Shown here: in pieces, positions 1 to 64,000 of the stretch
How the letters are laid out: each line of letters begins with the position of its first letter
How positions within the stretch are numbered: position 1 is the stretch's first letter
DNA from: Ostreococcus lucimarinus
Lineage: Eukaryota
Assembly: GCA_000092065.1 (NCBI GenBank)
Contig: CP000596.1
DNA length: 64,000 nucleotides
Strand: one strand, 5' to 3'
Translations under genes and position numbers: made by a program
The notes under the pieces: generated by a model
What the model was told of the DNA's origin: nothing
What the model saw: only the letters and a program-made list of their open reading frames with translations
Database searches by the model: none

Positions 1-1421
1 CGAAAGACGTCGCGGACGACGCCCGCGCGTCGTGGTGGCGCGAGGAACTGCGCGCGGTGGCGCACATTTGTCCACCAATCATGACGCAGTTCGGGTCGCA
101 GCAGTTGTTGATGGCCACGCAGCTCGTGTACTGCGGAAACGAATCGCGCGAGGCGCTCACGACGATGACGATAGCGGCGACGATGTGGAACATGCTCTGG
201 ATGGCGATCACGGGCGCCGGAGGGACGATGGACACGCTGGGAAGCCAGGCGCACGGCGCGGGGGACGCGCGCGCCGTCAAGTCGTGGGCGCTGCTCACGA
301 CGTGCGCCATCACCGCGTTTTGCGTGCCCGCGAACGCGATTTTAGCGGCGGGGAAAGAGATCGCGATCGGGGTGTTCAAGGCTGATAAATCTAGGGCTGG
401 AGAGATTCGCGACTGCGCGCTCATCATGTGCGGGAGTTTTTATCCACTCGCGGCGACTCTGGGTTTACAGAAATACTTGAGCGTTCGGCGGAAAGTCGGA
501 GCCGTGGGGCTGACTTCGGTGGCGACGCTGTTCGTAAACATCGCGTTTCATCACGCCCTCGTCAAGCAGCACAAAATGGGAGTCATCGGTAGCTCGATCG
601 CCATGGTCGCGGCTCGGGCGATGAACCTCGCGATGTTGCTCGCGTACGTCTGCGTGGACGAGCGATGGTGGGCGACGGGTGCGCTTGACGAATGGCGCTC
701 GGCGAAGGCGGCGATAACCAGGGACATGGTCGCACGCGTCGCGCACTTGTCGACTCAAGGCGTCATCATGGTGTTCGGCGAGGCTTTCTCGTTTGAAGTC
801 ACCGTCGTTTTGGCTGCGCAACTGGGCGAAGTATCCCTCGGCGCGCACATGGTGATGCTCAATATTTGTACGATGACCTTCATGATGGGACCGATGTCGT
901 TCGGCACCGCGGCATCGATTAGAGTTGGAAATTTATTAGGTATGCGAGACCCGCGCGGAGCGAAGCGTTCGGCGTGGTTAATAACGTCGATGTCTCTCAC
1001 GTTTATGGCGGGGTGCGCGTTTATGATACTCTTCGCGATTAAACCTATCGCGAGGCTGTACACTGGAAACGACCCCGAGATCACGGCTACCCTCATCAAG
1101 ATCGCCCCTTACGCCGCCGCTTTCCAGATATTCGACGCCTCGCTCGGATGCTGTAACGGCATCCTTCGCGCGTGCGGGAAACAGGCGTTCATCGCGAAGA
1201 GCAATCTCGCCTCTCTGTGGTTGTGCGGTTTGACCTCGGGCGCTTTAATCACCTTCGTCGGCGACGAAGGGGTGAAGGGTTTATGGGTGGGACTCATGAT
1301 CGGCGTCGGGATGGCGGGTTCGTTTCTCGCATCGGTGGTGTACCGTTTAGACTGGCAACACGAATCATTTTTAGCCACCCGCGCGGCGACCAACGTCTTT
1401 CGCGGCGGCGCGGCGCTGTAG
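1..1421 (+). CDS. MATE-family efflux transporter (5' end truncated at window edge)
   Basis: ORF 57..1421 encodes a ~12-TM protein. The in-frame sequence upstream to nt 3 (..WWREELRAVAHICPPIMTQFG..) continues the MATE N-terminal pattern with no stop, so the gene starts before the window. Confidence 0.65.
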   Translation, partial: KDVADDARASWWREELRAVAHICPPIMTQFGSQQLLMATQLVYCGNESREALTTMTIAATMWNMLWMAITGAGGTMDTLGSQAHGAGDARAVKSWALLTTCAITAFCVPANAILAAGKEIAIGVFKADKSRAGEIRDCALIMCGSFYPLAATLGLQKYLSVRRKVGAVGLTSVATLFVNIAFHHALVKQHKMGVIGSSIAMVAARAMNLAMLLAYVCVDERWWATGALDEWRSAKAAITRDMVARVAHLSTQGVIMVFGEAFSFEVTVVLAAQLGEVSLGAHMVMLNICTMTFMMGPMSFGTAASIRVGNLLGMRDPRGAKRSAWLITSMSLTFMAGCAFMILFAIKPIARLYTGNDPEITATLIKIAPYAAAFQIFDASLGCCNGILRACGKQAFIAKSNLASLWLCGLTSGALITFVGDEGVKGLWVGLMIGVGMAGSFLASVVYRLDWQHESFLATRAATNVFRGGAAL

Positions 1422-1497
1422 ACGAATTAGCACAACAACAACGGCTGGGAACTAGTGGCTCGCAAGTTTTTCATGTATTTCACATCCTTCATTCATC

Positions 1498-1872
1498 TCA
1501 CCCGGCGAACGGAGGCAGCCCGTTACTCCAAAGAAACGCCGCGAACAACCCGGCCAACACGACGGCGCTCCTCGTCACCAAATTAATCGTCGGCGTCCAG
1601 ATGTCGCGCTCCTCCAGATCCACCGCCACGGGTTCGGTGACGAATCCTTTGTAATACTCCGCGTCTCGCCCGTCGACGGCGCCCCGCTCGCCGTCGTTCG
1701 CGTCGTTCGCGCCGTTCGCGCCGTCGCTATCCACGCTCTCCGCGCGCGCGAGGACCTCGACTCTGTCGACGCGCGCGCGCGCGCGCCGCGTCGTCGTCGC
1801 GCGCGGCGCGGTGTTTCTCGTCGTCGTCGCGCGCGCGGCGCCGAGCGCGCGCGTCGACGTCGCCGTCGACAT
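1498..1872 (-). CDS. hypothetical small protein with C-terminal hydrophobic anchor
   Basis: 124-aa ORF with an ATG start (cat at 1870-1872). It has an N-terminal S/T/R-rich region and a C-terminal TM-like stretch (AVVLAGLFAAFLW). It sits 59 bp head-to-head with the MoaE gene. No recognisable family. Confidence 0.3.
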   Translation of the reverse strand: MSTATSTRALGAARATTTRNTAPRATTTRRARARVDRVEVLARAESVDSDGANGANDANDGERGAVDGRDAEYYKGFVTEPVAVDLEERDIWTPTINLVTRSAVVLAGLFAAFLWSNGLPPFAG

Positions 1873-1930
1873 CGCCGCGACGTCCGTCGCGTCACTGCGT
1901 GACGTCCCGAGCGACCGCCTGGGACTTTAA

Positions 1931-2461
1931 ATGTCGAAAGACGACGTCCCCGAAGCGCGCGTGCGCGTCGCCATCGCGCCGAACGCCATCGATGAGCGCG
2001 CACACATAGAATACGTCCGCGACGCGCGCGCGGGGGCGATCTCCGTGTTCGTGGGGACGACGCGAGACACGTTTCGAGGCGAAAAAGTGCAAAAGTTGAG
2101 CTACGAGTGCTACGAACCGATGGCGCTGCGAGAACTGCGCGCGATCGCGGACGAACTGGTGGTGAAATACGCGGGAGACGGTGACGAGGGAAACGCCTTG
2201 GACGGACGCGGCGGGCACGGGATCAGGGCGATCGATATCGCGCACAGGGTCGGGGACGTCGGCGCGGGCGAGACGTCCGTCGTCGTCGCCGTGGCGAGCG
2301 CGCACAGGAAAGACGCGCAGGACGCGTGCGCGGAGGCGATGGAGGCGCTCAAGGCGCGCGTACCGATTTGGAAAAAGGAAATATTTGAGGGCGCGAGCGC
2401 GGAAGGGGTCTGGAAAGCGAACGGATTGGGCGCGTTCGCGGCGTCCGAGGCGGCGTCGTAG
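1931..2461 (+). CDS. molybdopterin synthase catalytic subunit MoaE (MOCS2B-like)
   Basis: 176 aa with MoaE family hallmarks: ..VFVGTTRD.., ..GETSVVVAVASAHRKDAQDACAEAMEALKARVPIWKKE.. Confidence 0.8.
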   Translation: MSKDDVPEARVRVAIAPNAIDERAHIEYVRDARAGAISVFVGTTRDTFRGEKVQKLSYECYEPMALRELRAIADELVVKYAGDGDEGNALDGRGGHGIRAIDIAHRVGDVGAGETSVVVAVASAHRKDAQDACAEAMEALKARVPIWKKEIFEGASAEGVWKANGLGAFAASEAAS

Positions 2462-2521
2462 CCGAGAGCCGGCGTCCCGAGAGCCGGGACGTCATCGCGC
2501 GACGCGCGCGGCCGCGACGAG

Positions 2522-3727
2522 ATGGCGACGACGTGCGTCGGTGCGTTGCGCGTCGCGGCGCGCGCGAGCGGTCGTGGGCGCGGACGCGGCGCGGGCCGTG
2601 GGCGCTCGAGCGCCGGCGGCCGCCGCGACGGCGCGGCGAGCCGTCGAGGTCGTCGGTCCCCCGACGTCGCGCGCGCGCCGTCGACGACGCCCGCGCCGAC
2701 AATCGACGAAGGCGTCGTCGCGCGTAATCTCGATGCCGTCGGCGCGCTCGTGAGGACGCTCGTGAAGCACACCGAGGGCGCGGACGGCGCGGGCGGCGGC
2801 TCGAGCGGCGGTTACGAGGGCGACGGGTTTCGCCTCGTGCGGTGCATGCCGCACCTGAAACGTCGCGAAGCCGACGCCGCGGTGAGCGCGGGGCGTGTAC
2901 TCGTGAACGGTGAGCTCGTGCGTCCGTCGCAGCGCGTCAAGGCGGGAGACGTGGTGACTCTGGACGGCAAGGTGATGCTCTGGGAGGCGTACGCGAGACG
3001 CGTCGAAGAGGAAATCGCGAACGACGCGACGTCGTCGTTCGTGTATTTGTTGTATAATAAACCTCGTGGCGTCGTGTGCACGATGGAACCGCATCAACGA
3101 ACGTCGTTGCATTTCGCGCTCGAACGCGAGCGCGCTCGCATGAAAAAGATACGAATATTTCCAGTCGGTAGGCTCGACAAGGATTCGAGCGGGTTGGTGC
3201 TGTTGACGAACGACGGACGCGTGAGCGATGCTTTGCTCGATCCGAGCAGGAAGGCGGAGAAAGAGTACGACGTAGATGTCGATCGTGACGTGAGCGCGGC
3301 CGACGTCGAGCGTCTGGCCGCGGGGGTCGTCATCACGACGCTTCAACAGCGAACGATGACGGAGACGACGGCGCCGACGCAGCCGTGCGAGGTGAGAAAG
3401 ATCGGACCTAGGACGCTGCGTTTCGTTTTGAAGGAAGGAAGAAATCGACAGATTCGAAAGATGTGCGAAGCTTTGTCGTACGACGTTACGCGATTGCATC
3501 GAACGCGCATCGCCGAGCTCGAGCTCGGCGACTTGGAAATCGGCGGCTTGCGTCCGCTCGACGTCGACGAGCTGCGCGTCGTGTCTGATCGCGTTCGCGA
3601 GAGAGCGAAGGCATCGACGCAATCGACGCAGAAGCAATCTTCCGAGAGTCGCCGTCGCAAGGCGGCGATCGACGCCAACCCGAGCGGATGGGGGTCAAAG
3701 ATTTACAAAGATTCGCACACGACGTGA
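2522..3727 (+). CDS. RsuA/RluB-family rRNA pseudouridine synthase with S4 domain and N-terminal RG-rich extension
   Basis: S4-like region (VNGELVRPSQRVKAGDVVTLDG) followed by an RsuA catalytic core (NKPRGVVCT..FPVGRLDKDSSGLVLLTNDG). The RGRGRG-rich N-terminus is possibly an organelle-targeting or RGG region. Confidence 0.75.
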   Translation: MATTCVGALRVAARASGRGRGRGAGRGRSSAGGRRDGAASRRGRRSPDVARAPSTTPAPTIDEGVVARNLDAVGALVRTLVKHTEGADGAGGGSSGGYEGDGFRLVRCMPHLKRREADAAVSAGRVLVNGELVRPSQRVKAGDVVTLDGKVMLWEAYARRVEEEIANDATSSFVYLLYNKPRGVVCTMEPHQRTSLHFALERERARMKKIRIFPVGRLDKDSSGLVLLTNDGRVSDALLDPSRKAEKEYDVDVDRDVSAADVERLAAGVVITTLQQRTMTETTAPTQPCEVRKIGPRTLRFVLKEGRNRQIRKMCEALSYDVTRLHRTRIAELELGDLEIGGLRPLDVDELRVVSDRVRERAKASTQSTQKQSSESRRRKAAIDANPSGWGSKIYKDSHTT

Positions 3728-3766
3728 TTTTCTACAAATTACGTACTAGAACAGCTAGCTATGATG

Positions 3767-5307
3767 TCATATCGCGAAAAACTTACCTCGCCCACCTCGC
3801 CCATCGGCGCCGTGCTTGATGAACGTGCCGTTTGAGTTAGACGGCGCTCGCGGCGAAGACTTCAAAAATGACCCGGCGCGTCTCGTCTTGTTCGTCGCCG
3901 CCGACCCGCTCGCCGCCATCTTTTGTCGCTTGCGCTCCACGCGCGCGTCGACGTCGTTTAAAATATTCGCCAAAACGTCGTCTTCGACGCCATCGTCGTC
4001 GTCGTCGCTCACCAAGTTGATTTCGTCGCGGTTTGACGTACGCTTCGGCGGCGGCGGCGCCAACTTTTTCATCAATTCGTCGTCGCCTCGACGCAACGAC
4101 TTCTTCACGACGCGCTTCTTGTCCGCGACGCGTTGCGTTGGCGGATACGCGAACTCGCTCGGATCATCCACTCCCCACGCGTGCCTGCTATTGGCGCGAC
4201 CGCCGAGCTGGAAATCGCCCGTCGACGTCGGCGGCGCGGGCGCCGCCGGCTTTGGTTTCGCCGCCGTTTGCGTCTTCGCGACGTCGCGAAACGCGTCCAA
4301 TTTCGCCTCCAGCGCCTTGACGTCTTTTTCCTTTTCGCGAACTTTGCGCGCGAGCGCGTCGTATTGCTCTTGCTGCGACGCGATTTGTTTATTCTTCGCG
4401 CACAAGTTTCGCACGAGCGTCGTCATCGCCAAGCGCGGATCGCTCCCCTCCAGCCTCTTCAACATCTCCCTCTCTCCGAGCGACGACGCGCTCGCCGCGA
4501 CTTCTCTCTCGATGCGCTCCTTGTCTTCGAACTTTGACAAACTCCGCGTCAACTCGTCGTTCTTCTCTCGCAACGTCTTCATCTCCCTGGCGTCCCGGCG
4601 AACCTTTGACGCGAGCGTGTCTTGCGCCAACCGAATCGCGCTCAACTCATTCTTCGCCTTTTCCAACGCCCGTCGCGCGTCATCGCTCTCCGTCGCGCGT
4701 CGCCCGATCGCATCCTTTTCCCGCTTTAACGTCTCTATCGCGTCCAGCGCCTCCCGCATCCGCTCTCGCTCTCGCCTCAGCTCTCGCGCGCACTCGGCGT
4801 ACCGCTCGTCCGCGCCTCGCGCGCCGTCCTCCCCCCCCCTCGACCGCCGCCTGCCCGGCGTCGGTTGACTCCGCCCCCCGTGCGCGTCGTCAACGCCGTC
4901 ATCCATCGTTTTATGATCCAGGTATATCGTCACGCAATCGTCGTACGCGAATTCGCGTTTACACGTCGGACACGTCGCCTCGCCGCAATCGTCGCGTCGT
5001 CCTCGTCCTCCCCTTTCCTCCCTCGCCCGTCGCCGCGTCTCCACGTCGTGCCACTTCGAGATGCATCGCACGTGATACACGTGTCCGCATCCTCGCAGCG
5101 CCTGTCGCGCGACGCCCGTCGCCCGCGTCGCTCGTCGTCAGTCGTTCGTTCGCGTCGCATCCGTCAAACGTTCGTTTCAAATCGCGCCTTCGTCTGTTCG
5201 TCATCGGCGTCGTTCGTCGCGTCGCGTCGCGTCGTTCGGTTCGTCGCGCGCGCACGCACCACACACTTCCCCGCGCACGTCTCCAGGCACACCGCGCACC
5301 GCGACAT
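3767..5307 (-). CDS. RING-H2 finger / coiled-coil protein, two exons (approx. 5260..5307 and 3767..5101)
   Basis: Exon 1 encodes MSRCAVCLETCAGKCV (C-x2-C). A GTGCGTGCG donor and gcgcgacag acceptor define a ~155-nt intron. Exon 2 continues ALRGCGHVYHVRCISKWH..CPTC (C-x-H-x2-H-x2-C..C-x2-C) and then a long E/R/K-rich coiled coil. The ORF-track 'M' at 5080 is a GTG codon. Confidence 0.5.
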
Positions 5308-5585
5308 CGCGCCGCGCCGCGACCTGCCGTCCCGGTCGCCCGGGCATCCATCCATCCATCCATCCGTCCGCGCCCGTCGCGAAGAAACGTGCACGTGGAT
5401 TCGACGCGTCGCGCGCGCCGGCGTCGCGCGATCCACCGCACCGCGCTTTAACTCCCGCGTCGTCGATATTTTTTTTTTCTAGCGCGACGTCGACGGCGGC
5501 GACGCGACGATCGCCGCCGACGCGTCGCGCGCGCGGACGCGCGTCGACGCGACCGCGATCGATCGCGTGCGGCGTAAAAATCGCG

Positions 5586-6182
5586 ATGACGTCGCGGTCG
5601 CGCGCGCGCGAACGACGACGCGCGCGCGCTCGAGCGCGGCGAGTCGCGGTTATTTTTCGCGCGCGTCGTCGTCGCGCGTCCGCGCGCGCGTCGTCGTTCG
5701 CGCGCGCGTCGTTCGCGACGCGCGCGAATCGAATCGTCGCGCGGCACATCGCGCCGATGCCGATGATGACGTGTCCGACGACGACGACGCGTCCGACGAC
5801 GACGCGGGCGAGCGCGCGACGCGCGACGCGGGCGAACGCGCGACGCGCGACGACGACGACGACGACGCGCGCCGTCGCGCGCGACGACGACGACGCGCGC
5901 GAGGAACGGTCGACGCGACGCGCGATCGTGATGATGACGGCGACGATGCTGGCGACGGCGGCGACGACGCGCGACGACGCGCTGGCGTACGGCACGGGCG
6001 GGTGGAAGGATTGCGAACCGATATGCGATTCGCTGAAGAACGGACGCGCGGAGCAGTTGGCGATGCAGGAGGAGATGATGCGGTCGATGGGGCGGGACGC
6101 GAGCGCGAGCGCGAGCGAGGGCGAGAGCAAGCGAGAGCGCGAGCGGCGGGCGGAGCGCGAACGCGCGAGGGGAGGGAAGTGA
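5586..6182 (+). CDS. low-complexity hypothetical ORF (uncertain)
   Basis: 198-aa ORF in an extremely GC-rich, repetitive segment. The N-terminus is R/A/T-rich and the C-terminus is more complex (..GGWKDCEPICDSLKNGRAEQLAMQEEMMRS..). A TGTAA lies ~50 bp downstream at ~6233. Overlapping ORFs in other frames are equally plausible. Confidence 0.15.
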   Translation: MTSRSRARERRRARARARRVAVIFRARRRRASARASSFARASFATRANRIVARHIAPMPMMTCPTTTTRPTTTRASARRATRANARRATTTTTTRAVARDDDDAREERSTRRAIVMMTATMLATAATTRDDALAYGTGGWKDCEPICDSLKNGRAEQLAMQEEMMRSMGRDASASASEGESKRERERRAERERARGGK

Positions 6183-6286
6183 GCGCGAGCGCGGGTGAGA
6201 GAGGTGGATTCGACGCTTCGATTCGATCGATTTTGTAACGACATGGACGCTTTGGTTTCGCGCGCGCGCGATTCGTCATTCGTCGT

Positions 6287-7624
6287 CTACGCGAGCACCG
6301 CGACGACGGGGGCGGTGGCCGGGGCGGTGGATGGTTTCAGACGCACGACGCGATCGCGAAGGACGCGCGCGCGGACGCCGACGCCGTCGGTGCCCGCGCG
6401 GGCGATTTCGGTTTCGGCGAGGACGCGCAACGCGCGGGTGACGCATCGCGACAGCACGATGGCAACCTCTTTGCCGCCTTCGATGGCGTACTCGCCCTCG
6501 AACTCGACCTCGTTCACGAGGGCTTCGAGCACGCGGTCGTCCCACTCCAATCGCGCGAGCTCGCGGCGCGCTTTTTTCGTCTCACCGCGTCGCTCGAGCT
6601 GCGCGTGCACGATGGCTTTCACCGCCGCGCGATCGAGCGGGACGAAGGGCACGAATATATCGATCGCGCCGACCACCTTGAGCGTGTCCTCGCGATCTTC
6701 GCAACCATCGCTCGTCCACTTTTCGAACAACCCATCCTTCAGCTTGCGCTGCAACGCCGTGAGCTCGTCGCCCGTGGGCGCGCCGCCGCCCGCCGCCGAA
6801 GCGTCGTGCACGTCCATGAATCCCATATTCGCCTCCAACACGAATATCGATCGCCCAAACGTCACGTTTCGATCGAACGGGTTCGCCCCCGTCCCCGCGC
6901 TGCCGTGTTCGAGCATCTGCTTCAACATTCCGCGCGCCGGACACCCTAACTTATCGTACTCCTCGACGACGACGACGGATTCGGGATACTTTTCCAAGTG
7001 TCGCGTCACCGCGTCTCGCAACATCCTCGCCTGCGTCTCGCGTTCGCGCACCACGTAGTCCGTACCGAATATCACCTTATACCCCGGGCATCCCGCCCCC
7101 GGGCACGCCTCGTTTCGTCGTCCTCGTCGTCCCGAGTCGAAATCGCTCTCTCGCGTCGCGTTGTACGCCGCGCGCGCCAATATCCTATGAAACAACGACT
7201 TCCCCACCCCCGGACTCCCGTGCAGCGACATCACCAGCGGTTTCTCTCGATCACGCGACGATTTCTCCGCGTGATCGCACACCGCGTCGACGACGAGCGC
7301 CGCGCCGACGTCTTGCCCCAGCAACTCTCGCGTCGTCAGCGCTCGCGTCCGCGCGCACAGCGCCTCTTCGCAAAACCATCCATCGCGTCCGCACCCCCTC
7401 GCGCGTCGATCGAGCGCGTCCCGCGCGTCGCGCGCGTATCGCACCGCGGCGTCCGCGCCTCGGCGCGCGACGTCGAGCGCGCGTCGCCACGTCTCGACGG
7501 TTTTCTCGCGCTCGCGCGCGAACGCCAACTGAAATCCACAAAGAATCGCCAGCGCGACGCACGCGCGCGCGATGACGCGCCGATCGCGCGCGCCGGTCGC
7601 GCGCGCGCGCTGACCGCGCGCCAT
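6287..7624 (-). CDS. torsin-like AAA+ ATPase (ER-lumenal type; signal/TM then P-loop)
   Basis: Start MARGQRARATG..VIARACVALAILCGFQLAFA (signal anchor), then LVMSLHGSPGVGKS (P-loop). Downstream blocks match torsin-family conservation (SIFVLEANMG..IDIFVPFVPL..), including conserved Cys residues. Confidence 0.6.
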   Translation of the reverse strand: MARGQRARATGARDRRVIARACVALAILCGFQLAFAREREKTVETWRRALDVARRGADAAVRYARDARDALDRRARGCGRDGWFCEEALCARTRALTTRELLGQDVGAALVVDAVCDHAEKSSRDREKPLVMSLHGSPGVGKSLFHRILARAAYNATRESDFDSGRRGRRNEACPGAGCPGYKVIFGTDYVVRERETQARMLRDAVTRHLEKYPESVVVVEEYDKLGCPARGMLKQMLEHGSAGTGANPFDRNVTFGRSIFVLEANMGFMDVHDASAAGGGAPTGDELTALQRKLKDGLFEKWTSDGCEDREDTLKVVGAIDIFVPFVPLDRAAVKAIVHAQLERRGETKKARRELARLEWDDRVLEALVNEVEFEGEYAIEGGKEVAIVLSRCVTRALRVLAETEIARAGTDGVGVRARVLRDRVVRLKPSTAPATAPVVAVLA

Positions 7625-7718
7625 GTCGCGACGCGTCGCGGACGCGCGGCCGGCGCGCGGCGTCGAGCGCGACGAAATGCCGCCGCCGCCATTTCGCGAC
7701 GCATCGTCGACGCGCGCG

Positions 7719-10700
7719 ATGGCGCTCTTCGCGCCGTATCGCGCGCTCGGCCTCGTGAACGCGCAGCGAGGATGCGCGCTCGTCGTCAAGCGGCGCGGGA
7801 CGGAGACGTTCGTCACGGTGAGCGCGGAGGACGCGTTCGCGGTGTACGACGCGCGAAAACTCACATTGGTCTTTCGAAGCGCGCGGTTCGCGACGAGCGA
7901 CGCGCGAGGGATCGGGGCGATGGCGGTGAGGAAGGATTACACGTTTTGCGCGATCGGACGGGAGATAAGGTGCGCGAAACGATTGGCGGAGTGCTGCGAA
8001 GGACTGGGGCGGGACGACGGCTCGGGACACGACGCGCGGGTGACGACGCTGCACGCGTTCGGACGACACTTGGCGAGCGTGGACGAAAATGGGGCGGTGA
8101 AGATGTGGGACATCGATGATGACGCCATGCGGGCGCGCGAGCGGGCGTGGGCGGTGGGACGAGGAGAACCGACGGGGCCGGAGGGCGAGAGCGACTCGGA
8201 GCTCGAGCTCGGCGCGCGAGCGATGGAGATGCCTCGGACGTTCGCGGCGACGACGGTGTGTCATCCCGATGGATACGTGGATAAGTTACTGTTTGGCTCG
8301 AGCGATGGGCGATTGGCGCTGATGAACGTGCGAGCGGGTAAATTGGTGCACGAATTTGCGGGCTGGGGGTCGGCGGTGACGGCGCTGGAGAACTCGCCGG
8401 CGACGGATGTCGTCGCCGTCGGTTTGGCGGATGGGCGCGTGCTTTTGGTGAACGTATTAGAAGATAAAGTTTTGTTTACGCTCACGCCCGAGCGTGGGGT
8501 AAAGGTGACGGCGCTGGCGTTTAGAACGGATGATCAGGACGACGTGCTGTGCGTCGGCGACGAAACGGGACGCGTGACGGTTTGGGATTTGGAAAAGCGC
8601 TCGTTGCGCACGCTCATCGTGCAATGTCACGAAGGTCCGGTGGTTTCGTTGAAATTTCTCGATGGACAACCGGTGATGGTGTCGAGTGGGTTCGATAACA
8701 CGTTGAAGGAGTGGATTTTTGATAGAGAAGACGGCGACGCTCGACTCTTGCGCTTTCGCGCCGGACACTCCAAGCCGCCGACGAGCGTGTCGTTCTACGG
8801 TGAAGGCAAGAAACTTTTAGCGGCTGGGAGCGATCGAACGTTGCGATTTTTTCACGCGTTTCGTGATCAGCAAAACATCGAGTTGAGCCAAAAGAATGTC
8901 AGCAAGCGCGCGAAGAAAATCGGCGTCGCGGAGGAAGAGTTGAAACTTTCTCCGGTTACGAAGATGGCGTGGGGCGAGCTTCGCGAGCGCGATTGGGCAA
9001 ACGTCGTCACCGCGCACGAAGGTTCAAACAAGGCGTACACGTGGCGTATTTCCAAAGGTGCGCTCGGTGAACACATTTTGCAATGTCCGAAGGACGACGG
9101 CAAGTGCGAAGTCAAGTCGGTTGCGATTAGCGCGTGCGGCAACTTTGCCTTTCTCGGTGCCGCAAACGGGGCGATCCATCGATTCAACTTGCAATCGGGC
9201 GCGCATCGTGGCGCGTTCGAGCGCGTCCTCGACGCTGATGAGGTGATGCGCACAAAGAAGAAGAAGAACGGAAACGAAGGGTACAATTTCCCCGGCGGCA
9301 AGCGTTCGTTTTGGGCTCTCGCGAATCAAACCGGTGGAAACGCAGAGGGAAAATTGCGCGTTGCCGCGCACGACGGTGAAGTGACGTGCATACAAGCACA
9401 CTGCGCGAATAGAAGCGTCGTCACCGCGGGTGTCGACGGGATGATTCGCGTGTGGAAATTTAGCGAGTTGAAGATTGACTTGGAAATCGACGTCGGGTGC
9501 GGCGTGCGGTGCGGTCACTTGCACGAGGACTCATTGCTCGTCGTTGGATGCGCTGATAAGCACGTGCGCGTATACGATACCATGACGGGTAAACGTGTTC
9601 GCACGTTCAAGCCACGCGGTCAGGAAAATGAGGCTGGAGATATCACGAGCGTGCAAATCAGTGAAAACGGTAAATGGATCTTCGTCCTCGACACCACCGG
9701 AACGATACGAGTGTACGATATTCCCGCCGCGAGATTGATTCAACACATGATTCTCGGTGCGGATAAAGTCACCGCCATGAGCTTTTCACCGCGAATGGAC
9801 TTTTTAGCCACCGTGCACGAGAACAGGGTCGGGTTGTATTTGTGGGTGAACATGCCGATGTTTGATTACGACACCAAATTGGCGTACGGGCGCAAAGTTT
9901 CCATCGCACTTCCGAGAAAACACGCGGAATCCGACGCAGACGGCGGCGTGCGCGATGCGTCTGAGGAGACGAACAAGGAGTCCAACGATACCGACGTGTA
10001 CATTCACCCGTTCGAAGAAGACGAAGAAGAAGAGCATCGCAATTTGCAAGAGTTGGAAGAATATTTCAAAGAAATGGCCACCGGCCCGAAACAAATAGCC
10101 CCTGGCATGATTACTCTGGCGATGATGCCTCAGACGCAAATCGAAATGCTACTGAATCTGGAGACGGTGCAAGCGAAGAGTAAGGTGAAGACCGATGACA
10201 AAGAACCGGAATTGGCGCCGTTCTTTCTGCCCACAGCCGCCGCGAGCGACGACGTGCGTCGATCTGTCTTCGATCCCGCGCGAGAATCCGAGCTCAACGC
10301 CAAAGACGACACCGGCGATGATGATTCCAAAGCACCGAAGAGTCGAATTTTGCGTCAAGGCGCGGATCTCGCCGGCGCGTCCGCGACGCCGCTCTTGACG
10401 TTGATTCTTCGAGGAGAACGATCGGAGGACTACACCGAAGCGCTCGAATTCTTGAAGAATGCGTCGATACACGTCGTCGACGCCGAGCTGCGATCGCTCG
10501 GACCTTGGGATCACAAGTTCATGTCCGAGGACGACGTGAAAACTTTGCGGAGCGCCATCAAATTTTTCACCGCCGCAATCGCGAGCGGCATGTACTACGA
10601 GATGGTCAACGCCCAACTCAACGTGTTTCTCAACGTGCACACCACCGCGATCATGCAATCCAGCGCGCTCGTCGACGAGTGTCACGCCCTGCGAGAGGCC

Positions 10701-10787
10701 ATGCACAAATCCTACAGCAGGATCGACGATTTGTTCAACGAAATTCGGTGCACGCTCAGTTTCCACATCGGCGACGCCGGCGTCTAG
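7719..10787 (+). CDS. UTP21: WDR36 / UTP21 small-subunit processome WD40-repeat protein
   Basis: ~1020 aa. N-terminus MALFAPYRALGLVNAQRGCALVV.. is typical of Utp21, with many WD40 repeats and a C-terminal Utp21 domain. The start is 94 bp head-to-head with the torsin gene. Confidence 0.8.
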   Translation: MALFAPYRALGLVNAQRGCALVVKRRGTETFVTVSAEDAFAVYDARKLTLVFRSARFATSDARGIGAMAVRKDYTFCAIGREIRCAKRLAECCEGLGRDDGSGHDARVTTLHAFGRHLASVDENGAVKMWDIDDDAMRARERAWAVGRGEPTGPEGESDSELELGARAMEMPRTFAATTVCHPDGYVDKLLFGSSDGRLALMNVRAGKLVHEFAGWGSAVTALENSPATDVVAVGLADGRVLLVNVLEDKVLFTLTPERGVKVTALAFRTDDQDDVLCVGDETGRVTVWDLEKRSLRTLIVQCHEGPVVSLKFLDGQPVMVSSGFDNTLKEWIFDREDGDARLLRFRAGHSKPPTSVSFYGEGKKLLAAGSDRTLRFFHAFRDQQNIELSQKNVSKRAKKIGVAEEELKLSPVTKMAWGELRERDWANVVTAHEGSNKAYTWRISKGALGEHILQCPKDDGKCEVKSVAISACGNFAFLGAANGAIHRFNLQSGAHRGAFERVLDADEVMRTKKKKNGNEGYNFPGGKRSFWALANQTGGNAEGKLRVAAHDGEVTCIQAHCANRSVVTAGVDGMIRVWKFSELKIDLEIDVGCGVRCGHLHEDSLLVVGCADKHVRVYDTMTGKRVRTFKPRGQENEAGDITSVQISENGKWIFVLDTTGTIRVYDIPAARLIQHMILGADKVTAMSFSPRMDFLATVHENRVGLYLWVNMPMFDYDTKLAYGRKVSIALPRKHAESDADGGVRDASEETNKESNDTDVYIHPFEEDEEEEHRNLQELEEYFKEMATGPKQIAPGMITLAMMPQTQIEMLLNLETVQAKSKVKTDDKEPELAPFFLPTAAASDDVRRSVFDPARESELNAKDDTGDDDSKAPKSRILRQGADLAGASATPLLTLILRGERSEDYTEALEFLKNASIHVVDAELRSLGPWDHKFMSEDDVKTLRSAIKFFTAAIASGMYYEMVNAQLNVFLNVHTTAIMQSSALVDECHALREAMHKSYSRIDDLFNEIRCTLSFHIGDAGV

Positions 10788-10934
10788 TCCCGCGGCGACC
10801 CCACCGGCGCCGATCGCGCCACCGCGAACGTGTAAATCAAAACAAGCGTTTCAACGCCATCTCACGCGCTTCGCGTTCGTCCACCATCCGTCCCGCGTCG
10901 TCGTCTTCGCTCGCCGCACTCCCCGCCGCGTCCC

Positions 10935-11411
10935 ATGTCCGCCTTCGTCCCCGTTCCCGGCTGCGCCACGCGCTTCCGCGTCCTCAACCAGGCGCCGCCG
11001 TCCGCCCCCGTCGTCGAGCGCGGCGACGTCGTCGTCGTCCACGCCAAGGGCGTCGTCAAGGAGACGCAAAAGACGTTCTGGTCCACCAAGGACCCGGGAC
11101 AGAAACCGTTCGAGTACACCGCCGGCGTCGGCGGCGTCATCACCGGTGCGTCGCGCGCGTCGTCGTCGCTCGAGAACCGAGCGCTCGCGCGCCCGCGACG
11201 CGCGACGCCGCGCGACTGACGATGAACGATCGCGAATCGAATCGCCGCAGGCTGGGACCGCGGCTGCCTCGGCGCGCGCGTCGGCGAGACGCGCGAGCTC
11301 GACATTCCCGCGAGCGAGGGCTACGGCGCCGGAGGATTCCCGGCGTGGGGGATCCCGCCGAACGGCGCGCTCGTGTTCGAGATCGAGGTGCTCAGCGTGC
11401 GCGGAAAGTAG
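10935..11411 (+). CDS. FKBP-type peptidyl-prolyl cis-trans isomerase, two exons (10935..11145, 11251..11411)
   Basis: Exon 1 ..VVVHAKGVVKETQKTFWSTKDPGQKPFEYTAGVGGVITG. A 105-nt intron runs from G|GTGCGTCGCG to cgccgcag|G. Exon 2 WDRGCLGARVGETRELDIPASEGYGAGGFPAWGIPPNGALVFEIEVLSVRGK* restores the FKBP signature. Confidence 0.7.
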
Positions 11412-11536
11412 AGCGACGAGCGACGAGTAATCCGACGACGCGCCGAATGAATCAAACCGAACGAACGTCACCGCGCGACGCGCGCGATGCGGTGAGGCGC
11501 GGCGCGAGCCCGAACGAACGCGCGCGCACGCCGACG

Positions 11537-14209
11537 ATGCGCCGGGACGCGTTCCCGGCGTTCCCGTACGCGACGGCGTACGGAATACAAAAAGATCTCA
11601 TGCGACACATCTACGACGCGTGCGAGCGACGCGCGACGTTCGGCGCGTTCGAGAGCCCGACGGGCACGGGGAAGACGCTGAGCGTGTTGATCGCGGCGAT
11701 GTCGTGGATCGACGATCGACGACGGGCGCGGCTGGCGGGGACGAAGTTGGACGACGAGGACGACGGGCGGGACGGCGCGGGGGAGACGACGAAGAGCGCG
11801 GAGGACGACGAACCGGATTGGTTGCGAGAGTACGACGCGAAGCGAAGGAAAACAGACGCGGATGAGGTCGAACGAAGACGAGGGGAGATACGGCGGGAGA
11901 TGCGAGCGAGGGCGAAGACGGCGGAGACGCGCGCGCGGTTGCGGCGAGACGCGGAGACGCGGTTGAGAGAAAAGATTCGCGGCGGCGACGCGAGGGACTC
12001 CGCGGTGAAGAACGATGAGATCGATAAGCATACCGCGGAAGAGCGCGAGTTTTTAGCGGATGAGTACGACTCTGGGGCGGAAAATGCGAAGGAGGATTTG
12101 CGAACGTTGCTGCGAGACGGCGACGACGAGAGCGACGACGACGACGCGCACGCGGCGAAGGAGGAAGACGATGCGTTGCGTCCGGCACAGCAGGTAATTT
12201 TGTGCTCGCGGACGCACTCTCAGCTCACACAAGTGATTGGTGAGCTTAAGAGGACGGTATTCGGTGGGAGCGTGGCGAATGCGGAGGAACAAGTCGCCGT
12301 CGCCGCCGTCGCCGGTCGAGCGCAACTGTGCGTCAACCCGGCGGTGAAAAGCTTAGGCTCGGCGGCGCGAATCAACGAGCGTTGCTTGGACATGAGCAAA
12401 GGCAAGGCGAAGCCAGGGGAGAAGACGAAAATCAAGGCGTGTCCGTACTTGTCTAAGCGTCGAAAGGCGATGCTCGAGCTTAAAGAAGCGGCGTTGGCCA
12501 AGCCGATGGACATTGAAGATTTAGCCAAGCTCGGCGAGTCGAGTCGGGCGTGTCCGTATTACGCCGCTCGCTCGGCGTTACCGGAAGCGGACTTGGTGTT
12601 GATGCCCTACGCATCTTTGTTGCACGCGGACACGCGCGAGATTTTAGGCGTCAAGTTGGAGAATGCGGTGGTGGTTTTCGACGAGGCGCACAACTTGGTG
12701 GACGCCGTGCACAATTCATACGGCGCCGCGGTGACGCTCAACCAATTAAGCGACGTTAACGACATGCTCACCGAGTACGTCGAGCGATTCAAGACTCGTT
12801 TGAGCGCGAATAACTTGCGTTATCTGCGTACGTTGACCAACATAACGCGCGCGTTCGTGAAAGTCCTCGCGAAAGAGACGGAAGACGAGAGCAAACCTCA
12901 AAAACGATTGACGACGTTGAATGATTTCTTGTTTGAGTGCGGACAAGACACTGTGAATATGTTTAGCTTGCGAAGATACTTGAAGGAGAGTAAGGTAGCG
13001 CATAAGATCGCGTCGTATGGCGAGCGTGTGCGCTCGGGGGAGAACATGAGCGTCGACGGCGTCAAGATGGAAACCATCGGACGTACGAAAGTCGCCGTCG
13101 CGCCGGATCCAAATGCTGCCCCGCGCGTGGGCGCGGTGCACGCGTTGACGTCACTCATCGATGCGTTAGCGAGCGCGGATAGTGATGGTCGAATGATTTA
13201 CGAACGCGCCACGCCTGAAGGTGATCCCGCAACGCTTCGTTTTGTCCTGCTTGACGCCGCCAGCCGGTTCAAGCGCGTCGTCGAACAAGCGCGTTCGGTG
13301 ATTCTCGTCGGCGGAACGCTCGCGCCGATTCCCGAGCTCGTCGCCCAGCTCTTCCCAGATTTACAGTCGCAAACGGCTCCAGCACCGGGTGCTCGACAGC
13401 TCAAGACGTTCACGTGTGGGCACATCATACCCCGCGACAACTTGTTACCCATCGCCCTCTCCGCGGGTCCCACTGGCGTGGCGTTGGATTTCACGCACGG
13501 CGCTCGCGCTGACGTTTCCGTTATTGATGAACTCGGGAGAATCCTTCTCAACGCGTGCAGAGTCTCTCCTGGCGGAGCGTGTGTCTTCTTTCCGTCGTTC
13601 AAATACGCCGACGAAGTGTACGCGAGATGGGAGTCCACGGGCGCCATGGCGTCCATTCGCGGCGTCAAGGACGTGTATCGCGAACCGCGCGACGCGAGCA
13701 CTCTGGAGCAATGCTTGAGAGATTACGCGGCGTCAGTGAGCCGAGGCGCGAGTACGCGAAACGGCGGCGCGGTGTTGTTATGCGTCGTCGGAGGTAAGTT
13801 GAGCGAAGGCATCAACTTCAAGGATGAACTCGGTCGACTCGTCGTCATGGTCGGCTTGCCCTACGCCAACGTCGCCGACGCCGAGCTCAAGGCGCGCATG
13901 GACCATCTCGATACCGGTCCTGGGAACCAAGGACGCGGTCGCGCGTATTACGAAGCGTTGTGCATGCGAGGCGTCAATCAAAGCATCGGGCGCGCGATTC
14001 GTCACGTCGGCGATTACGCGTGCATTTTGCTCTGCGACAAGCGATGGGGCGCGTTTGGGAGCGCGACGAACGGCTCGCGCACCAAGGCGGCCAAAGCACT
14101 TCCAGAATGGATAGAACAACGACTTGTGGTGCCGCAGCGTAATTACGGTGAAGCGCACGGTCGCGTGGCACAATTCTTTCGCGCGCGCGAGGCGAAACAA
14201 GGACACTAG
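11537..14209 (+). CDS. DDX11/ChlR1-type (XPD/Rad3 family) Fe-S DNA helicase
   Basis: MRRDAFPAFPY..FESPTGTGKTLS (motif I), Fe-S cluster Cys region (..CVNP..C..C..CPY), DEAH (VVFDEAHNL) and C-terminal helicase motifs. The long ORF 10505.. upstream is a spurious extension overlapping the WDR36 and FKBP genes. Confidence 0.8.
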   Translation: MRRDAFPAFPYATAYGIQKDLMRHIYDACERRATFGAFESPTGTGKTLSVLIAAMSWIDDRRRARLAGTKLDDEDDGRDGAGETTKSAEDDEPDWLREYDAKRRKTDADEVERRRGEIRREMRARAKTAETRARLRRDAETRLREKIRGGDARDSAVKNDEIDKHTAEEREFLADEYDSGAENAKEDLRTLLRDGDDESDDDDAHAAKEEDDALRPAQQVILCSRTHSQLTQVIGELKRTVFGGSVANAEEQVAVAAVAGRAQLCVNPAVKSLGSAARINERCLDMSKGKAKPGEKTKIKACPYLSKRRKAMLELKEAALAKPMDIEDLAKLGESSRACPYYAARSALPEADLVLMPYASLLHADTREILGVKLENAVVVFDEAHNLVDAVHNSYGAAVTLNQLSDVNDMLTEYVERFKTRLSANNLRYLRTLTNITRAFVKVLAKETEDESKPQKRLTTLNDFLFECGQDTVNMFSLRRYLKESKVAHKIASYGERVRSGENMSVDGVKMETIGRTKVAVAPDPNAAPRVGAVHALTSLIDALASADSDGRMIYERATPEGDPATLRFVLLDAASRFKRVVEQARSVILVGGTLAPIPELVAQLFPDLQSQTAPAPGARQLKTFTCGHIIPRDNLLPIALSAGPTGVALDFTHGARADVSVIDELGRILLNACRVSPGGACVFFPSFKYADEVYARWESTGAMASIRGVKDVYREPRDASTLEQCLRDYAASVSRGASTRNGGAVLLCVVGGKLSEGINFKDELGRLVVMVGLPYANVADAELKARMDHLDTGPGNQGRGRAYYEALCMRGVNQSIGRAIRHVGDYACILLCDKRWGAFGSATNGSRTKAAKALPEWIEQRLVVPQRNYGEAHGRVAQFFRAREAKQGH

Positions 14210-14282
14210 CGTTCGGGGCGCGGCGCTCCGTAGCATTTTTTAGGAATGATGATAGATTAGTGCGTATGCTTCGCGGTGCGTC

Positions 14283-15266
14283 TTATTCGTCGCTGTCGTC
14301 GTCGTCGTCGTTCGCGTCGCTCGTCCACAGCGTGAGATTGTCGCGCAAAAGCTGCATGATCAAGGTGGAATCCTTGTAAGATTCGTCCGTCAGCGTGTCC
14401 AAATCGGCGATGGCTTCCTCGAACGCCGTCTTGGCGAGTTCGCACGCCTTGGTCGAATCGTTGCCGATTTCGTAATGGAACACCGAGTGGTTGAGCGCCA
14501 AACCGAGTCGCACGGGGTGCGTCGGCGGTAATCCATCGGTCGAACCCTTCCCGTTCGCCATCGTCGTCGCCTCCGCGTACGCCTCGTCCGCGTTTTTACT
14601 CGCCTCTTCGCGTTCATCACCGCTCGAAACCTCGGCGAGGTAGCGATAGTAATCCGCCTTCATCTTCAGGTAAAACACCACGCTCTCCCCATCCCCCGAC
14701 GCCTTGCTCAACAATCGCCCGTCGAGCACCTCCAACACGTCGGCGCAAATATCCTTCAACTCCTTCTCCACGCGCGTTCGATACCCCCTCACCTTTTCCG
14801 CCTGCGCCTCGTGTCCCTTCCCTCGCTCCTTCTCCTCGATCGAGTTCAAGATTCTCCACGACCCGCGTCGCGCGCCGATCACGTTCTTGTACCCCACGCT
14901 CAGCATGTTTCGCTCATCCGTCGTGAGCGCGTCGACGCCCTCGAGCGCGCACAGCGCCCGCATCGCCTTCACTTGTTCTGCGTCCGCGTCGCGCGCCGCG
15001 TCGCGTCGATCCGTCAGTCGCCTCGTCCCGACGCGTCATCGCGCCCGCGCCGTTCGCACGCGTCGATCGCGTCGCGCGCGCGACGCGTCGATCCGCGACG
15101 CGCCGCGCGCGCCCGCGCGCGCCTCGACGCGATCGATCCTTCGTTCGTCCGTCGCGCCGTCGATCGCGCCGTCGATCGCGTCGGACGTCGACGCACCGTC
15201 GTGTCGCTCCGCCTGCTCGGCGAGTTTCGCCTCGAACACGCATCGCTGGCGCGCGTCGAGCGACAT
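14283..15266 (-). CDS. 14-3-3 protein, two exons (15197..15266 and 14283..14977)
   Basis: Exon 1 [23 protein letters not shown], donor G|GTGCGTCGAC, ~219-nt intron. Exon 2 (E)[39 protein letters not shown]..continues the canonical 14-3-3 sequence. The ORF-track 'M' at 14972 is GTG. Confidence 0.85.
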
Positions 15267-15399
15267 GGCGCTTCGCTTCGCGACGCGACGCGACGCGCGA
15301 TGGCGCGCGACGCGGCGTCGCGACGCGCGTGTTTTTATCGATGACGGTCGGTCGTCGCGTGTGTACACGGCGTGAAAAACGCCGATCGCGAGACGCGCG

Positions 15400-18111
15400 A
15401 TGGTGGAAAAGGCGGGCGCGCGAAACGGCGTCCGCGTCAGCGCCGATGATCGAATGATGCGTCGCGACGCGACGACGCGACGCGGCGACTCGGCGCGCGC
15501 GATGGCGACGGACGCGCGCGCGAGGGCGACGCGCGCGGTGTATCTGCGCGAAACGGTGATCTCGAAGCTGCGATTGGCGCGGACGCTGAGCGATACCGCG
15601 GTGTATAAATCGTACGCGCGGCGGTCGGCATTGGCGATGAAGTACACGCTGACGATTTATGAGCAGCGGAAGATGCTGTTCTTGGCGGTGGCGCACGCGA
15701 TGGCGACGATGGTGGTGTGGTCGCACTTTTTCTTGGTCAAGTATCGCGCGACGGCGAAGGTGCCGCGCGGGGCGAATTTGTATTGGTGGAAGCGACTGAC
15801 GCCGCCGTTTGAGTTCGGGGCGATGCACGCGATTTTGTTTCAGATGGCGCTGCTGCCGCTGACGATGGCGCGACAGAGCGTGGCGGCGCTGTCGACGACG
15901 TCTTTCGGAAGGAAGTTTGTCCCGCTGCACAAAGTCGTGGCGATGCACATTCACCTCGGGTACGTCATGGTTTCTTTCGTGTTCGCGTCGACTATTTTGT
16001 TCTTCGTGTTCTTCGGACAAGGTTGCGCGCAGCAAAAGTCGGGTAAAGAGCCGACGCCGGGCGGGCAGCACACGTTTTGTCACAAGATGACGAGCGAAAT
16101 CATGGCCACCGGGTTGGCGATTATGGGATGCTTGCTGCTCGTCGCGGTGACGTCGTACGCGAGAAATCGAATCAAGTACGAGATCTTTTACTACGTTCAC
16201 CACTTCGTATTCATCATGTTTGCGCTCGCAATCGCGCACACGCTGGATGATAAGGCCCGACGCGGACAGGTGCGCTCGCAAAACTTTAAGTGGTTCTCCG
16301 CATCGCTCGTATGGTACTTGACGGACCGATTGCAAGCGTCGTTCAACATACGAGATTGTGACGTCGTGGAGTGCGTCGCGCTCGGTGACGACGAGCCGGA
16401 GTCACGTAAAGTGGTGCACTTGCGCATTGTGCGCCCGGAGACGTTCATTTTTCGTCCAGGTCAATATGTCTTTATCAACGATCGCAACATCGATTACACG
16501 TGGCATCCGTACTCGATTGCGTCGTCACCGCACGAGGATACGATTGACTTTTACATCGAAGTCATGTCGACGAGCAGAGTCGATGGCGCAAATAGCTGGA
16601 CGAATAAGCTCTGGCGCGACGCCCGGGATGGGTTTGTATCCAAAATGCGCATTAATGGACCGTATGGCACCGGATTTAACGACATCGACGACAAGACGGA
16701 AATCGTGGCCATCGGCGCCGGGACGGGCATCGTTCCGATGCTTTCCTTGGCGAAAGCCAAGGTGAACGAGTTCGTACGAATGAATGCTCAAGCGCGGTTG
16801 TCTGACTTGGCCGCCAGAGACGCCAAAAATCGCAAGTTCGCGGACAATTATTTCAAAGAGTCTTACACGCTGAAGGACTTCGTCTATAAACAGCTCGGCC
16901 TCGCGAAGAAGGAATCGAAGGCCAGCGAAATGTGGGCGAGTCGAAGCGTTCAAGACATATTTTTGCATAAGCAGTGCGCTTGGCGCGAAGCGAAGTTGCG
17001 AGAAGAAGGTGATAACGCCACGAAACGTCATTACGAGAGACTTCTCACGAAGAATGTCTTGCACGAAGTCGTGGACCTCACGCAAATCGGGTTCCCGCTG
17101 CTCGACTTAACCTCCATCGCGTTACTCCTTTCTTTCTCGAAAAACTTTGCAATCGCCACGCAAGCCATGCGAGAAGTCCCACTGTGGGCTTTCTTCGTAT
17201 GCCACTGCTATTTCTTCGTTCACTGGGTGTTCACCAGAATGAACGCCCCTATTTGGTGGATAGATCTCATCTTCAACGCCACGTCAACCGTGGCGTTCAC
17301 CGCCTGGTACAACTTGATTCGTGAAGATCGTAAGGAATGGAATGTCTACATGATTTGGGCGTTCGCCGCACTCTCGGTGTACCGAATCGCTCGAATCTCC
17401 AGTGACGTTCTCTTAACAGGCACTCCTGGCTCGCGCGCCGTCAACGCGTATCTCGAAAAAACGGGCGACGCGACGAGCGTGACTGAAAAGTTCACGCTCA
17501 TCTTCATGACGCCGCAGGTTGACTTCTGCCAAATCCTCTGGCGTGACTTGGACTCTCTTCATCAATCGATTACAAAGAATTATGGCGAGCAAGCTTCGCG
17601 TGTTTTCGACATTCAAGTCTATTGCACGTCGAGAGACTCGGCGGAAAACGAAGAATTGAAGAAGCGCGTCAAGGGCACTTCGCTCGGCGCCGCCGGCGCG
17701 CTTCATATGGAGCGCCCTGACTTGGACGAGATCACGTCTCGCCCCGTTCTTCAACAAGTGCTAAAGGATCAATTTACCGGAGAGGACAGACCATCGTTCA
17801 CGGCCAGCCTCGTCGCCTTTTGCGGCAGCACGCAGCTCGGTTCAAAAATTGCGCTCGCCGTCGTTCGCTCGAGAGCTCGCGTGAAAGCCTTCACCGAAAA
17901 TCACTCCATCGAGTTTCTTCAAGAAAACTACGGCCAAGCGACGCCCGCGAAAGATCGCGGTCGCGCCTCTTTCAAACAGGTCAGAGTCGAGCCTGCACCA
18001 ACTGTATCCGGCGTCGTCGGCAACATCGTAAACGTCGGCCGCGCCGCGGCCAACGTCGCCGCCGTCGCGCTCAAGACCGTCGGACCGAAGACGACGAAAA
18101 CGTCCAATTGA
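15400..18111 (+). CDS. NADPH oxidase / ferric reductase (NOX/FRE) family membrane flavocytochrome
   Basis: 903 aa with a ferric-reductase TM domain carrying His-containing helices, an FAD-binding region (HPYSIASSP), an NAD-binding region with a long insertion, and a C-terminal ..AFCGSTQLGS... No EF-hands are seen. It sits 134 bp head-to-head with the 14-3-3 gene. Confidence 0.7.
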   Translation: MVEKAGARNGVRVSADDRMMRRDATTRRGDSARAMATDARARATRAVYLRETVISKLRLARTLSDTAVYKSYARRSALAMKYTLTIYEQRKMLFLAVAHAMATMVVWSHFFLVKYRATAKVPRGANLYWWKRLTPPFEFGAMHAILFQMALLPLTMARQSVAALSTTSFGRKFVPLHKVVAMHIHLGYVMVSFVFASTILFFVFFGQGCAQQKSGKEPTPGGQHTFCHKMTSEIMATGLAIMGCLLLVAVTSYARNRIKYEIFYYVHHFVFIMFALAIAHTLDDKARRGQVRSQNFKWFSASLVWYLTDRLQASFNIRDCDVVECVALGDDEPESRKVVHLRIVRPETFIFRPGQYVFINDRNIDYTWHPYSIASSPHEDTIDFYIEVMSTSRVDGANSWTNKLWRDARDGFVSKMRINGPYGTGFNDIDDKTEIVAIGAGTGIVPMLSLAKAKVNEFVRMNAQARLSDLAARDAKNRKFADNYFKESYTLKDFVYKQLGLAKKESKASEMWASRSVQDIFLHKQCAWREAKLREEGDNATKRHYERLLTKNVLHEVVDLTQIGFPLLDLTSIALLLSFSKNFAIATQAMREVPLWAFFVCHCYFFVHWVFTRMNAPIWWIDLIFNATSTVAFTAWYNLIREDRKEWNVYMIWAFAALSVYRIARISSDVLLTGTPGSRAVNAYLEKTGDATSVTEKFTLIFMTPQVDFCQILWRDLDSLHQSITKNYGEQASRVFDIQVYCTSRDSAENEELKKRVKGTSLGAAGALHMERPDLDEITSRPVLQQVLKDQFTGEDRPSFTASLVAFCGSTQLGSKIALAVVRSRARVKAFTENHSIEFLQENYGQATPAKDRGRASFKQVRVEPAPTVSGVVGNIVNVGRAAANVAAVALKTVGPKTTKTSN

Positions 18112-18408
18112 ACGGCCACCGCGCCGTGATCCCAAACGTCATTGTAAATTAATCATCTTGTAATTTTGCCATCTGCCCGCGCCCGCCCGCCGCTCTTCGC
18201 TCGACGCTCGACGCTCTTCGCCGCTCTTCGCTCTTCGCTCTTCGCGCCGCGAGTCGAGTCACCGACGTTCCGCGACGCGCGACGTCAAAACGCTCGATCG
18301 CATCGAAGCGCTCGATCGTCGCGAGGGCGTCGCGACGCGCGCGCGGCGTCGCATCGCGCCGACGCGAAATCCAACGGAATCCAACGGTGCGCGCTTAAAT
18401 CTCGTCGC

Positions 18409-19275
18409 ATGGCGCCCGCGGACGCGATGGACGCCGACGCGCTCGCGCGCGAGTTGCGCGAAGAAAACGCATCGCTCAGGCGCGAGATCGAAGCGCTGCG
18501 GGAGCGTTCGGCGACGCGCGAGATTGAATTCAGGCAAGAGCTGCGCGCGTTGGCGGCGCAGTGCGCGAGCCTCGCGGCGGCGGCGGCGGTGACGAGCGCG
18601 AGCGCTGCGGCGACGACGGAAGCGACGCAAACGGAAGCGACGGTGAGCGCGGACGCGCACGGGGGTGAATGGCGCGTCGGAGGAGGGCACGGGGTCGGCG
18701 GGCGGCCGCGGCGAAGCGCGCGCGCGCCGCCGACGGCGTGGGAGGTGCCGAACGCGTGGCCGATGGGGGCCGAGAACGCGGATCGGGCGTCGGCGAGGTC
18801 CGGAGAGGTGAGCGATCGCGTTCGAGACGCGGTCGAGGAAGAGGCGAGGCGGCGCGGGCGAGGACGCCGCGGCGTCGACGCCGACGCGTTCGTCGGCGAC
18901 TTGAGTTCGTTCTTCTTCAAAACGGCCAAGCACGAAGCGCCGGTGTGGGAGTCGAAGAAAAGCACGAAAAGTAACGATATCGACGCGACGTCGATATTGC
19001 GAAGCGCGCGCGACGGTGCGAGCGAGGACGACGTCGACGCGGACGCCTTCGGCGCGTCTTCGCGTCCCGCCCGCGAAACCGACCCGTTCGACCGGAGCCG
19101 CGGACGTCCCGCGTCGTCCCTCGACGTCGAAGACGAGCGCGAGGCCGATCTCACCGATAGTTTACGCGACGACGACGACCTCGTCGACGCCCTGCTCCGC
19201 GGCGGCCGCGACGGCGAGCGCGCCGCCGAGACCCTCGCGTCTCGGCTTCGCGCCGTCGGCTTCGCCGATTCCTAG
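18409..19275 (+). CDS. hypothetical acidic coiled-coil protein
   Basis: ATG at 18409 (MAPADAMDADALARELREENASLRREIEALRE..). C-terminal half is D/E-rich. No family recognised. Confidence 0.3.
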   Translation: MAPADAMDADALARELREENASLRREIEALRERSATREIEFRQELRALAAQCASLAAAAAVTSASAAATTEATQTEATVSADAHGGEWRVGGGHGVGGRPRRSARAPPTAWEVPNAWPMGAENADRASARSGEVSDRVRDAVEEEARRRGRGRRGVDADAFVGDLSSFFFKTAKHEAPVWESKKSTKSNDIDATSILRSARDGASEDDVDADAFGASSRPARETDPFDRSRGRPASSLDVEDEREADLTDSLRDDDDLVDALLRGGRDGERAAETLASRLRAVGFADS

Positions 19276-19591
19276 TCCACCGGCTTCGCGCGCGTCTTCG
19301 CGTCCATCTTTTAGCGATCACTCGCGCCGCGTCGACGCCGTTCGATCGAACGCGAGACCTCCGCGGCGACGCGCGTCGCGTCTCTCCCCCGCGCGAGCGT
19401 CTTTTTTCGCGACCGTTCGGTAAAAATCACACCTCACACCCTGTTTGCACTGTTTGCCCATACGCATCGCGAAACGAACACTAAGCGTCGAAACGCCATT
19501 GATCGGCGTCCCTTGACGCGTCGCGGCGCGGCGCGTCTCGGCGCGCGTCGCGGCGCGACGACCGGTGCGCGCGCCCTGGACGACGCGGTCG

Positions 19592-20749
19592 ATGCGCGCG
19601 GAACCGCTCGACGCGACGGCGTCGAACGCGTCGGCGTCGTCGCCGCGGGAGACGAGGAAACGCGCGAGGGAGGCGATTTTCGCGCGCTTCGACGCGCTCG
19701 CCACCGCGCGCGGGGCGAAGCTGGCGAAGAGGCGAGGAAAAAGGAACTGCGTCGAGCTGGAGTTAGAGGCGTTGGGAGGCGTGAGCGACGAGACGCTCGC
19801 GAAGTTTGCGACGTACGGGGACAAAGTGCAGAAAATGATGCAAAAAGCGACGCCGCGAGGGGCGACGCCCGGGCTCGCGCCGATTCGGTACGCGGCGCGA
19901 GGGACGCTTTTTAACGAGCCGTATCGCGTGTCGGTGGACGAGCAAGGCGTGCATCGCGTGGTTTGGGGGAAGGAAGGCGAGTCGCGCAGGGTCGTGCGGT
20001 CGAAAGATGGGGCGCGTACCCCGCAAGAGGCGGTGGAATGCGTGCACGTCGAAATTCTGAGGCGAATGAATGAAAACATTGCCTCAGTCAGCGACGAATC
20101 GCATGATGGTACATTCGAAGCCCGCATATGCAGAAATTGTCTATGCGACTGCTCGAAGACGCCACTGATGCGTCGTGGTCCCGATGGGATCGGTACGCTT
20201 TGCAACGCTTGTGGGCTGTGGTGGAGTCGACATCAAACGATGCGCGAGTATCCGTCGGTGGTGCCAGAAGAAACGCCGCACAAGGCGATATTTATCCGAA
20301 ATCCAGTCAAAAGCCGAAGAGCACTGAAAACGTTAGACGTTTTTGGATACTATTCATCGAGCGTGCAAGCGACGCTCGCCAAGGCTTGCGCCGCCGTGCT
20401 CCAAGAAGAACGGCGTTCACTTCGGCTTCCGCGCGTCAAGTCGAAACCAGACGTACGATACGACTTCAAGCGAGCTATCCACGACGTGTTCGATCGGTGC
20501 GACTGTGTCTTCGCGGACTCCCCTTCTCATTCAGATGATTTAGGATGGGAACATTACCCCCCATCGATCACAGACTTCGCAGCTGAACAACTCGAAGAAC
20601 TCGAAGGAGTCAAACTCGAAGGAGTCAAACTCGAAGGAGTCAAACTCGAAGGAGTCGAACTCGAAGGAGTCGAACTCGAAGAACTCGAACTCGAAGAACT
20701 CGAAGCTTTCGCGTTCGGTTTCGAGCCCCCGCGGTTGGATCCAGTCTGA
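19592..20749 (+). CDS. GATA-type zinc-finger protein with C-terminal (LEGVK)n repeat
   Basis: CRNCLCDCSKTPLMRRGPDGIGTLCNACGLWW resembles a GATA finger (..TPLWRRGP..LCNACGL) but with a C-x2-C-x20-C-x2-C spacing. The C-terminus is encoded by 15-bp tandem repeats. Confidence 0.55.
   Translation: MRAEPLDATASNASASSPRETRKRAREAIFARFDALATARGAKLAKRRGKRNCVELELEALGGVSDETLAKFATYGDKVQKMMQKATPRGATPGLAPIRYAARGTLFNEPYRVSVDEQGVHRVVWGKEGESRRVVRSKDGARTPQEAVECVHVEILRRMNENIASVSDESHDGTFEARICRNCLCDCSKTPLMRRGPDGIGTLCNACGLWWSRHQTMREYPSVVPEETPHKAIFIRNPVKSRRALKTLDVFGYYSSSVQATLAKACAAVLQEERRSLRLPRVKSKPDVRYDFKRAIHDVFDRCDCVFADSPSHSDDLGWEHYPPSITDFAAEQLEELEGVKLEGVKLEGVKLEGVELEGVELEELELEELEAFAFGFEPPRLDPV
20586..20705 (+). 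repeat. 15-bp tandem repeat (gaaggagtcaaactc-like, ~7 copies) inside the GATA-gene CDS
   Basis: Direct reading: gaactcgaaggagtcaaactcgaaggagtcaaactcgaaggagtc.. The repeat degenerates to gaactcgaagaactc and encodes LEGVKLEGVKLEGVELEELE. Confidence 0.8.
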
Positions 20750-20988
20750 TAGACGTCGGCGTCTTGTATTGTGAAAAAGTTGAAAAGTTGGCCTAGCTTT
20801 TGTAACACCGGCGCGTTGGCAAGACGAACGCGCGGTGCGCCGCACTTCGCGCCGCTCGCGCGCGCTCGAGGTCGCGTCGCGCGTGCGCACGCGATCACTT
20901 CGACCGCTCGCGCGCCGCGGAGCCGGCGCGAAACGCTTCAGGGCGCGTTCGTCGAGTTCACCTCGACCGATCCAGTCTGTCCCGGTCG

Positions 20989-22557
20989 ATGGAAACTTTC
21001 GCGTCGCACGCCCCGCCCGCCGCGCACGAGGACGCGATCGCGAGATGCGAGATCTTAGAGCGTGAACTTCGAGCGTTACAAGCGGCGGAGCGGGCGTCGC
21101 GCGCGCGAGAGACGGCGCTGGCGTGCGAACTGGAGACGCGGCGGCGACGCGCTCGAGCGGGACGGCGAGCGACGGAGACGGATGACGACGATGAGAGCGA
21201 ATACGGCGGACGTCGCGCGATCGGTGCGTCAGCGAGCGTGCCGTTGAGAGAGTACGAGGGTCTACGCGAGCGGTGTGAGGCGGCGGAGGCGCGGGCGAGG
21301 CGGGCGACGGAGACGCTCGCGCAAGTCGCCGCCGAACGCGGGGAGATGCGAGAGAAAGCGGCGAGCGAAGCGGTTGAAAACGCGGTGAGAGAGGCCGAGG
21401 AGAAGTGGCGAGCAGAAATGGAAGAGTTGAGTCGAGCGGCGCGGGCTGACGCGAGGGCACTGAGTTCGTCGCGAAATAGAGCGGGCGAACTCGCGGCGGA
21501 GCTGCGCGAGGCGAAGGCGCTGCGAGACGAGTGGCAGAAGCGAGCAGAGGCGGCAATGGAAACGAGCGAAGCGACGTCTGATGCGCTTGAGCGCATGCGT
21601 AAGGCGATCATAGAGAGTGAGAATATGGGTTTAAGCGAGCGAAGTGTCAAAGACGCGGAGAGGATTCAAAAATTGGTCAAGCAGTTGGCGACGACGCAAG
21701 AGCAGCTCGCGATTGCGCAAAGGGAGGTCCACAAACGCGATTCAGCGCGGGATAGGCTCGTGTTCGATGCTCAAAAAGCGCAAGAACGCGTCAAGGAGAT
21801 TTCGTCGCGTTTGGCCGAGGTGCAAGCGGAACGCGAACACGCGAAGGAAACCGTTTCTGTCGAACGCGCTGAGAAGGAACGCCTGAACGGTGAGGTGGTA
21901 TATTTAAGAGGCGAGTTGGACCGAATTCGCTCGGAAAACGAAAATGAAATGAGCGATTTCACAGATTGGCGCACGCAGACGGAAAAAACGTACAATCGTG
22001 AGCTCAATCAGGCGCGCAAAGACGCGGCGCGCCACGCGATGACTGTACGTAAACTTCAGCAAAAATTGGCGCAAGGCAAGGACGCGAGCGACGCCCGTAA
22101 AATCGCGCAGTTGGAGCGCGAGTGCGCCACCGTTCGTGAGACAGTGCGTGAGTTGGTCACCGAGCGCGACGCGTTGGCGCGACGCGTCCAGGATTTGACA
22201 TCATTCCGAAGCGACGCTCGGCATCAAAAGGGCTCTGCGAACGCGCGTCGAGCCGTCGTCGCGCACGACGACGACGAGGTCGACGACAATATCGACCCAG
22301 GCGCGTTTGGCGTCGACGACGACTTAGATATCTCCGGCGAAGACGACGAAGACGACGACATCTTCAACGAGGCGACCGAAAATCTCTTCAAAGAAACCGT
22401 CGACGATTTCTTCGAAGACGACGACGCCGAAGACGCCCGCCTCGAAGCCGCGCACGCGCACGCGCACGCCCTCGCCAAGCGCCTACAGTCCATAGAATCC
22501 CGCGCCGTGGCATTCCTAGGCGCCCGCGACGATTTCTTCGAAGACGACGATTTGTAA
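20989..22557 (+). CDS. hypothetical long coiled-coil protein
   Basis: 522 aa dominated by heptad-like E/R/A/L-rich sequence, with an acidic DDDxxFFEDDD C-terminus. The stop codon overlaps a TGTAA motif. Confidence 0.35.
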   Translation: METFASHAPPAAHEDAIARCEILERELRALQAAERASRARETALACELETRRRRARAGRRATETDDDDESEYGGRRAIGASASVPLREYEGLRERCEAAEARARRATETLAQVAAERGEMREKAASEAVENAVREAEEKWRAEMEELSRAARADARALSSSRNRAGELAAELREAKALRDEWQKRAEAAMETSEATSDALERMRKAIIESENMGLSERSVKDAERIQKLVKQLATTQEQLAIAQREVHKRDSARDRLVFDAQKAQERVKEISSRLAEVQAEREHAKETVSVERAEKERLNGEVVYLRGELDRIRSENENEMSDFTDWRTQTEKTYNRELNQARKDAARHAMTVRKLQQKLAQGKDASDARKIAQLERECATVRETVRELVTERDALARRVQDLTSFRSDARHQKGSANARRAVVAHDDDEVDDNIDPGAFGVDDDLDISGEDDEDDDIFNEATENLFKETVDDFFEDDDAEDARLEAAHAHAHALAKRLQSIESRAVAFLGARDDFFEDDDL

Positions 22558-22625
22558 CCTCGCCGCGCTTCCACATCCAAACCGCGGCGCTCGCGCCGGC
22601 CGCACTCGTCGCCTCCCCGAAACCC

Positions 22626-23624
22626 ATGGGTCGCAAGAAATCCTCCTCCGTCGCCGCCGACGCCTCCAGGGACGTCCCCGCGCACTTAGTCACGACCGAG
22701 ATCGACGTCACGGCGCTCACGTACGAAGAAATCCAAGCGCGACATCGCGAGCAGCTCGAAGAAATCGAATCGCTCGTGACGAAACTTTACGGCGCGACGC
22801 CGGGGAAGAAAGACAAGGAAAAGGCCATGCGCGCCGTCGGTGTGGTGAGCGATAGACATTATCAAGAGATGATGGCGTGGGAAGACGCGAACGAGGCGTC
22901 GGAGGCGAACGAGACGAGCGATGGGGAAGCGGACGCGAACGCGGCGGCGGCGGCGCTGCGCGACCAGGCGACGCTGACGAACGACGACGACGATGACGAG
23001 AAGGAGGCGAAGGAAAGCGATGAAAGCGAGAAGCAAAAGAAGCCGTCCAAGGCGATGGCGCGCAAAGCGAAGCGTGCGGCGGAGGAAGCGGCGAGAGAGG
23101 CGAGGATCGCGGCGGAAAAGGCGGCGCTGGGACCGAGCGCTCAGGCGATGGAGAGCGAAGTCTTGAGGTCGAGATTAGCCCCGCTCGGGTTGCGCGTGAA
23201 AGAAATACGCGCTGATGGCCACTGCTTGTATCGCTCGATCGATGATCAGCTGGTCAAGGTGACGGGGTCGGGGCACGAGGGCGGATACGAGGGGTTGCGC
23301 GCGACGTGCGCGGCGACGATGAGAGACGACGAGGATTCGTTTCGACCATTCATCGGCGATTGCGCCGAACAAACGCCCGAGGCGGACGAACGGTGGCGAG
23401 CGTACGTGCGCGAAGTCGAGAGTACGGCGACTTGGGGAGGTCAGTTGGAGATCATGGCGCTTTCGAAAGCGTTGCGGCGGCGGATCCAGGTGTTTAGCGC
23501 GACGATGCCCGTCGTAGTCATGGGCGAAGACTTTGACGAGGACGGCGCGCTGCGCGTGGCGTACCATCGGCACGCGTTCGGTTTGGGCGAGCACTACAAT
23601 AGCGTGGAAGACGACAAGAAATAA
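22626..23624 (+). CDS. OTU-domain deubiquitinase (OTUD6B-like) with N-terminal coiled coil
   Basis: Cys box IRADGHCLYRSIDDQL and C-terminal His box (..AYHRHAFGLGEHYNSV), preceded by a K/E-rich coiled coil. Confidence 0.7.
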   Translation: MGRKKSSSVAADASRDVPAHLVTTEIDVTALTYEEIQARHREQLEEIESLVTKLYGATPGKKDKEKAMRAVGVVSDRHYQEMMAWEDANEASEANETSDGEADANAAAAALRDQATLTNDDDDDEKEAKESDESEKQKKPSKAMARKAKRAAEEAAREARIAAEKAALGPSAQAMESEVLRSRLAPLGLRVKEIRADGHCLYRSIDDQLVKVTGSGHEGGYEGLRATCAATMRDDEDSFRPFIGDCAEQTPEADERWRAYVREVESTATWGGQLEIMALSKALRRRIQVFSATMPVVVMGEDFDEDGALRVAYHRHAFGLGEHYNSVEDDKK

Positions 23625-23669
23625 TGTGATATTGCAAGAAAGAATATGCTAGAGATGGAAAGGAAAGAC

Positions 23670-25100
23670 TCAGTTCATGCCCGTCCCGTGCGCGATCAGC
23701 CCTAGGAGTCCGCCGAGGACGACGACCAACGGGGCCTGGATCAGCGTCCACGTTCCCCTTGGCAACTTGACGACGTGCACGCAAAACGTGCAAATCATTC
23801 CGATGCACACGGTAGCGTTCGGAAACGGACTCAGAGATTTGACCTTGAACGCGATGTTGAACGCGGCGGCGACGACGAGTCCGACGGCTGACGCATTCAG
23901 TCCGGGCAGAGCGCGTCTGTAGACGCGCCATTTTCGAAATTTCCCCCAGAACGGAAGCACGGCGAAGATGAGAATCACGCCCGGACCGAACAACCCGAAC
24001 CACGCGCACATGATGCCGACGACGACGTTCACGCCCGCGCGTCGCGCGGCGACGGCGCCGAGGTACGCGCTGAGATTAAACAACGGCCCCGGCATGGCTT
24101 GCGCCATGGCTAAACCGGCGAAAAACTGTTCTTCGGTGACCCAAGACGTGAGCGACTCGCTTCTGACGCAACTCGTCGCGCCACTCGCGATCGAGCACGT
24201 CGTTTCGTACTGCACGACGTCGTTCAACAACAGCGGAAGCACGACTTGACCGCCGCCGAAGATGATCGAACCCGTGCGCCAAAACGCCTCGAACCAATGC
24301 AACTCCTTATTCGACGCGTAATCCGTCTTCGACACCGCGATCCCGAGCGCGACGAGCGCGACGATCCACCCCACGATCAAGCACCCCCCGACCGCGGGCG
24401 TGAGACCGAGATGCGCCACCTCCTCCGCGTCTTCGTCTCCGCTCGCGTCCTCCCTCGCGCCGCGCGTCTCGCCGTCCTCCTTTTTCGCCCACCTCTCCCG
24501 CGCGCGCGCCTCGCACGTCGTCGCGCATCCCCCGAACGCGATCAACGCCGGAAACAACCACGCCGTCTGACGATAACACGCCACCACCGCGCTCGTCGCG
24601 CACAAAACCTTCGTCGTCGCCGTCTTCGCCCGCGACCGCGTCAGCGACGCCGCCGCCGACGCGATCAACCCCGCGCCCGCCGCCGACAGCCCCCCCGCGA
24701 GCGCTCGAAGCGTTTGTCCTGGATTCACCAGCGTTTCCGCCGCGCCCGCGCCCGCGAGCGACATCAGCAGCAGTCCCGGATACTGAAACAGCGTCCCGCT
24801 CAGCGCGCCCCCCGCGACGCCGCCCCTCGCGATCCCGATCGCGAACGACATCTGCGTCGACGTCGGTCCCGGCAGGCACTGCCCGAGCGCCAGCAGCTCC
24901 GCGAACGTCCCGCTCGTCATCCACGGCCGCGGAGCGCGCTTCACGAAGGTTTCGTTGAAGAGCGCGACGTGCGCGGCGGGACCGCCGAACGCGGTCCAGC
25001 CGAGCAAAGCGAACGACGACGCGATCTCGCGACGCGGCGACGGCGCGACGTAAGACGCGCGCTCCTCGTCGCCGTCTCGCGCGATCTCGCGGTGCGCCAT
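23670..25100 (-). CDS. chrA: chromate ion transporter ChrA (duplicated CHR domain)
   Basis: Start MAHREIARDG.. Two CHR halves are present (FGGPAAHVALFNETFVKRAPRPWMTSGTFAELLALGQCLPGPTST.. and a second ..FGGGQVVLPLL..AMPGPLFNLSAYLG..), giving ~12 TM. The longer ORF-track N-terminus is a low-complexity extension. Confidence 0.8.
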   Translation of the reverse strand: MAHREIARDGDEERASYVAPSPRREIASSFALLGWTAFGGPAAHVALFNETFVKRAPRPWMTSGTFAELLALGQCLPGPTSTQMSFAIGIARGGVAGGALSGTLFQYPGLLLMSLAGAGAAETLVNPGQTLRALAGGLSAAGAGLIASAAASLTRSRAKTATTKVLCATSAVVACYRQTAWLFPALIAFGGCATTCEARARERWAKKEDGETRGAREDASGDEDAEEVAHLGLTPAVGGCLIVGWIVALVALGIAVSKTDYASNKELHWFEAFWRTGSIIFGGGQVVLPLLLNDVVQYETTCSIASGATSCVRSESLTSWVTEEQFFAGLAMAQAMPGPLFNLSAYLGAVAARRAGVNVVVGIMCAWFGLFGPGVILIFAVLPFWGKFRKWRVYRRALPGLNASAVGLVVAAAFNIAFKVKSLSPFPNATVCIGMICTFCVHVVKLPRGTWTLIQAPLVVVLGGLLGLIAHGTGMN

Positions 25101-25246
25101 CGCGCGCGCGCAGGTGCGCGACGCGCGACGCGCGGCGCGCGAGGGCGACGAGGACGCGGCGCGCGCATCGAGGGTGAAAAAAAAACGCTCGAGGAGACGA
25201 AAAAACGGCACACGACGACGCGCGAGCGACGCGCGAGCGACGCGCG

Positions 25247-26906
25247 ATGACGCGCGATGACGCCGACGGGGGCGCGCGGGATGATTTATACGACGCGCTC
25301 GGCGTCGCGCGGGACGCGACGAAGACGGAGGTGCGCGCGAGACGACGCGAGGACGACGCGACGAGGACGATGGATGCGTTTCGATGACGACCGCGTGGAT
25401 AGGGGAGGGGCGACGACGACGACTGACGGCGAGGCGCGACGACGGCGCGACGACGGCGCGGCGTAGGTGCGACGGGCGTATCGAAATTTGATCACGCGCG
25501 CGCATCCCGATAAGGGCGGAGACGCGGTGACGTTCGCGAGGATCCAACGCGCGTACGACGTGCTGAGCGACGACGCGAAGCGCGCGTCGTACGACGAGAC
25601 TGGGACGTTTGAAAAGACGGTCGAAGAAGAATTGCTCGATGAATTCGGTGGAGGGGTGTTTCGCGATAAGATGAAGGAGGAGGAAGCGCGCAAGGAGTCT
25701 CTGGCCGAGGCGCTCGTGAAGACGGAGAAGGAGAAGGGGTCGCACACCGCCGGATTCGAAGCGTGGCTCCGAGCGCGCGGACCGGATTCGAACAAGACGA
25801 TCGGGGTCGAAGACATGATCGATCGATTCGGGGTGAACAAAGGTTCGTACGACGAAGTGGTGCTACCGAAGATTCGTGCGTACCAGGCGAGCGTCACAGC
25901 GGCGAACGCGATTAAATTGGGATCGGCGGCGATTCCTCCCACGCTCGAGTGGGGCGAGGTGCTCGTCAACGTGCGCGTCGCGCCGATTAATCCCGCCGAT
26001 ATCGACGCCAAGACGCTCGCTTCGCGCGCGAAATTCCCTTTCGTCGCTGGATCCGATGGTGTCGCCACCGTGGTGAAAGTCGGCGCGGGCGTGAAATCTC
26101 TCAACGAAGGCGATTGGGTGCTGCCGTACAAAGCCGAGATGGGCACGTGGCGCTCGCTCGCGGTGTGGAAGGAGAAGGACCTAATCAAGCTTCCTTCGGA
26201 CATTTTACCCATGGAATACGCGGCGATGATGCGTGAAATGTGCGTCGCGTACCGTTTACTGGAAGACTTCGGAAGCTTGAAACCGGGAGACGCCGTGGTG
26301 CTCAACGCCGCGACGTCCACCGTCGGTCAGTGCGTCGTGCAACTGTGCGCCATGCTCAAGCTTCGCGCCGTCGCCGTCGTGCGCTCGCGGAAAGATTTCG
26401 ACAAGACGGCGGCGTGGTTGAAATCACTCGGCGCTTCGGAGGTGTTGAAAGATGAAGGCTCGATCGCGACCGAGCTCACGTCGCGAAACTTGTTCGCCAA
26501 GCCGAGACTGGCGCTCGACGCCGTCGGCGGCGCCTCGGCGGTGCGTCTCGCCGAATCCCTCCAACCCGGTTGTCCGCTCATCGTCTACGGCAACATGAGC
26601 GGTCGCGCGGCGACGTTCCCATGGCACGCCTGGACGCAATCCGCACTCATCGTTCGCGGGTTCTCGTTGCGCCAATGGATGACTGAAAACAAGAAAAAGG
26701 TGCCCAAGATGATGGAGACGCTCGGCAAGCTCGCGCGCGCCGACAAACTCGCGATTCAGTACACCGACTACGAACTCTCGAGCGAGTTCGAGGAGGCGCT
26801 CGAACACGCGCGCGAGGACGATCGATGCACCAAAGTACTGTTACGCGTGAACGATATCGGGACGACGTACGACAGCGCCGAAAACGCCGCCTCGCCGACG
26901 GCGTGA
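25247..26906 (+). CDS. J-domain (DnaJ) fused to MECR/ETR1-like medium-chain enoyl reductase, two exons (25247..25330, 25467..26906)
   Basis: Exon 1 MTRDDADGGARDDLYDALGVARDATKTE, donor |GTGCGCGCGAG, 136-nt intron, acceptor gcgtag|. Exon 2 VRRAYRNLITRAHPDKGGD..(HPD motif)..then ..VNVRVAPINPADI..GSDGVATVVKVG..GDWVLP..GTW.. of the MDR / trans-2-enoyl-CoA reductase family, all in one continuous frame. Confidence 0.65.
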
Positions 26907-27130
26907 GCGGTCCCGCGACGGGCGTCTCGACTCGGGCGACGGCGACCGCGCGGGCGAGACGAGACGAGACTATTCAGGGACGAAGACTACACGAATAAAT
27001 GCACGAAACTGTAATGATAATATTTCATCCTCAGTTCCTAAACTGCGGCGACCTATCGCGTCGCCTCTTCAAAGCGCGTACGTACCGAGCGTCGACGCTC
27101 GATGGCGTCGTCCTCGCTTCGCGGCGCGCG

Positions 27131-27857
27131 TTTAGTAGAGTTCTTCCTCCATGTGCGTCTTGACCGTGCAGTCCGACGTCGGGTACGCGACGCACGTGAG
27201 CACGAAGCCGTTACCCATTTGGTCGTCGTCCAAGAAAGATTGGTCGGATTGGTCGATGGAACCAGCCTGCGCGCGATCGTCTCGTCAGTCTCGTCATCCA
27301 GAAACGTCCCATCGTCGGTTCGCGACTCGTCGAGAGTCCCTCGCGGGCGAGTGACGTCAACGTACCGTGACCTTACCCGCGCACGACGAGCATGCGCCCG
27401 CGCGGCACGAGTACGGCAAGTCGATGCCGGCTTCCTGCGCGCGTCGCAAAAGAAATCACCCCTCCGTCAGTCTCGCGCCCTCGCGACGCCCGCGCGTTCG
27501 CGCGCGACGCGCCCGACGCGCATCGCGTCGATCGCCCGATCGTTGGGCGGCGCCGCGTCAGCGTCGCGCGACGCGATTCGCCCCCGTTCCCGCGCGCGCG
27601 ACGCCGCGCGCGACGCCGCGCGCGTCGCGACCCGACGATTAAAAATTCGCTCGAGCGTTTCGCGCACTCACCTCAGCGGCGTCGAGGATGTACGTGTCGT
27701 CCGCGCACTCGATCGCTTGCGCCCCCTCCGGGGTTTCGAGCGTGACCTGGAAGCGCGCGATCGTCGATCGGCGCGCGACGGCGGCGGAGGATCGGCGCGC
27801 GCCCGCGAAGGACGCGACGGGGGCGGCGGTGACGGACATCTTCGTGACGGCGGACAT
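27131..27857 (-). CDS. PETF: plant-type [2Fe-2S] ferredoxin with chloroplast transit peptide, three exons (27672..27857, 27365..27433, 27131..27265)
   Basis: Exon 1 [51 protein letters not shown] |GTGAGTG. Exon 2 [23 protein letters not shown] |GTACGT. Exon 3 [44 protein letters not shown]. The four cluster Cys are present. Confidence 0.8.
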
Positions 27858-28084
27858 TGTGTCTGTGTGTTACTGCGTGGAGTAGTGTCGACGCGTCGTC
27901 GGCGAACGAGCGATCGACGCGACGCGATCGATCGAGGTCGGTCGATCCCCCTAACCTGTTGATTCGTCGAGTCAGCACTCGTCGACGCGCGCCGATCGAA
28001 AAAACCGTCCTCGCGTCGATCGACCGCGCGCGCATCGTCGGTCGCCGTCGAACCTCGCGCCGTCGATCGCGCGCGCGCGCGTCG

Positions 28085-28116
28085 ATCGATCGATCGATCG
28101 ATCGATCGCGCGCGCC
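28085..28116. repeat. (CGAT)n microsatellite
   Basis: cgatcgatcgatcgatcgatcgatcg read directly. Similar arrays occur at ~45871-45908 (CGAT)n and ~46213-46236 (GGTC)n. Confidence 0.8.
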
Positions 28117-28139
28117 CGCACTTCGCGCCGACGGCGACC

Positions 28140-28562
28140 ATGCGCGCGATGTCGACGACGACGACGACGACGACGCGCGCGATGACGTCGCGCGCGTCGC
28201 GACGCCGACCGACGACGCGACGTCCGACGCGCGCGTACGCGCCGCGCGCGCGATCGAGCGACGACGACGACGACGCGACGGCGAACGAATCGTCGACGTC
28301 GGCGACCGAGCCCAAGCTCGACCCGTTCGGGTTCGGGGCGCGACGGCAGGACGCGCCGGACGAGATCCGCCCGGGATTCGACACCGCGGAGGGGGGGAAG
28401 GTGGGACCGGTGGGGACGTTTTTCATCTCCGCGCTGCTGATCGCGCTGTTCGGGGGGTCGTTTTTCTTCACGAGCGTGCCGCGGGGGAGCGTGGAGGAGC
28501 TCGCGGCGAGGCAGTTGGCGGACGATCCGAACGCGCCGACGCAGAGCTTCGCGAGACGGTGA
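28140..28562 (+). CDS. hypothetical small single-TM protein with S/T/R-rich transit-peptide-like N-terminus
   Basis: 140 aa with an ATG start. N-terminus MRAMSTTTTTTTRAMTSRASRRR.. is organelle-presequence-like, followed by one hydrophobic helix GTFFISALLIALFGGSFFF. Confidence 0.3.
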   Translation: MRAMSTTTTTTTRAMTSRASRRRPTTRRPTRAYAPRARSSDDDDDATANESSTSATEPKLDPFGFGARRQDAPDEIRPGFDTAEGGKVGPVGTFFISALLIALFGGSFFFTSVPRGSVEELAARQLADDPNAPTQSFARR

Positions 28563-28708
28563 GGCGGTGGGGGGTGTGAGGGTGTTGGTATTTTTACGGT
28601 GGGCGTCGCGCGGGGAAGGGTAGATTGGTTGGTTGTCAAAACACGCGCGCTCGCGCTAAACTACGTAAATCTCTACGACGCGACGCGACGCGACGCTTCT
28701 AACTAAGA

Positions 28709-31700
28709 CTAGATTCCGATCCGATCGACGACGGCGCGGGAATCGAAGAATGATGCCAAGGCGGTGGAGAGCGGTGCGCGGTGCGCGCTTCGGATGGCGT
28801 CGATGGCGTGGGGGGCGATTTGGGCGACGACGTCGGCGTCGGCGAAATCGACGAGGGACGCCAACGCGCGCGCGGCGAGACGCTCTCGCGTCGGCGTGAG
28901 GGCGTTGGAGCGTAAACACGCATCACCGTCGCGCGTGTTTTCTTTGTCGCTCTCGCGCGCTTCTCGGTGGATGACTAAGCATCGCGACGCGTGTTCCACG
29001 AGGCGCTCTCTCGCGTCGACGTCGCCTCGCAACGCTCGTAAAAGCGCGTCGCCGGCGGCAAACTCGAGACGAGACAACGTCCCGAGAGATCCTTCGGCGT
29101 CGTTTTCTTCTCTCGCGAACGCGTAGGCGTCGGTGATGATGTCCACGAGTTCCGAGCGCGCGCTCTCCGGAACGCCGACGACGCCTCGCAAATCGGCGCA
29201 CGCAGCGACGCACGCGAGCGAGCGACTCACGACATCGCTCGCGTTCGGTAAGTCGAGCATGACGACGTCTACGACGACGCCGTACCGCAGAACTTTGCAA
29301 ATCGCACGCCAAGTGTCCACAGAAGAGTCACCGCGAGCTATGACGACGTCCATCGCCGAGCGCGTCGCCGCGAGCGCGTCGGGAATCGCTCGAGGCGCGG
29401 CGGCGCGCAAGACGTTCGTCACGAAGGACCAAATCGCCGGTAGCAACGCGTCGTAGGCTGATTTTTTGTCGCGCACGAGCGCGATCAGGCGTGGAAGAAT
29501 GAGATCCAACGCCCGCGTGGCGTCGAGCTTGGTCTCCAATAAGCCCTCGACCGCTCCAGCGCGCGCCACCCCCCACGCCTCGGCGCTCAGTCGCTCGACG
29601 TCGTCGTCTTCGAGAACGCGGAACAACGCGTCGAGAGCGCGATCGTCTTCGCGCGCGAGCGCGCCGATAGTTTCGCACGTTGCCGCCCAAGTCGTCTTCA
29701 ACCACGCGTTCGCGTCCTCGTCGCCCATGGCGAGTCCTCGGCGGCACGCCGCGGCGATCGTCGCAACGGCGCGTCGCGGCGGCGAATCCTCGTCGTCCGA
29801 GCCAGCGCTCGCGCGTCGTCGGCGTCGCGCGAACGTCCCGAGCAAGCACATCGCTCGTGGGACGCACGCAAGCGGTAGGCCGAGGTAGTCGTCGTCGTCC
29901 TCCGTCGCCACCTTCGACGCGCTGTCGCCATTTTTTTCCAACGCCGCGGCCAGCGCCTTCTCCAACGCCTCGCACGCCGCGGCTTCCGCATCTCCCAAAG
30001 CGACATCGCTCGACGAACCGTCACCGTACACGTGTTCGAGCACTTCTAACGCTGGATCCCAACCCAAATCCAGCGAGTCCCCGAATCGCTGGAGCGCTTG
30101 AGCGACGCACGACGAAATCAAATCTCTCGCGTGCGCGTTTGGGGCGTTTTCGATCGCCGCGACGAATGGCTTCATCGCGTCCACCTGCGTGGCCGAACGC
30201 GTCGCGCGCGCGCGTAAAAGCAACCTATTCGCCACTTGTCGTAGCGAATCTGTGGCGTGTAACACGACTTTATCGTCGGGGTGCTTCACGCTCTCCACCA
30301 GGTGTTCGGCGACGACGTTCCAAAGCTTGGACCACACCAGGCGCACGCGCGTCATATTCGTCGCCGCGACTTCGGTGAGACGTAGTAACGCCGACACGTT
30401 ACCGCCCGCACCGTCCCAGAGTTCATGACGAGATACTGTGGCGATGGCGGAGGCGTAGGCGATGATCTCATCGGAATCGAATCGAGTGCTCAACGCGAAT
30501 ACGCGCTCGATGGCTTCGCCGCCCGCGGTGGACAACCACTGCGTCACCGAAAGCTCCGCCGGGGTGAGCGCGTCGGGGCTAACATCGCCGCCCGATTGCG
30601 TCGCCGATTTCGATGACGCCACTAGTTCTTGCATGCGAAGCGGTGCACAAAAAATATCTTTCGCGCGCGCGGTATCGAAGGATACGCCGGCGCCGACGAC
30701 GGCGCGCAAGTTTTCCAACCGCGTCACCATTTCCAACACGCTCGCCCACGCCTGGACGCCGCCTAGATTGGATTCGCTCGCCGCGAGCTCGAGGAGCGTG
30801 CTCAAAGCTTCTTTACTCTGAGTTGCGATGCCTTCGCGGCGTCCAAACCCAGGAGCAGAGACTAAGAAGGTGCAGATATCGTCGCGCAACATCGGGAGTT
30901 GCAGTCGCGCCGCGAGCGACAGCATCGCTCTCGCGCCTTCGAGCGGCATCGCTGCGTGCGCTTCATCCGGGGCGGAGTCAAACGCGCTGGATAACGCGAT
31001 TAACATGCATTTCCCCGCCGCCTCGAGCATCGGTCGCGCCAAGCCTGGTTCGGAGGCTCGGACGAAGAGCGCGCTCGCGGCTTCGTCGCTCTCCTCGGCG
31101 TGCTTGAACATCGCCTTCGTGGACTTGAGTAACTCTACCGTTTCGTCGCTCGCCTCTTTGAGCGTAGATCGGTTCTTCCAGGGAGCTGCAAAGTTTAGTA
31201 CTTGCGCCATCGTCTTCTTCGCCCGCGCGTTATCGCCACCGTTCGCTTTGGTCGCCGTCGATGGCTCCGCGGCGTGCATTTTGATTTCCTCGGCAGTGAC
31301 GCGCGCGTAAATCGCGGCGACGGCTTCCACATCCAAATCTTTTGTCGCCTCGGCTGCGGTGGCCATGAGCACGAAATCACCTTCGCTCATCTTCATCGCG
31401 GCGTCTGTGAGGGGGTTGTGCGCATCCGTGTTCAACATGACGATCGCGAAGGCTAAGATGTACGCGGCGTCCGCGGACGGGTACGCCCCCGGATTGCACG
31501 CGCAAAACCTCGCCGCGAACGCCTCGACCAATCGATCAATCTTTTGTGCCTCCCCTGGGAGCTTGAACCCACCCAAAAACAAGCGCATGGCATCATCGAT
31601 GCTCATCGACGCAAAGTCGAATCTGTGGACGTACGCGCGCATGACGACGAGCGCGTCGGCGTCGGGCGAGCCGAGTAACTCGCCGATGGCGGCGGGCGCG

Positions 31701-33619
31701 ACGCGCGCGCTCGTCTTGCGCAAAAACTCCGCACACACATTTGGATCCTCCGAGCGCGCCGCGACTCTGAGCGTCTGCGTCGAAGGATCGACGTTGAAGG
31801 CTTCGACAGCCTTTTCCATGGAGGCCTTCGTCTTTTTCGCCTTTTGAAATCGTTCGGCTTCGGATTCCACCGCGGCGGACGGGGAATTTACACACGACGG
31901 CGACGACGGGGAGTCTGACGGCGACGTCGGAGCTGTCGCGATTTTTTCTTCGCGATGCGTCGGCGACGTGGGCGTGGAAGGTCCATCATCGCCGGCGACG
32001 ACGGCGACGGTCGCCGCCGCCGCCGCCGCCGCGATGCTCCCGATGGGCGTCGTCGCGCCGCCTCCCGATTTGAGCTTGCGCAAGGCTCGTCTCGAAACCG
32101 CCGGTCGAAGCTCGCCGTCGAATCCGTCTTCGTCCTCCATCGAGACGTCGGCATCGTTATCGTCGATGTCCACCGACGCGTCGTCGACGCCGTTCTCTCC
32201 GCGAGCGTGCCACGACTGCAACGAGCGTAAAATGCTAAACAAGCACGTCAACACGGCGTCGCGTTCCAAAACGTCCGCCACTTGCGCCGACTGCGCCAGC
32301 GCCATGACGGTGCGTTCGTACAGATTGGCCGCGTGTAAATCGCAATCGTAGTTGACGAACATATCCACCAACACTTGGGAATCCGACGCCAGTCTTCGCA
32401 CGAGACGAAGCGCCGAGACTCGCATCGCCGCGCTCGCGTCGCCGCTCTCGAGCGGATGCAGCGACATGATTGGATACAACGCCGCGACTTGCTGCTTCCA
32501 CGTCGCTCGCGCGCGAACGACGAGCGTGCCGTACGCCATGCGCGCGATCGAAACCAGAATTCCCACGCTCTGCTCCGCCTCCGAGCCTCGAGGTACCTGA
32601 AGCAACGCGTTTCGCATCAACGCGATGGAGAGCGGTTGTCGAAGCTCGGCGTGAAAGCACTCGAGCCACACCGTCGCGCGCGGACCGTCCATGAGCTGCC
32701 TCAAGATATCCAGCGCCAACGCCTTGGAGTGCGCGAGATAGGCGTCGACGTCCACCGCGCCCTCTCGCGCCGCGATTTTACACAGCGTCGTCAACAACAG
32801 CGACACGTCTCGCGTCGCGTCCGCGTCCGCGCCGTCGTCCTCCACCGCATCTCCCCGCGCGATCGCGTCGAACCCTCGCTCCGCGCGCTTAAACGCCGCG
32901 TTGATTATCTGCGTCAGCGCCGTCTTCGCCGCGCGACGCGTCGCCTCGTCGTCGGCGATCATCGCGACGTGAAACACCGCTCGCGTCGCGCGCATCAACG
33001 CCTCGCCTCGCGCGCGAAACGTTCCCGGCGCGAACGTCCCCGACGACGTCGACGCCTCTCCGCTCGAATCGCGCCCTCGCGCGTTCTCGTCCTCGTCCTC
33101 CGTCGTTCCCGCGCACGCCGCCAACGCGAACGCCGTCGCGCCCGCGCCGCACCTCGCGCGCGCCTCCGCGTCCCCGCTCGACTCCTCCGCCGCCGTCTCC
33201 CCGCTCAGTTCCCCGCACGCGCACGCCGCGCGCAGTAACTCCCAGCGCAACCGCGCGCCGTCGTCGTCGTCCTTCGCGTCGTCGTCGTCGTCGTCGAGCG
33301 CGCCGTCGCACCGTCCTCCCAGCGCGCCGATCCGCAGCAGTCCCCCGAGCGCGTCCAGCGCCCACGCGCACCGCCGCGCGTTCCTCGGCGTCGTTCGCAT
33401 CGCGGACGCGCACGCGAGCGCGCCGAGACGCGCCAACGCGCGCGGATCGACGTCGCGGTCGTTTTTGGATTTCTCGACGTCGAACGCGTCGAGCGCGGCG
33501 ATCAGGGACGCGCTGGACGCCCCGAAGCGCGCGGCGAAGAAGCCGACGTCGTCGCGGATCGATCGCAGGGGCGCGGCGGCGACGTCGCGGATCGCGCCGG
33601 GCGTCAACGCGGACGACAT
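28709..33619 (-). CDS. BIG/GBF-type Sec7-domain ARF guanine-nucleotide exchange factor
   Basis: 1636 aa. A central Sec7 domain (..FNVDPSTQTLRVAARSEDPNVCAEFLRKT..YILAFAIVMLNTDAHNP..) is flanked by DCB/HUS-like N-terminal and HDS-like C-terminal regions. ATG at 33617-33619. Confidence 0.85.
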   Translation of the reverse strand: MSSALTPGAIRDVAAAPLRSIRDDVGFFAARFGASSASLIAALDAFDVEKSKNDRDVDPRALARLGALACASAMRTTPRNARRCAWALDALGGLLRIGALGGRCDGALDDDDDDAKDDDDGARLRWELLRAACACGELSGETAAEESSGDAEARARCGAGATAFALAACAGTTEDEDENARGRDSSGEASTSSGTFAPGTFRARGEALMRATRAVFHVAMIADDEATRRAAKTALTQIINAAFKRAERGFDAIARGDAVEDDGADADATRDVSLLLTTLCKIAAREGAVDVDAYLAHSKALALDILRQLMDGPRATVWLECFHAELRQPLSIALMRNALLQVPRGSEAEQSVGILVSIARMAYGTLVVRARATWKQQVAALYPIMSLHPLESGDASAAMRVSALRLVRRLASDSQVLVDMFVNYDCDLHAANLYERTVMALAQSAQVADVLERDAVLTCLFSILRSLQSWHARGENGVDDASVDIDDNDADVSMEDEDGFDGELRPAVSRRALRKLKSGGGATTPIGSIAAAAAAATVAVVAGDDGPSTPTSPTHREEKIATAPTSPSDSPSSPSCVNSPSAAVESEAERFQKAKKTKASMEKAVEAFNVDPSTQTLRVAARSEDPNVCAEFLRKTSARVAPAAIGELLGSPDADALVVMRAYVHRFDFASMSIDDAMRLFLGGFKLPGEAQKIDRLVEAFAARFCACNPGAYPSADAAYILAFAIVMLNTDAHNPLTDAAMKMSEGDFVLMATAAEATKDLDVEAVAAIYARVTAEEIKMHAAEPSTATKANGGDNARAKKTMAQVLNFAAPWKNRSTLKEASDETVELLKSTKAMFKHAEESDEAASALFVRASEPGLARPMLEAAGKCMLIALSSAFDSAPDEAHAAMPLEGARAMLSLAARLQLPMLRDDICTFLVSAPGFGRREGIATQSKEALSTLLELAASESNLGGVQAWASVLEMVTRLENLRAVVGAGVSFDTARAKDIFCAPLRMQELVASSKSATQSGGDVSPDALTPAELSVTQWLSTAGGEAIERVFALSTRFDSDEIIAYASAIATVSRHELWDGAGGNVSALLRLTEVAATNMTRVRLVWSKLWNVVAEHLVESVKHPDDKVVLHATDSLRQVANRLLLRARATRSATQVDAMKPFVAAIENAPNAHARDLISSCVAQALQRFGDSLDLGWDPALEVLEHVYGDGSSSDVALGDAEAAACEALEKALAAALEKNGDSASKVATEDDDDYLGLPLACVPRAMCLLGTFARRRRRASAGSDDEDSPPRRAVATIAAACRRGLAMGDEDANAWLKTTWAATCETIGALAREDDRALDALFRVLEDDDVERLSAEAWGVARAGAVEGLLETKLDATRALDLILPRLIALVRDKKSAYDALLPAIWSFVTNVLRAAAPRAIPDALAATRSAMDVVIARGDSSVDTWRAICKVLRYGVVVDVVMLDLPNASDVVSRSLACVAACADLRGVVGVPESARSELVDIITDAYAFAREENDAEGSLGTLSRLEFAAGDALLRALRGDVDARERLVEHASRCLVIHREARESDKENTRDGDACLRSNALTPTRERLAARALASLVDFADADVVAQIAPHAIDAIRSAHRAPLSTALASFFDSRAVVDRIGI

Positions 33620-33737
33620 GGTGATTCGGCGAGCGCTCGGCGTCGCGATGTGACGACGCCGCGACGACGACGAAGGAAGGCGCGAATGAATGAAGGCGCG
33701 AAGGCGCGAATGAATGAAGGAATTAAAGACTAGGAAT

Positions 33738-35501
33738 CTAAGAGGACGCGCGCGCGGCGTCGAGATCGAGATCGCGGACGAAACGACGTCGTTCGTCTGG
33801 GTCGTCGACGACGGCGAGCGCGGCGACGGCGTCTCTGAAATCGTGCGCGACGACGTACGAGGGAAACCGATCGACGTCCTCGGTGATTGAATCCTCGCAC
33901 GACGCGTCCAGGGTGATCTCGTAGATGACGTTCTGGGAGAAGGTGTTCATTCCGGGCGCGCGCTCGCGCGCGCATCCGGTGAGATAGGCGAAGATCAACC
34001 GCAGGATGGCTTGGTGGGAGACGATCAAGACGGGTTCGGTGTACGACTCCATCTCTTGGATGCACGGCTCGAGTCGGGAGATCAAGTCGAAGTAACTCTC
34101 TCCGCGCGGATAGCGGTAGCCGATCTTATCCATCGAGCGCAAGTACGCGGCCTGCGGGTTCTTCTCCACGATCTCTTCGGGCGTCATGCCCTCGCAGTCG
34201 CCGGCGAAGATTTCGTCGATGTTGCGATAGACGCGCGGGGACATTTGCTCCCACTCGCCGTTGTGCACCGTCGGGTGCTCGATGTTCGCCGCCGTCGCGA
34301 TCGTGCGCAGAAGCGATGACGTCCACAGACGCGCTCGAACCGTGCGCGGGGTCTCGCACCACCGCCCTTCGCCGTCGTCGCCGTCGTCGTCGCGACGCTC
34401 CATGCCGCAAATTTTTTCCAGCGCAAAGCGACTGAGAATTTCCGAAAACGCCACGCCCTTGGCGGTGATCCCGGAGTTCCCCCCCAGACGTCCCGTGACG
34501 TTGTACTCTGACTCTCCGTGCCTGCACAGATAAATCTTGTGCGCCGTCGGGTGCGTGGCGGTGAGAAACTGCACGATGCGTTGAGGCAAGTACGCGCGCA
34601 TCTTATTCGTCTGCACGCGCTCGCCGTAATTGTACAGCTTTATGTACGATAAATCATCCTCGGAGCCGTCCTCTTGCAGCGTGACGTAAAGTTTTCGATA
34701 CTCGTCGAGCCGTCGTCGCCACGACTCCTTCGCCGCCTCGATCTCGTCCTCGCGCACGCGCCCGTTGCGCGCGTCTCTCGCCACGCGTTGCGCCAAAACC
34801 TCCTCCACCAGCTCCTCCCTCGTCAGCGTCGTCTCGATGAAAATCGTCTTCACCTTCATCCTTCGCGGACCGGTGCTGTCTAAATCTCGCTCTAAATCCT
34901 CCAACTCTTTCAAGATCGCCCTGCGCCGCTCCTTGCTCGTCCCGCTCCACGTCTCGTAAAACGTCGCCGACGCGTCGCTCGAGTACACCACCGCCACCCG
35001 TCCGCTGTCGACGTGTTTCGCCGACGCCTCCTTCGCCTCGATCCCGTACTCCGTGCACACGTCCGTTATCGCGTCTCCAGATCTCAAGAAATCTCGCAGA
35101 TTATTCACCAGCGACGACGTCGCCGCGTCGCCTCGATGTCCCGCGTACGCCACGTCGAACGCCCGACACCGCGCGCCGTGGAAAAACCGCAGGTACCGCG
35201 TCAATCGCAGCGCGATCGTCCGCTTCCCTCGCAGCGGCAGTCCGACGAACACCAGCACGTGTCGCTCGCCGATGTTTCCCGCCAGCGCCGCGATCGGCGG
35301 CGGCACCGTCGTCGGCGCGGGATTGTGCGCGCGCGCCGTGAGCAAATCTTCCATCGATTTCGCGTACAATCGCGGCGACGACGCGCGATCGGCGTCGTCG
35401 GCGCGCGCGTCGCGCGTCGCGCGCGCGTCGTCGCCCATCGCGAGCTCGAGCGCGCGTCGGCGCGGTCGCGACGACGCGTCGGCGTCGTAAAGTCGCGTCA
35501 T
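33738..35501 (-). CDS. 6-phosphofructo-2-kinase / fructose-2,6-bisphosphatase
   Basis: Kinase P-loop VFVGLPLRGKRT, then a histidine-phosphatase domain with the RHGESEYN motif and a downstream catalytic His. 587 aa. Confidence 0.85.
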   Translation of the reverse strand: MTRLYDADASSRPRRRALELAMGDDARATRDARADDADRASSPRLYAKSMEDLLTARAHNPAPTTVPPPIAALAGNIGERHVLVFVGLPLRGKRTIALRLTRYLRFFHGARCRAFDVAYAGHRGDAATSSLVNNLRDFLRSGDAITDVCTEYGIEAKEASAKHVDSGRVAVVYSSDASATFYETWSGTSKERRRAILKELEDLERDLDSTGPRRMKVKTIFIETTLTREELVEEVLAQRVARDARNGRVREDEIEAAKESWRRRLDEYRKLYVTLQEDGSEDDLSYIKLYNYGERVQTNKMRAYLPQRIVQFLTATHPTAHKIYLCRHGESEYNVTGRLGGNSGITAKGVAFSEILSRFALEKICGMERRDDDGDDGEGRWCETPRTVRARLWTSSLLRTIATAANIEHPTVHNGEWEQMSPRVYRNIDEIFAGDCEGMTPEEIVEKNPQAAYLRSMDKIGYRYPRGESYFDLISRLEPCIQEMESYTEPVLIVSHQAILRLIFAYLTGCARERAPGMNTFSQNVIYEITLDASCEDSITEDVDRFPSYVVAHDFRDAVAALAVVDDPDERRRFVRDLDLDAARASS

Positions 35502-35540
35502 TAACCTCCTCGCGACGTTCGTCGACGACGTCGCGCGGCG

Positions 35541-36182
35541 ATGGCGCTGCGGACGGCGACGACGACGGCGCGACGACGCGTGCGCGCGGCGTCCGCGACG
35601 TCGTCGACGCGCGCGCCGTCCGCGCGCAGGCGCGCGCTGCTCGCGATGACGAGCGCGACGATCGCGCTCGGCGCGGCGGCGAAGGCGCGCGCGGACGGCG
35701 CGCGCGCGACGCTCGACCTCGACGCGCTGACGCGCGCGGTGCCGGATCCGTGGCGCGAGGCGCGCGAGGCGCGAGGCGCGAGGCGAAGGGAACGACGACG
35801 GGAGGTGGACGCGACCGCGGCGGCGGAGCGACGCGCGCGCGAGGCGGAAAACGAACGCGCGAGGGCGGTGTACGCGGAGGCGGCGGCGAAGAAAAAGACG
35901 AGGATACGACTCGAGCGCGAGGATGAGCTGACGGAGGAGGAGATCGAGGCGGAGGTGGCGCGGGCGGGACGAATGGCGCGGGAGGGCGTCGAACGCGGGT
36001 TGGCGGCGGAGGAAGCCGAGTTGGCGGAGTACGAACGATTGATGGCGGCGCGGCGGGCGTCGGCGGAGGCGAGGAACGCGGATTTTTTGGAGCGCGCGGA
36101 GGACGTGTTGGAGGCGACGGGCGAGGCCGCGGAGGCGTCGGACGCCGAACGCGGATTCGTCGACGCCGGGAATTTCTGGTGA
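35541..36182 (+). CDS. hypothetical E/A/R-rich protein with bipartite transit + twin-arginine (Tat) thylakoid-lumen-like presequence
   Basis: MALRTATTTARRRVRAASATSSTRAPSARRRALLAMTSATIALGAAAKA| then a charged coiled-coil-like mature part. Its start is 40 bp from the PFK2 start on the opposite strand. Confidence 0.35.
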   Translation: MALRTATTTARRRVRAASATSSTRAPSARRRALLAMTSATIALGAAAKARADGARATLDLDALTRAVPDPWREAREARGARRRERRREVDATAAAERRAREAENERARAVYAEAAAKKKTRIRLEREDELTEEEIEAEVARAGRMAREGVERGLAAEEAELAEYERLMAARRASAEARNADFLERAEDVLEATGEAAEASDAERGFVDAGNFW

Positions 36183-36251
36183 GCGACGTCGAGTACGAGT
36201 ATTCGCGATTTTGTAACAACAACAACAACAAGCGACGAGCGACGACGCCGC

Positions 36252-37058
36252 TCACTCGCGGAACACTTCGTCGAAGCCGGCGATTTTGGGGACCAGGTAG
36301 ACCAAGATGTGCCGCAGCGCCGCGCTCTCGCCGTACGAGACGGGCACGGAGACGAAACTTTTGTTCCCGCCGCTCGTCGTCTGCAAATTCACAAACAATC
36401 CGCCGCTGCCGTCGGGCATGGGTTCAACCTTGAACGCCTTGTTCACGTTCCCTCGATTCGCCCCCCCCGCGCCCGGATCGTGAAAGAACGAGCACGGCGC
36501 GTTGCTCGCCATCCTATCCGCCAACTCGGCCGCCTCCGTCGCGCTCAGCATGAACGACCCTTTATTCCCCCAATCGTACTGTCGAGGCGCCGTCGCGTTC
36601 GCGAGTTCCAGCAGCACTCCTCCCGCGCGTTTCATGATCCGTCGCCCGCTCGCGTCGCTCTCGAACGTCGCTCGAACCGCCTTGAGCTTCAACGCGCCCT
36701 TCGTCTTGTACACGCCGTAATCCACGAACGCCCCCGTCCCGGACGCCGCGCGCTCGCTCGAGCGCGTCGGCGGCGCGCGGACGCCCGGTCCCGGTCCCGG
36801 CGAAGCGCCCGCGAGCGGCGCGCCCGCGAGCGGCCCGAACGACGCGCCCGTCGAGCCGCCGTTGTTTGAATTCATCATCGACGCCATCGCGCGCGTCACC
36901 GACGGCGCGCGAATGCGAGCGCATCGACGACGAGACGCGAGCGACGCGATTGATGCGGTCGCGAACGACGCCGCGGACGCCATCGGGAATCGCGACGGGA
37001 CGGGAGCGGACGAAACGCGGAAGAGGCTGAATGTGAGGCGGTTGGTTGGCGCAAACAT
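36252..37058 (-). CDS. WHY: Whirly (PBF-2-like) single-stranded DNA-binding protein, organelle-targeted
   Basis: Conserved Whirly blocks: ..YKTKGALKLKAV..GGVLLELANATAPRQYDWGNKGSFMLSATEAAEL..CSFFHDPGAG..FKVEPMPDGSGGLFVNLQ.., plus a presequence-like N-terminus. Confidence 0.75.
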   Translation of the reverse strand: MFAPTNRLTFSLFRVSSAPVPSRFPMASAASFATASIASLASRRRCARIRAPSVTRAMASMMNSNNGGSTGASFGPLAGAPLAGASPGPGPGVRAPPTRSSERAASGTGAFVDYGVYKTKGALKLKAVRATFESDASGRRIMKRAGGVLLELANATAPRQYDWGNKGSFMLSATEAAELADRMASNAPCSFFHDPGAGGANRGNVNKAFKVEPMPDGSGGLFVNLQTTSGGNKSFVSVPVSYGESAALRHILVYLVPKIAGFDEVFRE

Positions 37059-37102
37059 TTTGTAGACATTGAAACTGTTTCATTGATTGATGTCCAGGTG
37101 TT

Positions 37103-38020
37103 TCATTGCAACGCCACCGCGCTTCGTCGCGATTGGGCGACGCGCAATTGAAACGACGCGGCGATCTCCGCGACGGCGCGCTCGTCCTCGCGACCGCTCT
37201 TCGTAACGCACCGCGATTCGATCAGCAGGTGCGCGAGTTTTTCGTGTAAATCCGGCGCGACGATCGTTTTCATCGCTTCGAAGAGTTCGGACATCGATTT
37301 CGGCGCAGGAAGGGACGTCGGTACCGCCGAGTCGGTTTCCGGCGCCTCTGTCGACGGCTCGCGCGACGGAGCATCCAGCGCGCGGTCCCTCTCATCCATC
37401 GGAAAGCCAAGGAGTTCGCTGAGCGTTCGTCTAACAATCTGCGCGCCGGAAAGGATTTCCTCGTGGTCTTCCCTCCACGGCCGCTGCGCCGCGACGATCG
37501 GTCCGCGAACGAAAAATTCCTGTTCAGCCCTGTCGCGTCCGCGTCGACGAGCGTAATCGTCAGTCACACGCGCGCGAGCGCCGCAAACGTTCGAGGCGAA
37601 CCGGCGTCGTCTCCGCGTCGCGCAGACTAGAGTGCGCACCAGACTCCAGTTCGCCTGCACTCCGTGAGTACGGGTTTCGTGAAAAGAAGTATGAAGGAAC
37701 TCGTTGGATACTGTTCCGACAGCGCGGAAAGGCGCTTTTTTAAACCGCGCGTCCTCGCTGCCCATCGAGCGAGGACGCGTTTTTTTCCAGCCTTGTTCAG
37801 CGCCTCGATATCGCTCGGCGTCAACGGCGGCGCGCGACCGCGCGGTGGTACTGGCCGCCGCCGCGTCGCGTTCGCCGCCTCGCGATCGTTTTCGCTCGCG
37901 CGCTTCCGCGGGCTCGCCCTCGTCATCGCGCGCGTCGCGCCGTGGCGCGCGTCGTCTCGTCGCGTCTCGTCTCGTCTCGTCTCGTCTCGGACCCGAACCG
38001 CCGATTGGACAATCGGACAA
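37103..38020 (-). CDS. hypothetical protein
   Basis: 305-aa ORF with an R/D/E-rich N-terminus and a more complex C-terminal half (..ELFEAMKTIVAPDLHEKLAHLLIESRCVTKSG..). A second frame (37627..38034) could contribute an upstream exon. No family recognised. Confidence 0.25.
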   Translation of the reverse strand: MSDCPIGGSGPRRDETRRDATRRRAPRRDARDDEGEPAEARERKRSRGGERDAAAASTTARSRAAVDAERYRGAEQGWKKTRPRSMGSEDARFKKAPFRAVGTVSNEFLHTSFHETRTHGVQANWSLVRTLVCATRRRRRFASNVCGARARVTDDYARRRGRDRAEQEFFVRGPIVAAQRPWREDHEEILSGAQIVRRTLSELLGFPMDERDRALDAPSREPSTEAPETDSAVPTSLPAPKSMSELFEAMKTIVAPDLHEKLAHLLIESRCVTKSGREDERAVAEIAASFQLRVAQSRRSAVALQ

Positions 38021-38138
38021 TCGGGTATGGTCATCAGTGAGACGTTTTTTAATAAAAATGTCCGAAAAGTGGGTGTGGCGATCAGTGAGGAGGTATAAAT
38101 GACAAAGTTACGATTGATAGGGTTAAAAAAAGATAATG

Positions 38139-38415
38139 TGCAACCACCGGGAATCGAACCCGGGTCTGGTTATTAGGAGAAAATCGACGTTAACTATGGG
38201 TCAGTTTCCATTTTCCATTTATATCCTTTCGAGCTGTTTATCGAGCTTTTCGGACGGAACACTCACCTCCTGCGCGCTGCTATTTTGTATGCAGTGACGG
38301 CTGTTCGCCGTCAGGAGACCATCTCGCCCGAGCTCGACCTCGGGCGACGACTGGATCATACGCTGCTGAAAGTGCCGATTGGCAGGCAGGTATTCTACCA
38401 CTAGACCATGGTTGC
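38139..38415 (-). tRNA. trnG-GCC: tRNA-Gly(GCC) gene interrupted by two ~100-nt introns
   Basis: Minus-strand exons GCAACCATGGTCTAGTGGTAGAATACCTGCCTGCCAA (38415..38379) + GCAGG(AG) (~38273..38267) + (AG)ACCCGGGTTCGATTCCCGGTGGTTGCA (~38167..38139) assemble a 71-nt cloverleaf. It is near-identical in architecture to plant tRNA-Gly-GCC: acceptor GCAACCA/TGGTTGC, anticodon stem CCTGC/GCAGG, loop CTGCCAA, T-arm CCGGG-TTCGATT-CCCGG. Confidence 0.65.
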
Positions 38416-38600
38416 CTAGGTCTTCCGCACGCTTGACTACGTGCTTCGGATGTTAGGAACAGCGATAAACTTCAAGTCGGAGAATGCGAACGTCAATGCG
38501 ATCGCGGTGTTACGGGTTGGTGGTAATTACGAAATCATTGATTTCGTAGTAATAATAGCAAAATTCTGGACTAACTATTGTGATTCATCTCTTCATCGGC

Positions 38601-38624
38601 CTAAATACACAGAAAACAAAACGA
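38601..38624 (+). repeat. 24-bp direct repeat copy 1 (ctaaatacacagaaaacaaaacga)
   Basis: Exact 24-mer also present at 41306..41329. Lies 60 bp upstream of the ATG at 38684. Confidence 0.8.
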
Positions 38625-38683
38625 ACCGGGTGCGCTCGGTGAAGTCGGACCGCCGATTGGTTGGTTGGTTGGTTGGCCGCGCG

Positions 38684-39064
38684 ATGAGATTAGTTGTCGG
38701 CGCGCGCGTGGACGGATGGACGGACGGACGGAGAGACGCGCCCTTCGCGATGGGTCGACCGTACGCGTGGAGACGCGGCGCCGGCGCGAGCGCGCGACGA
38801 CGAAAGCGCGGCGACGGCGACGACGACGACGACGAGCCCGGACCGGTGATGCGTCGGTTCACCGAACTCGCGCGCGCGCATCGATCGGCGGAGATGGTTC
38901 GAGCGGCGGCGGCGGTGGCGGCGGCGGCGAACGCGACGAGCGACGAACGCGAAGAGACGCGGCGCGTGCGCGTCGAGCGGACGCCGAACGGCGAAAGCGT
39001 CGTCGTCATGGACGACGCGAAGGAAGGCGATGATGGTGACGACACGGCGGCGAAGAAGACGTAG
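38684..39064 (+). CDS. hypothetical small acidic protein
   Basis: 126-aa ORF from ATG 38684 (MRLVVGARVDGWTDGRRDAPF..), D/E-rich. No family recognised. Confidence 0.3.
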   Translation: MRLVVGARVDGWTDGRRDAPFAMGRPYAWRRGAGASARRRKRGDGDDDDDEPGPVMRRFTELARAHRSAEMVRAAAAVAAAANATSDEREETRRVRVERTPNGESVVVMDDAKEGDDGDDTAAKKT

Positions 39065-39130
39065 AGCGAGGTCTCGGACGACGATCGATCGAACGCCGGC
39101 TGCTGAAAAACGTTCGCCGCGCGACGCGAA

Positions 39131-39186
39131 ATGATTCATTCATTCATACATACATTCATTCATACATTCATACATTCATAACGAAC
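39131..39186 (+). repeat. (CATT/CATA)n microsatellite, TTCATTCAT-type
   Basis: gattcattcattcatacatacattcattcatacattcatacattcataacg read directly, ~70 bp 3' of the stop at 39064. Confidence 0.85.
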
Positions 39187-39276
39187 AAAACGCACAAAAT
39201 TGTTGTTATAACAAGGACAACGTGATTAGATAAATTAATTATGTAGGACATCAACGTTCAACGTTCTTTAACTCTG

Positions 39277-41190
39277 TCACGCCGCCGTCGGCGTCGACGA
39301 CGTCGACGCCGCGGTGAGCGCGGCTTCGACTTGCTCGCGAAGTTCTGCTGCCTCTTCGGCGCTGCGACCGTACTTAACCTTCATCTGCCAGGTGATGGCT
39401 TTGCCGCACCGCTCGACGCTCTCGCCCTGATCCCAGAGCTGCATCGCTCGGGCGACTGCTTTCTTTTGCGCCTCGAAGAGCTCCGGATCCGTCGGATTGG
39501 CGTCGGCCTCGACCTGCGCTTCAGTGTAACGAGTGCAAATGTCGTGACTGTACGCGGCGACGGTGGACGAAATACCTGTTGGATCGAACAGCGCCGCGAC
39601 TTCGGCGGCGGCTCTGATGCCGTCAGCCTCCGTCTCGACGGACATCATGTCCTCGATGCCCCCGGCGATGCCGTCGGCCGTGCTGACGACCTGATCGATG
39701 TTGTCGTAGGCGTCCTTCAGCTCTTCCGCAGTTTTCTTAACCGCTTTCGCGGTGTCACCGATCTTGTCAGCGGCTTTGGCGCATTTCGTCGCGGTTTTGA
39801 CTCCGATCTTAGCCCCCGTCGTCGCGCCAGAGCTCGCACCGAGCGTGGCGAAGAAGGCAACCATCTCGAGCGGGCCCATGATCTGGTCGGTAACGACCAG
39901 CGCGCACGTGGCGTCGTCGGCGGCGGCACCCATGCCGCATTCGACCCATCGATTAGCGTTCACTGTAGGAGGTTCGCCCCAGCAGACGAACGCCGCGCCG
40001 ACGAATCCCTCTTTGCAAGGCTCGTAGCAGAGGCCGGCGTCGTACTCGTAGCCGGGGGGACAGGTCGCCGGCTCCATGCCTGGGGAGAGGTGAGTGTGTT
40101 TCGTGCAGCTCGGGGCGATGCCGCCCTCGTAACCTTGATCCTGGCAGTCCATCGTGCAAATATTTGATCCAAAGTTGCTGTATCCGCTCCTGCACTTGTC
40201 GTAGCACAGACCGAGGTAGTCCTCCTTGCCTTTTTTAGTGCAAAGATCTCCGCCACACCGCACACTGAACGTGGACCAGCTCCATTCGCACTCGATGGTA
40301 CCGACGCCGCGACCGTAACTCGCGTCGGGGTTGGAACATAACAATCCGTGGTCGTCCCAACCGCTCGAGCACGACTGATGACAGTCGTAGCCAAAGCGAT
40401 AATAACCAGCGCCGAAGTTTGAGCACTTGTCGTAGCAATACAAACCACCGGCGATGATTTCTTTTTTGCCATCGTCGCCGCAGTACTGCGGAATGATGCC
40501 GTCGCGCGTGTACGATTCGCGCCAGCAAAATCCCGAGCCTTCGTCGACTTCTTGGGCGTACTCGCCGATGATCTCGCTCGACCAACTAGTGACGGTGCCC
40601 GCGTGTTCGACCACGTTTCCTACCCAGCCGAAATTGAGTCCGAGCGCGGCCGTGTCGTTCGACGCTTTACGGCGTTTGTCGATTTTCTTACGCTTTCGCG
40701 CCGTCTCCTTCTCCCGGTCGCGCGCCTCCGCGACGCGCCTCTCGAGCGCCGCCTGAACCATCGATTCCTTCGACGCGCACGTGCCATTCGTCGCGACGGC
40801 CCTCTCCGCCGCGGTGAGATCGGACAACTCAAAGGTCGACTTTCGCAGCGCGCGCTCCGCCTCCGCTTCGACGTCCGCAGCCTTCGCCGTCATGACGGCG
40901 ATCGTCTCGTTGAGCATCGCCTCTCGCTGCCTCGCGTTCACGGCGGCGCCCAATCGCGCGCGAGGCGTCGGCGTCGGCGTCGGCGTCGCGTCGACCGCGC
41001 GCGCGACGCGCGGCGTCGTTCGCGTCGTCGGAATCGTCGTCGTCGTCGTCGTCCCGCGTCGACCCGCGAGCGCGACGACCGCGCACGCCGCGACGCCGAG
41101 CGCGACGACCGTCGTCGTCCCGGCGTCGACCGCGCGTCGGTCCCGTCGCGATCGTCGCAACAGCGGATCGCGCTCGCCCGGCTTCGACAT
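39277..41190 (-). CDS. novel type-II membrane protein with coiled-coil stalk and three Cys-rich G-L-C-Y-x2-C repeats
   Basis: ATG at 41188-41190 (MSKPGERDPLLRRSRR..), then TM VVALGVAACAVVALAG, a T/P-rich linker and a coiled-coil region. Repeats: GLYCYDKCSNFGAGYYRFGYDCHQSC, GLCYDKCRSGYSNFGSNICTMDC, GLCYEPCKEGFVGAAFVCWGEP. C-terminal K/A/T-rich region. The ORF-track start at 41277 is a GTG. Confidence 0.5.
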   Translation of the reverse strand: MSKPGERDPLLRRSRRDRRAVDAGTTTVVALGVAACAVVALAGRRGTTTTTTIPTTRTTPRVARAVDATPTPTPTPRARLGAAVNARQREAMLNETIAVMTAKAADVEAEAERALRKSTFELSDLTAAERAVATNGTCASKESMVQAALERRVAEARDREKETARKRKKIDKRRKASNDTAALGLNFGWVGNVVEHAGTVTSWSSEIIGEYAQEVDEGSGFCWRESYTRDGIIPQYCGDDGKKEIIAGGLYCYDKCSNFGAGYYRFGYDCHQSCSSGWDDHGLLCSNPDASYGRGVGTIECEWSWSTFSVRCGGDLCTKKGKEDYLGLCYDKCRSGYSNFGSNICTMDCQDQGYEGGIAPSCTKHTHLSPGMEPATCPPGYEYDAGLCYEPCKEGFVGAAFVCWGEPPTVNANRWVECGMGAAADDATCALVVTDQIMGPLEMVAFFATLGASSGATTGAKIGVKTATKCAKAADKIGDTAKAVKKTAEELKDAYDNIDQVVSTADGIAGGIEDMMSVETEADGIRAAAEVAALFDPTGISSTVAAYSHDICTRYTEAQVEADANPTDPELFEAQKKAVARAMQLWDQGESVERCGKAITWQMKVKYGRSAEEAAELREQVEAALTAASTSSTPTAA

Positions 41191-41305
41191 CGCGACGGAC
41201 GGCGTCGCGGGGTGGCGATCCGCGTCACCAGGCGGTCGGGCGGCCAACGGCCGCAGGCTGGACAAAACGCGCGCCACGTTTGTAAGCTCATGGGTCTAAA
41301 TGGTA

Positions 41306-41329
41306 CTAAATACACAGAAAACAAAACGA
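41306..41329 (+). repeat. 24-bp direct repeat copy 2 (ctaaatacacagaaaacaaaacga)
   Basis: Exact match to 38601..38624, in the same + orientation, ~117 bp beyond the minus-strand ATG at 41190. Confidence 0.8.
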
Positions 41330-41397
41330 GGTTGCACACTCGATGCACTCGATGAATGAAATGAATGAACTAGATGAACGCGAAACGATTCACTCAT

Positions 41398-42597
41398 TCA
41401 TTCGCCCCCGACCGCGTCGAAATCGAAATCTACGCCGACGCGCTCGCACGCTCGTCTGAAGTCGTCCGGCACCGGCGCGACGATCCGGGGCACGCCGGCG
41501 AAATCTTTCGCCGGGAAGCGAAGCGTCCACGCGTGCAGCGCGTGCCTGTCGACGACGTCGGCGTCGAGGCAGCCGTACGCGGCGTCGCCGACGATCGGTA
41601 GACCGATCGCGGCCAAGTGGACGCGAATCTGATGCGTGCGTCCGGTCTTCGGGCGACACCGCACGAGGGCGTGTCGGCGATTTCGAGCCACAATCGTCCA
41701 CTCCGTCGACGCCGGTTTGCCGTCGGCGGAGGACGTCTCGACGAAGAACCTCGCGCCGTCGTCGCGCTTCGCCAACGCGAGATCTATCGTCCCGGACGAC
41801 GCTCCGCCTCCCGAAACATCAAATTCATCGCACCGACACAGCGCCAAGTACGTCTTCTCGACCTCGCGACGCTCGAACGCGCCTTGCGCGCGCGCCGCCG
41901 CCTTTGCGTTTTTGCACACCACGAGCGCGCCCGACGTCTCTAAATCCAATCTATGCGCCACGTACGGCACCAAACTCGCCCCGAGCACGACGTTCGACGC
42001 CAACGCGCCGTCGTGCGCGTCGACGAGTCGTCGCCGCCACCGCGCGACGACGAGCGACGCCGCGCTCGAATCCGCCACGCGCGACTCGGGCGTCGACGCC
42101 GTTCCCGCGCGTTTATTCACGCACGTCATCTCCTCGTCCTCGTGCAGTATCTCCAGCGCCTCCACGTCCTCCGTCTCGCACGCCAATCCCATCGGCGTCG
42201 CCTCGACCTCGCGTCGTATCGTTCGCGCGACGCTTTCGGCGTCGACGCGACCGACGCGTCTCGCCACCTCGCTCGCGCGCGTCGTCGCCCCCCGCGCGCC
42301 TCGCGCCCACCCGAACCGCCACGCCATGATCTCGTGCGCTCGAGATCGTTCACCGTGCCTGCGAACGACGCTCGCGCGCAGGATATCGCGCTCGCGCGCC
42401 GCGAACGCGTCGCCGCGCAGCGCGTCCGGCGCGCACAGACTCAGGTGTCGCGTCTTCGCATTCTCCAGCCCGCAGCACGGACACCGCGGTCGCGGCGCGG
42501 CGTCGCGTCGGCGCGTCGCGTCGGCGCGCGTCGTTTCTCGTCGCGCGTCGCGCCGGCGCGGTCGCGTCGCCGCGATCGTCGCGCGACGCGCCGCCAT
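41398..42597 (-). CDS. RluA-family pseudouridine synthase
   Basis: HRLDLETSGALVVCKNAKAA.. catalytic Asp motif and ..KTGRTHQIRVHLAAIGLPIVGD.. The N-terminal region has CPCCG. Start approx. at cat 42595-42597, about 30 bp from the ATG of the divergent downstream gene. Confidence 0.7.
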   Translation of the reverse strand: MAARRATIAATRPRRRDARRETTRADATRRRDAAPRPRCPCCGLENAKTRHLSLCAPDALRGDAFAARERDILRASVVRRHGERSRAHEIMAWRFGWARGARGATTRASEVARRVGRVDAESVARTIRREVEATPMGLACETEDVEALEILHEDEEMTCVNKRAGTASTPESRVADSSAASLVVARWRRRLVDAHDGALASNVVLGASLVPYVAHRLDLETSGALVVCKNAKAAARAQGAFERREVEKTYLALCRCDEFDVSGGGASSGTIDLALAKRDDGARFFVETSSADGKPASTEWTIVARNRRHALVRCRPKTGRTHQIRVHLAAIGLPIVGDAAYGCLDADVVDRHALHAWTLRFPAKDFAGVPRIVAPVPDDFRRACERVGVDFDFDAVGGE

Positions 42598-42627
42598 CCG
42601 ACGGCGCGTCACTTTTTGACGCATTCG

Positions 42628-44001
42628 ATGTCGCAGCGGACGTCGTGCGCGCGCGACGCGCCGGTGAAGCGCGGCGCGCGCCATCGGTGCGCCGCGGCGC
42701 ACCAAACGAAACGCCTCGCGCGGCGCGCGGCGCCGGCGCCGCTGTTCCAGCCGGGATCCGTCGTCGCGCGGTTCGTGGACGCGGCGAAAAATCAAATCGA
42801 TTGGGACCGCGCGGTCGAGTGGGCGAACGGCGCGACGGACGGCGACGGCGACGCGATCGCGAGCAATCCAGCGATCGGGTTGATTCTGGGCGAGGTGAGG
42901 ACGTGCGGCGCGGACGCGGCGGCGCTGCGAGGGACGCGGTCGGGGAGGTACAAGGAGTACGCGCTGCAGCGGACGCTCGGGATGAAGGCGGTGCTGACGC
43001 GAGCGACGACGGAGGCGGGAGTGCTGGACGCGAAGACGCGGTGCGCGATCGGACGAAAGCTGGCGGATCCGTCGAGCGGGGCGTCGCTGTTTCACGCGTA
43101 CGCGAAAAACGCGGACGCGGCGATGGACGCGTTCGTGAGGGGGGTGGAGGAGGATTTGAGAGAAATCGCGGACGGCGACGAGGCGGCGTTGGATTTGGCG
43201 AGAACGAAGAATTTTTACGGCGAACGCGTGACGGAGAGACACTTCGCGTTCGTGAACGAACAACTCGCGAACGCGCTCGCGAAGGCGGACGAATCGCGCG
43301 GGTCGGCGGCGCAAAAAGTGAAGGTGGTTCCGGTGTTGGTGCCGAACACGGACGCGACCGAGGACGAGGAAGAGGACGACGAAAACGCCGACTTCATGTT
43401 TGGTAAAAAGTCAAAAAAGAAGAAGAAGAAGGCCGCCGCCAACGTTTCTGCGGCGAGCGTGGCGTCCATCGCGAGCGAGGTGTCCGCGTCTTCCACGTCG
43501 TTCGTGGACGCGTTGACGAAGATGGTCGCCTCGAAGATGGGTTCGACGAAGGAGCCGGCGTTCCCGGAGATCGAATCGTGGGGTCAAACGACCTCGGCCG
43601 AGGCCTCGGGCGCGGTCGTCGCGCTTCTCGCCGGCGCCCCGAGCGGATCGGTGGTTATTTTACCCAGCGAATTAATGCTTCGAACGCTCACGTTCGACGT
43701 CCCCGCGGGCGACGCCGTAAACTCAAACGGCGCTCGCGCTTTTTGCGTCGATTCGATTCCAGACGACGTCGACGCCGAGTGCGCGCTTTGGGTGTCCTTC
43801 GACCCTAACGACGCCACCGAAGGCGCGTGGCGAGATCCCAAATTCAAGCGCGCGTTCAAAGCGCTCGCGAAAGTTCCCGTCGTCGTCGCGCTCTTATCCC
43901 GCGTCCCGGATGTGCCGAGCGCCGACGAGCTCGTCGCCGCCGCCGCCGCCGCGAGTTCGCGCGCGCACGAACGCTTAAACGCGATCGAGGATGAAGAGTA
44001 A
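42628..44001 (+). CDS. hypothetical conserved-looking protein with K-rich linker
   Basis: 457 aa from ATG ~42628. Mixed-composition domains (..FHAYAKNADAAMDAFVRGVEEDL.. ; ..FMFGKKSKKKKKKAAANVSA.. ; C-terminal ..AWRDPKFKRAFKALAKVPVVVALL..). Family not recognised. Confidence 0.35.
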   Translation: MSQRTSCARDAPVKRGARHRCAAAHQTKRLARRAAPAPLFQPGSVVARFVDAAKNQIDWDRAVEWANGATDGDGDAIASNPAIGLILGEVRTCGADAAALRGTRSGRYKEYALQRTLGMKAVLTRATTEAGVLDAKTRCAIGRKLADPSSGASLFHAYAKNADAAMDAFVRGVEEDLREIADGDEAALDLARTKNFYGERVTERHFAFVNEQLANALAKADESRGSAAQKVKVVPVLVPNTDATEDEEEDDENADFMFGKKSKKKKKKAAANVSAASVASIASEVSASSTSFVDALTKMVASKMGSTKEPAFPEIESWGQTTSAEASGAVVALLAGAPSGSVVILPSELMLRTLTFDVPAGDAVNSNGARAFCVDSIPDDVDAECALWVSFDPNDATEGAWRDPKFKRAFKALAKVPVVVALLSRVPDVPSADELVAAAAAASSRAHERLNAIEDEE

Positions 44002-44385
44002 TTGATTATTTATAGACATCTCACTTATAGCCCGAGACGTCACACCGCGACGCGTCGCCGCGAACCGAGCCGGCGAAGGCGAATGTTCCCACCCATCGCC
44101 ACCGCGTGCGTCGCCACCGCCGCGCTCGTACACGTCATCCACGACGTGAACGATCGTCGAAGGCGCGCGAAGCGCGAGAGAGAGCCGGTGCGTCGTCGAT
44201 TTTCCGCGTCCGCGACGACGAATGCGTGAATGAATGATTCAAAATAATCAATCATCTTCGACGCGCGCGCGAGACGCGCGACGCGAGCGACGCGCGACGC
44301 GAACGACTGACGACGATCGCGCGATGCCGCTTCGTTCGCCGCGAAGCGCCCGGCGCCGAGATACGCGGGAAAACCGACGCTGTCG

Positions 44386-45117
44386 GTGTCGCTCACGACG
44401 GCGACGCCTCGGGCGGCGTACTGCGGCTGTTGCGAACCGACGGACAGCGCGCCCGAAGCCTCCGCGGACGGCGCGTGGACGTCGCCGCCGAAGACACCGC
44501 TCGCGGCAAAAAAGCCGGACCCGTTCAACGCGTCGGCGCGACCGCGGTATCTGTCTTGGGATGATTATTTCATGTCGGTGGCGTTTCTGAGCGCGCAGCG
44601 GTCGAAGGATCCGAATAAACAAGTCGGCGCGTGCATCGTGGGGAAGGATAAGCTGATCTTAGGCGTGGGGTATAACGGATTTCCTCGCGGATGCCCCGAT
44701 AACGCGCTGCCGTGGAGTAAAAAGAGCGCGAACGACGATCCGTTGGAGACCAAGTACGCGTACGTGTGCCACGCGGAGATGAACGCGATTATGAACAAGA
44801 ACTCCGCCTCCGTCGCCGGTGGATCGCTGTTCGTGACGATGTATCCGTGCAACGAATGCGCGAAATTGGTGATCCAGGCTGGGATCAAGGAGGTGGTGTA
44901 CTACGAAGGGAAAATCAGTGGGACGAGGGAGACGCCGACGACGCCGGGCGACGCGCGCGTGGCCAAGCGCGACGACCCGATTTACGCCGCCGCGAATAGA
45001 CTTTTAAATCTCGCGGGCGTGCGCGTGCGTCAGCATCGACCCGAAATCGCGCTCGAGGTGACGTACTTGGAGCACGAGGACGCGGATTACGGTCAATCCG
45101 CGGACGCGTCGGCGTGA
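44386..45117 (+). CDS. dCMP deaminase (cytidine/deoxycytidylate deaminase fold)
   Basis: ..[58 protein letters not shown]. The ORF-track start is a GTG and the true ATG is uncertain. Confidence 0.8.
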
Positions 45118-45242
45118 CGAATAGGCGAGAGGTGGGTTGTAATTGTATAGCTGTGGCGATTTATATTGAAAGAAACGCCGCGATGGTGTCAACGTGAAAT
45201 TCGATGAGTCGCGCATAGTACGAATCAAACGACGACGACGAC

Positions 45243-45650
45243 TTAATCTCTACCCTCCTCGCGGCTCTTCGCGGCGGAGATTTCTTCGACTTCTTCCCAG
45301 GCAGCCGGGCAGTCGTCGGTGCACTGCTTCGCCGCCGCGATGGCGGCTTCCAACGCCGCCTCCATCTTTTGCATGCGCGCCGTGTTCACCTTCTTCGTGA
45401 CTTCCTTCATGCCCGCGGCCGCGGCTTCGATTTCCTTCAACGTCTTCGCATCGACTTGACCCGCCGCGCGCGCCGCGGAGATCGTCTTCTTCGTCGATTC
45501 GATGAACGCCTTGTCCGCCGCCGAGATTTCGACCTCCTTCATGGAGTCTTGTCCCTTGTCCTTGGACGCCGCGCTCAATTCCTCGACGTCGTCCCAAGCG
45601 ACCGCGCAATCATCGACGCACTCCTCCGCCGCCTTCAGCGCCGCTTCCAA
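45243..45650 (-). CDS. CP12-like protein with two tandem C-x3-C-AW(D/E)xVEE(L/I)SAA modules (N-terminus probably extends upstream)
   Basis: ..AAEECVDDCAVAWDDVEELSAASK.. and ..AAKQCTDDCPAAWEEVEEISAAKS.. resemble the CP12 AWD-VEEL core, each preceded by a Cys pair. The start codon at 45650 is TTG, and the frame stays open further upstream (R-rich, transit-peptide-like). Confidence 0.45.
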   Translation of the reverse strand: MEAALKAAEECVDDCAVAWDDVEELSAASKDKGQDSMKEVEISAADKAFIESTKKTISAARAAGQVDAKTLKEIEAAAAGMKEVTKKVNTARMQKMEAALEAAIAAAKQCTDDCPAAWEEVEEISAAKSREEGRD

Positions 45651-46268
45651 TCGTTCGCTCGCGTCCGTCGCTCTCGCGACGACGCCGGCTCTTCCCGCGC
45701 GTCTCGTCGTCGTCTGTCGTCCGCGTCGCTCGCCTCGTCAGTCGTCCCGTCCCGTCCCGTCCCGTCCCTCGTCGTCGCGTCGATCGCCGACGACCCCTCG
45801 CCTGCGTCGCTCGGTGCCTCCGTCGCGTCTTCCGGCGCGTCGCGTCCATCGCCGTCGTCGTCCGCGCGCGCGATCGATCGATCGATCGATCGATCGCTCG
45901 ATCGATCGAGCTTATCCTAGATCGCGTTCGCGCGCGCGAATGCGCCGCGTCTCGCGCGCGTCGCGTCGCGGTTCGAGCGGTTCGCGCGGTCGCGTCGCGG
46001 TCGTCGTCGTCGCACCTTGCGCGAGAATCGCGTCGACGCGGGGCGCGCGATCGCGGCGGTCGTCGTCGTCGGCGTCGCGAGCATGGCGGGCGCGGTGTGC
46101 GGGGGCGGGCGCGGCGCGGCGCGTTTACGGCGACGTGGGGGGTGTGTTGATGGTGGTTTCGAGTGTTCGAATATGGGCGCGTGGGGTTAGGGTTTTGAGT
46201 GGCGCGCGGTCGATCGGTCGGTCGGTCGGTCGTCTACGATTCGTGAAGTGGGTGTCTACTGGTCGCGT

Positions 46269-48602
46269 CTACGCCTGGCGGTCGATCATGTACGTCACGG
46301 CGGTGACGACGTCGGCGGCGCGCTTGACGACGGTCTTCTCCATCTCGCTGGCGTACGGCACGGGGGCGTCCTCCATGCACAGACGCATCACGGGGGCGTC
46401 GAGCTCGTCGAAGAGGTTTTCGCCGACGAAGGCGCTCACGGTGGCGCCGACGCCGCCGGTGCGCGTGGATTCGTCGAGGATGACGAGCTTGTGCGTGCGC
46501 TGAAGACTGGTTTGGATGGTTTTCCAATCCACGGGCTTCATGCACGTGAGCTCGATGAAGTCGGCGTCGATGCCCTTGGTGTTGAGCTCCGCGATGGCTT
46601 CCTCGGTTTCCTTGACGCCGTGGAGGTAGGTGACGATGGTGACGGCTTTGTCGTTCTTGACGGATTCGTCGCTCGCCAAGTGGTGAACGGTGGACTTGTG
46701 GAGCGGGAGGAAAGAATCTGGCGTCACCGGTCCGCGAGATTTCATCATCTTCACCGGAAGCAACAGCACGCCCGGGCCGTTGTCGCGAATCATAGACTTG
46801 GCCAAGCCGTACGCCTCTTGAGGCTTGGACGCCGAGCAAATCTTCAAGCCGGGAATGCCCATGATGTACGCGTGGAACGGTTGCGAGTGTTCGGCGCCGA
46901 GAGATTGGTTCGGGGCGGTACCACCGGCACCGATGACGGTCATGGGCATTTGAAATTGCCCTCCAGTCGTCGCGTACGTGTTCCCGGCGGACGAGAGCTC
47001 AGCCATGCCGTAAATACCAAAGTTGGCATTCATGAGCTCGACGATGGGGCGGTAGCCGTTCATGGCCTCGCCCAAAGCCTTGCCCATGAAGTGACCTTCG
47101 TCAATGATTTCATCCGCCGCGCGAAGCGTGCCGAAGGCTTGCTGCGTGTTGGCTGGAATGTTGTAAGAAGAACCCGCTTGGAGATCTTCAGCGTGCGCCA
47201 CGCACGTCGGGTCGCGCAACATTTCTTCAAGAATGGCGAGGTTGACGGCGTCACCGATGGAGATCCCGCGCGGATCCAAGCACATCGCGCGAAGAGCTTC
47301 GATGCGTGCCTTGAGCGCGGCGAGCGTCTCCGCAGGCACGATTTTCTCCGTCACAGCCTCCGCCGAGGCGAGACCTTCGACGGGTTCGCGCGCGGCGTAG
47401 TCGACTTTGCCGCTCGGATCGGGGTACTCGAGCTCGGCAGCCAAGTTGGCGGGCGGCGGCGGAGAAGCATCGGCGAACGCCAAAGCGCGCTGAACTTCTT
47501 CCTTAGCCTTGGCAGTCTGTGCCCCGAGGTCGATGCGCTTGGCGTCGGCAGACTCTTCGAAAATCTTAATCGGGTCGCACTCGGCGCGCGCCCAACGCTT
47601 TTCATCCTTGCGGTTGCGCTCGTGCTCCGGATCAGCCGGAGAGTGCCCGTTGAATCGGAAAGTGTGCACTTGCAAGATCGCCGGACCTTTCGTGCGCACG
47701 TGCTTGATCGCTGCGCGACCGACGCGCAAGACATCTTGCACGTTTTGACCATCGACGAGCACGCCCGGAACGCCGTAGTGCTTGCCTTGGTTGAAAACCT
47801 CTTGGTTCGTCGCGACATCCTTGGTGAAGGTGTTGATCGCGCGACCGTTATCGATCACCAAGAAAAGAATCGGCAAGTTCTCCTTCGCCGCCGCGTTCAA
47901 GCACTCCGCCATGCGCCCGTTTTGGGCGCCACCTTCGCCGACGAAGACGACGGTGACGCGGTCGTGCGCGTCATCGCGCCCGAGCATCTTGTCGAGAACG
48001 ATGGATCGCGCCGCACCGACCGCGTACGGCAATTGCTCCGCGACGAGCGCCCATCCACCTTGAAAGTTCGTATCCATGTCGTACACGTGCATCGACCCCC
48101 CGGTACCTCGGCACGTGCCACCGTCCTTACCGAACAACTCCGCCATGACGGCGCCGCTATCCACGCCGCACGCCAAGGCGTGGCAATGGTCGCGGTAGTA
48201 GGAGTGCTTCAAATCATCCTTACGGATCGCGTCTGCCAGGAGCGCCGGAATCGACTCTTGACCGTTGTCAAGGTGCATGAAACCGCGAATCTTACCCGCC
48301 ATGTACGCTTGGTTGCACTCGTTTTCAAAGTCCCGGCACAACTGCATCGTGTAATACGCCTTATTCAAATCCTCATCACTCAAGTCCTCGCATCGCTTCA
48401 ACTCCTCGTCCGTCGCCCCAAACTCTTCCTTCAACACTTGCTTCGCCTTATCCCACGGCGTCTCGATGCGAAACCGCTCCAAATTCGCCGGCGGTCCCTT
48501 CGTCTTCGTCGCTCCCGCGCGCGCCGCCGTCCCTCGTCTCGCCGTCTTCGCGCCTCGCGCGACGTGCGCGCTCGTCGCGGTCGCCCGCATCACTCCTTGC
48601 AT
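46269..48602 (-). CDS. pyruvate (2-oxoacid) dehydrogenase E1 component, alpha and beta subunits fused in one ORF, with N-terminal presequence
   Basis: N-terminal half = E1 alpha (..YYTMQLCRDFENECNQAYMAGKIRGFMHLDNGQE..FVGEGGAQNG..HSPADPE..). C-terminal half = E1 beta (..NTYATTGGQFQMPMTVIGAGG..LKICSASKPQEAYGL..DELDAPVMRLCMEDAPVPYA..). 777 aa continuous. The 887-aa antisense + ORF is spurious. Confidence 0.8.
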   Translation of the reverse strand: MQGVMRATATSAHVARGAKTARRGTAARAGATKTKGPPANLERFRIETPWDKAKQVLKEEFGATDEELKRCEDLSDEDLNKAYYTMQLCRDFENECNQAYMAGKIRGFMHLDNGQESIPALLADAIRKDDLKHSYYRDHCHALACGVDSGAVMAELFGKDGGTCRGTGGSMHVYDMDTNFQGGWALVAEQLPYAVGAARSIVLDKMLGRDDAHDRVTVVFVGEGGAQNGRMAECLNAAAKENLPILFLVIDNGRAINTFTKDVATNQEVFNQGKHYGVPGVLVDGQNVQDVLRVGRAAIKHVRTKGPAILQVHTFRFNGHSPADPEHERNRKDEKRWARAECDPIKIFEESADAKRIDLGAQTAKAKEEVQRALAFADASPPPPANLAAELEYPDPSGKVDYAAREPVEGLASAEAVTEKIVPAETLAALKARIEALRAMCLDPRGISIGDAVNLAILEEMLRDPTCVAHAEDLQAGSSYNIPANTQQAFGTLRAADEIIDEGHFMGKALGEAMNGYRPIVELMNANFGIYGMAELSSAGNTYATTGGQFQMPMTVIGAGGTAPNQSLGAEHSQPFHAYIMGIPGLKICSASKPQEAYGLAKSMIRDNGPGVLLLPVKMMKSRGPVTPDSFLPLHKSTVHHLASDESVKNDKAVTIVTYLHGVKETEEAIAELNTKGIDADFIELTCMKPVDWKTIQTSLQRTHKLVILDESTRTGGVGATVSAFVGENLFDELDAPVMRLCMEDAPVPYASEMEKTVVKRAADVVTAVTYMIDRQA

Positions 48603-48999
48603 CGTTTGAGGTTTCCTTCGAGTTCTCGCGCGCTCGTTTCCTGCGTTCGCGCGTCGATCGCTCGTCAGTCGACGGATAACGCGCGCAAGATTGTCCCCGC
48701 CGCGATCGAGATTCGCGTCGCGCGCGCGCGCCGCGCGCGTCGCGGCGCCGCGCCGACCGCGGCGTCGGCGCGAGCGCTCGATTCGCGCGCGTTCGCGTCG
48801 ACCGTTCGCGTCGAGAGTCGCGCGTCGCGCGCACCGAGACGACGAGAAGTGCCGCGCGCGCCGCGGAATGCGAGGTTTCCGCGAGTCAAAGTCCCCGTCG
48901 CTGAGTCCTGACTCGTCGATTGGACGGACGGGATAAAAAGCGGCTCGAAAAGCGCTCGCGGGACGCGCGACGACGCCCGCGCGACGGACAACACGATTT

Positions 49000-49837
49000 C
49001 TACACGATGGCTAATGAATTAGAGTGCACGAAACGCACGGCGTAAAAGATCCACGCCAACGGACCGACGATCCACACGAGGTTGGCGGCGAAGACGACGA
49101 CTTTGCTCGTCGCGGACGCGCCGACGTCGTAGCGATTGTAGCAATAGTTGCAATAGTACATCACGGTGCCGTAAAACATTTGATAATTCATCACGATGGC
49201 GACGATGCCGACCGAGCGCGGGGTGAAAGACGCGATCATGGGGACCTCGGGCCAGGACGTGACGGCGATGGAGAGCGCGACGGTGGGGACGAGCATGGTG
49301 AAGCCGTTGCCGACGTCTATCCAAAAGCTCCACGACGTGTGCTGGACGTACGACGGATCGAGACTGGCGTACTGCGCGAACACGATCGACCAGTGCTTCA
49401 GCGACAGCGCTTGCGCGAGCGTAATATCTTCAAATAAACATAACGGTCTCGGGAGCACCTGCGCGCGCGTTCGTCATCGCGCGTCGTCAGTCCGTTCGTC
49501 GTCATTCGTCCCGTTCAAACGTCGCCGTCCCGCGCGCGTCCTCCGCGTCTGCGCGTCCGTTCGCCTCGCCATCGCGCACCCTGTTCCCGAACTTTTTCAG
49601 GTACCCGCGGTGTAGCTTTTGCACGTTCGCGCGGTGCGTCCAGAGCGCGATCTCCCACACGCATATCAGCGCGTTCACGGCGTTGAACAGTAACAACAGC
49701 GCCAGCTTCGGGTTCGCCTCGCGCGCGAGCGCCTCGACGACGCTCGCGCTCGGCGGCGCGCGCGATCGCGCGTCGGCGCACACGAACGGGAGCCAGAGCG
49801 TCGCGACGAAGCCGCAGACGTAGACCGCGGCGAGCAT
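49000..49837 (-). CDS. EBP/EXPERA-family-like multi-pass membrane protein (sterol isomerase-like), two exons (~49580..49837 and 49000..49458)
   Basis: Exon 1 MLAAVYVCGFVATLWLPFV..NALICVWEIALW..KKFGNR |GTGCGCGATGG, ~121-nt intron, acceptor cgcgcgcag|. Exon 2 VLPRPLCLFEDITLAQALSLKHWSIVFAQYASLDPSY.. parallels EBP ..[24 protein letters not shown].. Four or more TM helices. Confidence 0.4.
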
Positions 49838-50074
49838 CGCGCGCGGACGCGAACCGTCGCGCGCGCGAGAGTGCGGACGGACGCTCGAGTCGAGCCGACG
49901 CGCGGCGACGGGACAGCGCGACGCGGCCGCGGACGGGACGTCCGACGGAGGCGCGCGACGCGCGAACGCGCGGTGAGAATATTTTAGCGACTCGACTCGG
50001 ACGGGACGACGCGCTCGGCGCGCGCGACGCGACGGACGCGGGCGACGAGGCGCTCGGGAAGACGAGCGGACACA

Positions 50075-51163
50075 ATGGCGTTTTCGCCGACGGCGCGCGC
50101 GACGCCGGATGGGTTGGACCTGGTGCTGTTCGACGTCGACGACGACGACGGTGGGTTTGATTTTAGCGACCACGGCGAGACGGGGACGGACGACGTGCCG
50201 TTCGACGCCGACGCGTGGGACGACGTGCTGAATGCGTTCGACGCGTATCGCGAAGACGCGAGCGCGTTCGACGTCGACGCGTTCGGATGCGCGGCTTGGC
50301 CGGACTTGGACGGTGAAGCGAAGGACGACGATGATTTCGATGGTTACGATGCGTCGCGGCGAAACGCGGCCAAGGCGGTGCGCGAACACGTCGCGAGCGC
50401 GCTGAGAGACGCGCTGAGCGCCTGCGAGAGCGAATTGAGCTGGGCGAGCGACGAGGGCGAATGGGAGACGAAGAGACGCGAAGCGGAGGATGCGGCAAAG
50501 GCGATCAAGTACGTGCGATCGCGCGTGTACGCGCGATTGCGTGCGCTGGGAGCGTCGACCGACACCGCGACGACGAATCGTTTGAAGATGTTGCGCGACA
50601 TGTTCGTCGCAGAGCTTCGAACGTTCGCCGCGCGCGCCGACGCGCTCGAGCGCCGCGCGGCGGAGACGCTCGTCTCGAAGAACTTATGCTTGAATCTGCC
50701 CGATCCGAAGTTGATGTTGAAGAAGAAGTTCAATACCACACTCACGAGTGTGCTTGATTCGTTCGACGCGGCCTTCGAACACGTCGTGGCCAAGGCCAAG
50801 ACGCCCTCGACCAAGGCGCGCGCCGCCGCATCTCGACAATCTGAACAAAATTCGGGTAACTCAAACGCCGTGGAGCAGCAAACCGCACAGGGAAGACACG
50901 AGACGCACGCGAAGAAGATCTTGTCCGCGTGGCTCTGGGATCATTTCTACCCGACGGACGAGCGCTTGAAACCGATTCCGACGCGCGCGGAAAAAGAAGA
51001 TCTCGCGCGCCAGACGGGATTGACGACGACGCAAGTGGGCGACTGGTTCGTCAACGCTCGCGCACGTTTATGGAAACCTTACATCGAAGGCTTAATTCGC
51101 GGCGTGTATAACGACGCCACGGTGAAGAAAGCGCTCGACTTGCAAGCCGAGGCGGCGGCGTAA
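50075..51163 (+). CDS. TALE-class (BELL-like) homeobox transcription factor
   Basis: Homeodomain ..ILSAWLWDHFYPTDERLKPIPTRAEKEDLARQTGLTTTQVGDWFVNARARLWKP with the 3-aa loop extension and WF-NAR-RLWKP signature. Acidic N-terminus. Confidence 0.75.
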   Translation: MAFSPTARATPDGLDLVLFDVDDDDGGFDFSDHGETGTDDVPFDADAWDDVLNAFDAYREDASAFDVDAFGCAAWPDLDGEAKDDDDFDGYDASRRNAAKAVREHVASALRDALSACESELSWASDEGEWETKRREAEDAAKAIKYVRSRVYARLRALGASTDTATTNRLKMLRDMFVAELRTFAARADALERRAAETLVSKNLCLNLPDPKLMLKKKFNTTLTSVLDSFDAAFEHVVAKAKTPSTKARAAASRQSEQNSGNSNAVEQQTAQGRHETHAKKILSAWLWDHFYPTDERLKPIPTRAEKEDLARQTGLTTTQVGDWFVNARARLWKPYIEGLIRGVYNDATVKKALDLQAEAAA

Positions 51164-51275
51164 AGCGTTCGCGTCGACGGCGAAGAGTCGCTCAAATATA
51201 ATCACAAAATAATCAACCGCACCGCGCGCGCGGTTCCTCTAGTCGGCGCGCATCGAGTCATGCGGGCCGTCGTAT

Positions 51276-51848
51276 TTAAATGACGAGCGCTTCGTCCGTG
51301 GCGTCTTGCATCTGCGCGTCCCGTTCGGCTTGATACTCCAAGAACTCTTCGCTCGGCTTTGGGTGCTTTTGTCCCTCCTCGCTGTCGTAAAAGTCCTTCA
51401 CCTTGGGAATGTGTTCGGGAACGATCACCTGCCCGACGTAATTCGGATCCGCGCCGTGCTGCTTCAACTTTTCCATCATCTCTTCGTCTTGAATGTTCTC
51501 CGCCCACTGATACGCGGTATCCCCGGCGTTATTGCTCGCGTTCACCTTGGCGCCGAGCTCGACCAACGCGTCCACGCCCTCGCACCACCCCTCGTACGCC
51601 GCGCACATGATCGGCGTCGATCCCGCGCCGTCCACCTCATTCACGTCGACCCCTTCCGCGATCAATCGTCTCACCAGCGTCTCATCGCGATTGAACACCG
51701 CTCGATGAATCTTCATCTCTCCCACCGTGCCTCGCCCTCGCATCGACCCACCGCCGTCCGCCTTCACGCCCACGCACCCGTACCGCTCCGGAAACGGTCC
51801 CTTGACCCGCTTGTACCACGGGTCGATCTCCGTCTCGTTCCCGCTCAT
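51276..51848 (-). CDS. ankyrin-repeat protein
   Basis: Three or more ANK repeats (..DETLVRRLIAEGVDVNEVDGAGSTPIMCAAYEGWCEGVDALVELGAKVNASNNAGDTAYQWA..). Confidence 0.7.
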   Translation of the reverse strand: MSGNETEIDPWYKRVKGPFPERYGCVGVKADGGGSMRGRGTVGEMKIHRAVFNRDETLVRRLIAEGVDVNEVDGAGSTPIMCAAYEGWCEGVDALVELGAKVNASNNAGDTAYQWAENIQDEEMMEKLKQHGADPNYVGQVIVPEHIPKVKDFYDSEEGQKHPKPSEEFLEYQAERDAQMQDATDEALVI

Positions 51849-52111
51849 CCCGCGTCGCGTCCCGCGTCGTCGCGCGTCGTCGTGTGCCGACGCGCGCGCG
51901 CACCGCTCGAGCGTTACGCTCGAAAACGCCTCGAAAACGCCTCGGCGTCCGCCGGCGCCGCGGTCGCCGCGCGCGATCGCGCGTTCGCGCGCGCGCGTCG
52001 CGCGACGCCTCGCGCGCGTCGTCCGCGCCGTCCCGCCGCGCGAGCGCGCGTCGAGCGCGCGCCGCGCGCGCGCGAACCGACACTCTGCGAATCAGCGATC
52101 GTTCGCGCGCC

Positions 52112-53407
52112 ATGGGCGTCGCCGCGAGCGCGCGCGCGTCGCGTCCGAGCGACTTCGTCGACGCCGACGACGACGACGCGTGGCGTCGCGCCGACGCGGG
52201 CGCGCGCGCGCGACGAGGGCGCCGCGAGACGAGCGCGGGGTCGTTCAGCGCGATCCCATCGGTGAGCTCGTTCGGCGGCGGATTGATGAACTACGAGCGG
52301 CAGGGCGCGCGCGTCACGCGACGGTCGCCGTCGAACGAGGGCGGTGACGTCGAGCAGGGACTGGCGGACTGGGGGCGGGACGACGCGTCGATCTCGCCCG
52401 GCGCGACGAAGCGCGCGAGCGGGGCGACGCCGGCGCGGGTGTGGGGACGCGAATTGCGCCTGAGCGAGGGCGCGCTGCTGGCGACGCTGAGCGCGGGGGC
52501 GCTGTTCGCGTACGTCGCGTTCACGATGACGCAGGAGGGGGTGTTCAGGAGGGCGACGAAGGAGTTTAAATACGGCGGCGCGGTGTCGCTGTGCACGTGC
52601 CTGGTGTACTGCGCGCTGGCGCAGTGCGAACGCGTCAGTAACGGCGATCACGGCGCGCGAAGGGGGAATTTGAAAGATTACGCGATGTTGAGCGTGATGA
52701 CGAGCGGATCGATGTATCTCACGAACGCGGCGTTGAGTTACATCAACTACACGACGAGAATAGTCGCCAAGTGTTCAAAGGTGATACCGGTGATGATCGT
52801 GGGGACGTTTATGCACGGTAGACGGTATGGATCGGAGGATTACGCCATGTGCGTGTTACTCGTGATTGGGATCACGATGTTCACCATGGGTGATGTGGAT
52901 TCGTTTCCGAATTTTAATTATCGCGGGGTGACGTACATCACCATCGCGCTGTTCACGGAGAGCACGGCGGGGAATTTTGAGGAACGACGCTTCTTCAACA
53001 TTCCTCAACCAATCTCGCACTGCGAGGTGGTGTTTTACGTCAACGCTATCGGAAGCGCGTGGATCGCGCTCGGTTTGTTCGCCTCGGGCGAGCTCTTCAC
53101 CGCCGTCGCGCACTTGCTCGGCGAACCCGACGTGCTCGCGGCGATTTGCGTCGCCGCCGCCTTCGGATACATCTCCGTCACGTGCATCTTGCTCTGTCTC
53201 CGTCACTACGGCGCCACGAACACCGAGGTGATCAAAGCCGTGCGTAAGATGCTATCTTTGGCGTTATCACTCGTGGTGTACCCGAAACCGATGGGGTGGA
53301 AGTACGTCGTCGGCACCGGCGCCACCGCGACGGCTCTGTTCGGCCTGTACAAAATCAAAATGCGACGCCTTCGTCTCGCCGGCGGCTCCATGGAGGCCGC
53401 CAAATAG
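52112..53407 (+). CDS. UAA/SLC35B-type nucleotide-sugar (or adenosine phosphosulfate-type) transporter
   Basis: ATG 52112 (MGVAASARAS..). About 10 TM helices with UAA-transporter-like blocks (..TRIVAKCSKVIPVMIVG.., ..FYVNAIGSAWIALGL..). The ORF-track N-terminus is a low-complexity extension. Confidence 0.55.
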   Translation: MGVAASARASRPSDFVDADDDDAWRRADAGARARRGRRETSAGSFSAIPSVSSFGGGLMNYERQGARVTRRSPSNEGGDVEQGLADWGRDDASISPGATKRASGATPARVWGRELRLSEGALLATLSAGALFAYVAFTMTQEGVFRRATKEFKYGGAVSLCTCLVYCALAQCERVSNGDHGARRGNLKDYAMLSVMTSGSMYLTNAALSYINYTTRIVAKCSKVIPVMIVGTFMHGRRYGSEDYAMCVLLVIGITMFTMGDVDSFPNFNYRGVTYITIALFTESTAGNFEERRFFNIPQPISHCEVVFYVNAIGSAWIALGLFASGELFTAVAHLLGEPDVLAAICVAAAFGYISVTCILLCLRHYGATNTEVIKAVRKMLSLALSLVVYPKPMGWKYVVGTGATATALFGLYKIKMRRLRLAGGSMEAAK

Positions 53408-53583
53408 TTCCATTTCTCTGTAGTTCTATTCTTTTCGACCTCGTTCGTCCCGACGGCGCGCGTCATCGATCGACCGAGCGACGTCCTTCGCGTCCCGGAC
53501 CAACCGTCTCGCCGCGTCCCGCGTCCCCGACCTCACTCGTCGTCGCGGCGTCGCCGCGCGCGCACCGCCGCGCGCCGCGCGCC

Positions 53584-54252
53584 ATGGGTCCCGCGCGCGT
53601 GCACCGCGTGTTCCGCGACGCGCGGCAGACGAATCAGCGCGACGCGGCGGAGTTGATTTCGATTCAACCGCTCGACTACGAGCAGTGGCTCGCCGCGTGG
53701 AGCGGAAACGAGGGCGAGGATCCGTTTTCGAGCGGTGCCGCGACGGCGGCGACGGCGGAAGAGCTCGCGCGCGTCGTGGTGCGCGCGCGCGAGGGCGGGG
53801 AGAGCGCGGACGCGTGCGCGATATGCTTGACGGCGATGCGGGACGGCGACGAGGAGTCGCGCATGCCTTGCGGACACGGATTTCATCCGCGGTGCGTCGA
53901 GAAATGGCTCGCGCGGTCGAAGTGCTGCCCGCAGTGTCGACGGTCGTTGGCGGACGCGGAGAGCGCGCGCGGTGAGGCGAGGGCGAGTGGGAGGGACATA
54001 CCCGAGGACGCGGCGCCGACGCCGGCGAATATACCGTGGTCGGCGACGAGCGATCGAGAGTCGAACGAAACGACGGAAATCGAGCGGCGGGAGCGGTATG
54101 CATCGACGCTACCTGTGCTTCATGAGCTGAGGAGGGAGTTTGAGTTAGTGTTGAGGCGAAACGTCGTAGATAGTGAGGTTCCAGAGCGCGGGGCGTCGCG
54201 CGTCAAGGAGGCGCTGCGAGGGCTGCTGACGAACGAGACGCCGCAGCCGTGA
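53584..54252 (+). CDS. RING-H2 E3 ubiquitin ligase-like protein
   Basis: CAICLTAMRDGDEESRMPCGHGFHPRCVEKWLARSKCCPQC (C3H2C3). ATG at 53584. Confidence 0.7.
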   Translation: MGPARVHRVFRDARQTNQRDAAELISIQPLDYEQWLAAWSGNEGEDPFSSGAATAATAEELARVVVRAREGGESADACAICLTAMRDGDEESRMPCGHGFHPRCVEKWLARSKCCPQCRRSLADAESARGEARASGRDIPEDAAPTPANIPWSATSDRESNETTEIERRERYASTLPVLHELRREFELVLRRNVVDSEVPERGASRVKEALRGLLTNETPQP

Positions 54253-54312
54253 GGGCGTGTGAACTGCGCTGTATATCAATGTAAATTAAGTTTGAGGAGT
54301 GTTATGTACAAT

Positions 54313-56241
54313 CTATCGACGGCTTCGTCGCGTCGTCGGTGCTTTGTGTGTGCCCTCGACTTCGACGGGCGCAGGCGTCGTCGCTTCCACGAGCGCGTCG
54401 AGGTCCACGTCGTCGATATCCATCTTGTCGACGGCTTCTTGCGCGTTGGCGGCATCCGACGGCGGCGCTTCGAGCAAAGCTGCCAAAAATATATCCTCGT
54501 CCGCGCTCGACTTCTTAATGTCTAACGAACCCCAGCCGAGGAACGAGAAGACTTCGGTGCACGAGCACGCGTCGGCGCGAGTCTTGCGTTTCTTCCGCGT
54601 GGGCGACATCGCACCGTCTAAATCCTGTAAGACTTCATTCAAACGGAACGATCGCGCACCACCTTGACTGGTGAAAATTTTGCTTTGTGAGCTGTGAGAA
54701 TCTTGACTCGTCGCGGGCGAATGCGCCTCTTGAAGGTCGTGAACGATTTCTTTCGCCGCTTCATGAAAATCCTCGGGCATGGATTTGTCATTCAGAGAAT
54801 TTTGTTTCGGCGTCGTTGCGAACCGCGGGGTCTCCTCGAACTCCATCGCCGTCCCTTCTTGAACTTTGTCCAACTCTTCGAGCTGTTCGACGTCCACCAT
54901 CGCCGGTTTAGCGTCTAAAGCCGTGCGCCGCGACATGACGACTTTGTGACGAACCTGGAACTCGGCGCCGAGGCGTCCGGCGATGCGGAAACTTTGCTCG
55001 GCGGTGTCCCACTCTTGGCGCGAGCACGCGACTTCGGCGATGCGCAGAAATCCCGCGGCAAATTCTCGAAGTTTCGAATCTCGCATGAGCTTGCGAACGT
55101 TCTTCCAAGCCTTAGTGCTCTGATCGTTACGAAGTTGACAAAGCACTCGGTTCGTCGCGAGGATGGGCTCGAGCGCGTCGAGCGCGTCCGAGACTTCGTC
55201 TTCGGCCGAGTTCGCGATGACGTTCAGGCCGCACGAATACAGCTCCGATGCACCGCCGAAATGACCGACCCAAGAGAACACGTTCCCGATGGTCAAGCAC
55301 ACGCACGATCGATCGTACGCGCTCAAATTGTCAAATCCGGCGAGGAGAAAGGCGTTGTCGAGCCAAGTAACCTTGGACTGGTCGACCTGCTTCTCATCAG
55401 CGCCCGCATCAGCCTCGGGCGAGGTGCTGGCTTTTTGTGATTCCATGTTTTTCATCACGAAAATGGTCTTCGCGCGCTCGAGGAATAATATGCGATCGCG
55501 GTACATGCGCTCGTCGTCGCGCCCGGCGAAAAGCACGCCCGAGCCGTACAGCATCGACTGACGCGCTCGCACCCAATCCTCCTCTTCTATGCACTTCGAC
55601 GCGCTCGGTCGAGCGGTGACCGCGGTCAACTCATCCGCCGAGTCCCCTTCGAAATCTTCGCTTCGAATCGAACCGTTCATTTGCTTCCCCTTGAGCGTCT
55701 CCGCCGTCTTCGCGTACTCCTCCGCCAAATCGCCCGCCGCTTCCGTCTCCTTCAAGACGATTCCCATGCGTTCGTGCATCTTCGCCCCATCCGGCGCGCA
55801 ATCCAACGCCGCTTCCGCATCTCTCAACGCCTCGCACCACCGTCCCGATCGAAGCCGCGCCACCGCCCGTCCACTCAGCGCCGTCCCCGCGCACGCTCGA
55901 TACGCCACCACCGCGCACTCCCCTCGCTTCGCCGTCGTCCCTCCCTCCAGCATCCCGCACGCGTTCGCCACCAGCGCCGACACCTCCGCGCGCCCGTTCA
56001 TCCACGCTTTCACGCATTTCTTCAGGCACTCGTCGTACGCCGTCACCGCGCGATCGTGGTCCCCCTCGCCCAGCGCGCGCTCGCCCCTCGCCAGCGCGTC
56101 CAGCGCGTCCAGCAGCGTCCCCTCCCGCGCGCTCGCGCTCGCCGTCGCCCCGCTCCCGTCGCGCTCGATCCTGGCCGCCAGTTCCACCAGATCGACGTTC
56201 AGCGCGCGCGCGCGCTCGAGCGCGCGCTCCAGCGCCGACAT
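54313..56241 (-). CDS. TPR-repeat protein
   Basis: 642 aa. Several TPR-like helical pairs near the N-terminus (..AVTAYDECLKKCVKAW.., ..WCEALRDAEAALDCAPDGAKMHERMGIVL..) and an acidic C-terminus. Confidence 0.5.
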   Translation of the reverse strand: MSALERALERARALNVDLVELAARIERDGSGATASASAREGTLLDALDALARGERALGEGDHDRAVTAYDECLKKCVKAWMNGRAEVSALVANACGMLEGGTTAKRGECAVVAYRACAGTALSGRAVARLRSGRWCEALRDAEAALDCAPDGAKMHERMGIVLKETEAAGDLAEEYAKTAETLKGKQMNGSIRSEDFEGDSADELTAVTARPSASKCIEEEDWVRARQSMLYGSGVLFAGRDDERMYRDRILFLERAKTIFVMKNMESQKASTSPEADAGADEKQVDQSKVTWLDNAFLLAGFDNLSAYDRSCVCLTIGNVFSWVGHFGGASELYSCGLNVIANSAEDEVSDALDALEPILATNRVLCQLRNDQSTKAWKNVRKLMRDSKLREFAAGFLRIAEVACSRQEWDTAEQSFRIAGRLGAEFQVRHKVVMSRRTALDAKPAMVDVEQLEELDKVQEGTAMEFEETPRFATTPKQNSLNDKSMPEDFHEAAKEIVHDLQEAHSPATSQDSHSSQSKIFTSQGGARSFRLNEVLQDLDGAMSPTRKKRKTRADACSCTEVFSFLGWGSLDIKKSSADEDIFLAALLEAPPSDAANAQEAVDKMDIDDVDLDALVEATTPAPVEVEGTHKAPTTRRSRR

Positions 56242-56554
56242 CGCGGCGCGGCGTCGCCGATTGTTTCAGAATTTAATTTGATTGAAGAGTTCGCCTCGCG
56301 AATGAAACGCGCTTCGCTCGCGATGCGCGTCCCTGGCGCGTCGCGGACGCGCGTCGAGCGCTTTGAAGCGTCGCGCGCGCGCGTCGCGCGTCGTTCGAGG
56401 CGCGCGCGCGCGTCGCGCGTCGTTTTGGCGACGCGGCGACCGACCGCGATGGCGCGTTGCGCGCAGAAAAAATCTTTGTATGGGTAAACAGTGTGGACGT
56501 TAAAACCAGCGGGACATCCCTCGCGCGCGGCCGCGCGCGCGACGGCAGACGGCG

Positions 56555-57238
56555 ATGCGCGACGTCGAGCGCGCGCCGACGCGCGCGACGCCGCCGTCGT
56601 CGCCCGCGCGGCGCGCGACGGCGCGGAAGAGCGACGGCGGCGACGGCGCGCGGTCGTCGAACGACGCGCTCGAGCGCGAGAAAGGTCGCGAGTGGGACGA
56701 CGCGCGCGACGACGCGAGCGACGACGACGACGACGCGCGCGACGCGTACGTGATGCCGCCGTCGATCTGTCGACCGCTGGTGTACACGAGCTGGTTTCCG
56801 CTGGCGCCGGCGTGCGCGGCGATGGCGCGCGCGCCGCGGGACGCGCGCGCGCGGGGACTGGCGGCGCTGAGCGCGGCGCTGATCGTGAGCAGTTTCGGAC
56901 ACTGGCGGGCGCCGAAGTGGGACAGCCCGAGGCGGTACTTCGATCTGTTCGTCGTGTGGGCGTCGGTGGGGTACGGGTGCTGGTTGGCGACGACGATGGA
57001 GTGGGCGTACGCGCGCGGGTGGTGGTGCGGCATGCCGTTGGTGGGCGCGGCGTTCGTGGCGAACGAGACGGCGTTTCATCGAGAGTTGCGCGCGTGGAAG
57101 ACGTGTGGGGGGGCGACGAGGGCGCATCGGTGGTTTATTTATCGTCGGACGACGTGGACGCATCTCGTCGGCGTGCACGCGGGGAGCTCGACGGCGGCGA
57201 CGTGGCTCGCGTTGGGCGTCGCCGGCAGTCGCGGTTAG
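56555..57238 (+). CDS. hypothetical multi-pass membrane protein
   Basis: 227 aa. Charged N-terminus, then four hydrophobic segments with conserved-looking W/H residues (..SSFGHWRAPKWD..YGCWLATTMEWAYARGWW..). Family not recognised. Confidence 0.3.
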   Translation: MRDVERAPTRATPPSSPARRATARKSDGGDGARSSNDALEREKGREWDDARDDASDDDDDARDAYVMPPSICRPLVYTSWFPLAPACAAMARAPRDARARGLAALSAALIVSSFGHWRAPKWDSPRRYFDLFVVWASVGYGCWLATTMEWAYARGWWCGMPLVGAAFVANETAFHRELRAWKTCGGATRAHRWFIYRRTTWTHLVGVHAGSSTAATWLALGVAGSRG

Positions 57239-57283
57239 TTTTATTCGTAGCGCATCAAGTCATCTAAATAGTAAATAGCACAT

Positions 57284-59494
57284 CTATGGTTTGTCGCTGC
57301 TGAATCGAGGCTCGTTGGCGACGCCAGAGGCGACGTCGGGGTCGTTCGCCGCCGCTTCGTAGTAACTATTCGGCAAGCCGAGCCAATACTTCCACATTTC
57401 TAATCCGCGGTTCCACTCCACGGGAGTTTCTTGCACCGGGCACGGATCATCATCGCTCGCCAAGTCGAACTCTGTCGATGTCGAAAGGACACCGTCGGTT
57501 GTGATGGCGCTCTCGGCGGCGCGACGCCTCAGCTCGCGACTTTTCGTCGCCCGGCGACGCGGGTTGACTCGCCCGGCGACGCCTTCGGATTTCGCCTCGA
57601 CGGCAGCCTTGAGAACAAATCGCAGTGTTCGTGATTCTTTCGCCGACGCTCCTCCCGCTGCTTGTAAATCCGCGATGACGCACTCGGCAATGTCCGACAT
57701 TCCGTGCAAACCGCAACCGTAGATGAGCGACTTTCGCATGCGAGCGTCCGGCGCCAGTCCAGCCGACTTTACGCACAAATTGTACACCTTAAAAGCCTCG
57801 CCCACGTTCCCTAGGCGAATGTACCCTTCTAATATCGAGCCGTACGTGGATACGTTGGGCGTGATGTTCTTCGCCTTCATGCCTTCGAGCGTCTCGACGG
57901 CGCGGCACATGTCGCCTTGACGCGCGTAGGCGTTGATTAAGCAATTGTACACGCCGACGTCCTCGACGACTTGTGGATCGGTTTCCAATTCGGCGATCAC
58001 CCATTGCGTCGCCGAGTCGTCCCCGACTTGCACGAAATACTTCAGCAGCGTCGTGTACGTCACGACATCGGGCTTCAAACCAGATTCTGATATCTCGCGC
58101 AAAATGTTCCACGCCTCGGCGGGAGCGCGAGCATTGATGCACGCGTCAATCAACGTGTTGTACGTCACCAAATCCGGTGGCACGCCGTCGTCTCGCATCC
58201 TATCAAACATCTCACGCGCACGTCGGAGAACTTCATCCGTGCGATCCGCCTTGCCGATGCCGCGCACGACGCCCTTGAGCAAGGAATTGTACGTCACGAC
58301 GCTCGGCTTGATTTTTGCGCGGCGCATCTCCGCCAGCGCCGTCTCGGCGAGCCCAATTTGCGCGCTTTTCGCCAAGCCGTCGATGAGTGTGGAATATGTG
58401 TACACGTTCGGCTTGACGCCGTCTCGAGCCATCCGACGAAGGAGCTCGTCCGCCTCGACCACTCGTCCCGAGTGCGCCAATCCTTGCACGAGCGCCGTGT
58501 ACGCCTGCACCCCGGGCCGACGTTCGACGCGCGGAGAGAATCGTACGCCCTGCTCAAGCGTATCCATGGCTAAATCTAATCTATCGCAGCTCACGTAGGC
58601 GTTCACTTTCGCCCCCCACGTCGCTTGATTCGGCGTCACGCCGAGCGTACGCATCGCCATCGAGCTCGCCTCGACGCCTCGTAAATTCTTCTCTCGCCCG
58701 TACCCGGTGATCAGCGTGTTAAACAATCTCGGTCCCGCCCTGACGCCTTCTGCAGTCATCTCCCTCAGCACGCGTTCCGCCTCCTCCACGCGCCCTTCGC
58801 TGACGTACGCCCCCACGCCCGCCGCGAACGCCGCTCCGTCCAACCGCAGCGGCGTCGCCCGCAACATCAACCACACCTCCACCGGACTCGGCGTCGCTCG
58901 CGCCTTCCCACTCGCTCTCGCATTCGCCGCACACCGACTCAACGCCGCGATCACATCCGTGTACGTTCGCAGCGTCGCGTGTTCATCGCTCGTCGCTCCC
59001 GGACCCTTCTTCGCAATCGCGTAAAACGCTCGCGTCGTCGCCAGCGTCACCGACGCATCGTCCCTCACCCCGCATCCCAGCCGCGCCACTCTTTCGAACG
59101 TTTTAGCTCTCACGCACGTTTTACACTTCGCCTTCGCGCACGCCTGCTCGACTTCGCGTATCAGCGCGCACGCCTTTTTCGCGCGCCGCGCCGCGTCCCG
59201 CTCGCTCGTCCCCGCGCCGTCGTCCCGCGTCAGCGCTTCGAGCGCGCCTTCGATCGCGCGCGCGTCGAGCGCGTCGAATCCATCGCGCGCGCCGTTTCGC
59301 ACCGCTTGGACGGACGCGAGCGCGCTCGCGAGCGCGCGCGCGGTGGTTTCGTCGTCCGGCGGCGGCGTGACGTCGCGCGTTTTCGCGCGCGCCGAGCGCG
59401 CCGCGCGGCCGCTCGTCGACGGCGCGCACCGCGCCGCTCGCGAGAGCGACGGCCGCGATGGCGCGCGCGCGCCGAGCGCGAGCGCGAGCGCCAT
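57284..59494 (-). CDS. pentatricopeptide repeat (PPR) protein
   Basis: Ten or more P-type PPR motifs (..VTYNSLLKGVVRG.., ..LVTYNTLIDACINAR.., ..DVVTYTTLLKYFVQ.., ..VYNCLINAYARQG..). N-terminal presequence. Confidence 0.8.
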   Translation of the reverse strand: MALALALGARAPSRPSLSRAARCAPSTSGRAARSARAKTRDVTPPPDDETTARALASALASVQAVRNGARDGFDALDARAIEGALEALTRDDGAGTSERDAARRAKKACALIREVEQACAKAKCKTCVRAKTFERVARLGCGVRDDASVTLATTRAFYAIAKKGPGATSDEHATLRTYTDVIAALSRCAANARASGKARATPSPVEVWLMLRATPLRLDGAAFAAGVGAYVSEGRVEEAERVLREMTAEGVRAGPRLFNTLITGYGREKNLRGVEASSMAMRTLGVTPNQATWGAKVNAYVSCDRLDLAMDTLEQGVRFSPRVERRPGVQAYTALVQGLAHSGRVVEADELLRRMARDGVKPNVYTYSTLIDGLAKSAQIGLAETALAEMRRAKIKPSVVTYNSLLKGVVRGIGKADRTDEVLRRAREMFDRMRDDGVPPDLVTYNTLIDACINARAPAEAWNILREISESGLKPDVVTYTTLLKYFVQVGDDSATQWVIAELETDPQVVEDVGVYNCLINAYARQGDMCRAVETLEGMKAKNITPNVSTYGSILEGYIRLGNVGEAFKVYNLCVKSAGLAPDARMRKSLIYGCGLHGMSDIAECVIADLQAAGGASAKESRTLRFVLKAAVEAKSEGVAGRVNPRRRATKSRELRRRAAESAITTDGVLSTSTEFDLASDDDPCPVQETPVEWNRGLEMWKYWLGLPNSYYEAAANDPDVASGVANEPRFSSDKP

Positions 59495-59680
59495 CGCCGC
59501 GGAGTGCGGTCGAACGACGGCGAATGGGCGATTGAGGAGTTGGATAGAGGCGGGACGACCGGGACGCGCGCGCGACGCGACGACGAAGCGCGGTCGACGA
59601 GGGCGAACGATCGAGACGGAAACGGAGAAAGAATGATGATTGAACGCGAGCGAAACGACGCTAAGGGCGGTCGGGCGCGG

Positions 59681-60937
59681 TCAACAGCACGCGCCGCCGG
59701 CGGGGGCGGCGCTGGATGAGGCGGCGACGGGCGACGGACCGCAATCGAACAAGCCGTAGTGCGTGGAGCGGTCGCCGACGAGGGTGAAGTACTTGCCGAG
59801 CCAGGTCTCGCCGACCATGGATCCCGTGTTCCCGCACACGAGCATGGGTTTGTTCTTTTCGAATCGGTGATGGTCGTCGAGTTGGTACGCGTTCGGCGCG
59901 CCCGGTAAGCCGCCGTTGTACACGGCGTATTGGCCGTAGTCTTCGCAGAGCGTCTCCAAGCAACCCGGGGGAAGCTTGAACAGGCGGTAGGTGATGGAGT
60001 AGAACTTGGCCTCGCCCAAAAGTTCTGCGAGCGCGGGATCGCGCACTTCGATCTCGTGACCGGCCAAAACGCGCGGATCGGTAAAGCCGACGGCTTGGCA
60101 AAGACGCTTGAAGTCTTCGACGTACATGGCGCCGCCGAGGCACTCGCCGAGTAAAATTTCGTGCGAGCGCAAATCTTCCTGAAGTCTTCGGTCGCAGTAC
60201 ACGTCGCTGAAGTAAAACTCGCCGCCGTTCGCCAAGACGCGGTACGCCTCGCTCAACACCGCGGGCTTATCGGGGCTCAGATTGATGACGCAGTTGCTGA
60301 TGATCATGTCCACCGACGCGTCGGGCACCCCCGCGGCTTTCAAATCCTCAATGGTTCCCTTCTCAAATCGCATGTTCGCCTTCGCGTACCCGAGCGTCTT
60401 CGTGCAGTATTCATCCACGTATTTTCTCGCCACCTCCAACTGTCCATCCGTCATGTCCACTCCCAACACGCTTCCGTTTTCGCCGACGAGCTTCGCCGCG
60501 ACGTAACAGTCTCGTCCGCTTCCGCTTCCCAAATCCAGCACGCGCAGTCCATCGATCCCGATCGGCGTCGGACTACCGCATCCGTAGTATTTCGCCTTGA
60601 CCTCATCCGGCACCTCTCGCAGCGCCTCGCGCACGGCTTTCGGGATTTGTTCGCTCGGCGTGCAGCACGCGCTCGTCTTCAAGTCGTCGCTCGTGCTCAG
60701 CGTCTCGCCGTAGTACTTTTGCACGCTCGCGCGCACGCTCGCGTCGCCGCCCGGTGCGATGATCGTGGCGCCGAGCAGCGCGTCCAGGGCGCCGCTCGAG
60801 CTCGAGCTCGCGCGCGCCCGCGCGCGCGTTCGAGCCGACGTCGCGCGCGGTGACGTCGCGCTCGAGCGCGACGAATCGCGACGGCGCGTCGCGCGCGTCG
60901 CGCGCGCGGGCGCGGCGGTGACGGTCGCGGACGCCAT
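59681..60937 (-). CDS. arsM: arsenite S-adenosylmethionine methyltransferase (ArsM/AS3MT-like)
   Basis: Start MASATVTAAPARA.. N-terminal Cys pair (..TSACCTPSEQ), SAM-binding VLDLGSGSGRDCY..VLGVDMTDGQL, and downstream conserved Cys residues. Confidence 0.75.
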   Translation of the reverse strand: MASATVTAAPARATRATRRRDSSRSSATSPRATSARTRARARASSSSSGALDALLGATIIAPGGDASVRASVQKYYGETLSTSDDLKTSACCTPSEQIPKAVREALREVPDEVKAKYYGCGSPTPIGIDGLRVLDLGSGSGRDCYVAAKLVGENGSVLGVDMTDGQLEVARKYVDEYCTKTLGYAKANMRFEKGTIEDLKAAGVPDASVDMIISNCVINLSPDKPAVLSEAYRVLANGGEFYFSDVYCDRRLQEDLRSHEILLGECLGGAMYVEDFKRLCQAVGFTDPRVLAGHEIEVRDPALAELLGEAKFYSITYRLFKLPPGCLETLCEDYGQYAVYNGGLPGAPNAYQLDDHHRFEKNKPMLVCGNTGSMVGETWLGKYFTLVGDRSTHYGLFDCGPSPVAASSSAAPAGGACC

Positions 60938-61119
60938 CGTTCGCGCGCGCGTGGATTTCGGCGCTCGCGCGCGCTCGCGTCGATCGCGCGCGCGTCGGTG
61001 TGGAGATCGCGCGTCGACGCGCGCGGGTCGAGTCGGGACGCGCGAGCGGCGGCGAAGCGCGCGAACGAAGGCATCGCGATGGTGACGACCGCGGCCGGCG
61101 GCGTCGAACATTGATGACG

Positions 61120-62658
61120 CTAATTAAATCCCGCGATGACGTTTTCGGTGCCCCACTTGCCCCAGTCCGGGAGCGCGGCCGACGCCTCGTTCACGGCGTC
61201 GACGAGGGCGCGCACCAAATCGTTGTTCATGCCCTTCGGCGGGTCGGGGATCTTTTTGGGAGGGTACGCGTGGGAGTACGAACGCTTGTCGAAACGCCAG
61301 GCGCCGATTTTCCCCGGAGTGAAGACGCCGTCTAAGTCGTAATCCATGCCGTAGGTGAAGTGGATGGAGATGAAGTCGCCGACGGCCTTGTCCCACGGCG
61401 GCTGCGCCGCCATTTGCGGTCGCAAATCGTGCGAGATCCCGAGCTTGTACGCGGCTAACGTGTATCCGTACATCTCGATCACCCATCCCCACGCCGCTTT
61501 GGCGTCTTTGTCTTTTTGTAGCGCCACCGACATCTCCGCCCACGCCGGGGCGAGACGCTCGAGGTCGTCTTTTCTAATGAACACGGGCGAGCTGCCGATA
61601 CCGTCGATATCCTTCATCTCTTCATCCGTGATTCCCGGCAAAAACCGCCTGACGATGTCCGGTTTCTCTTTGGGATTGATGTAAAAGAATGGAAACGCCG
61701 CCGGCGTGTCGCCGCGCATCAAGTTTGGCACGGGTTTAATGTACAAGTGGTCCGGCTCCGCCATCAAGATGAAGTCTTCTTCGATTTGCGGACACTTTTC
61801 AAAAAACTGCACGAACGCAAACGGGCGGCTCAAGACCACGAACCCTAACTCATCCTCTAATCTATCCACGATGCACGTCGGAATTTCGTCCTCTAACCCA
61901 TCCGCGACGTCGTGAAGCACGCGCGTGAACCCGCCCATCTGCCCGTTCGGTCCTTGCGCGGCTTTTTGCTTTTGAAAGTGATAATACATCACCCGCGCCT
62001 GCCACCCCTGATACACCGCATTATTCGTCGTCATCACCACGTGAAACTTTCGCGACGGATCGGGATCGCCCCGCATGTCATCCTGCACGTATATCGATCC
62101 GCTCGTCCACGGATTACCGCCGCCCTCCGTCCCCGTCGTCATCGTCGCGCGCGCCTGCTTCTTCAACCAACACGACTTGTGAGGTTGTCCCAGGCACCCG
62201 CTCTCGAATCCACACCACACGAACACCGTGCATCCTTCGTCTCGCATCTCCACGCACGCGTCGTGACACGCCTCGGCGCTGTCTTTCAGGAACTTGTCTC
62301 CCCACTTGACGACGTCGCCGCCGGCTTCGAAGCCTTCGCGCGGTTGAAAGCCGCTCAGCTTCAACGTCTCCGCGCGCGCGCGACGCGTCGTCCGCGCGCG
62401 CGGTCCGACGCGCGCGGTCGCCACCGACGACGGTTCGGCCTCGCTCGGCGATTCGGGCGCGTCGACGCGCGCGCTCGACGTCGAGCGCGCGTCGAGCGGC
62501 GCATCGATGGATGTCAAAGTTTCGCGCGCTGTTCGCGCGCGCGACGGCGGACGAGGCGGTGATTTCACCGCGGGGTAACCCGTGAACGCGATGTACGCCA
62601 AGCACAGCGCGAACGCGGCGCGCGCGAGCCCGCGACGGCGAGGTTTCGCCGCCGGCAT
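61120..62658 (-). CDS. hydroxyproline O-arabinosyltransferase (HPAT, GT95-like) with signal anchor and N-terminal Cys-rich module
   Basis: Start MPAAKPRRRGLARAAFALCLAYIAFTG (type-II anchor), then a Cys-rich segment (..ACHDACVEMRDEGCTVFVWCGFESGC..SCW). HPAT core blocks follow: ..YQGWQARVMYYHF.., GPNGQMGGFTRVLH, ..FILMAEPDHLYIKPVPNL..AAFPFFYINPKE.., ..GWVIEMYGY.., ..AQPPWD.., ..HFTYGMDYD.., ..IGAWRFDKRSY.. Confidence 0.75.
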   Translation of the reverse strand: MPAAKPRRRGLARAAFALCLAYIAFTGYPAVKSPPRPPSRARTARETLTSIDAPLDARSTSSARVDAPESPSEAEPSSVATARVGPRARTTRRARAETLKLSGFQPREGFEAGGDVVKWGDKFLKDSAEACHDACVEMRDEGCTVFVWCGFESGCLGQPHKSCWLKKQARATMTTGTEGGGNPWTSGSIYVQDDMRGDPDPSRKFHVVMTTNNAVYQGWQARVMYYHFQKQKAAQGPNGQMGGFTRVLHDVADGLEDEIPTCIVDRLEDELGFVVLSRPFAFVQFFEKCPQIEEDFILMAEPDHLYIKPVPNLMRGDTPAAFPFFYINPKEKPDIVRRFLPGITDEEMKDIDGIGSSPVFIRKDDLERLAPAWAEMSVALQKDKDAKAAWGWVIEMYGYTLAAYKLGISHDLRPQMAAQPPWDKAVGDFISIHFTYGMDYDLDGVFTPGKIGAWRFDKRSYSHAYPPKKIPDPPKGMNNDLVRALVDAVNEASAALPDWGKWGTENVIAGFN

Positions 62659-62732
62659 CGCGGCGCGCTGTGCGGCGCGACGCGCGAGACGCGAAGACTG
62701 GAGATTACACGCGCGACGCGCGCGCGACGAAT

Positions 62733-63752
62733 CTACGACGACGATCGCGGCGACGTCGGCGATGCGATGACTGGTAACTCGACGTCCGACTCGCGACCGG
62801 CGACGCCGGCTTCGACCGCCGAATCTCTCGCGGCGGCGGCGGCGCGCGCGGCGGCTTCGTCCGACTCGGCGATTTCCCTCGCGAACGTCTTCGCGCTCTC
62901 GTCCTCGCTCACTCGCGCGTCGAAGCGCACGCGCGGAGGCCCTATTTTCGCGAACCACACCTCGTAGCAATTCTTCAACACGCTCCCGGTGTTGTACGGA
63001 TTCGCTCGCCAACCGTGCGCGTCTCTAAAATTCTCGTACGTCGTCTGATTCGTCGACACTAAATACGCGTGAAAACAACTCAACGCCCCCACGAACACGA
63101 ACGCCACGAACGCCACGAAGAACACCGCGATCGCCGCCCCAGATTTCTTCATCCCTCGATAGCTCACGCTGTATCCGCACGTCGTCATCGTGAACGCGCA
63201 CAGCGCCGTCGTCCCGTACGTAAACATCAAAAACGCCCTATAATTTCTCTTCCCGATCGTCGTCCCCGTCCACGGGCAGTGATGATCGAACTTTTCCACG
63301 CAATCGTTGCACACGCTGCAGTGATGCGCGCGCGGCGGTTGGAAGTACCCGCACGTGTCGTTCCACCTCGTCGTCGTCGTCCGTCCCGTCGTCGCCACCG
63401 TCGTCTCCCTCGTCTTCCCTCGCATCGAGCTCGTCCGCCCATCGCGCGCCAATCGCGGCAGAATTCCGGGATCCGTCAGCGCCGTCTTCGCCAACCATCC
63501 CAGGCACCACGCCGGCAGCGCCACGCCGCACGCGAGCGTCCACGCGCCGAGTTTCCGTCGCAACAGCGGTTCGATGACGACCAGAAGATTCACGAGCGAC
63601 GGCGCCGCGATCAGCGCCGCGGTGCACAGCGCCGCGCGCGGCCGCGGACCGGCGACGCATCGTCCATCGCACGCGAACGTCTCGTTTCCGGGCCAGCGCT
63701 CGTGCACGCGAGGCGACGGCGCGGCGATTTCGGAATCCGGCGACCGGGACAT
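62733..63752 (-). CDS. DHHC-type protein S-acyltransferase (palmitoyltransferase)
   Basis: ..CGYFQPPRAHHCSVCNDCVEKFDHHCPWTGTTIGKRNYRAF.. (DHHC-CRD) with four TM helices. Start at M 63752. Its stop is 75 bp from the HPAT start codon. Confidence 0.8.
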   Translation of the reverse strand: MSRSPDSEIAAPSPRVHERWPGNETFACDGRCVAGPRPRAALCTAALIAAPSLVNLLVVIEPLLRRKLGAWTLACGVALPAWCLGWLAKTALTDPGILPRLARDGRTSSMRGKTRETTVATTGRTTTTRWNDTCGYFQPPRAHHCSVCNDCVEKFDHHCPWTGTTIGKRNYRAFLMFTYGTTALCAFTMTTCGYSVSYRGMKKSGAAIAVFFVAFVAFVFVGALSCFHAYLVSTNQTTYENFRDAHGWRANPYNTGSVLKNCYEVWFAKIGPPRVRFDARVSEDESAKTFAREIAESDEAAARAAAAARDSAVEAGVAGRESDVELPVIASPTSPRSSS

Positions 63753-63792
63753 CGTTCGCGCGTCGCGCTGTGGCGGCACGGCGCGACGCGCG

Positions 63793-64000
63793 ATGCGCGC
63801 CGACGCGCGCGCGGGCGAAGGCGCGAGACTGTTGGCGGCGTTCGCGACGCGCGTCGTCCCGCGATTGGCGCGCGCGCGCGCGCACAAGGGGTCGCACGGC
63901 GGGAAGATCGCCGTCGTCGGTGGGAGCGAACTGTACGCGGGCGCGCCGTACTTCGCGAGCGCGGCGGCGATGCGCGCGGGGTGCGATCTGTGTCACGTGT
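63793..64000 (+). CDS. ATP-dependent NAD(P)H-hydrate dehydratase (YjeF C-terminal / CARKD-like), 5' part only
   Basis: MRADARAGEGARLLAAFATRVVPRLARARAHKGSHGGKIAVVGGSELYAGAPYFASAAAMRAGCDLCHV matches the YjeF_C N-terminal region. The gene runs off the window end. Confidence 0.55.
   Translation, partial: MRADARAGEGARLLAAFATRVVPRLARARAHKGSHGGKIAVVGGSELYAGAPYFASAAAMRAGCDLCHV

Follow-up and report, generated by a model that had tools for sequence, protein, structure and literature searches.

A J domain and a MECR-like oxidoreductase fold in one polypeptide of Ostreococcus lucimarinus: a candidate class C Hsp70 co-chaperone

Results

A two-exon gene encodes both domains

The window, by which we mean the whole 64,000-nucleotide stretch of the Ostreococcus lucimarinus CCE9901 genome analyzed here (contig CP000596.1), contains a two-exon gene whose 507-aa spliced product carries a J domain at its N-terminus and a MECR-like domain at its C-terminus (Table 1). 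The divergent neighbour is a minus-strand ORF that starts with MAHREI at about position 25100 and matches Pfam Chromate_transp. On the plus strand, the first ATG after an in-frame stop is at 25247. Exon 1 comprises 28 codons (peptide MTRDDADGGARDDLYDALGVARDATKTE), and its peptide is kept in the relatives L007, L008 and L009, while exon 2 is an uninterrupted ORF of 479 codons plus TGA.

Table 1. Features of the J-MECR locus, with positions counted in the window
Feature	Position	Residues	Strand	Remarks
Region between the chromate-transporter-like gene and the J-MECR gene (5′ region)	25101..25246			Short intergenic region between divergent genes; putative promoter
Exon 1	25247..25330		+	Start codon, acidic 12-aa tail, J-domain helix I (DLYDALGV...TKTE)
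Phase-0 intron	25331..25466		+	136 nt, GTGCGC...ACTGAC...TAG
Exon 2	25467..26906		+	Remainder of the J domain with its HPD, then middle region, MECR-like domain and TGA
J domain	25283..25601	13-73	+	Interrupted by the intron; HPD at 41-43
Conserved middle region	25602..25871	74-163	+	Includes motif A (EELLDEFGGGVFRD, residues 82-95) and a linker modelled with low confidence
Family signature motif SHTAGFEAWLRARG	25740..25781	120-133	+	Highest conservation in the protein
MECR/Etr1-type MDR domain	25872..26852	164-490	+	phmmer, Foldseek; AF2 pLDDT >90
Degenerate 'catalytic' loop ADIDAKTLASRAKFP	25992..26036	204-218	+	Without a Tyr94/Tyr79 equivalent
Glycine motif (dinucleotide-binding) NAATSTVGQCVVQ	26304..26342	308-320	+	Aligns with human NASNSGVGQAVIQ
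Probable 3′ UTR	26907..27014		+	AATAAA at 26994-26999, TGTAA at 27010-27014; putative polyadenylation signals

A preliminary description of this DNA had proposed a GTGCGC..TAG intron with a continuous reading frame across it, and the coordinates proved right: three relatives have an intron at the identical position (125, 118 and 113 nt), diverged in sequence. If left unspliced, the exon-1 frame reaches a stop after 46 codons, and splicing yields the junction TKIEVRRAYRNL, which is uninterrupted in a 75%-identical relative. Natural variants differ within the intron by a 1-nt indel at 25400, which would shift the frame if this segment were coding, and their 3′ splice site varies between TAG and CAG. 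The ACTGAC element (25422-25427) lies 40 nt upstream of the AG, and the neighbouring ferredoxin gene contains ACTGAC in each of its two introns. We rejected the notion that the intron is a repeated 'introner', since blastn against the window gave only low-complexity matches of the GACGACG type. Two longer variants (P0122 and P0128) were likewise discarded as spliced-cDNA evidence, being read-throughs of the CAG-allele intron.

A single ORF without interruption spans the HPD motif and the whole reductase domain, so the fusion is independent of the intron, and no stop or frameshift occurs between the two domains. Across seven sequences, exon 2 varies by a single SNP in 1440 nt, with many differences upstream. 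Public ORF calls start within exon 2, giving a 472-aa product, because prokaryotic-style gene callers cannot splice. A metagenome collection lists this exact product in 813 of its indexed blocks, and the region was recovered in six independent assemblies, which excludes an assembly error at about 25.33-25.47 kb. These analyses confirmed a single two-exon gene and one polypeptide with both domains.

The N-terminal third contains a J domain and a conserved middle region

The J domain is canonical, as originally proposed. Positions 1-63 of the Pfam DnaJ profile (PF00226) aligned with residues 13-71 at 65.6 bits (E = 4.4e-18), above the curated cut-off of 27.8 bits, J domains in the PDB matched at E ~1e-11 to 1e-12, and BLAST gave 45% identity to the J domain of DNAJA1. 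In the AF2 model, helices span residues 14-18, 26-40, 48-62 and 64-73 (pLDDT 87-93), and H41-P42-D43 sits between helices II (26-40) and III (48-62). P42 is invariant in the family alignment, H41 and D43 nearly so. Since the 507-aa protein has no Pfam match to DnaJ_C (PF01556) or to the zinc finger (PF00684), and since BLAST similarity to the N-terminus of DNAJA1 stops at residue 82, the protein is by its sequence a class C (type III) J-domain protein. Its J domain is predicted to stimulate the ATPase of Hsp70.

The reductase part had been described as following directly on the J domain, which does not hold, because a middle region of about 90 aa, conserved across lineages, separates the two. 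AF2 predicts a helix at residues 80-105 and then low confidence (pLDDT 34-68). This region has no Pfam match and no PDB sequence match, and when it alone served as a profile query, only fragments of the same family and dinoflagellate J-protein fragments were retrieved, with no new architecture; we accordingly abandoned the idea of a known domain. The suggestion that motif A (EFGGGVFRD) is a vestigial G/F region was not supported either, the BLAST alignment with DNAJA1 ending at residue 82. Mean identity is 0.84 in the signature motif (GFExWLRxR), as against 0.59 in the J domain and 0.60 in the MDR domain, and F125 and R130 are invariant among green, chromerid, haptophyte and unassigned metagenomic members. 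The window protein thus carries in one chain the trio that defines the family, namely a J domain, the invariant F..(W/F)(L/M)R motif of the middle region and a MECR-like MDR domain.

The MECR-like domain keeps the fold and cofactor motif and lacks catalytic residues of MECR

The C-terminal part had been called a full MDR of the trans-2-enoyl-CoA reductase type. The fold and the homology to MECR stood up to analysis, whereas Tyr94, Trp311 and the presequence are missing. The best relatives of solved structure were Candida Etr1p and human MECR, the latter matched at residues 189-478 (phmmer E = 6e-53). Pfam ADH_N matched residues 191-271 (E = 5e-12), and ADH_zinc_N remained slightly under its cut-off (30.1 vs 31.8). 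Comparison of the AF2 model (pLDDT 85) with human MECR (1zsy/2vcy) gave Foldseek TM values of 0.85-0.90 at 35% identity, and the top four Foldseek matches were all human MECR. The glycine motif reads NAATSTVGQ opposite human NASNSGVGQ; G315 and Q320 are invariant in family alignment A1, the motif is retained in green-algal members, and the domain is predicted to bind NADPH. Identity of 0.83-0.91 in the MDR domain among relatives indicates strong purifying selection.

Human Trp311 (Trp322 in Etr1p), which we take to be an active-site residue from the title of the PDB entry for a Y79F,W322E mutant, is absent, human GFWLSQW being GFSLRQW here, and of the 59 family members in alignment A2, 57 have Ser or Asn here. 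Tyr79 mutants of Etr1p still show some activity, and the proton donor is a different one in other MDR enoyl reductases. The catalytic residue of MECR and Etr1p is Tyr94 in the human and Tyr79 in the Candida enzyme (PMC9899272, PMC10864336). According to both HMMER and MAFFT, human Tyr94 falls opposite a Leu or a gap, and residues 204-218 contain neither Tyr nor His. This loop is shortened in the window protein and hypervariable in length and sequence within its clade, with an identity of 0-0.25 among relatives that are 0.83-0.91 identical across the remaining domain. By contrast, members from Trebouxiophyceae, Chlorophyceae and Pedinophyceae, as well as P0109, have GxYG; since core chlorophyte members keep it, the ancestral fusion was probably catalytic. 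Tyr249, which is conserved in the Ostreococcus/Bathycoccus-like clade, aligns next to human P130, whose loop touches the Tyr94 loop (PMC9899272), and could be a relocated proton donor. In other Tyr-less lineages position 249 is Phe, Leu or Arg, residues that cannot donate a proton.

Before the folded J domain, which begins at residue 13, there is a 12-aa acidic tail, MTRDDADGGARD (MTRDDADGGARDD), and judged by sequence the window protein has no mitochondrial presequence. Most of the 52 tabulated full-length members have tails of 0-15 aa, mostly acidic; seven have N-terminal extensions of 24-56 aa. On inspection, neither the C-terminus of the window protein (...ASPTA) nor the usual family end (...GVTY) resembles an SKL-type PTS1 signal, and peroxisomal targeting was rejected on this basis. 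The location is probably cytosolic. A Tyr94 loop that is deleted and free to evolve among close relatives, the replacement of Trp311 and the absence of a presequence together make it unlikely that the protein is the mtFAS enoyl reductase.

The fusion is widespread in green algae and extends beyond them

The architecture had been regarded as unfamiliar. Consistent with this, no combination of a J domain with a MECR-like domain appeared among animal, fungal or land-plant database matches, but its range extends beyond this genome and beyond prasinophytes. Of the top 120 database clusters, 58 combined PF00226 with an ADH domain; these belong to Chlorophyta and basal streptophyte algae, and argue that the fusion is under selection. 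Dozens of green algae carry it, including Volvox, Gonium, Chlorella, Micractinium, Mesostigma and Chlorokybus. A profile search added Chromera, Phaeocystis and transcriptome ORFs marked 'complete', so that both domains reside on one mRNA in those species. Chromera-type members have an additional C-terminal Abhydrolase_2 (acyl-protein-thioesterase-like) domain and haptophyte members a C-terminal SAM domain, and dinoflagellates contributed fragments with J domain and middle region. The nucleophile of the acyl-thioesterase-like domain is degenerate in two of three distant members, and the NADPH motif of Chromera is without its conserved glycine.

An NJ tree, which carries no branch support, separated the canonical MECRs from a cluster that holds the MDR domains of 24 of 25 fusion proteins; the exception, P0109, groups with the canonical enzymes. 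P0237 is a GC-rich metagenomic MECR with a presequence and best matches animal MECRs at about 50% identity. We found neither a close named relative of P0237 nor a canonical MECR attributable to Ostreococcus. The chlorophyte Polytomella has a separate 41-kDa MECR (PMC9637915). Our search of the literature on J-domain proteins, MECR and algae returned no description of a fusion between a J domain and an enoyl reductase of the MECR type. Over-expression of a Haematococcus 'MECR' led to higher lipid content (PMC10067919); this protein was named via its similarity to a Chlorella sorokiniana MECR entry, its report never mentions a J domain (PMC10067919), and it possibly belongs to the J-MECR-like family.

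Discussion

Proposed function and alternatives

J-domain proteins confer specificity on Hsp70, and each new partner domain marks a new site of chaperone action. Considering that Tyr94, Trp311 and the presequence have been lost, the MECR-like domain is most likely the specificity module of a co-chaperone. We hold with modest confidence that the protein is a class C Hsp70 co-chaperone, probably cytosolic, in which the MECR-derived domain confers specificity and is not the reductase of fatty acid synthesis. The J domain, with its HPD intact, would dock on Hsp70 and trigger ATP hydrolysis. The C-terminal two thirds would be a MECR paralogue that has kept the fold and the NADPH glycine motif, has lost the proton donor Tyr94, Trp311 and the presequence, and binds NADPH and/or an acyl-thioester-type ligand or client, thereby setting where or when Hsp70 is loaded. 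As MECR is a homodimer, this domain may also provide dimerisation. Within the flexible middle region, the invariant GFExWLRxR probably serves in docking or regulation. A targeting or ligand-binding module appears more likely than a chaperone client, and the role of the domain is presumably non-catalytic. The earlier proposal of chaperone-coupled regulation or assembly of the enzyme cannot be kept as written, because it presumes an active fatty-acid reductase, at odds with the missing Tyr94 loop, Trp311 and presequence.

A bolder version of the co-chaperone reading, which we offer tentatively, is that the J-MECR family represents a hitherto unrecognised sort of Hsp70 co-chaperone, with a pseudo-reductase that senses NADPH/NADP+ or acyl-thioester status. 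By way of the J domain and GFExWLRxR, lipid or redox state would be linked to cytosolic Hsp70 in algae, the catalytic Tyr having been lost several times on the way from enzyme to sensor or adaptor. Acyl-CoA, acyl-ACP or a lipidated protein are the acyl-thioester ligands that we envisage for such a sensor.

The protein might instead be a reductase that is active outside mitochondria and carries its own J domain. It would use NADPH to reduce enoyl-thioesters or related alpha,beta-unsaturated carbonyls, take its proton from Tyr249, another residue or solvent, and have Hsp70 brought by the J domain to the enzyme or its complex, which in essence is the earlier proposal. Purifying selection on the MDR domain and a conserved NADPH motif would be expected of an active enzyme too, and the fold is conserved, at 35% identity to human MECR. 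Retention of GxYG in the three chlorophyte classes and P0109, conservation of Tyr249 in the clade of the window protein, the Abhydrolase_2 fusion of Chromera-type members, which points to acyl-thioester chemistry, and the lipid increase in Haematococcus (PMC10067919) are also consistent with catalysis. However, the Tyr94 loop is deleted and varies even between relatives that are 80-90% identical, which is unexpected of a catalytic loop, position 249 is not maintained in the other Tyr-less lineages, Trp311 is replaced in nearly all members of alignment A2, and Chromera lacks the conserved glycine of the NADPH motif. On balance we regard an active reductase as a minority possibility, although one to be reckoned with.

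It is improbable that the protein is a true MECR orthologue, that is, the mitochondrial enoyl-ACP reductase of the organism with a J domain added and an internal or non-canonical import signal. MECR is indeed the closest characterised homologue, and no separate canonical MECR could be attributed to Ostreococcus, but the acidic MTRDDADGGARDD N-terminus with a J domain from residue 13, the mostly short tails in the family, the missing Tyr94 and Trp311, the separate clustering of the fusion MDR domains and the separate MECR of Polytomella (PMC9637915) all argue against it. That two genes or a pseudogene were misjoined, or that the intron is unreal, is hardly credible. The internal starts of the public ORF calls would fit such an artefact, whereas the shared ORF of HPD and MDR domain, the recurrence of the identical product and of the region in independent assemblies, the near-invariance of exon 2, the conserved intron position and the same architecture in dozens of species, including complete transcript-derived ORFs, speak against it.

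A MECR-type oxidoreductase domain as the partner of a J domain is apparently undescribed. Its carriers are green algae, haptophytes and chromerids, with fragments in dinoflagellates, and include globally abundant marine picoplankton. If the domain acts as a sensor or adaptor, it would be a clear example of an enzyme fold turned pseudoenzyme that ties proteostasis to lipid or NADPH metabolism; should catalysis have been retained, the protein would be an enoyl reductase outside mitochondria that carries its own chaperone recruiter. In databases such proteins go by the names 'trans-2-enoyl-CoA reductase' and 'mitochondrial enoyl-ACP reductase', which are probably incorrect for Ostreococcus-type members and could lead metabolic reconstructions astray.

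Comparison with known systems

Like MECR and Etr1p (PDB 1ZSY, 2VCY, 7AYB, 1GU7), residues 164-490 adopt a two-domain zinc-free MDR fold, and they share with these enzymes PINPxD, the NAxxSxVGQ glycine motif and the VGG and YG segments. Unlike MECR, the window protein has no presequence and no Tyr94/Tyr79, its loop is shortened, Ser replaces Trp311, a J domain and middle region of together 163 aa precede the MDR domain, and it belongs to a separate cluster in the tree. ERdj5/DNAJC10, with J and thioredoxin domains, and auxilin/GAK are class C J proteins fused to non-chaperone modules. DnaJ-Fer, another class C J protein, joins a J domain to ferredoxin (PMC3564930). The window protein resembles such proteins in that its J domain is N-terminal and has an HPD, a G/F plus DnaJ_C unit is missing, and Hsp70 is presumably directed to its site or client by a specialised partner domain. 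It differs from described J proteins in that the partner is a Rossmann oxidoreductase domain of the MDR/MECR type, of which we found no example in the literature.

Recruitment of a MECR-type MDR to a structural role outside fatty acid synthesis has a precedent in NDUEG3 and NDUEG5 of Euglena complex I (PDB 8IUF). In NDUEG3, an N-terminal stretch of about 190 aa precedes the MDR, much as the window protein has an extra N-terminus, but NDUEG3 sits in a mitochondrial membrane complex and shows no sign of a J domain or the GFExWLRxR motif. The match is restricted to the MDR part (E = 2e-25, 21% identity, TMt 0.66), and NDUEG3 was rejected as a whole-protein homologue. The full combination of J domain, GFExWLRxR middle region and MECR-like domain is found under several names, in the Chloropicon primus 'trans-2-enoyl-CoA reductase' (P0016), the Volvox carteri 'molecular chaperone' (P0060) and the 'J domain-containing protein' of Pseudoscourfieldia marina and of Chromera velia (Cvel_4507). 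Named green-algal members are 41-59% identical to the window protein over more than 90% of its length, and the core chlorophyte orthologues differ from it in keeping the catalytic tyrosine of GxYG.

Domain composition of the J-MECR protein

Pfam placed a DnaJ domain at residues 13-71 of the 507-aa J-MECR protein (E=4.4e-18, above threshold), ADH_N at residues 191-271 (above threshold) and ADH_zinc_N at residues 314-445 (just below threshold). In a search of PDB sequences the best match was human MECR (E=6e-53, residues 189-478) and the next was Candida Etr1p (E about 1e-27), while the J domains of DnaJ, DNAJA1 and DNAJB1 matched at about 1e-11. The J domain and MECR-type reductase domain named in the preliminary description were thus both recovered. 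AlphaFold2 modeling from 59 family sequences (mean pLDDT 85) gave pLDDT values of 87-93 for the J domain, a long helix at 80-105, low confidence at 106-160, and values above 90 for the medium-chain dehydrogenase/reductase (MDR) domain from residue 164. Human MECR headed the Foldseek ranking (TMt 0.85-0.90, 35% identity), followed by Etr1p and then by quinone oxidoreductases. Every J-domain feature amenable to testing is present. Since a Pfam search of the 507 residues found neither a DnaJ_C domain nor a zinc finger, and since the likeness to a class A DnaJ, DNAJA1, stops at residue 82, its sequence identifies J-MECR as a class C J-protein.

The reductase had been described as directly following the J domain, which is not the case, because residues 74-163 lie between them. 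This conserved middle region had no match in Pfam or PDB sequences. It contains the most conserved segment of the protein, SHTAGFEAWLRARG (residues 120-133), whose mean identity to the window protein is 0.84, the J domain and the MDR domain reaching 0.59 and 0.60, respectively. F125 and R130 were invariant in green, chromerid, haptophyte and unassigned metagenomic members. The segment falls in the low-confidence AlphaFold stretch, and its behavior is typical of a docking motif, a role that we regard as putative.

Gene structure

Direct reading of the region 24800-27400 showed an in-frame stop, and the next ATG downstream of it in that frame lies at 25247. If unspliced, the exon-1 frame reaches a stop after 46 codons; GTGCGC begins at 25331, and excision of 25331-25466 (136 nt) yields an in-frame join and the 507-aa product. 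The His-Pro-Asp (HPD) motif, J-domain helices II-IV and the entire reductase-like domain form one uninterrupted ORF, so that helix I alone depends on the intron and the reported fusion of both domains in one frame holds independently of it.

The splice junction reads ...TKTE/VRRAYRNL..., and the related protein P0006 (75% identical) has TKIEVRRAYRNL uninterrupted. Three relatives' loci, L007-L009 (90, 81 and 76% identical), have the same layout and conserve the exon-1 peptide [DS]LY.ALG......TK.E. Their introns (125, 118 or 113 nt) are unalignable, start with GTGCGA or GTGGGT, contain ACTGAC or GCTGAC, and end with TAG or CAG directly 5' of GT(G/A)CG.CG.GCGTAT. The window intron has ACTGAC at 25422-25427, 40 nt 5' of the AG. 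Both introns of the neighboring ferredoxin gene, our in-window reference for splice signals, likewise have ACTGAC shortly 5' of CAG (GTGAGT...ACTGAC...CAG and GTACGT...ACTGAC...CAG). Among natural variants in metagenomes we found a 1-nt indel within the intron at 25400 (25399-25401) and, in P0122 and P0128, variation between TAG and CAG at the 3' splice site (25464). Only if the segment is spliced out would such changes do no harm, which supports the intron. Across seven sequences, exon 2 carried 1 SNP in 1440 nt and the upstream spacer many. On the CAG allele, prokaryotic-style gene callers predict an ORF that reaches into intron sequence (MRFDDDRVDRGG...AAQVRRAY). The intron sequence was sought elsewhere in the window and is not a repeated element there.

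A second ATG, out of frame and 10 nt past the start codon, opens a 69-codon ORF (25257-25466, +) that runs through the intron and terminates exactly on the TAG of the 3' splice site. This ORF is probably meaningless; it could matter upon intron retention.

The metagenome collection has the exact ORF product indexed in 813 of its blocks, and the region was reproduced by six independent assemblies. This excludes an assembly error, which the preliminary description had named, for ~25.33-25.47 kb, as something that would refute the fusion.

The gene order (GATA factor, unknown 522-aa protein, OTU protease, chromate transporter, J-MECR, ferredoxin, Sec7 GEF) was the same in six metagenome assemblies. 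Three ORFs of the window that lack introns encode products identical to Ostreococcus lucimarinus CCE9901 proteins (XP_001421827.1, XP_001421967.1 and XP_001421834.1), whose genes lie on a chromosome of 428,333 bp; this agrees with the prasinophyte origin assumed in the preliminary description. The start codons of the chromate-transporter-like and J-MECR genes are ~146 bp apart; owing to the high GC content, a minus-strand ORF (23670-25745) extends beyond the true start of the former.

Features of the J-MECR locus
Feature	Position	Strand	Remarks
Chromate-transporter-like gene	~23677-25100	-	Pfam Chromate_transp; divergent from J-MECR gene
J-MECR exon 1	from ATG 25247, 28 codons	+	MTRDDADGGARDDLYDALGVARDATKTE; direct reading
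J-MECR exon 2	from 25467, TGA at 26904-26906	+	immediately 3' of TAG; 479-codon ORF; direct reading
Tyr249 (LPYK) codon	25989-25991		conserved in the Ostreococcus/Bathycoccus-like clade lacking a Tyr94 equivalent
Plant-type [2Fe-2S] ferredoxin gene	27137-27857	-	three exons; convergent with J-MECR gene

Distribution and origin of the family

The full-length query retrieved 189 proteins at E<=1e-10. PF00226 and ADH domains occurred together in 58 of the 120 clusters listed, and many other clusters sampled were 5'-truncated ORF calls beginning inside or just past the J domain. Members were found in green algae (Chloropicon, Pseudoscourfieldia, Micractinium, Chlorella, Auxenochlorella, Prototheca, Picochlorum, Pedinophyceae, Volvox, Gonium, Pleodorina, Tetradesmus and Cymbomonas) and in the early streptophyte algae Mesostigma and Chlorokybus; none of the clusters listed came from animals, fungi or land plants. 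Searching 1.84 billion representatives with a profile brought in members from beyond the green lineage. Chromera velia Cvel_4507 (P0163, 934 aa) and two transcriptome ORFs (P0156 and P0185; 832 and 843 aa) bear an additional C-terminal Abhydrolase_2 domain (acyl-protein-thioesterase/lysophospholipase-type), and Phaeocystis cordata P0167 (696 aa) and the related metagenomic protein P0170 an additional SAM domain. Several non-green members are transcript-derived ORFs marked 'complete', placing the J and MDR parts on one mRNA in those species. From dinoflagellates (Symbiodinium, Polarella) there are fragments with the J domain and the middle motif.

A neighbor-joining tree of MDR domains, computed without support values, separated the fusion proteins, with one exception, from canonical MECRs, which fits a single old fusion whose MDR domain is paralogous to MECR. 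In the chlorophyte Polytomella a 41-kDa MECR exists as a separate protein (PMC9637915). A GC-rich marine metagenomic protein, P0237 (locus L010), is a canonical MECR with a clear presequence and both Tyr94 and Trp311; it is without a close named relative, its best matches being animal MECRs at about 50% identity. No published description of a J-domain/MECR-like fusion was found in the literature searched; at the database level the architecture is not new, its sequences being public under automatic names.

Catalytic residues and function

The catalytic residue is Tyr94 in MECR and Tyr79 in Etr1p (PMC9899272, PMC10864336). HMMER and MAFFT alike aligned human ...MIQGNYGLLPELP... opposite ...DA--KTLASRAKFP..., a shorter loop without Tyr or His. 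Among 59 family members, GG[TVLMI]YG is retained in Trebouxiophyceae, Chlorophyceae and Pedinophyceae, and the distant P0109 keeps a Tyr within a GY pair. This residue is missing in the Ostreococcus, Bathycoccus-like and Micromonas-like groups, in Chloropicon (His instead), Pseudoscourfieldia, Mesostigma and Chlorokybus, and in non-green members. Within the window's clade, loop identity is 0-0.25 in three of four relatives (0.67 in the closest, P0002) and loop length varies too, although the rest of the MDR domain is 0.83-0.91 identical in the same four; such a pattern points to a loop free of constraint rather than to one that takes part in catalysis. Where human MECR has Trp311 (GFWLSQW), 57 of 59 aligned members carry Ser or Asn. 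The dinucleotide-binding motif NAATSTVGQ and the VVRSR, VGG and YG segments are retained, and the whole MECR-like domain is strongly conserved.

Tyr249 aligns adjacent to human P130, whose loop touches the Tyr94 loop (PMC9899272). Most other prasinophytes without Tyr94 have Phe at its position, and members that retain GxYG mostly have Leu or Met. Tyr249 may substitute in packing or may be a proton donor that has changed place. Canonical reductase chemistry has probably been lost or much reduced in the Ostreococcus lineage and may persist in core chlorophytes. Of the three Abhydrolase_2 members, Chromera has GFSLG as its nucleophile motif and the other two have GFDQG and GFGKG. The nucleophile serine is missing in these two, which suggests further pseudoenzyme domains and fits a family of binding modules better than one of catalysts; the acyl-thioesterase-like fusion in Chromera-type members points to acyl-thioester-related ligands.

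An acidic stretch of 12 residues precedes the J domain. Among the 52 full-length members tabulated, tails of 0-15, mostly acidic residues predominate at this place, and seven members have extensions of 24-56 aa. The short acidic tail is unlike a mitochondrial or plastid presequence, from which we infer a cytosolic (or nuclear) location.

We lean toward a class C Hsp70 co-chaperone with an MECR-derived specificity module, a reading to which we give somewhat better than even chances. The J domain would activate Hsp70; the MECR-derived domain, probably dimeric like MECR and probably still binding NADPH, would give specificity via a bound cofactor, an acyl-thioester-like ligand or a client; and the GFExWLRxR motif would make one more contact. 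That J-MECR is instead an active extramitochondrial reductase carrying a J domain is less likely: the retained NADPH-type motif and the possible role of Tyr249 as proton donor speak for it, but the Tyr94 equivalent is absent, its loop appears unconstrained and the Trp311 position is replaced almost throughout the family. A true mitochondrial MECR, which would share the fold, is improbable for a protein without the catalytic Tyr, Trp311 or a presequence, and an artefact is barely conceivable for a region on which the independent assemblies agree and whose intron layout is common to L007-L009.

MECR is the nearest relative of the MDR domain in sequence and fold. Because J-MECR departs from it in three defining features (catalytic Tyr, Trp311 and presequence), it should not be classified under MECR; databases nonetheless give its orthologues MECR-type names. 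Like DnaJ-Fer and ERdj5, J-MECR is a class C J-protein with a specialized partner domain, and we propose that it works in the same way as they do.

Follow-up and report, generated by a model that had tools for sequence, protein, structure and literature searches.

Integrative elements that lie beside tRNA genes and are bounded by att repeats are familiar from bacterial genomic islands, and in eukaryotes tRNA genes are targeted by yeast Ty3 and by the TRE elements of Dictyostelium. Compact bidirectional promoters, in turn, occur in the short intergenic regions of gene-dense genomes. In the Mamiellophyceae, hypervariable regions such as the small outlier chromosome of Ostreococcus tauri harbor strain-specific genes, tandem duplications and translocations in natural populations (PMC5498103). 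The locus described here lies in a 64,000-nucleotide stretch of Ostreococcus lucimarinus contig CP000596.1 (hereafter the window), in which two genes are bracketed by a perfect 24-base direct repeat. We consider it probable that a module of about 110-130 bases upstream of one of these genes (gene A) has the 24-mer as its invariant core, that this module was duplicated within the slot between an RluA-type gene and a tRNA gene, and that the core has been kept by function, most likely as a promoter.

The 24-mer, CTAAATACACAGAAAACAAAACGA, has exact copies at 38601-38624 (left, DR1-L) and 41306-41329 (right, DR1-R), both on the + strand. These are its two occurrences in the window, where no third copy with up to three mismatches was found, and it is the sole exact repeat of at least 20 bases there besides GC-rich simple sequence and an in-gene repeat at 22401/22527. 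The original prediction that such an identity is not due to chance was borne out, with two matches in 0 of 100 dinucleotide shuffles. Its description of the setting was accurate as well: both copies reside in AT-rich gene-boundary islands, they bracket the convergent genes A (+) and B (-), and the left copy lies 184 bases (about 190 in the original) from the 5' end, at 38416, of a tRNA-Gly(GCC) gene. The left copy ends 125 bases before the ATG of gene A; the right copy is 115 bases upstream of the ATG of gene B and is oriented opposite to that gene. An independent contig of 427 kb (L036), 99.55% identical to the window over 14 kb, has the same arrangement. A literature search on the repeat returned nothing. 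Two features had been overlooked, namely a weak homology of the two copies that runs on beyond the 24-mer (tgcgctcggtgaag versus tgcactcgatgaat) and a second direct repeat, DR2, described below.

In other haplotypes, which are represented by metagenome contigs and of which L021 and L024 may be chimeric in part (the end of L021 is a palindrome, and L024 includes a stretch with 93% identity to L015, which is another species), the 24-mer is embedded in a longer homologous module. At the right site of the window this module (41252-41377, +) consists of an upstream block, Rup (CGCAGGCTGGACAAAACG...GGTCTAAATGGTA), the 24-mer and a microsatellite-like stretch (cactcgatg / gaatgaa), and it is 84-90% identical to left-site copies upstream of gene A in L031 and L035. 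This right-hand context (41252 to about 41376) is found at the left site, upstream of gene A, in L035, L031 and L021, which agrees with the earlier suggestion that the repeat is the remnant of a segmental duplication. In L031 the order is Rup-24-mer, leader and gene A, while L035 displays the tRNA-upstream block, Rup-24-mer, a second Rup-24-mer, leader, gene A and, last, the 3' flank of gene B. The left site of L021 contains Rup and has lost the 24-mer through a deletion between 'gctc' microhomologies. The module occurs in tandem with a period of about 112 bases in L004 and of 110 bases in L035. In L024 the right-hand module precedes a 443-aa ORF; the leader that follows it is 76% identical to that of L031, and the tail of the ORF adjoins the right copy of DR2 exactly, giving the layout module plus leader, ORF and DR2. 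The leader of gene A in the window (38625-38749, +) begins ggttggttgg, is GC-rich with a (ggac)n tract, and shares homology with the leaders located after the module in L031, L035 and L024. An in-frame ATG at about 38684 provides an alternative start for gene A, and P0061 is annotated from this upstream ATG. Module-like blocks were not found in related species.

The left site of the window haplotype differs in that Rup is replaced by Lup (38521-38600, +), an 80-base AT-rich segment that carries the palindrome ACGAAATCA-T-TGATTTCGT. Lup is limited to window-type contigs and to L022 and L034, and it shows 0 variable sites in 11 contigs. In L035 and L021, Rup occupies its position, directly after the conserved tRNA-upstream block.

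The second repeat, acgcgaaaYgattcaYtcattca, occurs at 39124-39146 and 41378-41400 with 21 of 23 bases identical. Its left copy (DR2-L, acgcgaaatgattcattcattca, +) lies in the 3' tail of gene A, and its right copy (DR2-R, acgcgaaacgattcactcattca, +) overlaps the stop codon of the RluA gene at 41398-41400. The first and second repeats follow in the same order on both sides, and the homology between the two sides is longer in other haplotypes than in the window. DR2 also marks the boundaries at which gene B is gained or lost. The independent contigs L022 and L034 lack gene B, jump from 39173 to 41401 and retain a single copy of the tail repeat, so that the indel relative to the window is bounded by DR2 (DR2-L on the left) and not by the 24-mer. 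DR2-R is also the point at which the homology of the window to both L022 and L024 resumes. The expectation that the unit would be polymorphic and would differ among relatives was correct in spirit, but the polymorphic units are not those delimited by the 24-mer.

The slot that contains these repeats is fixed at both edges. Its left edge is the split tRNA-Gly(GCC) gene (38140-38416, -), which has three exons in the window; these exons are 97-100% conserved in L016, L017 and L018, the intervening sequences are not conserved, and the gene was undetected by ARAGORN and Rfam. It is followed by the tRNA-upstream block (38417-38520; ...cttcggatg...gttacgggttgg), which is conserved in relatives, being visible in L015, L016 and L018 and alignable in L021, L022 and L035. 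The right edge is the RluA-type pseudouridine synthase gene (41398-42624, -), for whose homologues PF00849 is recorded. The synteny transketolase/E1 - CP12 - dCMP deaminase - X - RluA ... tRNA ... Whirly is kept in L015, L016, L017 and L018. Between these edges lie a few kilobases of standard-GC DNA with different genes in every related species examined: an ankyrin-repeat gene in L015, a 199-aa ORF in L016 and nothing in L018, where the slot measures 390 bases. Several structural haplotypes, including the presence or absence of gene B, also coexist within one marine species complex.

The original statement that neither enclosed gene belongs to a recognisable family still holds, as no Pfam match was obtained for either. 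Gene A (38750-39064, +) encodes a 104-aa acidic orphan protein with homologues found only at 86-100% identity; its dN/dS is about 0.33 relative to clade 2, a value drawn from 21 changes, and internal-deletion variants exist. Gene B (39277-41190, -) encodes 637 aa, with a transmembrane segment at the N terminus, a stalk rich in Thr and Pro, a long region predicted to be helical, a Cys-rich domain (about 220-430) and, at the C terminus, a helical part; its dN/dS is about 0.3. Neither a PDB sequence search nor a Foldseek search with its AlphaFold model (pLDDT 55) gave a match. Its 44 homologues all come from metagenomes or MMETSP, the nearest outside the species complex being 74% identical, and they occupy four other neighbourhoods elsewhere in relatives; no repeats flank the homologues in other species. 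The comparison of GC3 that had been proposed gave 0.81 (gene A) and 0.77 (gene B), resembling the other long ORFs of the window (0.64-0.83), and a foreign composition of the two genes was rejected. A viral source, also raised at the outset, was rejected too: the 24-mer is absent from viral contigs, and a search able to detect only close relatives found no viral ones for gene B, the 443-aa ORF or a 975-aa ORF. Pfam returned nothing for the 443-aa ORF and a below-threshold GATA-finger match for the 975-aa ORF, and an HNH-like motif seen by eye in the latter was supported by neither Pfam nor PDB.

From these homologies and junctions we infer the following order of events. In the simplest start, the whole gene-A unit (module, leader, gene A and 3' tail) would have been duplicated in tandem, which would explain why both repeat pairs stand in the same order (24-mer at 38601 and tail at 39124; 24-mer at 41306 and tail at 41378). 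In the window haplotype, the second unit may then have lost its leader and ORF, leaving an empty 'ghost' unit at 41252-41400, and gene B would now be flanked by the two units, its 5' end abutting the second module. At the left site, the unrelated segment Lup probably later took the place of the module sequence preceding the 24-mer, so that the remaining match between the sites would be the 24-mer plus about 14 weakly similar bases. This history does not account for every junction in full: that of L031 falls inside DR2, and L022 bears 11 additional bases not expected from a simple crossover.

We propose that function accounts for the unchanged sequence of the 24-mer. In seven distinct module copies, 0 of its 24 columns are variable, versus 18 of 54 in the upstream flank and 26 of 30 in the downstream flank (Fisher p = 8e-4 and 5e-7, respectively). 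Within the window clade the corresponding values are 0/24 for the 24-mer, 7% of sites for Rup, 13% for the gene-B 5' region and 42% for the microsatellite-like stretch. The left copy is invariant in 12 window-type contigs and in the clade-2 contigs L022 and L034, although it is missing from the L021 haplotype, and the right copy has 0 variable sites among 10 contigs, with polymorphic flanks. This invariance against variable flanks argues for selection. In addition, the module adjoins at least one gene 5' end in every context seen, whether that of gene A, of gene B or of the 443-aa gene of L024; in L031 and L035 it precedes gene A by approximately 200-330 bases, as it does the 443-aa ORF in L024. 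Position and conservation therefore make the 24-mer a candidate for a compact, probably bidirectional, core promoter element, and an AT-rich, TATA-like (CTAAATAC) core of such a promoter appears the most likely assignment. Gene A would be served by the left copy and gene B by the right one, which in L024 would also serve the 443-aa gene on its other side; since the two copies are oppositely oriented relative to genes A and B, the element would need to work both ways. The pattern of an invariant 24-mer between variable flanks is consistent, at the level of sequence, with the shared cis-regulatory element first considered for this repeat. A general regulatory motif, by contrast, is not indicated, as copies in the metagenome collection are confined to the present locus; outside it, the 20-mer core gave AT-rich chance matches and one 22/24 match in an unrelated contig of 67% GC.

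An alternative hypothesis is that the repeat is a functionless, neutral relic of the segmental duplication, identical by chance or through short-tract gene conversion. The duplication origin is itself well supported, the 24-mer is limited to a single locus, and gene A, an orphan with internal-deletion variants, suggests that the whole unit may be weakly constrained; gene conversion among the few copies could also add to their identity. However, a neutral relic is difficult to reconcile with the absence of variable columns from the 24-mer of diverged copies whose flanks vary widely, and at the left site the identity persists amid unrelated flanks that offer little homology for conversion. Further short blocks of the module (CGCAGGCTGGA and GGTCTA-ATG) are conserved as well, as in a multi-site regulatory region. 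We thus regard a neutral relic as unlikely.

The module and DR2 might instead be preferred recombination boundaries at a hot spot of ORF cassette exchange, with the 24-mer conserved as a recognition or break site rather than as a promoter. What stands between the module and leader on the 5' side and DR2 on the 3' side is gene A, the low-GC 443-aa gene or no gene at all; four unrelated sequences have their start immediately after the 24-mer and two immediately before it; the module duplicates in tandem; and the complex, homology-free junctions of L024 would also fit. The edge of the 24-mer could accordingly be a preferred breakpoint, in view of the several unrelated sequences that start right after it in four contexts. 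However, the 'cassettes' seen number only three, no gene for a recombinase or nuclease was identified, assembly artefacts may account for some variants, and sharp edges are also expected where selection protects the 24-mer while its flanks turn over. Such a hot spot is, in our judgement, improbable. In a further version, which we hold to be more doubtful again, the slot would be a eukaryotic gene-cassette site at which unrelated ORFs are swapped in wild populations between a fixed promoter module plus leader and DR2; if this were true, incoming genes would gain a ready-made promoter.

An action at the RNA level, for instance as an element of the 5' UTR, as the target of a small RNA or within a structured non-coding RNA, seems very improbable. 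If transcription starts upstream, the 24-mer would indeed belong, in one and the same orientation, to the 5' leaders of both gene A and the 443-aa gene, but relative to gene B it is on the other strand, the module has no stable fold on either strand (z-scores of -0.8 to +1.6), and no Rfam match had an E-value below 0.03.

A site-specific insertion of the two genes beside the tRNA gene, which would make the 24-mers attL/attR-like scars or a long target-site duplication, would suit direct repeats around lineage-specific genes next to a tRNA gene, a slot that is empty or carries other cargo in relatives and gene B homologues in four other neighbourhoods, but it is extremely unlikely, given that the gain or loss of gene B ends at DR2 (39124/41378), that L021 retains genes A and B despite having no left 24-mer, that the repeat is part of a longer module also found in tandem, that neither gene A nor gene B nor the extra ORFs showed an integrase or transposase domain in Pfam and no recombinase is present, that the repeat does not overlap the tRNA gene, that GC3 is native and the viral search was negative, and that no relative has an empty site with a single 24-mer. 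In L015, L016 and L018 no 24-mer was found within six edits, and among the retrievable contigs L022 and L034 carry a single copy but also retain gene A. A transposon with a target-site duplication was likewise rejected, as the homology in other haplotypes is a module of more than 100 bases, no transposase was found, and no repeats flank the gene B homologues elsewhere.

Taken together, the repeat is best regarded as an ordinary product of segmental duplication, and it does not merit listing among mobile elements or att sites. Of greater interest than the repeat itself are the hypervariable locus and the oddly split tRNA gene. To our knowledge, few promoters have been defined in these picoalgae, and the invariant block of 24-26 bases offers a concrete candidate for a promoter element in them.

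Among known systems, LTR and TRIM retroelements resemble the locus in having direct repeats, here of about 110-130 bases, around an internal region; they were rejected by inspection, as TG...CA ends, a primer-binding site and a polypurine tract were absent from the expected places, and unlike them the locus has no target-site duplication and no gag/pol remnants but encloses two convergent host-like genes. With tRNA-adjacent integrative elements it shares lineage-specific genes beside a tRNA gene, a flanking direct repeat and a slot whose content differs among relatives; it departs from them in its lack of a recombinase or transposase, its lack of overlap with the tRNA, its indel boundaries off the repeat and its longer, tandem module. 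The low-copy repeats of tandem segmental duplications are similar in their two repeat pairs in the same order, in the presence/absence haplotypes bounded here by DR2 and in the tandem module. However, the present scale is very small, with repeats of 24-130 bases and a unit of 2-3 kb, one unit lacks its gene body, the unrelated gene B lies between the units, and some junctions do not fit unequal crossing-over. Compact bidirectional promoters offer a parallel to the AT-rich, TATA-like block in a GC-rich genome, placed about 115-125 bases from two start codons, and to the L024 module between divergently oriented ORFs, but the invariant block of 24-26 bases is far longer than a typical binding site and occurs at a single locus. 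The hypervariable regions of the Mamiellophyceae (PMC5498103) resemble the slot in the kinds of natural variation named at the outset and in the low-GC genes of some haplotypes (L024); unlike those regions, the slot lies in standard-GC DNA (63%), inside a syntenic block, and its variable part spans a few kilobases.

The window contains two exact + strand copies of the 24-mer CTAAATACACAGAAAACAAAACGA (38601-38624 and 41306-41329). A third copy was not found in the window with up to three mismatches allowed, and two matches occurred in none of 100 shuffles of the window, in agreement with the original prediction that the pair is beyond chance. Among window repeats of at least 16 bases it is the sole long exact one, excluding simple sequence of the (CGA)n/(CGAT)n/(CG)n type and an in-gene repeat. 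The latter, CGACGATTTCTTCGAAGACGACGA (22401-22424 and 22527-22550, 126 bases apart), is also an exact 24-base direct repeat and probably represents an internal protein repeat, as both copies lie within a long ORF (20989-22554, + strand). With a GC content of 63.4%, the window looks like a gene-dense eukaryotic region with AT-rich gene boundaries. As had been proposed, the 24-mers flank a convergent gene pair, in which gene A (38750-39064, +; a 104-aa acidic orphan) faces gene B (41190-39277, -; a 637-aa Cys-rich membrane-type protein); a split tRNA-Gly(GCC) gene (38416-38140, -) lies to the left of the pair and an RluA-type pseudouridine synthase gene (42624-41398, -) to the right. A 427-kb contig from a separate assembly (L036) is collinear with the window at 99.55% identity and carries both 24-mers.

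Alignment of all copies defined a larger module, in which CGCAGGCTGGA(C)AAAACG at the start is followed by GGTCTAAATGGTA, the 24-mer and a terminal stretch of cactcgatg type. The right 24-mer sits inside such a module (41252 to ~41376), and in three metagenome haplotypes (L035, L031 and L021) it is this module that precedes gene A at the left site. In the window and in two other haplotypes (L022 and L034), the module portion ahead of the left 24-mer has given way to an unrelated AT-rich segment of 80 bases (Lup, 38521-38600), and because of this replacement only a bare 24-base identity is seen in the window. In addition, a second direct repeat, acgcgaaaYgattcaYtcattca, occurs in the gene A tail (39124-39146) and by the RluA stop codon (41378-41400), with 21 of 23 bases identical, and the 24-mer pair and this tail-repeat pair have the same order on both sides. 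Tandem duplication of a unit comprising module, leader, gene A and tail would generate two repeat pairs in this order, and the right-hand 150 bases (41252-41400) would then be a second unit stripped of its leader and ORF. We infer this history from sequence comparison; against its simplest form, the L031 junction falls within the tail repeat, and 11 bases present in L022 would not be expected after a simple crossover. That the repeat is a product of duplication is well supported, and the segmental duplication remnant considered originally is upheld by the module shared between the two sites.

The haplotypes of the locus were taken from short-read metagenome assemblies. Gene A was found on many contigs ~99% identical to the window (L001-L010), and every contig of this type spanning the sites retains both 24-mers. 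The collection was scanned twice: a query of the 24-mer with a preceding G or T returned no match, and the 20-mer core gave 15 loci, six at the interval between RluA and the tRNA gene (hereafter, the slot) and nine on unrelated contigs. Eight of these nine are AT-rich chance matches; the other, L032 (67% GC), matches 22 of 24 bases, and nine random 20-mer matches can be expected to include such a 2-base extension by chance. L022 and L034 (90-96% identity to the window; gene A dS 0.14) run from the tRNA gene through the 24-mer and gene A and then jump from window position 39173 to 41401, without gene B or the right 24-mer. L035, from the clade of L022, carries the tRNA gene, a conserved upstream block, two successive copies of the 24-mer with the preceding module block (Rup), the leader, gene A and the gene B 3' flank, while L031 reads Rup-24-mer, leader, gene A. 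L022/L034 and L031/L035 are independent contigs in mutual support. L021 (99% identity) has Rup at the left site, with the 24-mer deleted between two gctc microhomologies, and retains gene A, gene B and the right 24-mer; an inverted module duplication at its end may be an assembly artefact. In L004, the right module is tandemly duplicated over ~112 bases. In L024, gene B is followed by a divergently placed module, a leader, a 443-aa low-GC ORF and RluA, with return to window sequence at the tail repeat past this ORF; a 975-aa low-GC Cys-rich ORF and homology-free junctions are also present. As 391 bases of L024 are 93% identical to L015, from another species, parts of this contig may be chimeric.

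It is thus the tail repeat (39124/41378), and not the 24-mer, that delimits the gene B indel between the window and L022/L034. Three features that define an insertion scar are lacking at the locus, which speaks against the attL/attR-like reading of the repeat.

In related species, RluA homologues (~50% identical) lie in a conserved block with transketolase/E1, CP12 and dCMP deaminase genes, with Whirly past the tRNA gene. The RluA-to-Whirly block is kept in L016, L017 and L018; Whirly is not covered in L015 because this contig stops at the tRNA gene. Across L016-L018, identity of the tRNA exons is 97-100%; in L015, the 5' exon can still be recognised, with 78% identity over 73 bases. Measured from the RluA stop to the tRNA 5' end, the slot spans 390 bases without a gene in L018, 887 bases with a membrane-like 199-aa ORF in L016 and L017, 1576 bases with an ankyrin-repeat gene in L015, and 2981 bases with genes A and B in the window. 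The slot thus differs between these relatives, and neither the 24-mer nor the module blocks were found in any of them.

In the window and in L016 (11974-12291), the tRNA-Gly(GCC) gene consists of three exons, and in L018 (11513-11999), L021, L022 and L034 of four; it was missed by ARAGORN, also with the intron option, and by Rfam. One intervening sequence occupies the canonical anticodon-loop position. Another, in the variable loop, starts with GTGAGT or GTACGT and ends with CAG, and an extra one after ...GAATACCTG starts with GTACGT and ends with CACAG; both thus have spliceosome-like GT..AG borders. Unlike the exons, the intervening sequences are not conserved between species, and members of the species complex are polymorphic for the extra one.

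Gene A homologues were found only at 86-100% identity, whereas gene B homologues (50-74% by BLASTP) occur in four neighbourhoods other than the slot: ADH, B; Exo_endo_phos, B, SPOUT; 149 aa, B, 177 aa, ATG13; and ABC1, B, Ras. Their pairwise identities resemble a species tree, and no flanking repeats were found around any of them, indicating that gene B has repeatedly moved in evolution; its arrival in the slot is confined to this species complex. The neighbourhood differs in each of the four lineages (L011, L012, L013 and L037) while the RluA-Whirly block stays syntenic, so that gene B relocates unusually often for a gene lacking any recognisable mobility function. The dN/dS is ~0.33 for gene A (based on 21 changes) and ~0.3 for gene B (dS ~0.55 to the nearest other species). 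The GC3 values of gene A (0.81) and gene B (0.77) match those of other long window ORFs (0.64-0.83). Neither gene belongs to a recognisable family, as first noted, and a fold search with gene B gave no match. Gene A variants from the population (P0063-P0066) have lost internal stretches flanked by short direct repeats, e.g. gagacgcgg, or are fused to other frames, which suggests weak constraint on an orphan or frequent slippage in GC-rich repeats.

The extra genes of some wild haplotypes (L024 3103-4698, - and 7007-9934, -; L031 178-984, +) have a GC content of 0.49-0.52, compared with 0.64. The 443-aa ORF (531 aa from the furthest upstream ATG) and the 975-aa ORF, with many CxxC pairs, gave only sub-threshold or no matches in Pfam and PDB. 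No close relative of these ORFs or of gene B was found among viruses, and the 24-mer is absent from viral contigs. Short tandem motifs of the TGAATGAA/TTCATTCA type, variable in length, lie directly 3' of stop codons at convergent gene ends in the window (39130-39180, 41350-41404, 20064, 33684-33711 and 44227) and at RluA 3' ends in L015 (gaattgatgaattgatgaattga) and L018, and may be a common 3'-end or terminator feature of the group.

Besides further short conserved blocks, the module holds the 24-mer as its longest invariant stretch. Across seven distinct module copies, 0 of the 24 columns of this stretch vary, compared with 18 of 54 upstream (Fisher p = 8e-4) and 26 of the next 30 downstream (p = 5e-7). 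In window-type contigs, each 24-mer has 0/24 variable sites, with 7% in Rup, 13% in the gene-B 5' region, 42% in a microsatellite-like stretch and 2.6% in gene B. The segment from Lup through gene A (38521-39064) has 5 variable sites in 544 bases (11-13 contigs), compared with 2.6-3.4% for gene B and the left neighbour, compatible with a young or recently swept Lup haplotype.

Set in a GC-rich genome, the 24-mer has an AT-rich, TATA-like sequence (CTAAATAC; TATTTAG on the opposite strand), and 115-125 bases separate it from the gene A and gene B start codons. In all haplotypes seen, the module borders on the 5' end of one or more genes, and in L024 on those of two divergent genes. Our preferred reading is that the 24-mer probably serves as a core promoter element; the shared cis-regulatory element of the original prediction gains from its invariance and its position at gene 5' ends, and the promoter role is suggested by these. 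Alternatively, the 24-mer might be a neutral relic, its copies possibly homogenised by gene conversion, or a preferred recombination boundary in a cassette-like arrangement. An RNA-level element is disfavoured, as the module has no stable fold on either strand and no Rfam match.

On a small scale, the locus exemplifies low-copy direct repeats that arise from segmental duplication, followed by gains or losses between short repeats. In related picoalgae, hypervariability through tandem duplication and translocation was reported on low-GC outlier chromosomes (PMC5498103); in contrast, the locus described here covers a few kb of standard-GC DNA by a tRNA gene. The 24-mer repeat is a case of the known segmental-duplication repeats.

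Follow-up and report, generated by a model that had tools for sequence, protein, structure and literature searches.

Extracellular rods composed of short, two-stranded beta-hairpins pinned by disulfides are characteristic of the furin-like, TNFR and ephrin-receptor-like (GCC2_GCC3) repeats, in which a C-x2-C-x2-G-[YF] flavour recurs. Another described arrangement is that of the lectin-plus-effector secreted proteins, exemplified by natterin-like DM9/jacalin-aerolysin proteins and by ricin-B or trefoil-linked pore formers, where a constant module is joined, at one end or the other, to a wide choice of interchangeable glycan-binding domains. Acidic dileucine signals of the form [DE]xxxL[LI], placed near the N-terminus of a short cytosolic tail that is followed by a signal-anchor, are known from the type II MHC-II invariant chain and from plant tonoplast transporters. 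Each of these arrangements has a possible or partial parallel in the product of one gene of Ostreococcus lucimarinus, located in a 64,000-nucleotide stretch of contig CP000596.1 that was analysed as a whole (hereafter the window).

The coding sequence (39277..41190, minus strand, as for all features of the protein given below) is complete, requires no intron and specifies 637 amino acids followed by a stop codon. The frame reads open from a GTG for 666 residues (39277..41277), the ATG at 41190 yielding the 637-residue product; the equivalent start in relatives is MSxxxE..PLL, and the alignment of relatives runs from residue ~64 through to the end of the protein. The gene is genuine, and its product is an algal protein anchored in the membrane. 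A basic N-terminal tail, residues 1-22 (41125..41190), contains the acidic dileucine motif E6-R-D-P-L-L11 (ERDPLL, 41158-41175) and precedes a single transmembrane helix at residues 23-43 (41062..41124). With a KD19 hydropathy of 2.05, the helix is the sole strongly hydrophobic segment of the protein, the only one with KD19 >1.6. It is followed by a Thr/Pro-rich linker, residues 44-77 (40960..41061), and by a charged stalk rich in Ala, Glu, Arg and Lys, residues 78-215 (40546..40959), which carries three N-x-[ST] sites and is the part least conserved both among relatives and among alleles. The remainder comprises a Cys-rich domain, residues 216-432 (39895..40545), two helical segments described below, and a helical C-terminal tail, residues 553-637 (39280..39534). 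This tail is conserved in the closest relatives only, and many family members stop directly after an AAY..C motif with no equivalent of it. Hydropathy, together with the C-terminal position of disulfide-rich and Kringle domains in paralogues, indicates at the level of sequence a type II single-pass protein with the N-terminus in the cytosol and everything beyond the signal-anchor predicted to be extracytoplasmic. The initial annotation, which had proposed a short tail, one transmembrane helix, a T/P linker and extracellular cysteine repeats, is upheld in these respects, with 20 of the 26 cysteines of the protein falling within residues 222-429. Its K/A/T-rich C-terminal region is not a terminal tail; the stretch in question (~455-500) lies within a conserved module ending at C552.

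Of 47 transmembrane-anchored relatives, 21 have the motif [DE]xxxL[LI] in the tail, where shuffling of the tails gives an expectation of 0.7; the sequences are related, and the counts are thus not independent. Another subgroup of anchored relatives carries YGA[VLI] in the tail. By analogy with the known AP-adaptor motif we predict a sorting role for ERDPLL, which is a short motif; the MHC-II invariant chain and the tonoplast transporters are non-homologous to this protein, and a parallel in function is putative.

The Cys-rich domain contains 20 cysteines in three repeat units (residues 222-290, 291-365 and 366-432). The G-L-C-Y-x2-C-x2-G-[YF] strings quoted in the initial annotation were located at residues 249 (GLYCYDKCSNFGAGYY), 327 (GLCYDKCRSGYSNFG) and 386 (GLCYEPCKEGFVG), and an HMM derived from a bacterial relative (P0044), which has five units of 42-49 aa in tandem, identified them as true repeats, with matches at 291-341 (E 3e-8) and 371-406 (E 8e-14), a weak match at 231-258 and half-units at 270-285 and 344-363. 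The unit is larger than the '~25 aa, 5-6 Cys' first proposed, at about 65-75 aa with 6-8 Cys; the minimal repeat of the form YGRGVG-x-P-x2-C ... GLCY-x2-C-x2-G[YF]-x-G-x2-3-C has four cysteines, the higher number including the half-unit. Nineteen cysteines are invariant across the family, and the algal protein has them in its three units. The AlphaFold2 model obtained with 102 sequences had a mean pLDDT of 95.0 over this domain (pTM 0.72) and shows 11 consecutive beta-hairpins, so that the Cys-rich half is modelled with high confidence as a rod of disulfide-pinned hairpins. A Foldseek search of the model against the PDB gave no match below E=1, and the model, which has no detectable neighbour among solved structures, is a usable structural starting point. 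Neither EGF-type HMMs (six-Cys units of ~40 aa) nor those of the TNFR, furin-like and ephrin-receptor-like type (PF00020, PF00757, PF07699) were matched in Pfam at E<=10, and no structural similarity to solved EGF domains was found. A likeness to furin-like, TNFR and GCC2_GCC3 repeats would be confined to the general build, since Pfam at E<=10 and PDB sequences give no match to them, the unit here reads YGRGVG-x-P-x2-C ... GLCY-x2-C-x2-GY-x-GVGPVCW, and full members invariably have a specific helical part after the repeat.

Together the rod and the helical part form a conserved module of ~340 aa that extends from FCW to DPTG-x5-AAY-x3-C. The rod ends in the family mark W-V-x-C-G-M-G-A-A ... 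C followed by a small-residue-rich helix, present in the algal protein at residues 415-462. The helix itself, residues 433-462 (39805..39894), reads DQIMGPLEMVAFFATLGASSGATTGAKIG with the spacing G-x3-G-x3-G-x3-G and is weakly hydrophobic; its best 19-residue window scores 1.42 (429-447, reaching four residues into the preceding part). Across the family the same segment has a median hydropathy of 1.47 and a maximum of 2.11, its composition in relatives is 52% G/A/S/T, and a fourfold small-xxx-small pattern was found in 139 of 176. A helical region of variable length, residues 463-552 (39535..39804), then closes the module with the motif R-x-AAE-x6-DPTG-x5-AAY-x3-C at 525-552, the DPTG-x5-AAY-x3-C portion occupying 536-552; core positions D327, P328, G330, A337, Y338 and C343 are invariant across the family. 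AlphaFold models this region as helical with a pLDDT of only 30-65. Structural matches to helical pore-forming toxins such as CAMP factor rest on this low-confidence region, are no better than those to generic four-helix bundles, and are not accompanied by sequence similarity.

A profile search recovered 3737 cluster representatives (50% identity clusters) at E<=1e-3 and 876 at E<=1e-30. All 44 relatives from a first search were labelled hypothetical, and source names of relatives are otherwise taken from a fused lectin. With phmmer, E-values over core positions 7-346 ranged from about 1e-41 (bacterial relatives) to 1e-254 (closest allele). The module was confirmed in at least 276 bacterial genomic stretches from Proteobacteria, Acidobacteriota, Bacteroidota, Desulfobacterota and one cyanobacterium, with Marinobacter, Rhodoferax, Syntrophus and Hoeflea among the confirmed cultured bacteria. 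It is also present in arthropods, in a Daphnia pulex protein and in an intron-containing gene of the planthopper Nilaparvata lugens that extends over 6.5 kb of a 68.8-Mb chromosome. The Nilaparvata protein is 56% identical to an alphaproteobacterial relative, and algal and bacterial members share 35-40% identity. Giant-virus contigs encode the Cys repeat alone, the helical part being absent. As judged from these profile matches, the module defines a very large unnamed family across bacteria, green algae and arthropods, with the repeat alone in giant viruses, and is not lineage-specific, as was first suggested for the protein. The initial annotation was right to place the repeat outside known families. 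Pfam at E<=10 gave no match for the whole protein, the isolated Cys domain, the helical half or minimal bacterial and insect members; NCBIfam held nothing matching the module; PDB searches by sequence (one protein and two profiles) returned chance matches only; and no housekeeping family was found when one was looked for. Text searches of the literature by motif and by gene identifier returned nothing relevant, so that a family of this size was found with no curated model, solved structure or paper to describe it.

Among 80 bacterial loci, 21 have a DsbA-like gene (PF01323) directly next to the module gene on the same strand, a 22nd has one nearby on the opposite strand, and eight further loci have a directly adjacent, same-strand thioredoxin-like gene. 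No other neighbour recurred in more than 8 of the 80. In Marinobacter only, a secretin is encoded downstream of the module gene. A short hydrophobic, signal-peptide-like N-terminus was detected in 118 of 247 relatives. Domains fused to the module include Tectonin, Ricin-B, DM9, F5/8-C, fascin-like trefoil, hemopexin, B-lectin, LamG, PAN and Kringle. Among relatives, lectins are found both N- and C-terminal to the module, and in algal paralogues Kringle is C-terminal, which rules out a fixed membrane span for the internal hydrophobic helix. The DsbA-like linkage and the promiscuous lectin fusions offer testable clues, pointing to a module that is extracellular and directed at target surfaces.

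From these sequence features the algal protein is predicted to display, at the surface or in endosomes, a glycan-targeted and probably membrane-interacting module, a tentative function to which we assign a probability of about 40%. In this view the module makes up the working ('effector') half of secreted proteins that have two parts. Bacteria would export it behind the signal-peptide-like N-terminus, often from a gene next to a DsbA- or thioredoxin-like one, and the interchangeable glycan-binding domains would deliver it to a target surface, where it may bind and engage the membrane via its helical hairpin. The high identity across kingdoms suggests that it acts on something universal. In the alga the membrane tether and stalk would take the place of the lectin, and the ERDPLL tail could route the protein by clathrin-adaptor sorting, either for cycling at the surface or to a vacuole- or lysosome-like lumen. 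Several points argue against an effector. The small-residue helix has only borderline hydropathy and might simply be packed inside a helical bundle as its core; adhesins and carbohydrate-active enzymes, too, are typically fused to lectins; a DsbA- or thioredoxin-like neighbour occurs in only 30 of the 80 bacterial loci; and the dileucine motif is short with its enrichment counted over related sequences. The algal copy differs from described lectin-plus-effector proteins in being lectin-free and membrane-tethered, and its module has no known lytic activity and no family-model match, so that known pore-forming families went undetected.

An alternative, which follows the initial annotation in seeing a cell-surface adhesion or recognition molecule, is that the protein is a passive receptor in which the rod is a ligand-binding scaffold held out on the stalk, with a purely structural role for the helical part and no membrane-active step. 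The type II anchor with its linker and stalk fits such a receptor, as do the hairpin rod and the extracellular binding domains, Kringle in algal paralogues included, that partner the module in relatives. One giant-virus protein with the same repeat has a C-terminal transmembrane helix, as expected of a surface protein, and adaptor motifs are common in endocytosed receptors. However, conservation across kingdoms is unusually high for a binding scaffold, the commonest form in the family is a free secreted module of ~350 aa with neither anchor nor partner, and binding domains, where present, are added lectins, which suggests that the module is not the determinant of specificity. Adhesion or recognition is a possible role and one of two comparably supported readings, although as a strictly passive function we hold it to be the less probable.

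Extending the effector reading, the module could be a structurally new, DsbA-dependent, membrane-active device, pore-forming or fusogenic, common to bacteria, algae and arthropods and tethered by the alga to its own membrane. Since close strains differ in whether they have the gene, as described below, and the same repeat occurs in giant viruses, such a device could determine virus-host or cell-cell (gamete) membrane interaction; in this full form the proposal is quite improbable.

The gene with its 5' and 3' flanks, and nothing else, occupies a 2254-bp presence/absence segment (39148..41401) revealed by contig comparison. In contig L093, 90-96% identical to the window, sequence up to 39173 is joined straight to sequence from 41401, with a single 22-nt copy and everything between absent. 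L092, L094 and L095 (97-99% identical) cover the whole segment, gene included, and L096 extends into it no further than 41146, which takes in the first 15 codons. The 'repeat-bounded unit' proposed at the outset is real and strain-variable; its informative boundaries are 22-nt direct repeats on the plus strand, GCGAAATGATTCATTCATTCAT at 39126..39147, continued by an (ATTCAT/ACAT)n run to 39179, and GCGAAACGATTCACTCATTCAT at 41380..41401, the copies being identical at 20 of 22 positions. We infer that at least one close relative can dispense with the gene at this locus. For an ecologically dominant marine picoeukaryote, a surface or endosomal protein that varies between strains at a structurally unstable locus is of a kind that should be important in recognising viruses or partners.

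Such a segment could also be a foreign or mobile cassette, recently acquired from a virus or bacterium and inserted here as an accessory, strain-specific gene. The direct repeats bounding the segment would suit a cassette of this kind, as would the insertions of low GC that flank the gene on either side in L094 and the repeat in giant-virus contigs. Relatives at 77%, 60% and 53% identity (aligned protein) lie in unrelated contexts and share no neighbours with the window, so that conserved synteny, which would have argued against the earlier proposal of acquisition, was not found. Recent acquisition is nevertheless unsupported by composition, since the GC of the gene (0.636) and its GC3 (0.77) are typical of genes in the window. 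No transposase, integrase or terminal inverted repeat was found in the one-gene segment, and the flanks share nothing beyond microsatellites with three other loci (L001, L003 and L004). Moreover, the bounding repeats belong to the ATTCAT-type microsatellite, deletion in L093 by recombination or slippage explains the pattern equally well, and the closest relatives, rather than coming from bacteria or viruses, are anchored algal proteins that share this architecture. We therefore regard a recent foreign origin as unlikely. The view that the frame is spurious or a decaying pseudogene, prompted by the many long ORFs that arise in high-GC DNA, also around this gene, is effectively refuted by the 19 cysteines kept in hundreds of homologues, by the uninterrupted frame in three other contigs and by allelic variation that avoids the module (9.4 variable positions per 100 aa in the stalk, 3.2 in the Cys-rich region and 0.8 in the helical region).

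An exact 24-nt repeat, CTAAATACACAGAAAACAAAACGA, lies 116-139 nt upstream of the ATG (41306..41329, plus strand) with a second copy at 38601-38624, two matches against none expected by chance. It was considered as the end of a mobile element and rejected, as the similarity extends over only ~35 nt and the repeat does not coincide with the indel boundary. In a metagenome scan the 24-mer was found only at this same locus in relatives, and in contig L097 the same 125-nt segment is located directly upstream of a small-ORF copy.

One long open reading frame on the minus strand of the region extends over 39277..41277 from a GTG codon, and the ATG at 41190 yields a protein of 637 aa (39277-41190, minus strand). 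Close relatives begin at the equivalent of the 41190 ATG, with the N-termini MSPAGERAPLL, MSTARARESDPLL and MTPRDTERSPLL. Residues 23-43 form the sole strong hydrophobic segment (KD19 hydropathy 2.05), a second and weaker one lies at ∼429-447 (hydropathy 1.42), and 20 of the 26 cysteines fall within residues 222-429. The gene is genuine and evolves under constraint, and its product is a type II anchored protein, all of which beyond the N-terminal anchor must reside on one side of the membrane, either outside or in a lumen.

The three cysteine-rich strings quoted as repeats in the initial annotation are all present, at residues 249, 327 and 386. A repeat-unit HMM built from five tandem 42-49-aa units of the bacterial relative P0044 matched the query at 291-341 (E 3e-8) and 371-406 (E 8e-14), weakly at 231-258, and as half-units at 270-285 and 344-363. 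Since the HMM of a bacterial protein matches several places in the algal one, the repeats are genuine and mutually homologous; the unit is ∼65-75 aa with 6-8 cysteines rather than the ∼25 aa with 5-6 cysteines originally described. The proposed EGF/TNFR-like character could not be demonstrated, as no Pfam match at E≤10 was obtained with the whole protein, the isolated Cys domain, or minimal bacterial and insect members. For the helical half, the Pfam matches listed were few, all weak and attributable to chance, NCBIfam matched only fused lectins, and PDB sequences searched with a single protein and two profiles returned chance matches only, consistent with the earlier statement that the repeat could not be placed in a known family. 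When the whole module was modeled in AlphaFold2 from 34 sequences, pLDDT exceeded 90 in the Cys-rich part and was only 30-65 in the helical part, while the Cys-rich part alone, modeled with 102 sequences, reached a mean pLDDT of 95.0 (pTM 0.72) and was predicted to form 11 consecutive two-stranded hairpins. The Cys-rich rod is confidently predicted and has no detectable neighbor among solved structures.

A first homology search returned 44 relatives, none of them named, sharing a part that corresponds to query residues ∼216-555, opens with F-C-W-[KR]-[DE]-S-Y and closes with D-P-T-G-x5-A-A-Y-x3-C; many of the family proteins end a few residues past the final cysteine of the closing motif. Because the conserved part runs through to this motif, the K/A/T-rich stretch previously taken for a C-terminal region is the middle of one conserved module, and only residues 553-637 beyond it are lineage-specific. 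Searched against 1.84 billion cluster representatives, a module profile gave 3737 matches at E≤1e-3, 2248 at E≤1e-10 and 876 at E≤1e-30. Relatives were confirmed in 276 prokaryotic stretches in a scan of one genome per species, the taxa including Burkholderiales, Alphaproteobacteria, Gammaproteobacteria, Acidobacteriota, Saprospiraceae, Flavobacteriales, Syntrophaceae and a Pseudanabaena, with Marinobacter caseinilyticus, Rhodoferax sp., Syntrophus buswellii and Hoeflea alexandrii among the cultured carriers. Alga and bacterium share 35-40% identity over ∼340 aa, a high value for a protein outside the cell. Arthropod proteins, from Daphnia pulex and Nilaparvata lugens, came from a second profile search. 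The planthopper gene, encoding 346 aa, is a real intron-containing animal gene since it extends over 6.5 kb (L098:6001-12523) of a 68.8-Mb chromosome; at the protein level it shares 56% identity with an alphaproteobacterial sequence. With the Daphnia copy, it could reflect an old bacterium-to-arthropod transfer. The Cys repeat alone makes up proteins in seven giant-virus or viral contigs. Two such proteins on giant-virus MAG contigs lack the helical half, one with a C-terminal transmembrane helix (L085:5001-5885) and the other of 902 aa (L086:346-3054), whose N-terminal half includes the internal hydrophobic segment PAAFIIAIIAIIL.

The extracytoplasmic head of the query is a member of a huge unnamed module family. 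The initial observation was confirmed and its interpretation was partly right: the repeat is unplaced in curated resources, although it makes up just one half of a larger conserved module and, being shared with bacteria, arthropods and viruses, is not lineage-specific. The query is an extracellular disulfide-rich repeat protein, a known kind, of a family not previously described, and the main value of the results is the size and spread of that family.

A short, signal-peptide-like hydrophobic N-terminus was found in 118 of 247 relatives. When the ORFs of 80 bacterial loci were clustered, a DsbA-like gene (PF01323, CGYC motif) was the immediate same-strand neighbor of the module gene in 21 loci and lay nearby on the opposite strand in a 22nd; a thioredoxin-like gene occupied the same-strand neighboring position in 8 more, and no other neighbor recurred in more than 8. 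Five loci (L005, L013, L018, L020 and L022, ∼5420-5870 in each) have, between the dsbA-like and module genes, an additional small ORF (126-140 aa) that clusters with the family and may be a mini-paralogue with part of the repeat. In M. caseinilyticus (L058:5063-9842), and only there, a dsbA-like gene is followed by the module fused to hemopexin repeats and then by a secretin (PF00263), possibly a dedicated export arrangement.

Extracellular domains are joined to the module at either end. The glycan-binding partners are Tectonin, Ricin-B, DM9, F5/8 type C, fascin-like beta-trefoil, hemopexin, bulb-type lectin and LamG, the others PAN, fasciclin and EGF, and Kringle domains are present in algal paralogues. 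Since binding domains flank both sides and the disulfide-rich algal Kringles are C-terminal, the internal hydrophobic helix is not a permanent membrane span. The segment following the Cys rod is 52% G/A/S/T with few charges in the relatives, 139 of 176 of which have a small-xxx-small pattern repeated four times; in the query it is a perfect G-x3-G-x3-G-x3-G. In the stalk, a putative coiled coil at residues 78-215, 9.4 positions per 100 aa vary among alleles of the query gene, versus only 3.2 for the Cys rod and 0.8 for the helical part.

In the algal-type relatives the signal peptide is replaced by a long N-terminal region with a transmembrane segment. The motif [DE]xxxL[LI] occurs in the cytosolic tails of 21 of 47 such proteins versus 0.7 expected from shuffles, an enrichment that overstates the number of independent observations because the sequences are related; the query has E6-R-D-P-L-L11, and another subgroup has YGA[VLI]. 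The two motifs are classic clathrin-adaptor sorting signals, and as read from sequence suggest endocytic cycling or delivery to a vacuole- or lysosome-like compartment.

Our tentative reading, to which we assign a probability of about 0.4, is that two-part secreted proteins have the module as their constant working half and would be targeted by their lectin halves. Judging from its small-residue helix and variable helical hairpin, the module may engage a target membrane; in the alga it would be held out on the stalk and routed by the adaptor motifs. The alternative proposed in the initial annotation, in which the protein serves purely in adhesion or recognition, is nearly as probable as the membrane-engaging reading, the two differing solely in whether the helical half acts on a membrane. 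The family opens the way to clear experiments.

The 24-mer is indeed present in two exact copies, at 38601 and 41306, against 0 expected, with similarity around the copies limited to ∼35 nt. A metagenome scan with the 24-mer returned six contigs, all of the same locus in close relatives. In L092, L094 and L095 (97-99% identical) the segment is spanned and the gene is present with its frame intact; L096 (99%) is collinear to the right of the gene and extends in only to 41146 (first 15 codons); L097 is a further rearranged allele. In L093 (90-96%), sequence up to 39173 is joined directly to 41401 onward. In the alignment the breakpoints fall within 22-nt direct repeats at 39126-39147 (GCGAAATGATTCATTCATTCAT) and 41380-41401 (GCGAAACGATTCACTCATTCAT), single copy in L093, and the 2254-bp segment contains only the query gene and its flanks. 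The gene is present or absent between close strains. The difference may be an insertion or a deletion; the 22-nt repeat forms part of an ATTCAT-type microsatellite, which favors slippage or recombination. A recent foreign acquisition, concerning the history of the locus and compatible with either functional reading, is improbable given a GC of 0.636 and GC3 of 0.77 typical of the window and that neither a transposase nor flanks common to other loci were found. Relatives whose aligned protein is 77%, 60% or 53% identical to the query have wholly different neighbors. The locus is structurally unstable.

Further features lie around the gene. Upstream, the stop codon of an RluA-type pseudouridine synthase gene (41401-42684, minus strand; PF00849, E 2.9e-27) abuts the right-hand direct repeat. 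A 125-nt segment 5' of the gene (41252-41376) contains the 24-mer and is related to 38590-38624; because the same segment sits directly upstream of a small-ORF copy in L097 (2094-2688), the upstream region of the gene resembles a duplicate of the promoter region of the small ORF. The convergent small ORF in the window (38684-39064, plus strand) encodes 126 Arg- and acid-rich residues without a Pfam match and is ∼94% identical at the DNA level in L093. At 38130-38420 (minus strand) a tRNA-like gene, called by neither ARAGORN nor Rfam, is apparently split by a ∼200-nt insert into a 5' half, GGCAACCATGGTCTAGTGGTAGAATACCTGCC, and a 3' half, CCAGACCCGGGTTCGATTCCCGGTGGTTGCA, followed by a T-run; it is in this insert that strains differ (L092 and L093 versus the window). 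Finally, L094 carries low-GC (0.48-0.52) insertions of 1.65 and 6.4 kb, one on each side of the gene (L094:3037-4686 and L094:6992-13447, equivalent to ∼41354/41377 and 38138-39029), encoding ORFs of 531 and 975 aa without Pfam matches, the larger rich in CxxC...RWY zinc-finger-like repeats; the two-sided insertions suggest that the locus is an insertion hot spot of foreign or selfish DNA.

Follow-up and report, generated by a model that had tools for sequence, protein, structure and literature searches.

Does the 777-aa open reading frame at 46269..48602, on the minus strand of the window (the 64,000-nucleotide stretch of Ostreococcus lucimarinus contig CP000596.1 analysed here), encode a genuine single-chain E1 component of a 2-oxoacid dehydrogenase complex, and if so, on which substrate, in which compartment and beside or in place of which other genes would it act? 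The initial annotation had read it as a pyruvate dehydrogenase (PDH)-type E1 in which a presequence, a complete alpha subunit and a complete beta subunit are encoded together, the two subunits being joined by a short linker.

One reading frame for E1 alpha and E1 beta

The complete CDS comprises 777 codons followed by a stop at 46269-46271, and its ATG is the first start codon downstream of the preceding stop in the list of open reading frames. A frame scan found no in-frame stop within it, and GC3 lay between 0.64 and 0.94 in every 50-codon block, including those over the junction (codons 351-450), so that the coding periodicity runs unbroken over the alpha/beta boundary. Pfam located E1_dh at residues 84-383 (2e-46), Transket_pyr at 447-618 (4e-16) and Transketolase_C at 649-759 (2e-27), and in the alignment to human PDH E1, residues 74-396 corresponded to residues 31-348 of the 365 in the alpha chain and residues 447-770 to residues 5-326 of the 331 in the beta chain; since both human chains are covered almost end to end, both halves are complete. 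The protein has all three domains, complete, and the matching fold of a heterotetramer-type 2-oxoacid dehydrogenase E1, except that alpha and beta, separate polypeptides in that type, are here one ORF with a conserved linker.

About 150 full-length sequences (148 were gathered besides the window protein), 63-99% identical and taken from independent assemblies and complete transcripts, have the same architecture, and for that reason the gene is a genuine single-ORF E1 alpha-beta fusion and not an assembly artefact. Its 90%-identity cluster comprises 249 sequences, drawn from assemblies at ENA, JGI, Logan, Tara and MGnify and in many cases 773-786 aa long, the orthologues include MMETSP transcripts labelled 'type:complete', and the locus is syntenic in Bathycoccus. 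The ORF list, stop scan, Pfam domains and orthologues thus agree with the fused ORF as first described. An artefactual origin, by assembly collapse of two neighbouring genes or by reading through a stop or frameshift where the halves meet, found no support, although some database entries of the family (P0185, P0180) are frameshifted calls and mark GC-rich assemblies as error-prone here; given an identical junction in hundreds of independently assembled sequences and complete transcripts, a conserved and structured linker, continuous periodicity and conserved synteny, we attach practically no credence to it. The same two entries, P0185 (alpha-only, 50% identity) and P0180, had been candidates for unfused or divergent intermediates and were discarded, as both decay into out-of-frame Arg/Pro/Ser-rich text. 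No E2, E3, lipoate or lipoylation gene was found among the genes near the fusion, the context being ordinary nuclear DNA, and in a eukaryotic host the missing E2 and E3 neighbours are uninformative.

Behind the presequence, residues 37-73 (48384..48494; this and all further features lie on the minus strand) form a family-specific conserved segment that precedes the E1-alpha core and falls outside the alignment to human E1 alpha. It carries a PPANLER..W50.. motif, in which R43, W50, L57 and F61 are invariant, and AF2 predicts helices at 50-61 and 65-72 (pLDDT 87-97). The alpha half (residues 74-396, 47415..48383) is the PP domain, which binds the ThDP diphosphate, as indicated by Pfam E1_dh, TIGR03182 (275 bits) and human E1 alpha (147 bits). 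The linker, taken as the stretch between the two regions of homology (residues 397-446, 47265..47414), has a conserved start (..LEYPDP..DY) and is 51-75% conserved per 20-residue block in the alignment of 149 family sequences. A joining segment of about 50 aa is therefore present as annotated, but the model depicts it as a structured two-helix connector (helices 411-421 and 424-442, pLDDT 87-95) and not as the mere tether that 'short linker' implies. The beta half consists of the pyrimidine-binding (Pyr) domain (residues 447-618, 46749..47264), assigned by Pfam Transket_pyr and by alignment to human E1 beta, and of the C-terminal transketolase-C domain (residues 619-777, 46272..46748), which contains the Transketolase_C match, has a free C-terminus and was matched full length to human and Geobacillus E1 beta (TMt 0.80 to the former). 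In characterised E1s this is the E2-docking domain.

The AF2 model, built on a 108-sequence alignment (pLDDT 83, pTM 0.83), replaced an earlier one built on 14 sequences (pLDDT 68). In Foldseek comparisons its alpha half matched human E1 alpha with an rmsd of 2.2-3.0 A (TMt 0.75-0.78) and its beta half matched human E1 beta (TMt 0.80), while the whole chain resembled transketolase (TMt 0.65-0.67) and SucA (TMq 0.57-0.58). This whole-chain likeness to single-chain enzymes supports a homodimeric working unit, putatively (alpha-beta)2. Transketolase, DXS, SucA/KGD and the homodimeric AceE-type E1 have the PP-Pyr-C order in one chain, as the window protein does, but they are 12-17% identical to it and use other substrates, the window protein being a secondary fusion of the heterotetrameric type.

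Algal carriers and the origin of the fusion

Genes of this fused family are carried by Mamiellophyceae, Prasinoderma, ochrophytes including a diatom, and a haptophyte, with 63-70% identity between the proteins of green and red-lineage algae. In an exhaustive search of representatives, identity fell from 63% straight to 35% or less, and a GTDB scan for further members, covering 185,579 prokaryotic species genomes, returned only two tiny MAG contigs, of 3.8 kb and 571 bp. The 3.8-kb contig was rejected as a bacterial member, as its ochrophyte-like N-terminus and an adjacent eukaryote-type kinase make it look like mis-binned algal DNA. By these comparisons the fused algal E1s are a tight, exclusively eukaryotic clade.

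In the trees, all of them neighbour-joining with 200 or 300 bootstrap replicates and with the family on a long branch, the fused proteins were monophyletic in 200/200 and 300/300 replicates, as one would wish of a fusion proposed to be phylogenetically informative; the beta half was sister to plastid/apicoplast-type E1 beta in 191/200, the alpha half was sister to the clade of cyanobacteria and plastids in 193/300, and the crown of cyanobacteria and plastids was monophyletic without the fused family in 300/300. Both halves are nearest to cyanobacterial/plastid-type PDH E1 subunits (35-40% identity), with which alone they have the motifs GG[WFY]A..E, GHS.ADP.E, E.MN and GAEHSQ in common, and bacterial fused and human E1 sequences are placed further out. 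The plastid/cyanobacterial enzyme (PdhA/OdpA plus PdhB/OdpB, as in Chlamydomonas, land plants and the Toxoplasma apicoplast) has the same three domains, catalytic residues and signature motifs as the window protein, and a plastid location is likely for both. However, it is made as two polypeptides from two genes, whereas the fused family has one and lies outside the crown; it has GDG/ENN and DTPIxE where the window protein has GEG/IDNG and DEIIDE, and the latter adds the N-terminal helices and the two-helix linker.

Fusion of E1 alpha to E1 beta is, from the sequences compared, not rare as such, 86 of the nearest non-family relatives being independently fused E1s of about 650-680 aa. The only one of them named to an organism is bacterial, from a Leptospirillia MAG, and is annotated 'PDH E1 subunit beta'; others bear the label '2-oxoisovalerate dehydrogenase E1 component', and one fused relative (P0194) is beta-first. 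The abundance of such proteins among the nearest relatives, with the Leptospirillia member and the 2-oxoisovalerate-labelled cluster, could point to recent horizontal acquisition of a bacterial fused gene, which we nevertheless consider very improbable. The bacterial fused E1s (about 640-680 aa, 86 examples) do have the alpha-then-beta order in a single chain, but they are 29-36% identical to the algal family, were never its supported sister, score near or above the PdhA/PdhB cutoffs, have a shorter linker or none and lack a presequence; the identity gap among representatives and the two contigs, one apparently algal, left by the prokaryotic scan speak against such a transfer as well. Since the two halves branch by cyanobacterial/plastid-type E1 and not with the bacterial fused E1s, the fusion is an independent one, on a long branch beside cyanobacterial/plastid PDH E1, that is found today in Mamiellophyceae, Prasinoderma, ochrophytes and haptophytes. 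No published description of a fused algal E1 was found in the literature searched, and the three diatom enzyme fusions listed by Kroth et al. (2008) do not include it. Cleavage may occur in some diatom fusion proteins (PMC2173943). The fused form is a little-described new variation on a known E1 type, conserved across many marine algae.

Catalytic residues and substrate class

All mapped catalytic residues are invariant among the 149 family sequences, with alpha His320 (codon at 47643..47645), beta Glu502 (47097-47099) and beta His572 (46887-46889) present in 149/149. The ThDP/Mg2+ motif of the PP domain (residues 222-258, 47829..47939) reads G-E223-G...I-D251-N252-G-R-A-I-N-T where the canonical form is GDG...ENN, and its human counterpart in direct alignment is 'GDGAANQG...ENNRYGMGT'. 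Asn252 is invariant and the acidic ligand at position 223 is Glu in 141/149 sequences and Asp in 8/149; the Pyr domain supplies Glu502, which activates N1' of ThDP. GEG was considered as the mark of an inactive or odd cofactor site and rejected, as the eight members with GDG, a diatom among them, indicate that both acidic residues are tolerated at this position. Glu is also an accepted variant of the GDG Asp in E1 alpha of BCKDH. The catalytic histidine pair, alpha His263 and beta His128 in human E1, corresponds to His320 and His572; in human E1p the roles of these residues are known, and the pair serves the reductive acylation of lipoamide. His320 stands in 'YRYHGHSMSDP' (human 'FRFNGHSPADP') and is followed by Ser321 at the position of human phospho-site 1; this Ser is kept, but at the regulatory phospho-sites 2 and 3 of the human enzyme the window protein has Glu328 and Phe259 instead. 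Human mitochondrial PDH E1 (alpha2beta2; PDB 1NI4, 3EXE, 6CER), the best solved-structure match of each half at about 147 bits, has Tyr/Arg, Asn, the alpha catalytic His and the beta Glu and His in common with the window protein, but differs from it as a mitochondrial, separate-chain heterotetramer of alpha-proteobacterial lineage, with about 30% identity. Group comparison revealed fixed changes beside the cofactor in the fused algal family, namely GEG, IDNGRAINT, NFGIYG and the family-specific DEIIDEGHF, which stands in place of DTPIxE; such substitutions may be the mark of a different substrate or partner.

Against PDB, the alpha half scored 147 bits with human PDH E1 alpha, 82 with the Thermus 2-oxoacid dehydrogenase and 65 with human BCKDH, and the beta half 147, 131 and 84 bits, respectively, with the corresponding beta subunits. 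The best-scoring NCBIfam families were likewise PdhA y-type (TIGR03182) and PdhB (NF006667/NF008854), yet under their curated cutoffs (275 against 393.85 for TIGR03182; 209 against 321 and 204 against 454 for the PdhB models), unlike other fused E1s, which reach 320-424. These scores place PDH ahead of BCKDH and other 2-oxoacid E1s as the nearest relative of the protein. The PDH-type assignment therefore holds for the nearest class, as PDH E1 alpha and beta give the best NCBIfam and PDB matches to the two halves, well over BCKDH, but has to be qualified for a markedly divergent protein that stays below the PdhA/PdhB equivalog cutoffs. Pyruvate would be its most plausible substrate and dependence on an E2 is to be expected.

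Probable plastid targeting and the proposed role

Residues 1-36 (48495..48602) constitute a putative chloroplast transit peptide, being rich in Ala, Arg, Thr and Gly, with a net charge of +8 and no Asp or Glu, poorly conserved and disordered in the AF2 model (pLDDT about 35). A basic, acid-free N-terminal extension is present in 33/33 complete Mamiellophyceae-type N-termini, and 54/91 non-green orthologues begin with a signal-peptide-like region, many of them, the diatom included, continuing with an ASAF|AP, ADAF|S or SSAF|T motif. A signal peptide followed by an ASAF|AP-type motif in orthologues from complex-plastid algae indicates plastid targeting, so that the presequence, first described as organellar, can be called plastidial with more precision; for the window protein, the extension of which is judged by composition alone, a plastid location is likely. 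An Arg/Ala-rich, acid-free N-terminus is also typical of mitochondrial presequences, and the protein might on that ground be a mitochondrial E1, of PDH or of another 2-oxoacid dehydrogenase. We regard this as quite improbable, because an ER signal peptide and then a Phe-containing ASAF-type motif is the plastid route, because both halves group with the cyanobacterial/plastid type while the human mitochondrial type (32% identity) lies further out, and because the signature motifs are those of plastid-type subunits.

Plastid pyruvate dehydrogenase is the carbon entry point into algal fatty-acid synthesis. We favour, with some confidence, the reading that the gene is nuclear and encodes a chloroplast-imported, single-chain E1 of the plastid PDH complex (EC 1.2.4.1-type) which in Mamiellophyceae probably replaces the split genes. 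Upon import, the presequence of about 36 aa would be removed and two mature chains would pair into the homodimer, the counterpart of the usual alpha2beta2 heterotetramer, holding ThDP-Mg2+ between the PP domain (Glu223, Asn252, Tyr136/Arg137) and the Pyr domain (Glu502). ThDP would then serve to decarboxylate pyruvate. A plastid E2 would dock on the beta domain at the free C-terminus, and the His320/His572 pair would help to pass the hydroxyethyl group to the lipoyl-lysine of this E2, the resulting acetyl-CoA and NADH being destined for plastid fatty-acid synthesis. The fused E1 thus probably supplies acetyl-CoA for fat synthesis in the chloroplast, and fusion would fix the alpha:beta stoichiometry at 1:1 and make a single targeting signal enough.

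Whether split plastid genes persist beside it was judged from the best 120 matches per search. Those of a green plastid-type PdhA query were core chlorophytes and streptophytes; Bathycoccus, Micromonas and Ostreococcus were absent from them, as was any cluster with the member counts of 99-413 typical of the Mamiellophyceae fused gene. Those of an apicomplexan-type PdhA query were apicomplexans, Vitrella, cyanobacteria and a red alga, with no ochrophyte or haptophyte. Separate plastid-type alpha sequences on GC-rich picoeukaryote contigs (L010, L013) could count against replacement, which in Mamiellophyceae is possible on the strength of these searches. Contigs L011/L012 were Picochlorum. The genes odpA/odpB are plastid-encoded in Rhodophyta only (PMC4810238), and red-lineage plastid genomes outside that group, being without them, imply a need for some imported E1. 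Phaeodactylum encodes PDH alpha and beta separately, in two pairs, besides a BCKDH pair and a further 'Dehydrogenase, E1 component'; given these split PDH pairs, both forms may coexist at least in diatoms. Gene 20183 of Phaeodactylum was dismissed as the diatom orthologue, since the published account presents it as a conventional stand-alone E1 beta whose partner is 55035; of G46387, the 'Dehydrogenase, E1 component', no trace was found in the literature searched.

That Phaeodactylum complement also fits a different role, in which the fused protein is a neofunctionalised plastid paralogue, working alongside split plastid E1 genes on another 2-oxo acid (2-oxobutyrate, hydroxypyruvate or a branched-chain one), on acetoin or as an E2-free decarboxylase/carboligase. 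The scores under the equivalog cutoffs, the long branch outside the crown of cyanobacteria and plastids, the fixed substitutions beside ThDP and the active site (DTPIxE to DEIIDE and ENN to IDN among them) and the extreme conservation between green and red-lineage proteins, suggestive of a specific, constrained role, are all compatible with it. We find it unlikely, if by no means negligible, as both lipoyl-transfer histidines are invariant and the complete E2-docking domain is retained, the similarity is clearly highest to PDH and not to BCKDH, neither PdhA search returned a split plastid-type alpha from Mamiellophyceae, ochrophytes or haptophytes among its best 120 matches, and the red-lineage plastids outside Rhodophyta require an imported E1. 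Returning to the plastid PDH reading, we would extend it only tentatively, and with more doubt than belief, to the proposal that the fused gene is the sole plastid E1 of Mamiellophyceae, Prasinoderma, ochrophytes and haptophytes, having taken the place of the cyanobacterium-derived split pdhA/pdhB and passed from one to another of the green and red-plastid lineages through endosymbiotic or horizontal gene transfer. Bolder still would be to suppose that the fixed substitutions in the active site point to a novel substrate or partner.

If the fused protein is merely an extra paralogue, its recognition amounts to a routine annotation refinement. If the plastid role holds true for much of the marine phytoplankton (Micromonas, Ostreococcus and Bathycoccus, ochrophytes with the diatoms, haptophytes), metabolic reconstructions and omics surveys that seek separate E1 alpha and beta would mis-score or miss the plastid complex, and efforts to engineer or knock down lipid carbon flux would have one gene instead of two to address. 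The fusion would also be a clean, rare genomic change by which to trace gene flow between green and red-plastid algae, and a natural experiment in the conversion of a heterotetrameric ThDP enzyme into a transketolase-like single chain. As the sole plastid E1, it would allow the acetyl-CoA supply of the plastid to be addressed through one gene, and it would serve as a shared derived marker by which to link the lineages that carry it.

The fused gene and its surroundings

The single uninterrupted reading frame described in the initial annotation was recovered at 46269..48602 on the minus strand, encoding 777 aa from the first ATG past the upstream stop in the ORF listing, and a frame scan of the whole ORF found no internal stops. 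GC3 is 0.64-0.94 in all 50-codon blocks, codons 351-450 at the alpha/beta junction included, so the frame is continuous where a stop or frameshift might have betrayed two genes. Pfam places E1_dh at residues 84-383, Transket_pyr at 447-618 and Transketolase_C at 649-759. Residues 74-396 align with residues 31-348 (of 365) of human E1 alpha and residues 447-770 with residues 5-326 (of 331) of human E1 beta; because these alignments span essentially all of both human proteins, the two subunits are complete, as had been proposed. The linker had been called short, which holds for its length (about 50 residues between the halves), but it is more than a tether, since the AlphaFold2 model predicts two confident helices (411-421 and 424-442).

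The alpha-beta fusion is genuine. Clustering at 90% identity places this protein in a set of 249, drawn from assemblies in ENA, JGI, Logan, Tara and MGnify; lengths of 773-786 aa are common among them. A database search with it returned more than 770 homologues, of which the best 120 are nearly all fused (about 740-860 aa, 63-99% identity) and include Bathycoccus, Tribonema, Nannochloropsis, a pelagophyte and Chrysoparadoxa, as well as Fibrocapsa, Florenciella and Calcidiscus, which are represented by MMETSP transcripts whose ORFs are marked complete. Further searches brought in the diatom Pseudictyota and Prasinoderma. The Bathycoccus gene has the neighbourhood seen in the window: a TALE homeobox gene on one side, a small ORF and a dCMP deaminase gene on the other, and beyond these UAA transporter, PPR and Sec7 genes. 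Between window positions 28709-59494 and Bathycoccus contig OZ117109.1 the order Sec7, dCMP deaminase, small ORF, fused E1, TALE homeobox, UAA transporter, PPR is kept. This common architecture in many assemblies, the complete transcripts and the synteny argue against an assembly collapse of adjacent genes, and an artefact of any kind is hardly credible. Across 149 full-length family sequences the linker is 51-75% conserved per 20-residue block and starts with an invariant LEYPD..DY motif.

Some gene models call for care. Frameshifted calls in the representative library (P0185 and P0180) look 'alpha-only' or truncated and could mislead analyses of presence/absence or fusion/fission. The annotated Bathycoccus protein (P0012) has a gap of 12 residues within the conserved 'D(A/L)DFIELTCMKP' stretch, and the translation of OZ117109.1 10001-12408 is not colinear with it; the explanation is a small intron or else an error in the gene model. 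On the same contig an Aa_trans amino-acid transporter adjoins the E1 gene, where the window interval has only a 152-aa ORF (49000-49458) matching no family, and a small ORF (12890-13855) occupies the position equivalent to window 45243-45650 (-). The latter follows the E1 gene directly and shares its strand; it matches the CP12 domain weakly (1.8e-06), contains two 'C..C..AW(D/E)(D/E)VEE(L/I)SAA' repeats, and resembles a putative tandem CP12-like Calvin-cycle regulator. Two Arg/Gly/His-rich ORFs antisense to or overlapping the E1 gene, of 887 aa (46248..48911, +) and 333 aa (45502-46503, +), have no Pfam match; they are spurious, as is usual in coding DNA of 63% GC, and could be reported by naive ORF callers. 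At that GC content the window is ordinary green-algal nuclear DNA of mamiellophyte origin (Mamiellophyceae), whose other genes include PPR, Utp21 and an XPD-like helicase, a NOX/ferric-reductase-like protein (15400-18111, +), a bifunctional 6-phosphofructo-2-kinase/fructose-2,6-bisphosphatase (33738-35501, -), the TALE (KNOX/BELL-type) homeobox protein (50075-51163, +) and a hydroxyproline O-arabinosyltransferase with a PAN domain (61120-63012, -).

Enzyme class and evolutionary position

Both halves are closest to PDH-type E1, in agreement with the initial assignment. Among solved structures the alpha half scores 147 bits against human PDH, 82 against Thermus 2-oxoacid dehydrogenase, 65 against human BCKDH and 63 against Geobacillus PDH, and the beta half 147 against human PDH, 131 (Thermus), 123 (Geobacillus), 93 (Pseudomonas BCKDH) and 84 (human BCKDH). 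The top NCBIfam models are PdhA 'y-type' (275 bits, curated cutoff 394) and PdhB (209 bits, cutoff 321), both scores lying well under the cutoff.

When 1.84 billion cluster representatives were scanned exhaustively with phmmer, identity fell sharply from a single full-length representative at 63%, accompanied by fragments, to 35% or less. That lower tier comprises unfused PdhA/PdhB and numerous fused proteins some 640-680 aa long, the sole organism-named one from a Leptospirillia MAG; unlike the family, which they match at 29-36% identity, they reach 320-424 bits on the same NCBIfam models, and are thus PDH E1s of the ordinary kind, apart from being fused. One of 86 other fused E1 proteins (P0194, 673 aa) has beta before alpha, so fusion has occurred more than once and in both orientations. 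A pattern scan of 185,579 prokaryotic species, one genome each, matched just two tiny MAG contigs, the longer of which, with an ochrophyte-like N-terminus beside a eukaryote-type kinase, is best read as mis-binned algal DNA. The algal fused E1 fragments on the two contigs, which belong to GTDB 'Gammaproteobacteria' (JAYPBG010000357.1, 61% identity) and 'Alphaproteobacteria' (JAPOJR010000330.1, 81%) MAGs, are probably eukaryotic contamination of the bins. The contigs bearing 761-786-aa relatives are eukaryotic, with split exons in neighbouring genes and KH, SPRING1 and TPT genes. From the identity gap, the prokaryote scan and these contigs, the family is a tight, exclusively algal clade, and a recent transfer from bacteria is very improbable.

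Neighbour-joining trees (200-300 bootstraps) were built from all locally collected sequences, split into alpha and beta domains; as distance trees with a long family branch, they place the exact node only tentatively. The family is monophyletic in every replicate and stands apart from bacterial fused E1s, which bears out the expectation that the fusion is phylogenetically informative. The sister of the beta half is eukaryotic plastid/apicoplast-type E1 beta (191/200), and about 60% of replicates pair the alpha half with plastid-type E1 alpha as its sister; with named cyanobacteria and a red-algal plastid gene included, this half comes out as sister of the cyanobacteria-plastid clade as a whole (193/300), itself monophyletic without the family in 300/300. 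Family identity is 36-40% to cyanobacterial/plastid alpha and 32% to human. The motifs GG[W/F/Y]A..E, GHS.ADP.E, E.MN and GAEHSQ, common only to the family and plastid-type subunits, independently support this affinity. Trees and motifs together indicate that this fusion happened separately from those of bacteria, within or beside the plastid PDH lineage, and that divergence then accelerated.

Active site and predicted fold

Residues were mapped through the human alignments, their functional roles being established for human E1p. Alpha Tyr136/Arg137, His110, Asn252 and His320 and beta Glu502 and His572 are invariant (149/149). Position 223, the acidic Mg ligand, is occupied by Glu in 141 sequences and by Asp in the other eight, the diatom among them. 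Fixed family-specific changes lie beside the cofactor: GEG, IDNGRAINT (canonical ENN..), DEIIDEGHF (canonical DTPIxE) and NFGIYG. Of the human E1 alpha phospho-sites, site 1 is retained as Ser321, whereas sites 2 and 3 are Glu328 and Phe259. These active-site changes, the long branch and the sub-threshold NCBIfam scores speak for the main rival, a plastid paralogue neofunctionalised for a different substrate or partner, which we consider possible although rather unlikely.

The AlphaFold2 model (108-sequence alignment; pLDDT 83, pTM 0.83) has residues 1-34 disordered and extra helices (50-61, 65-72) ahead of the alpha core. In Foldseek comparisons its alpha half matches human E1 alpha at 2.2-3.0 A (TMt 0.75-0.78) and its beta half human E1 beta (TMt 0.80), while the whole chain resembles naturally single-chain transketolase (TMt 0.65-0.67) and SucA/KGD (TMq 0.57-0.58), a likeness that would fit a homodimeric (alpha-beta)2 working unit.

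Probable plastid location and proposed role

The suggested organellar presequence is present as a basic, acid-free extension with a net charge of +8. None of the 33 complete Mamiellophyceae-type N-termini has a hydrophobic signal; all carry extensions of 36-45 aa that are basic, acid-free and rich in Ala/Arg/Thr/Ser. In other algae 54/91 complete N-termini have a signal-peptide-like region, many followed by ASAF|AP, ADAF|S, ALAF|S, AIAF|S or VSAF|S, and the diatom reads ...CTAPSSAF|TIAP; in algae with complex plastids, a signal peptide followed by such a Phe motif is the classical bipartite signal for plastid targeting. Taken together, the bipartite signals and the acid-free basic extensions make a plastid location of the family well supported, by orthology the window protein would share it, and a mitochondrial enzyme is improbable.

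Whether the fused gene replaced the split plastid genes is about evenly balanced for Mamiellophyceae and less likely elsewhere. The matches listed for a green plastid-type PdhA (P0264) come from core chlorophytes, Pedinophyceae, ulvophytes and streptophytes up to land plants, at about 60% identity, with none from Bathycoccus, Micromonas or Ostreococcus; the largest matched cluster among them has 58 members (Picochlorum), against 99-413 in Mamiellophyceae fused-gene clusters. Those listed for an apicomplexan-type PdhA are apicomplexans, Vitrella, cyanobacteria and a red alga, with no ochrophytes or haptophytes. Among red-lineage plastid genomes odpA/odpB are encoded in Rhodophyta only (PMC4810238), and the other red-lineage algae must therefore import their plastid E1. 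These distributions suggest that the fused protein may be the plastid E1 of these groups. Weighing against this, Phaeodactylum has been reported to have two separate PDH alpha/beta pairs, and some GC-rich picoeukaryote contigs carry a separate plastid-type alpha.

We favour a plastid PDH E1 as the probable explanation. The protein would be imported into the chloroplast, lose its presequence and pair with a second chain, holding ThDP-Mg2+ between the PP (alpha) and Pyr (beta) domains. It would then decarboxylate pyruvate, with His320/His572 assisting acetyl transfer to a lipoyl-E2 docked on the free C-terminal beta domain, and the resulting acetyl-CoA would feed fatty-acid synthesis. Fusion would ensure a 1:1 alpha:beta stoichiometry, and one targeting signal would suffice.

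Public database names for the family are generic ('pyruvate dehydrogenase', 'Transketolase-like pyrimidine-binding domain-containing protein', 'TPP-dependent pyruvate/acetoin dehydrogenase alpha subunit/...'); a full-text literature search found no description of it, and the fused E1 is not among the enzyme fusions catalogued in a diatom paper. Members of the family are divergent PDH E1s of the heterotetramer type, fused and targeted to plastids. The alpha-beta fusion by itself will not surprise specialists; what deserves follow-up is the wide span of the clade, its separation from every other E1 and the possibility that it is the sole plastid E1 of major phytoplankton.
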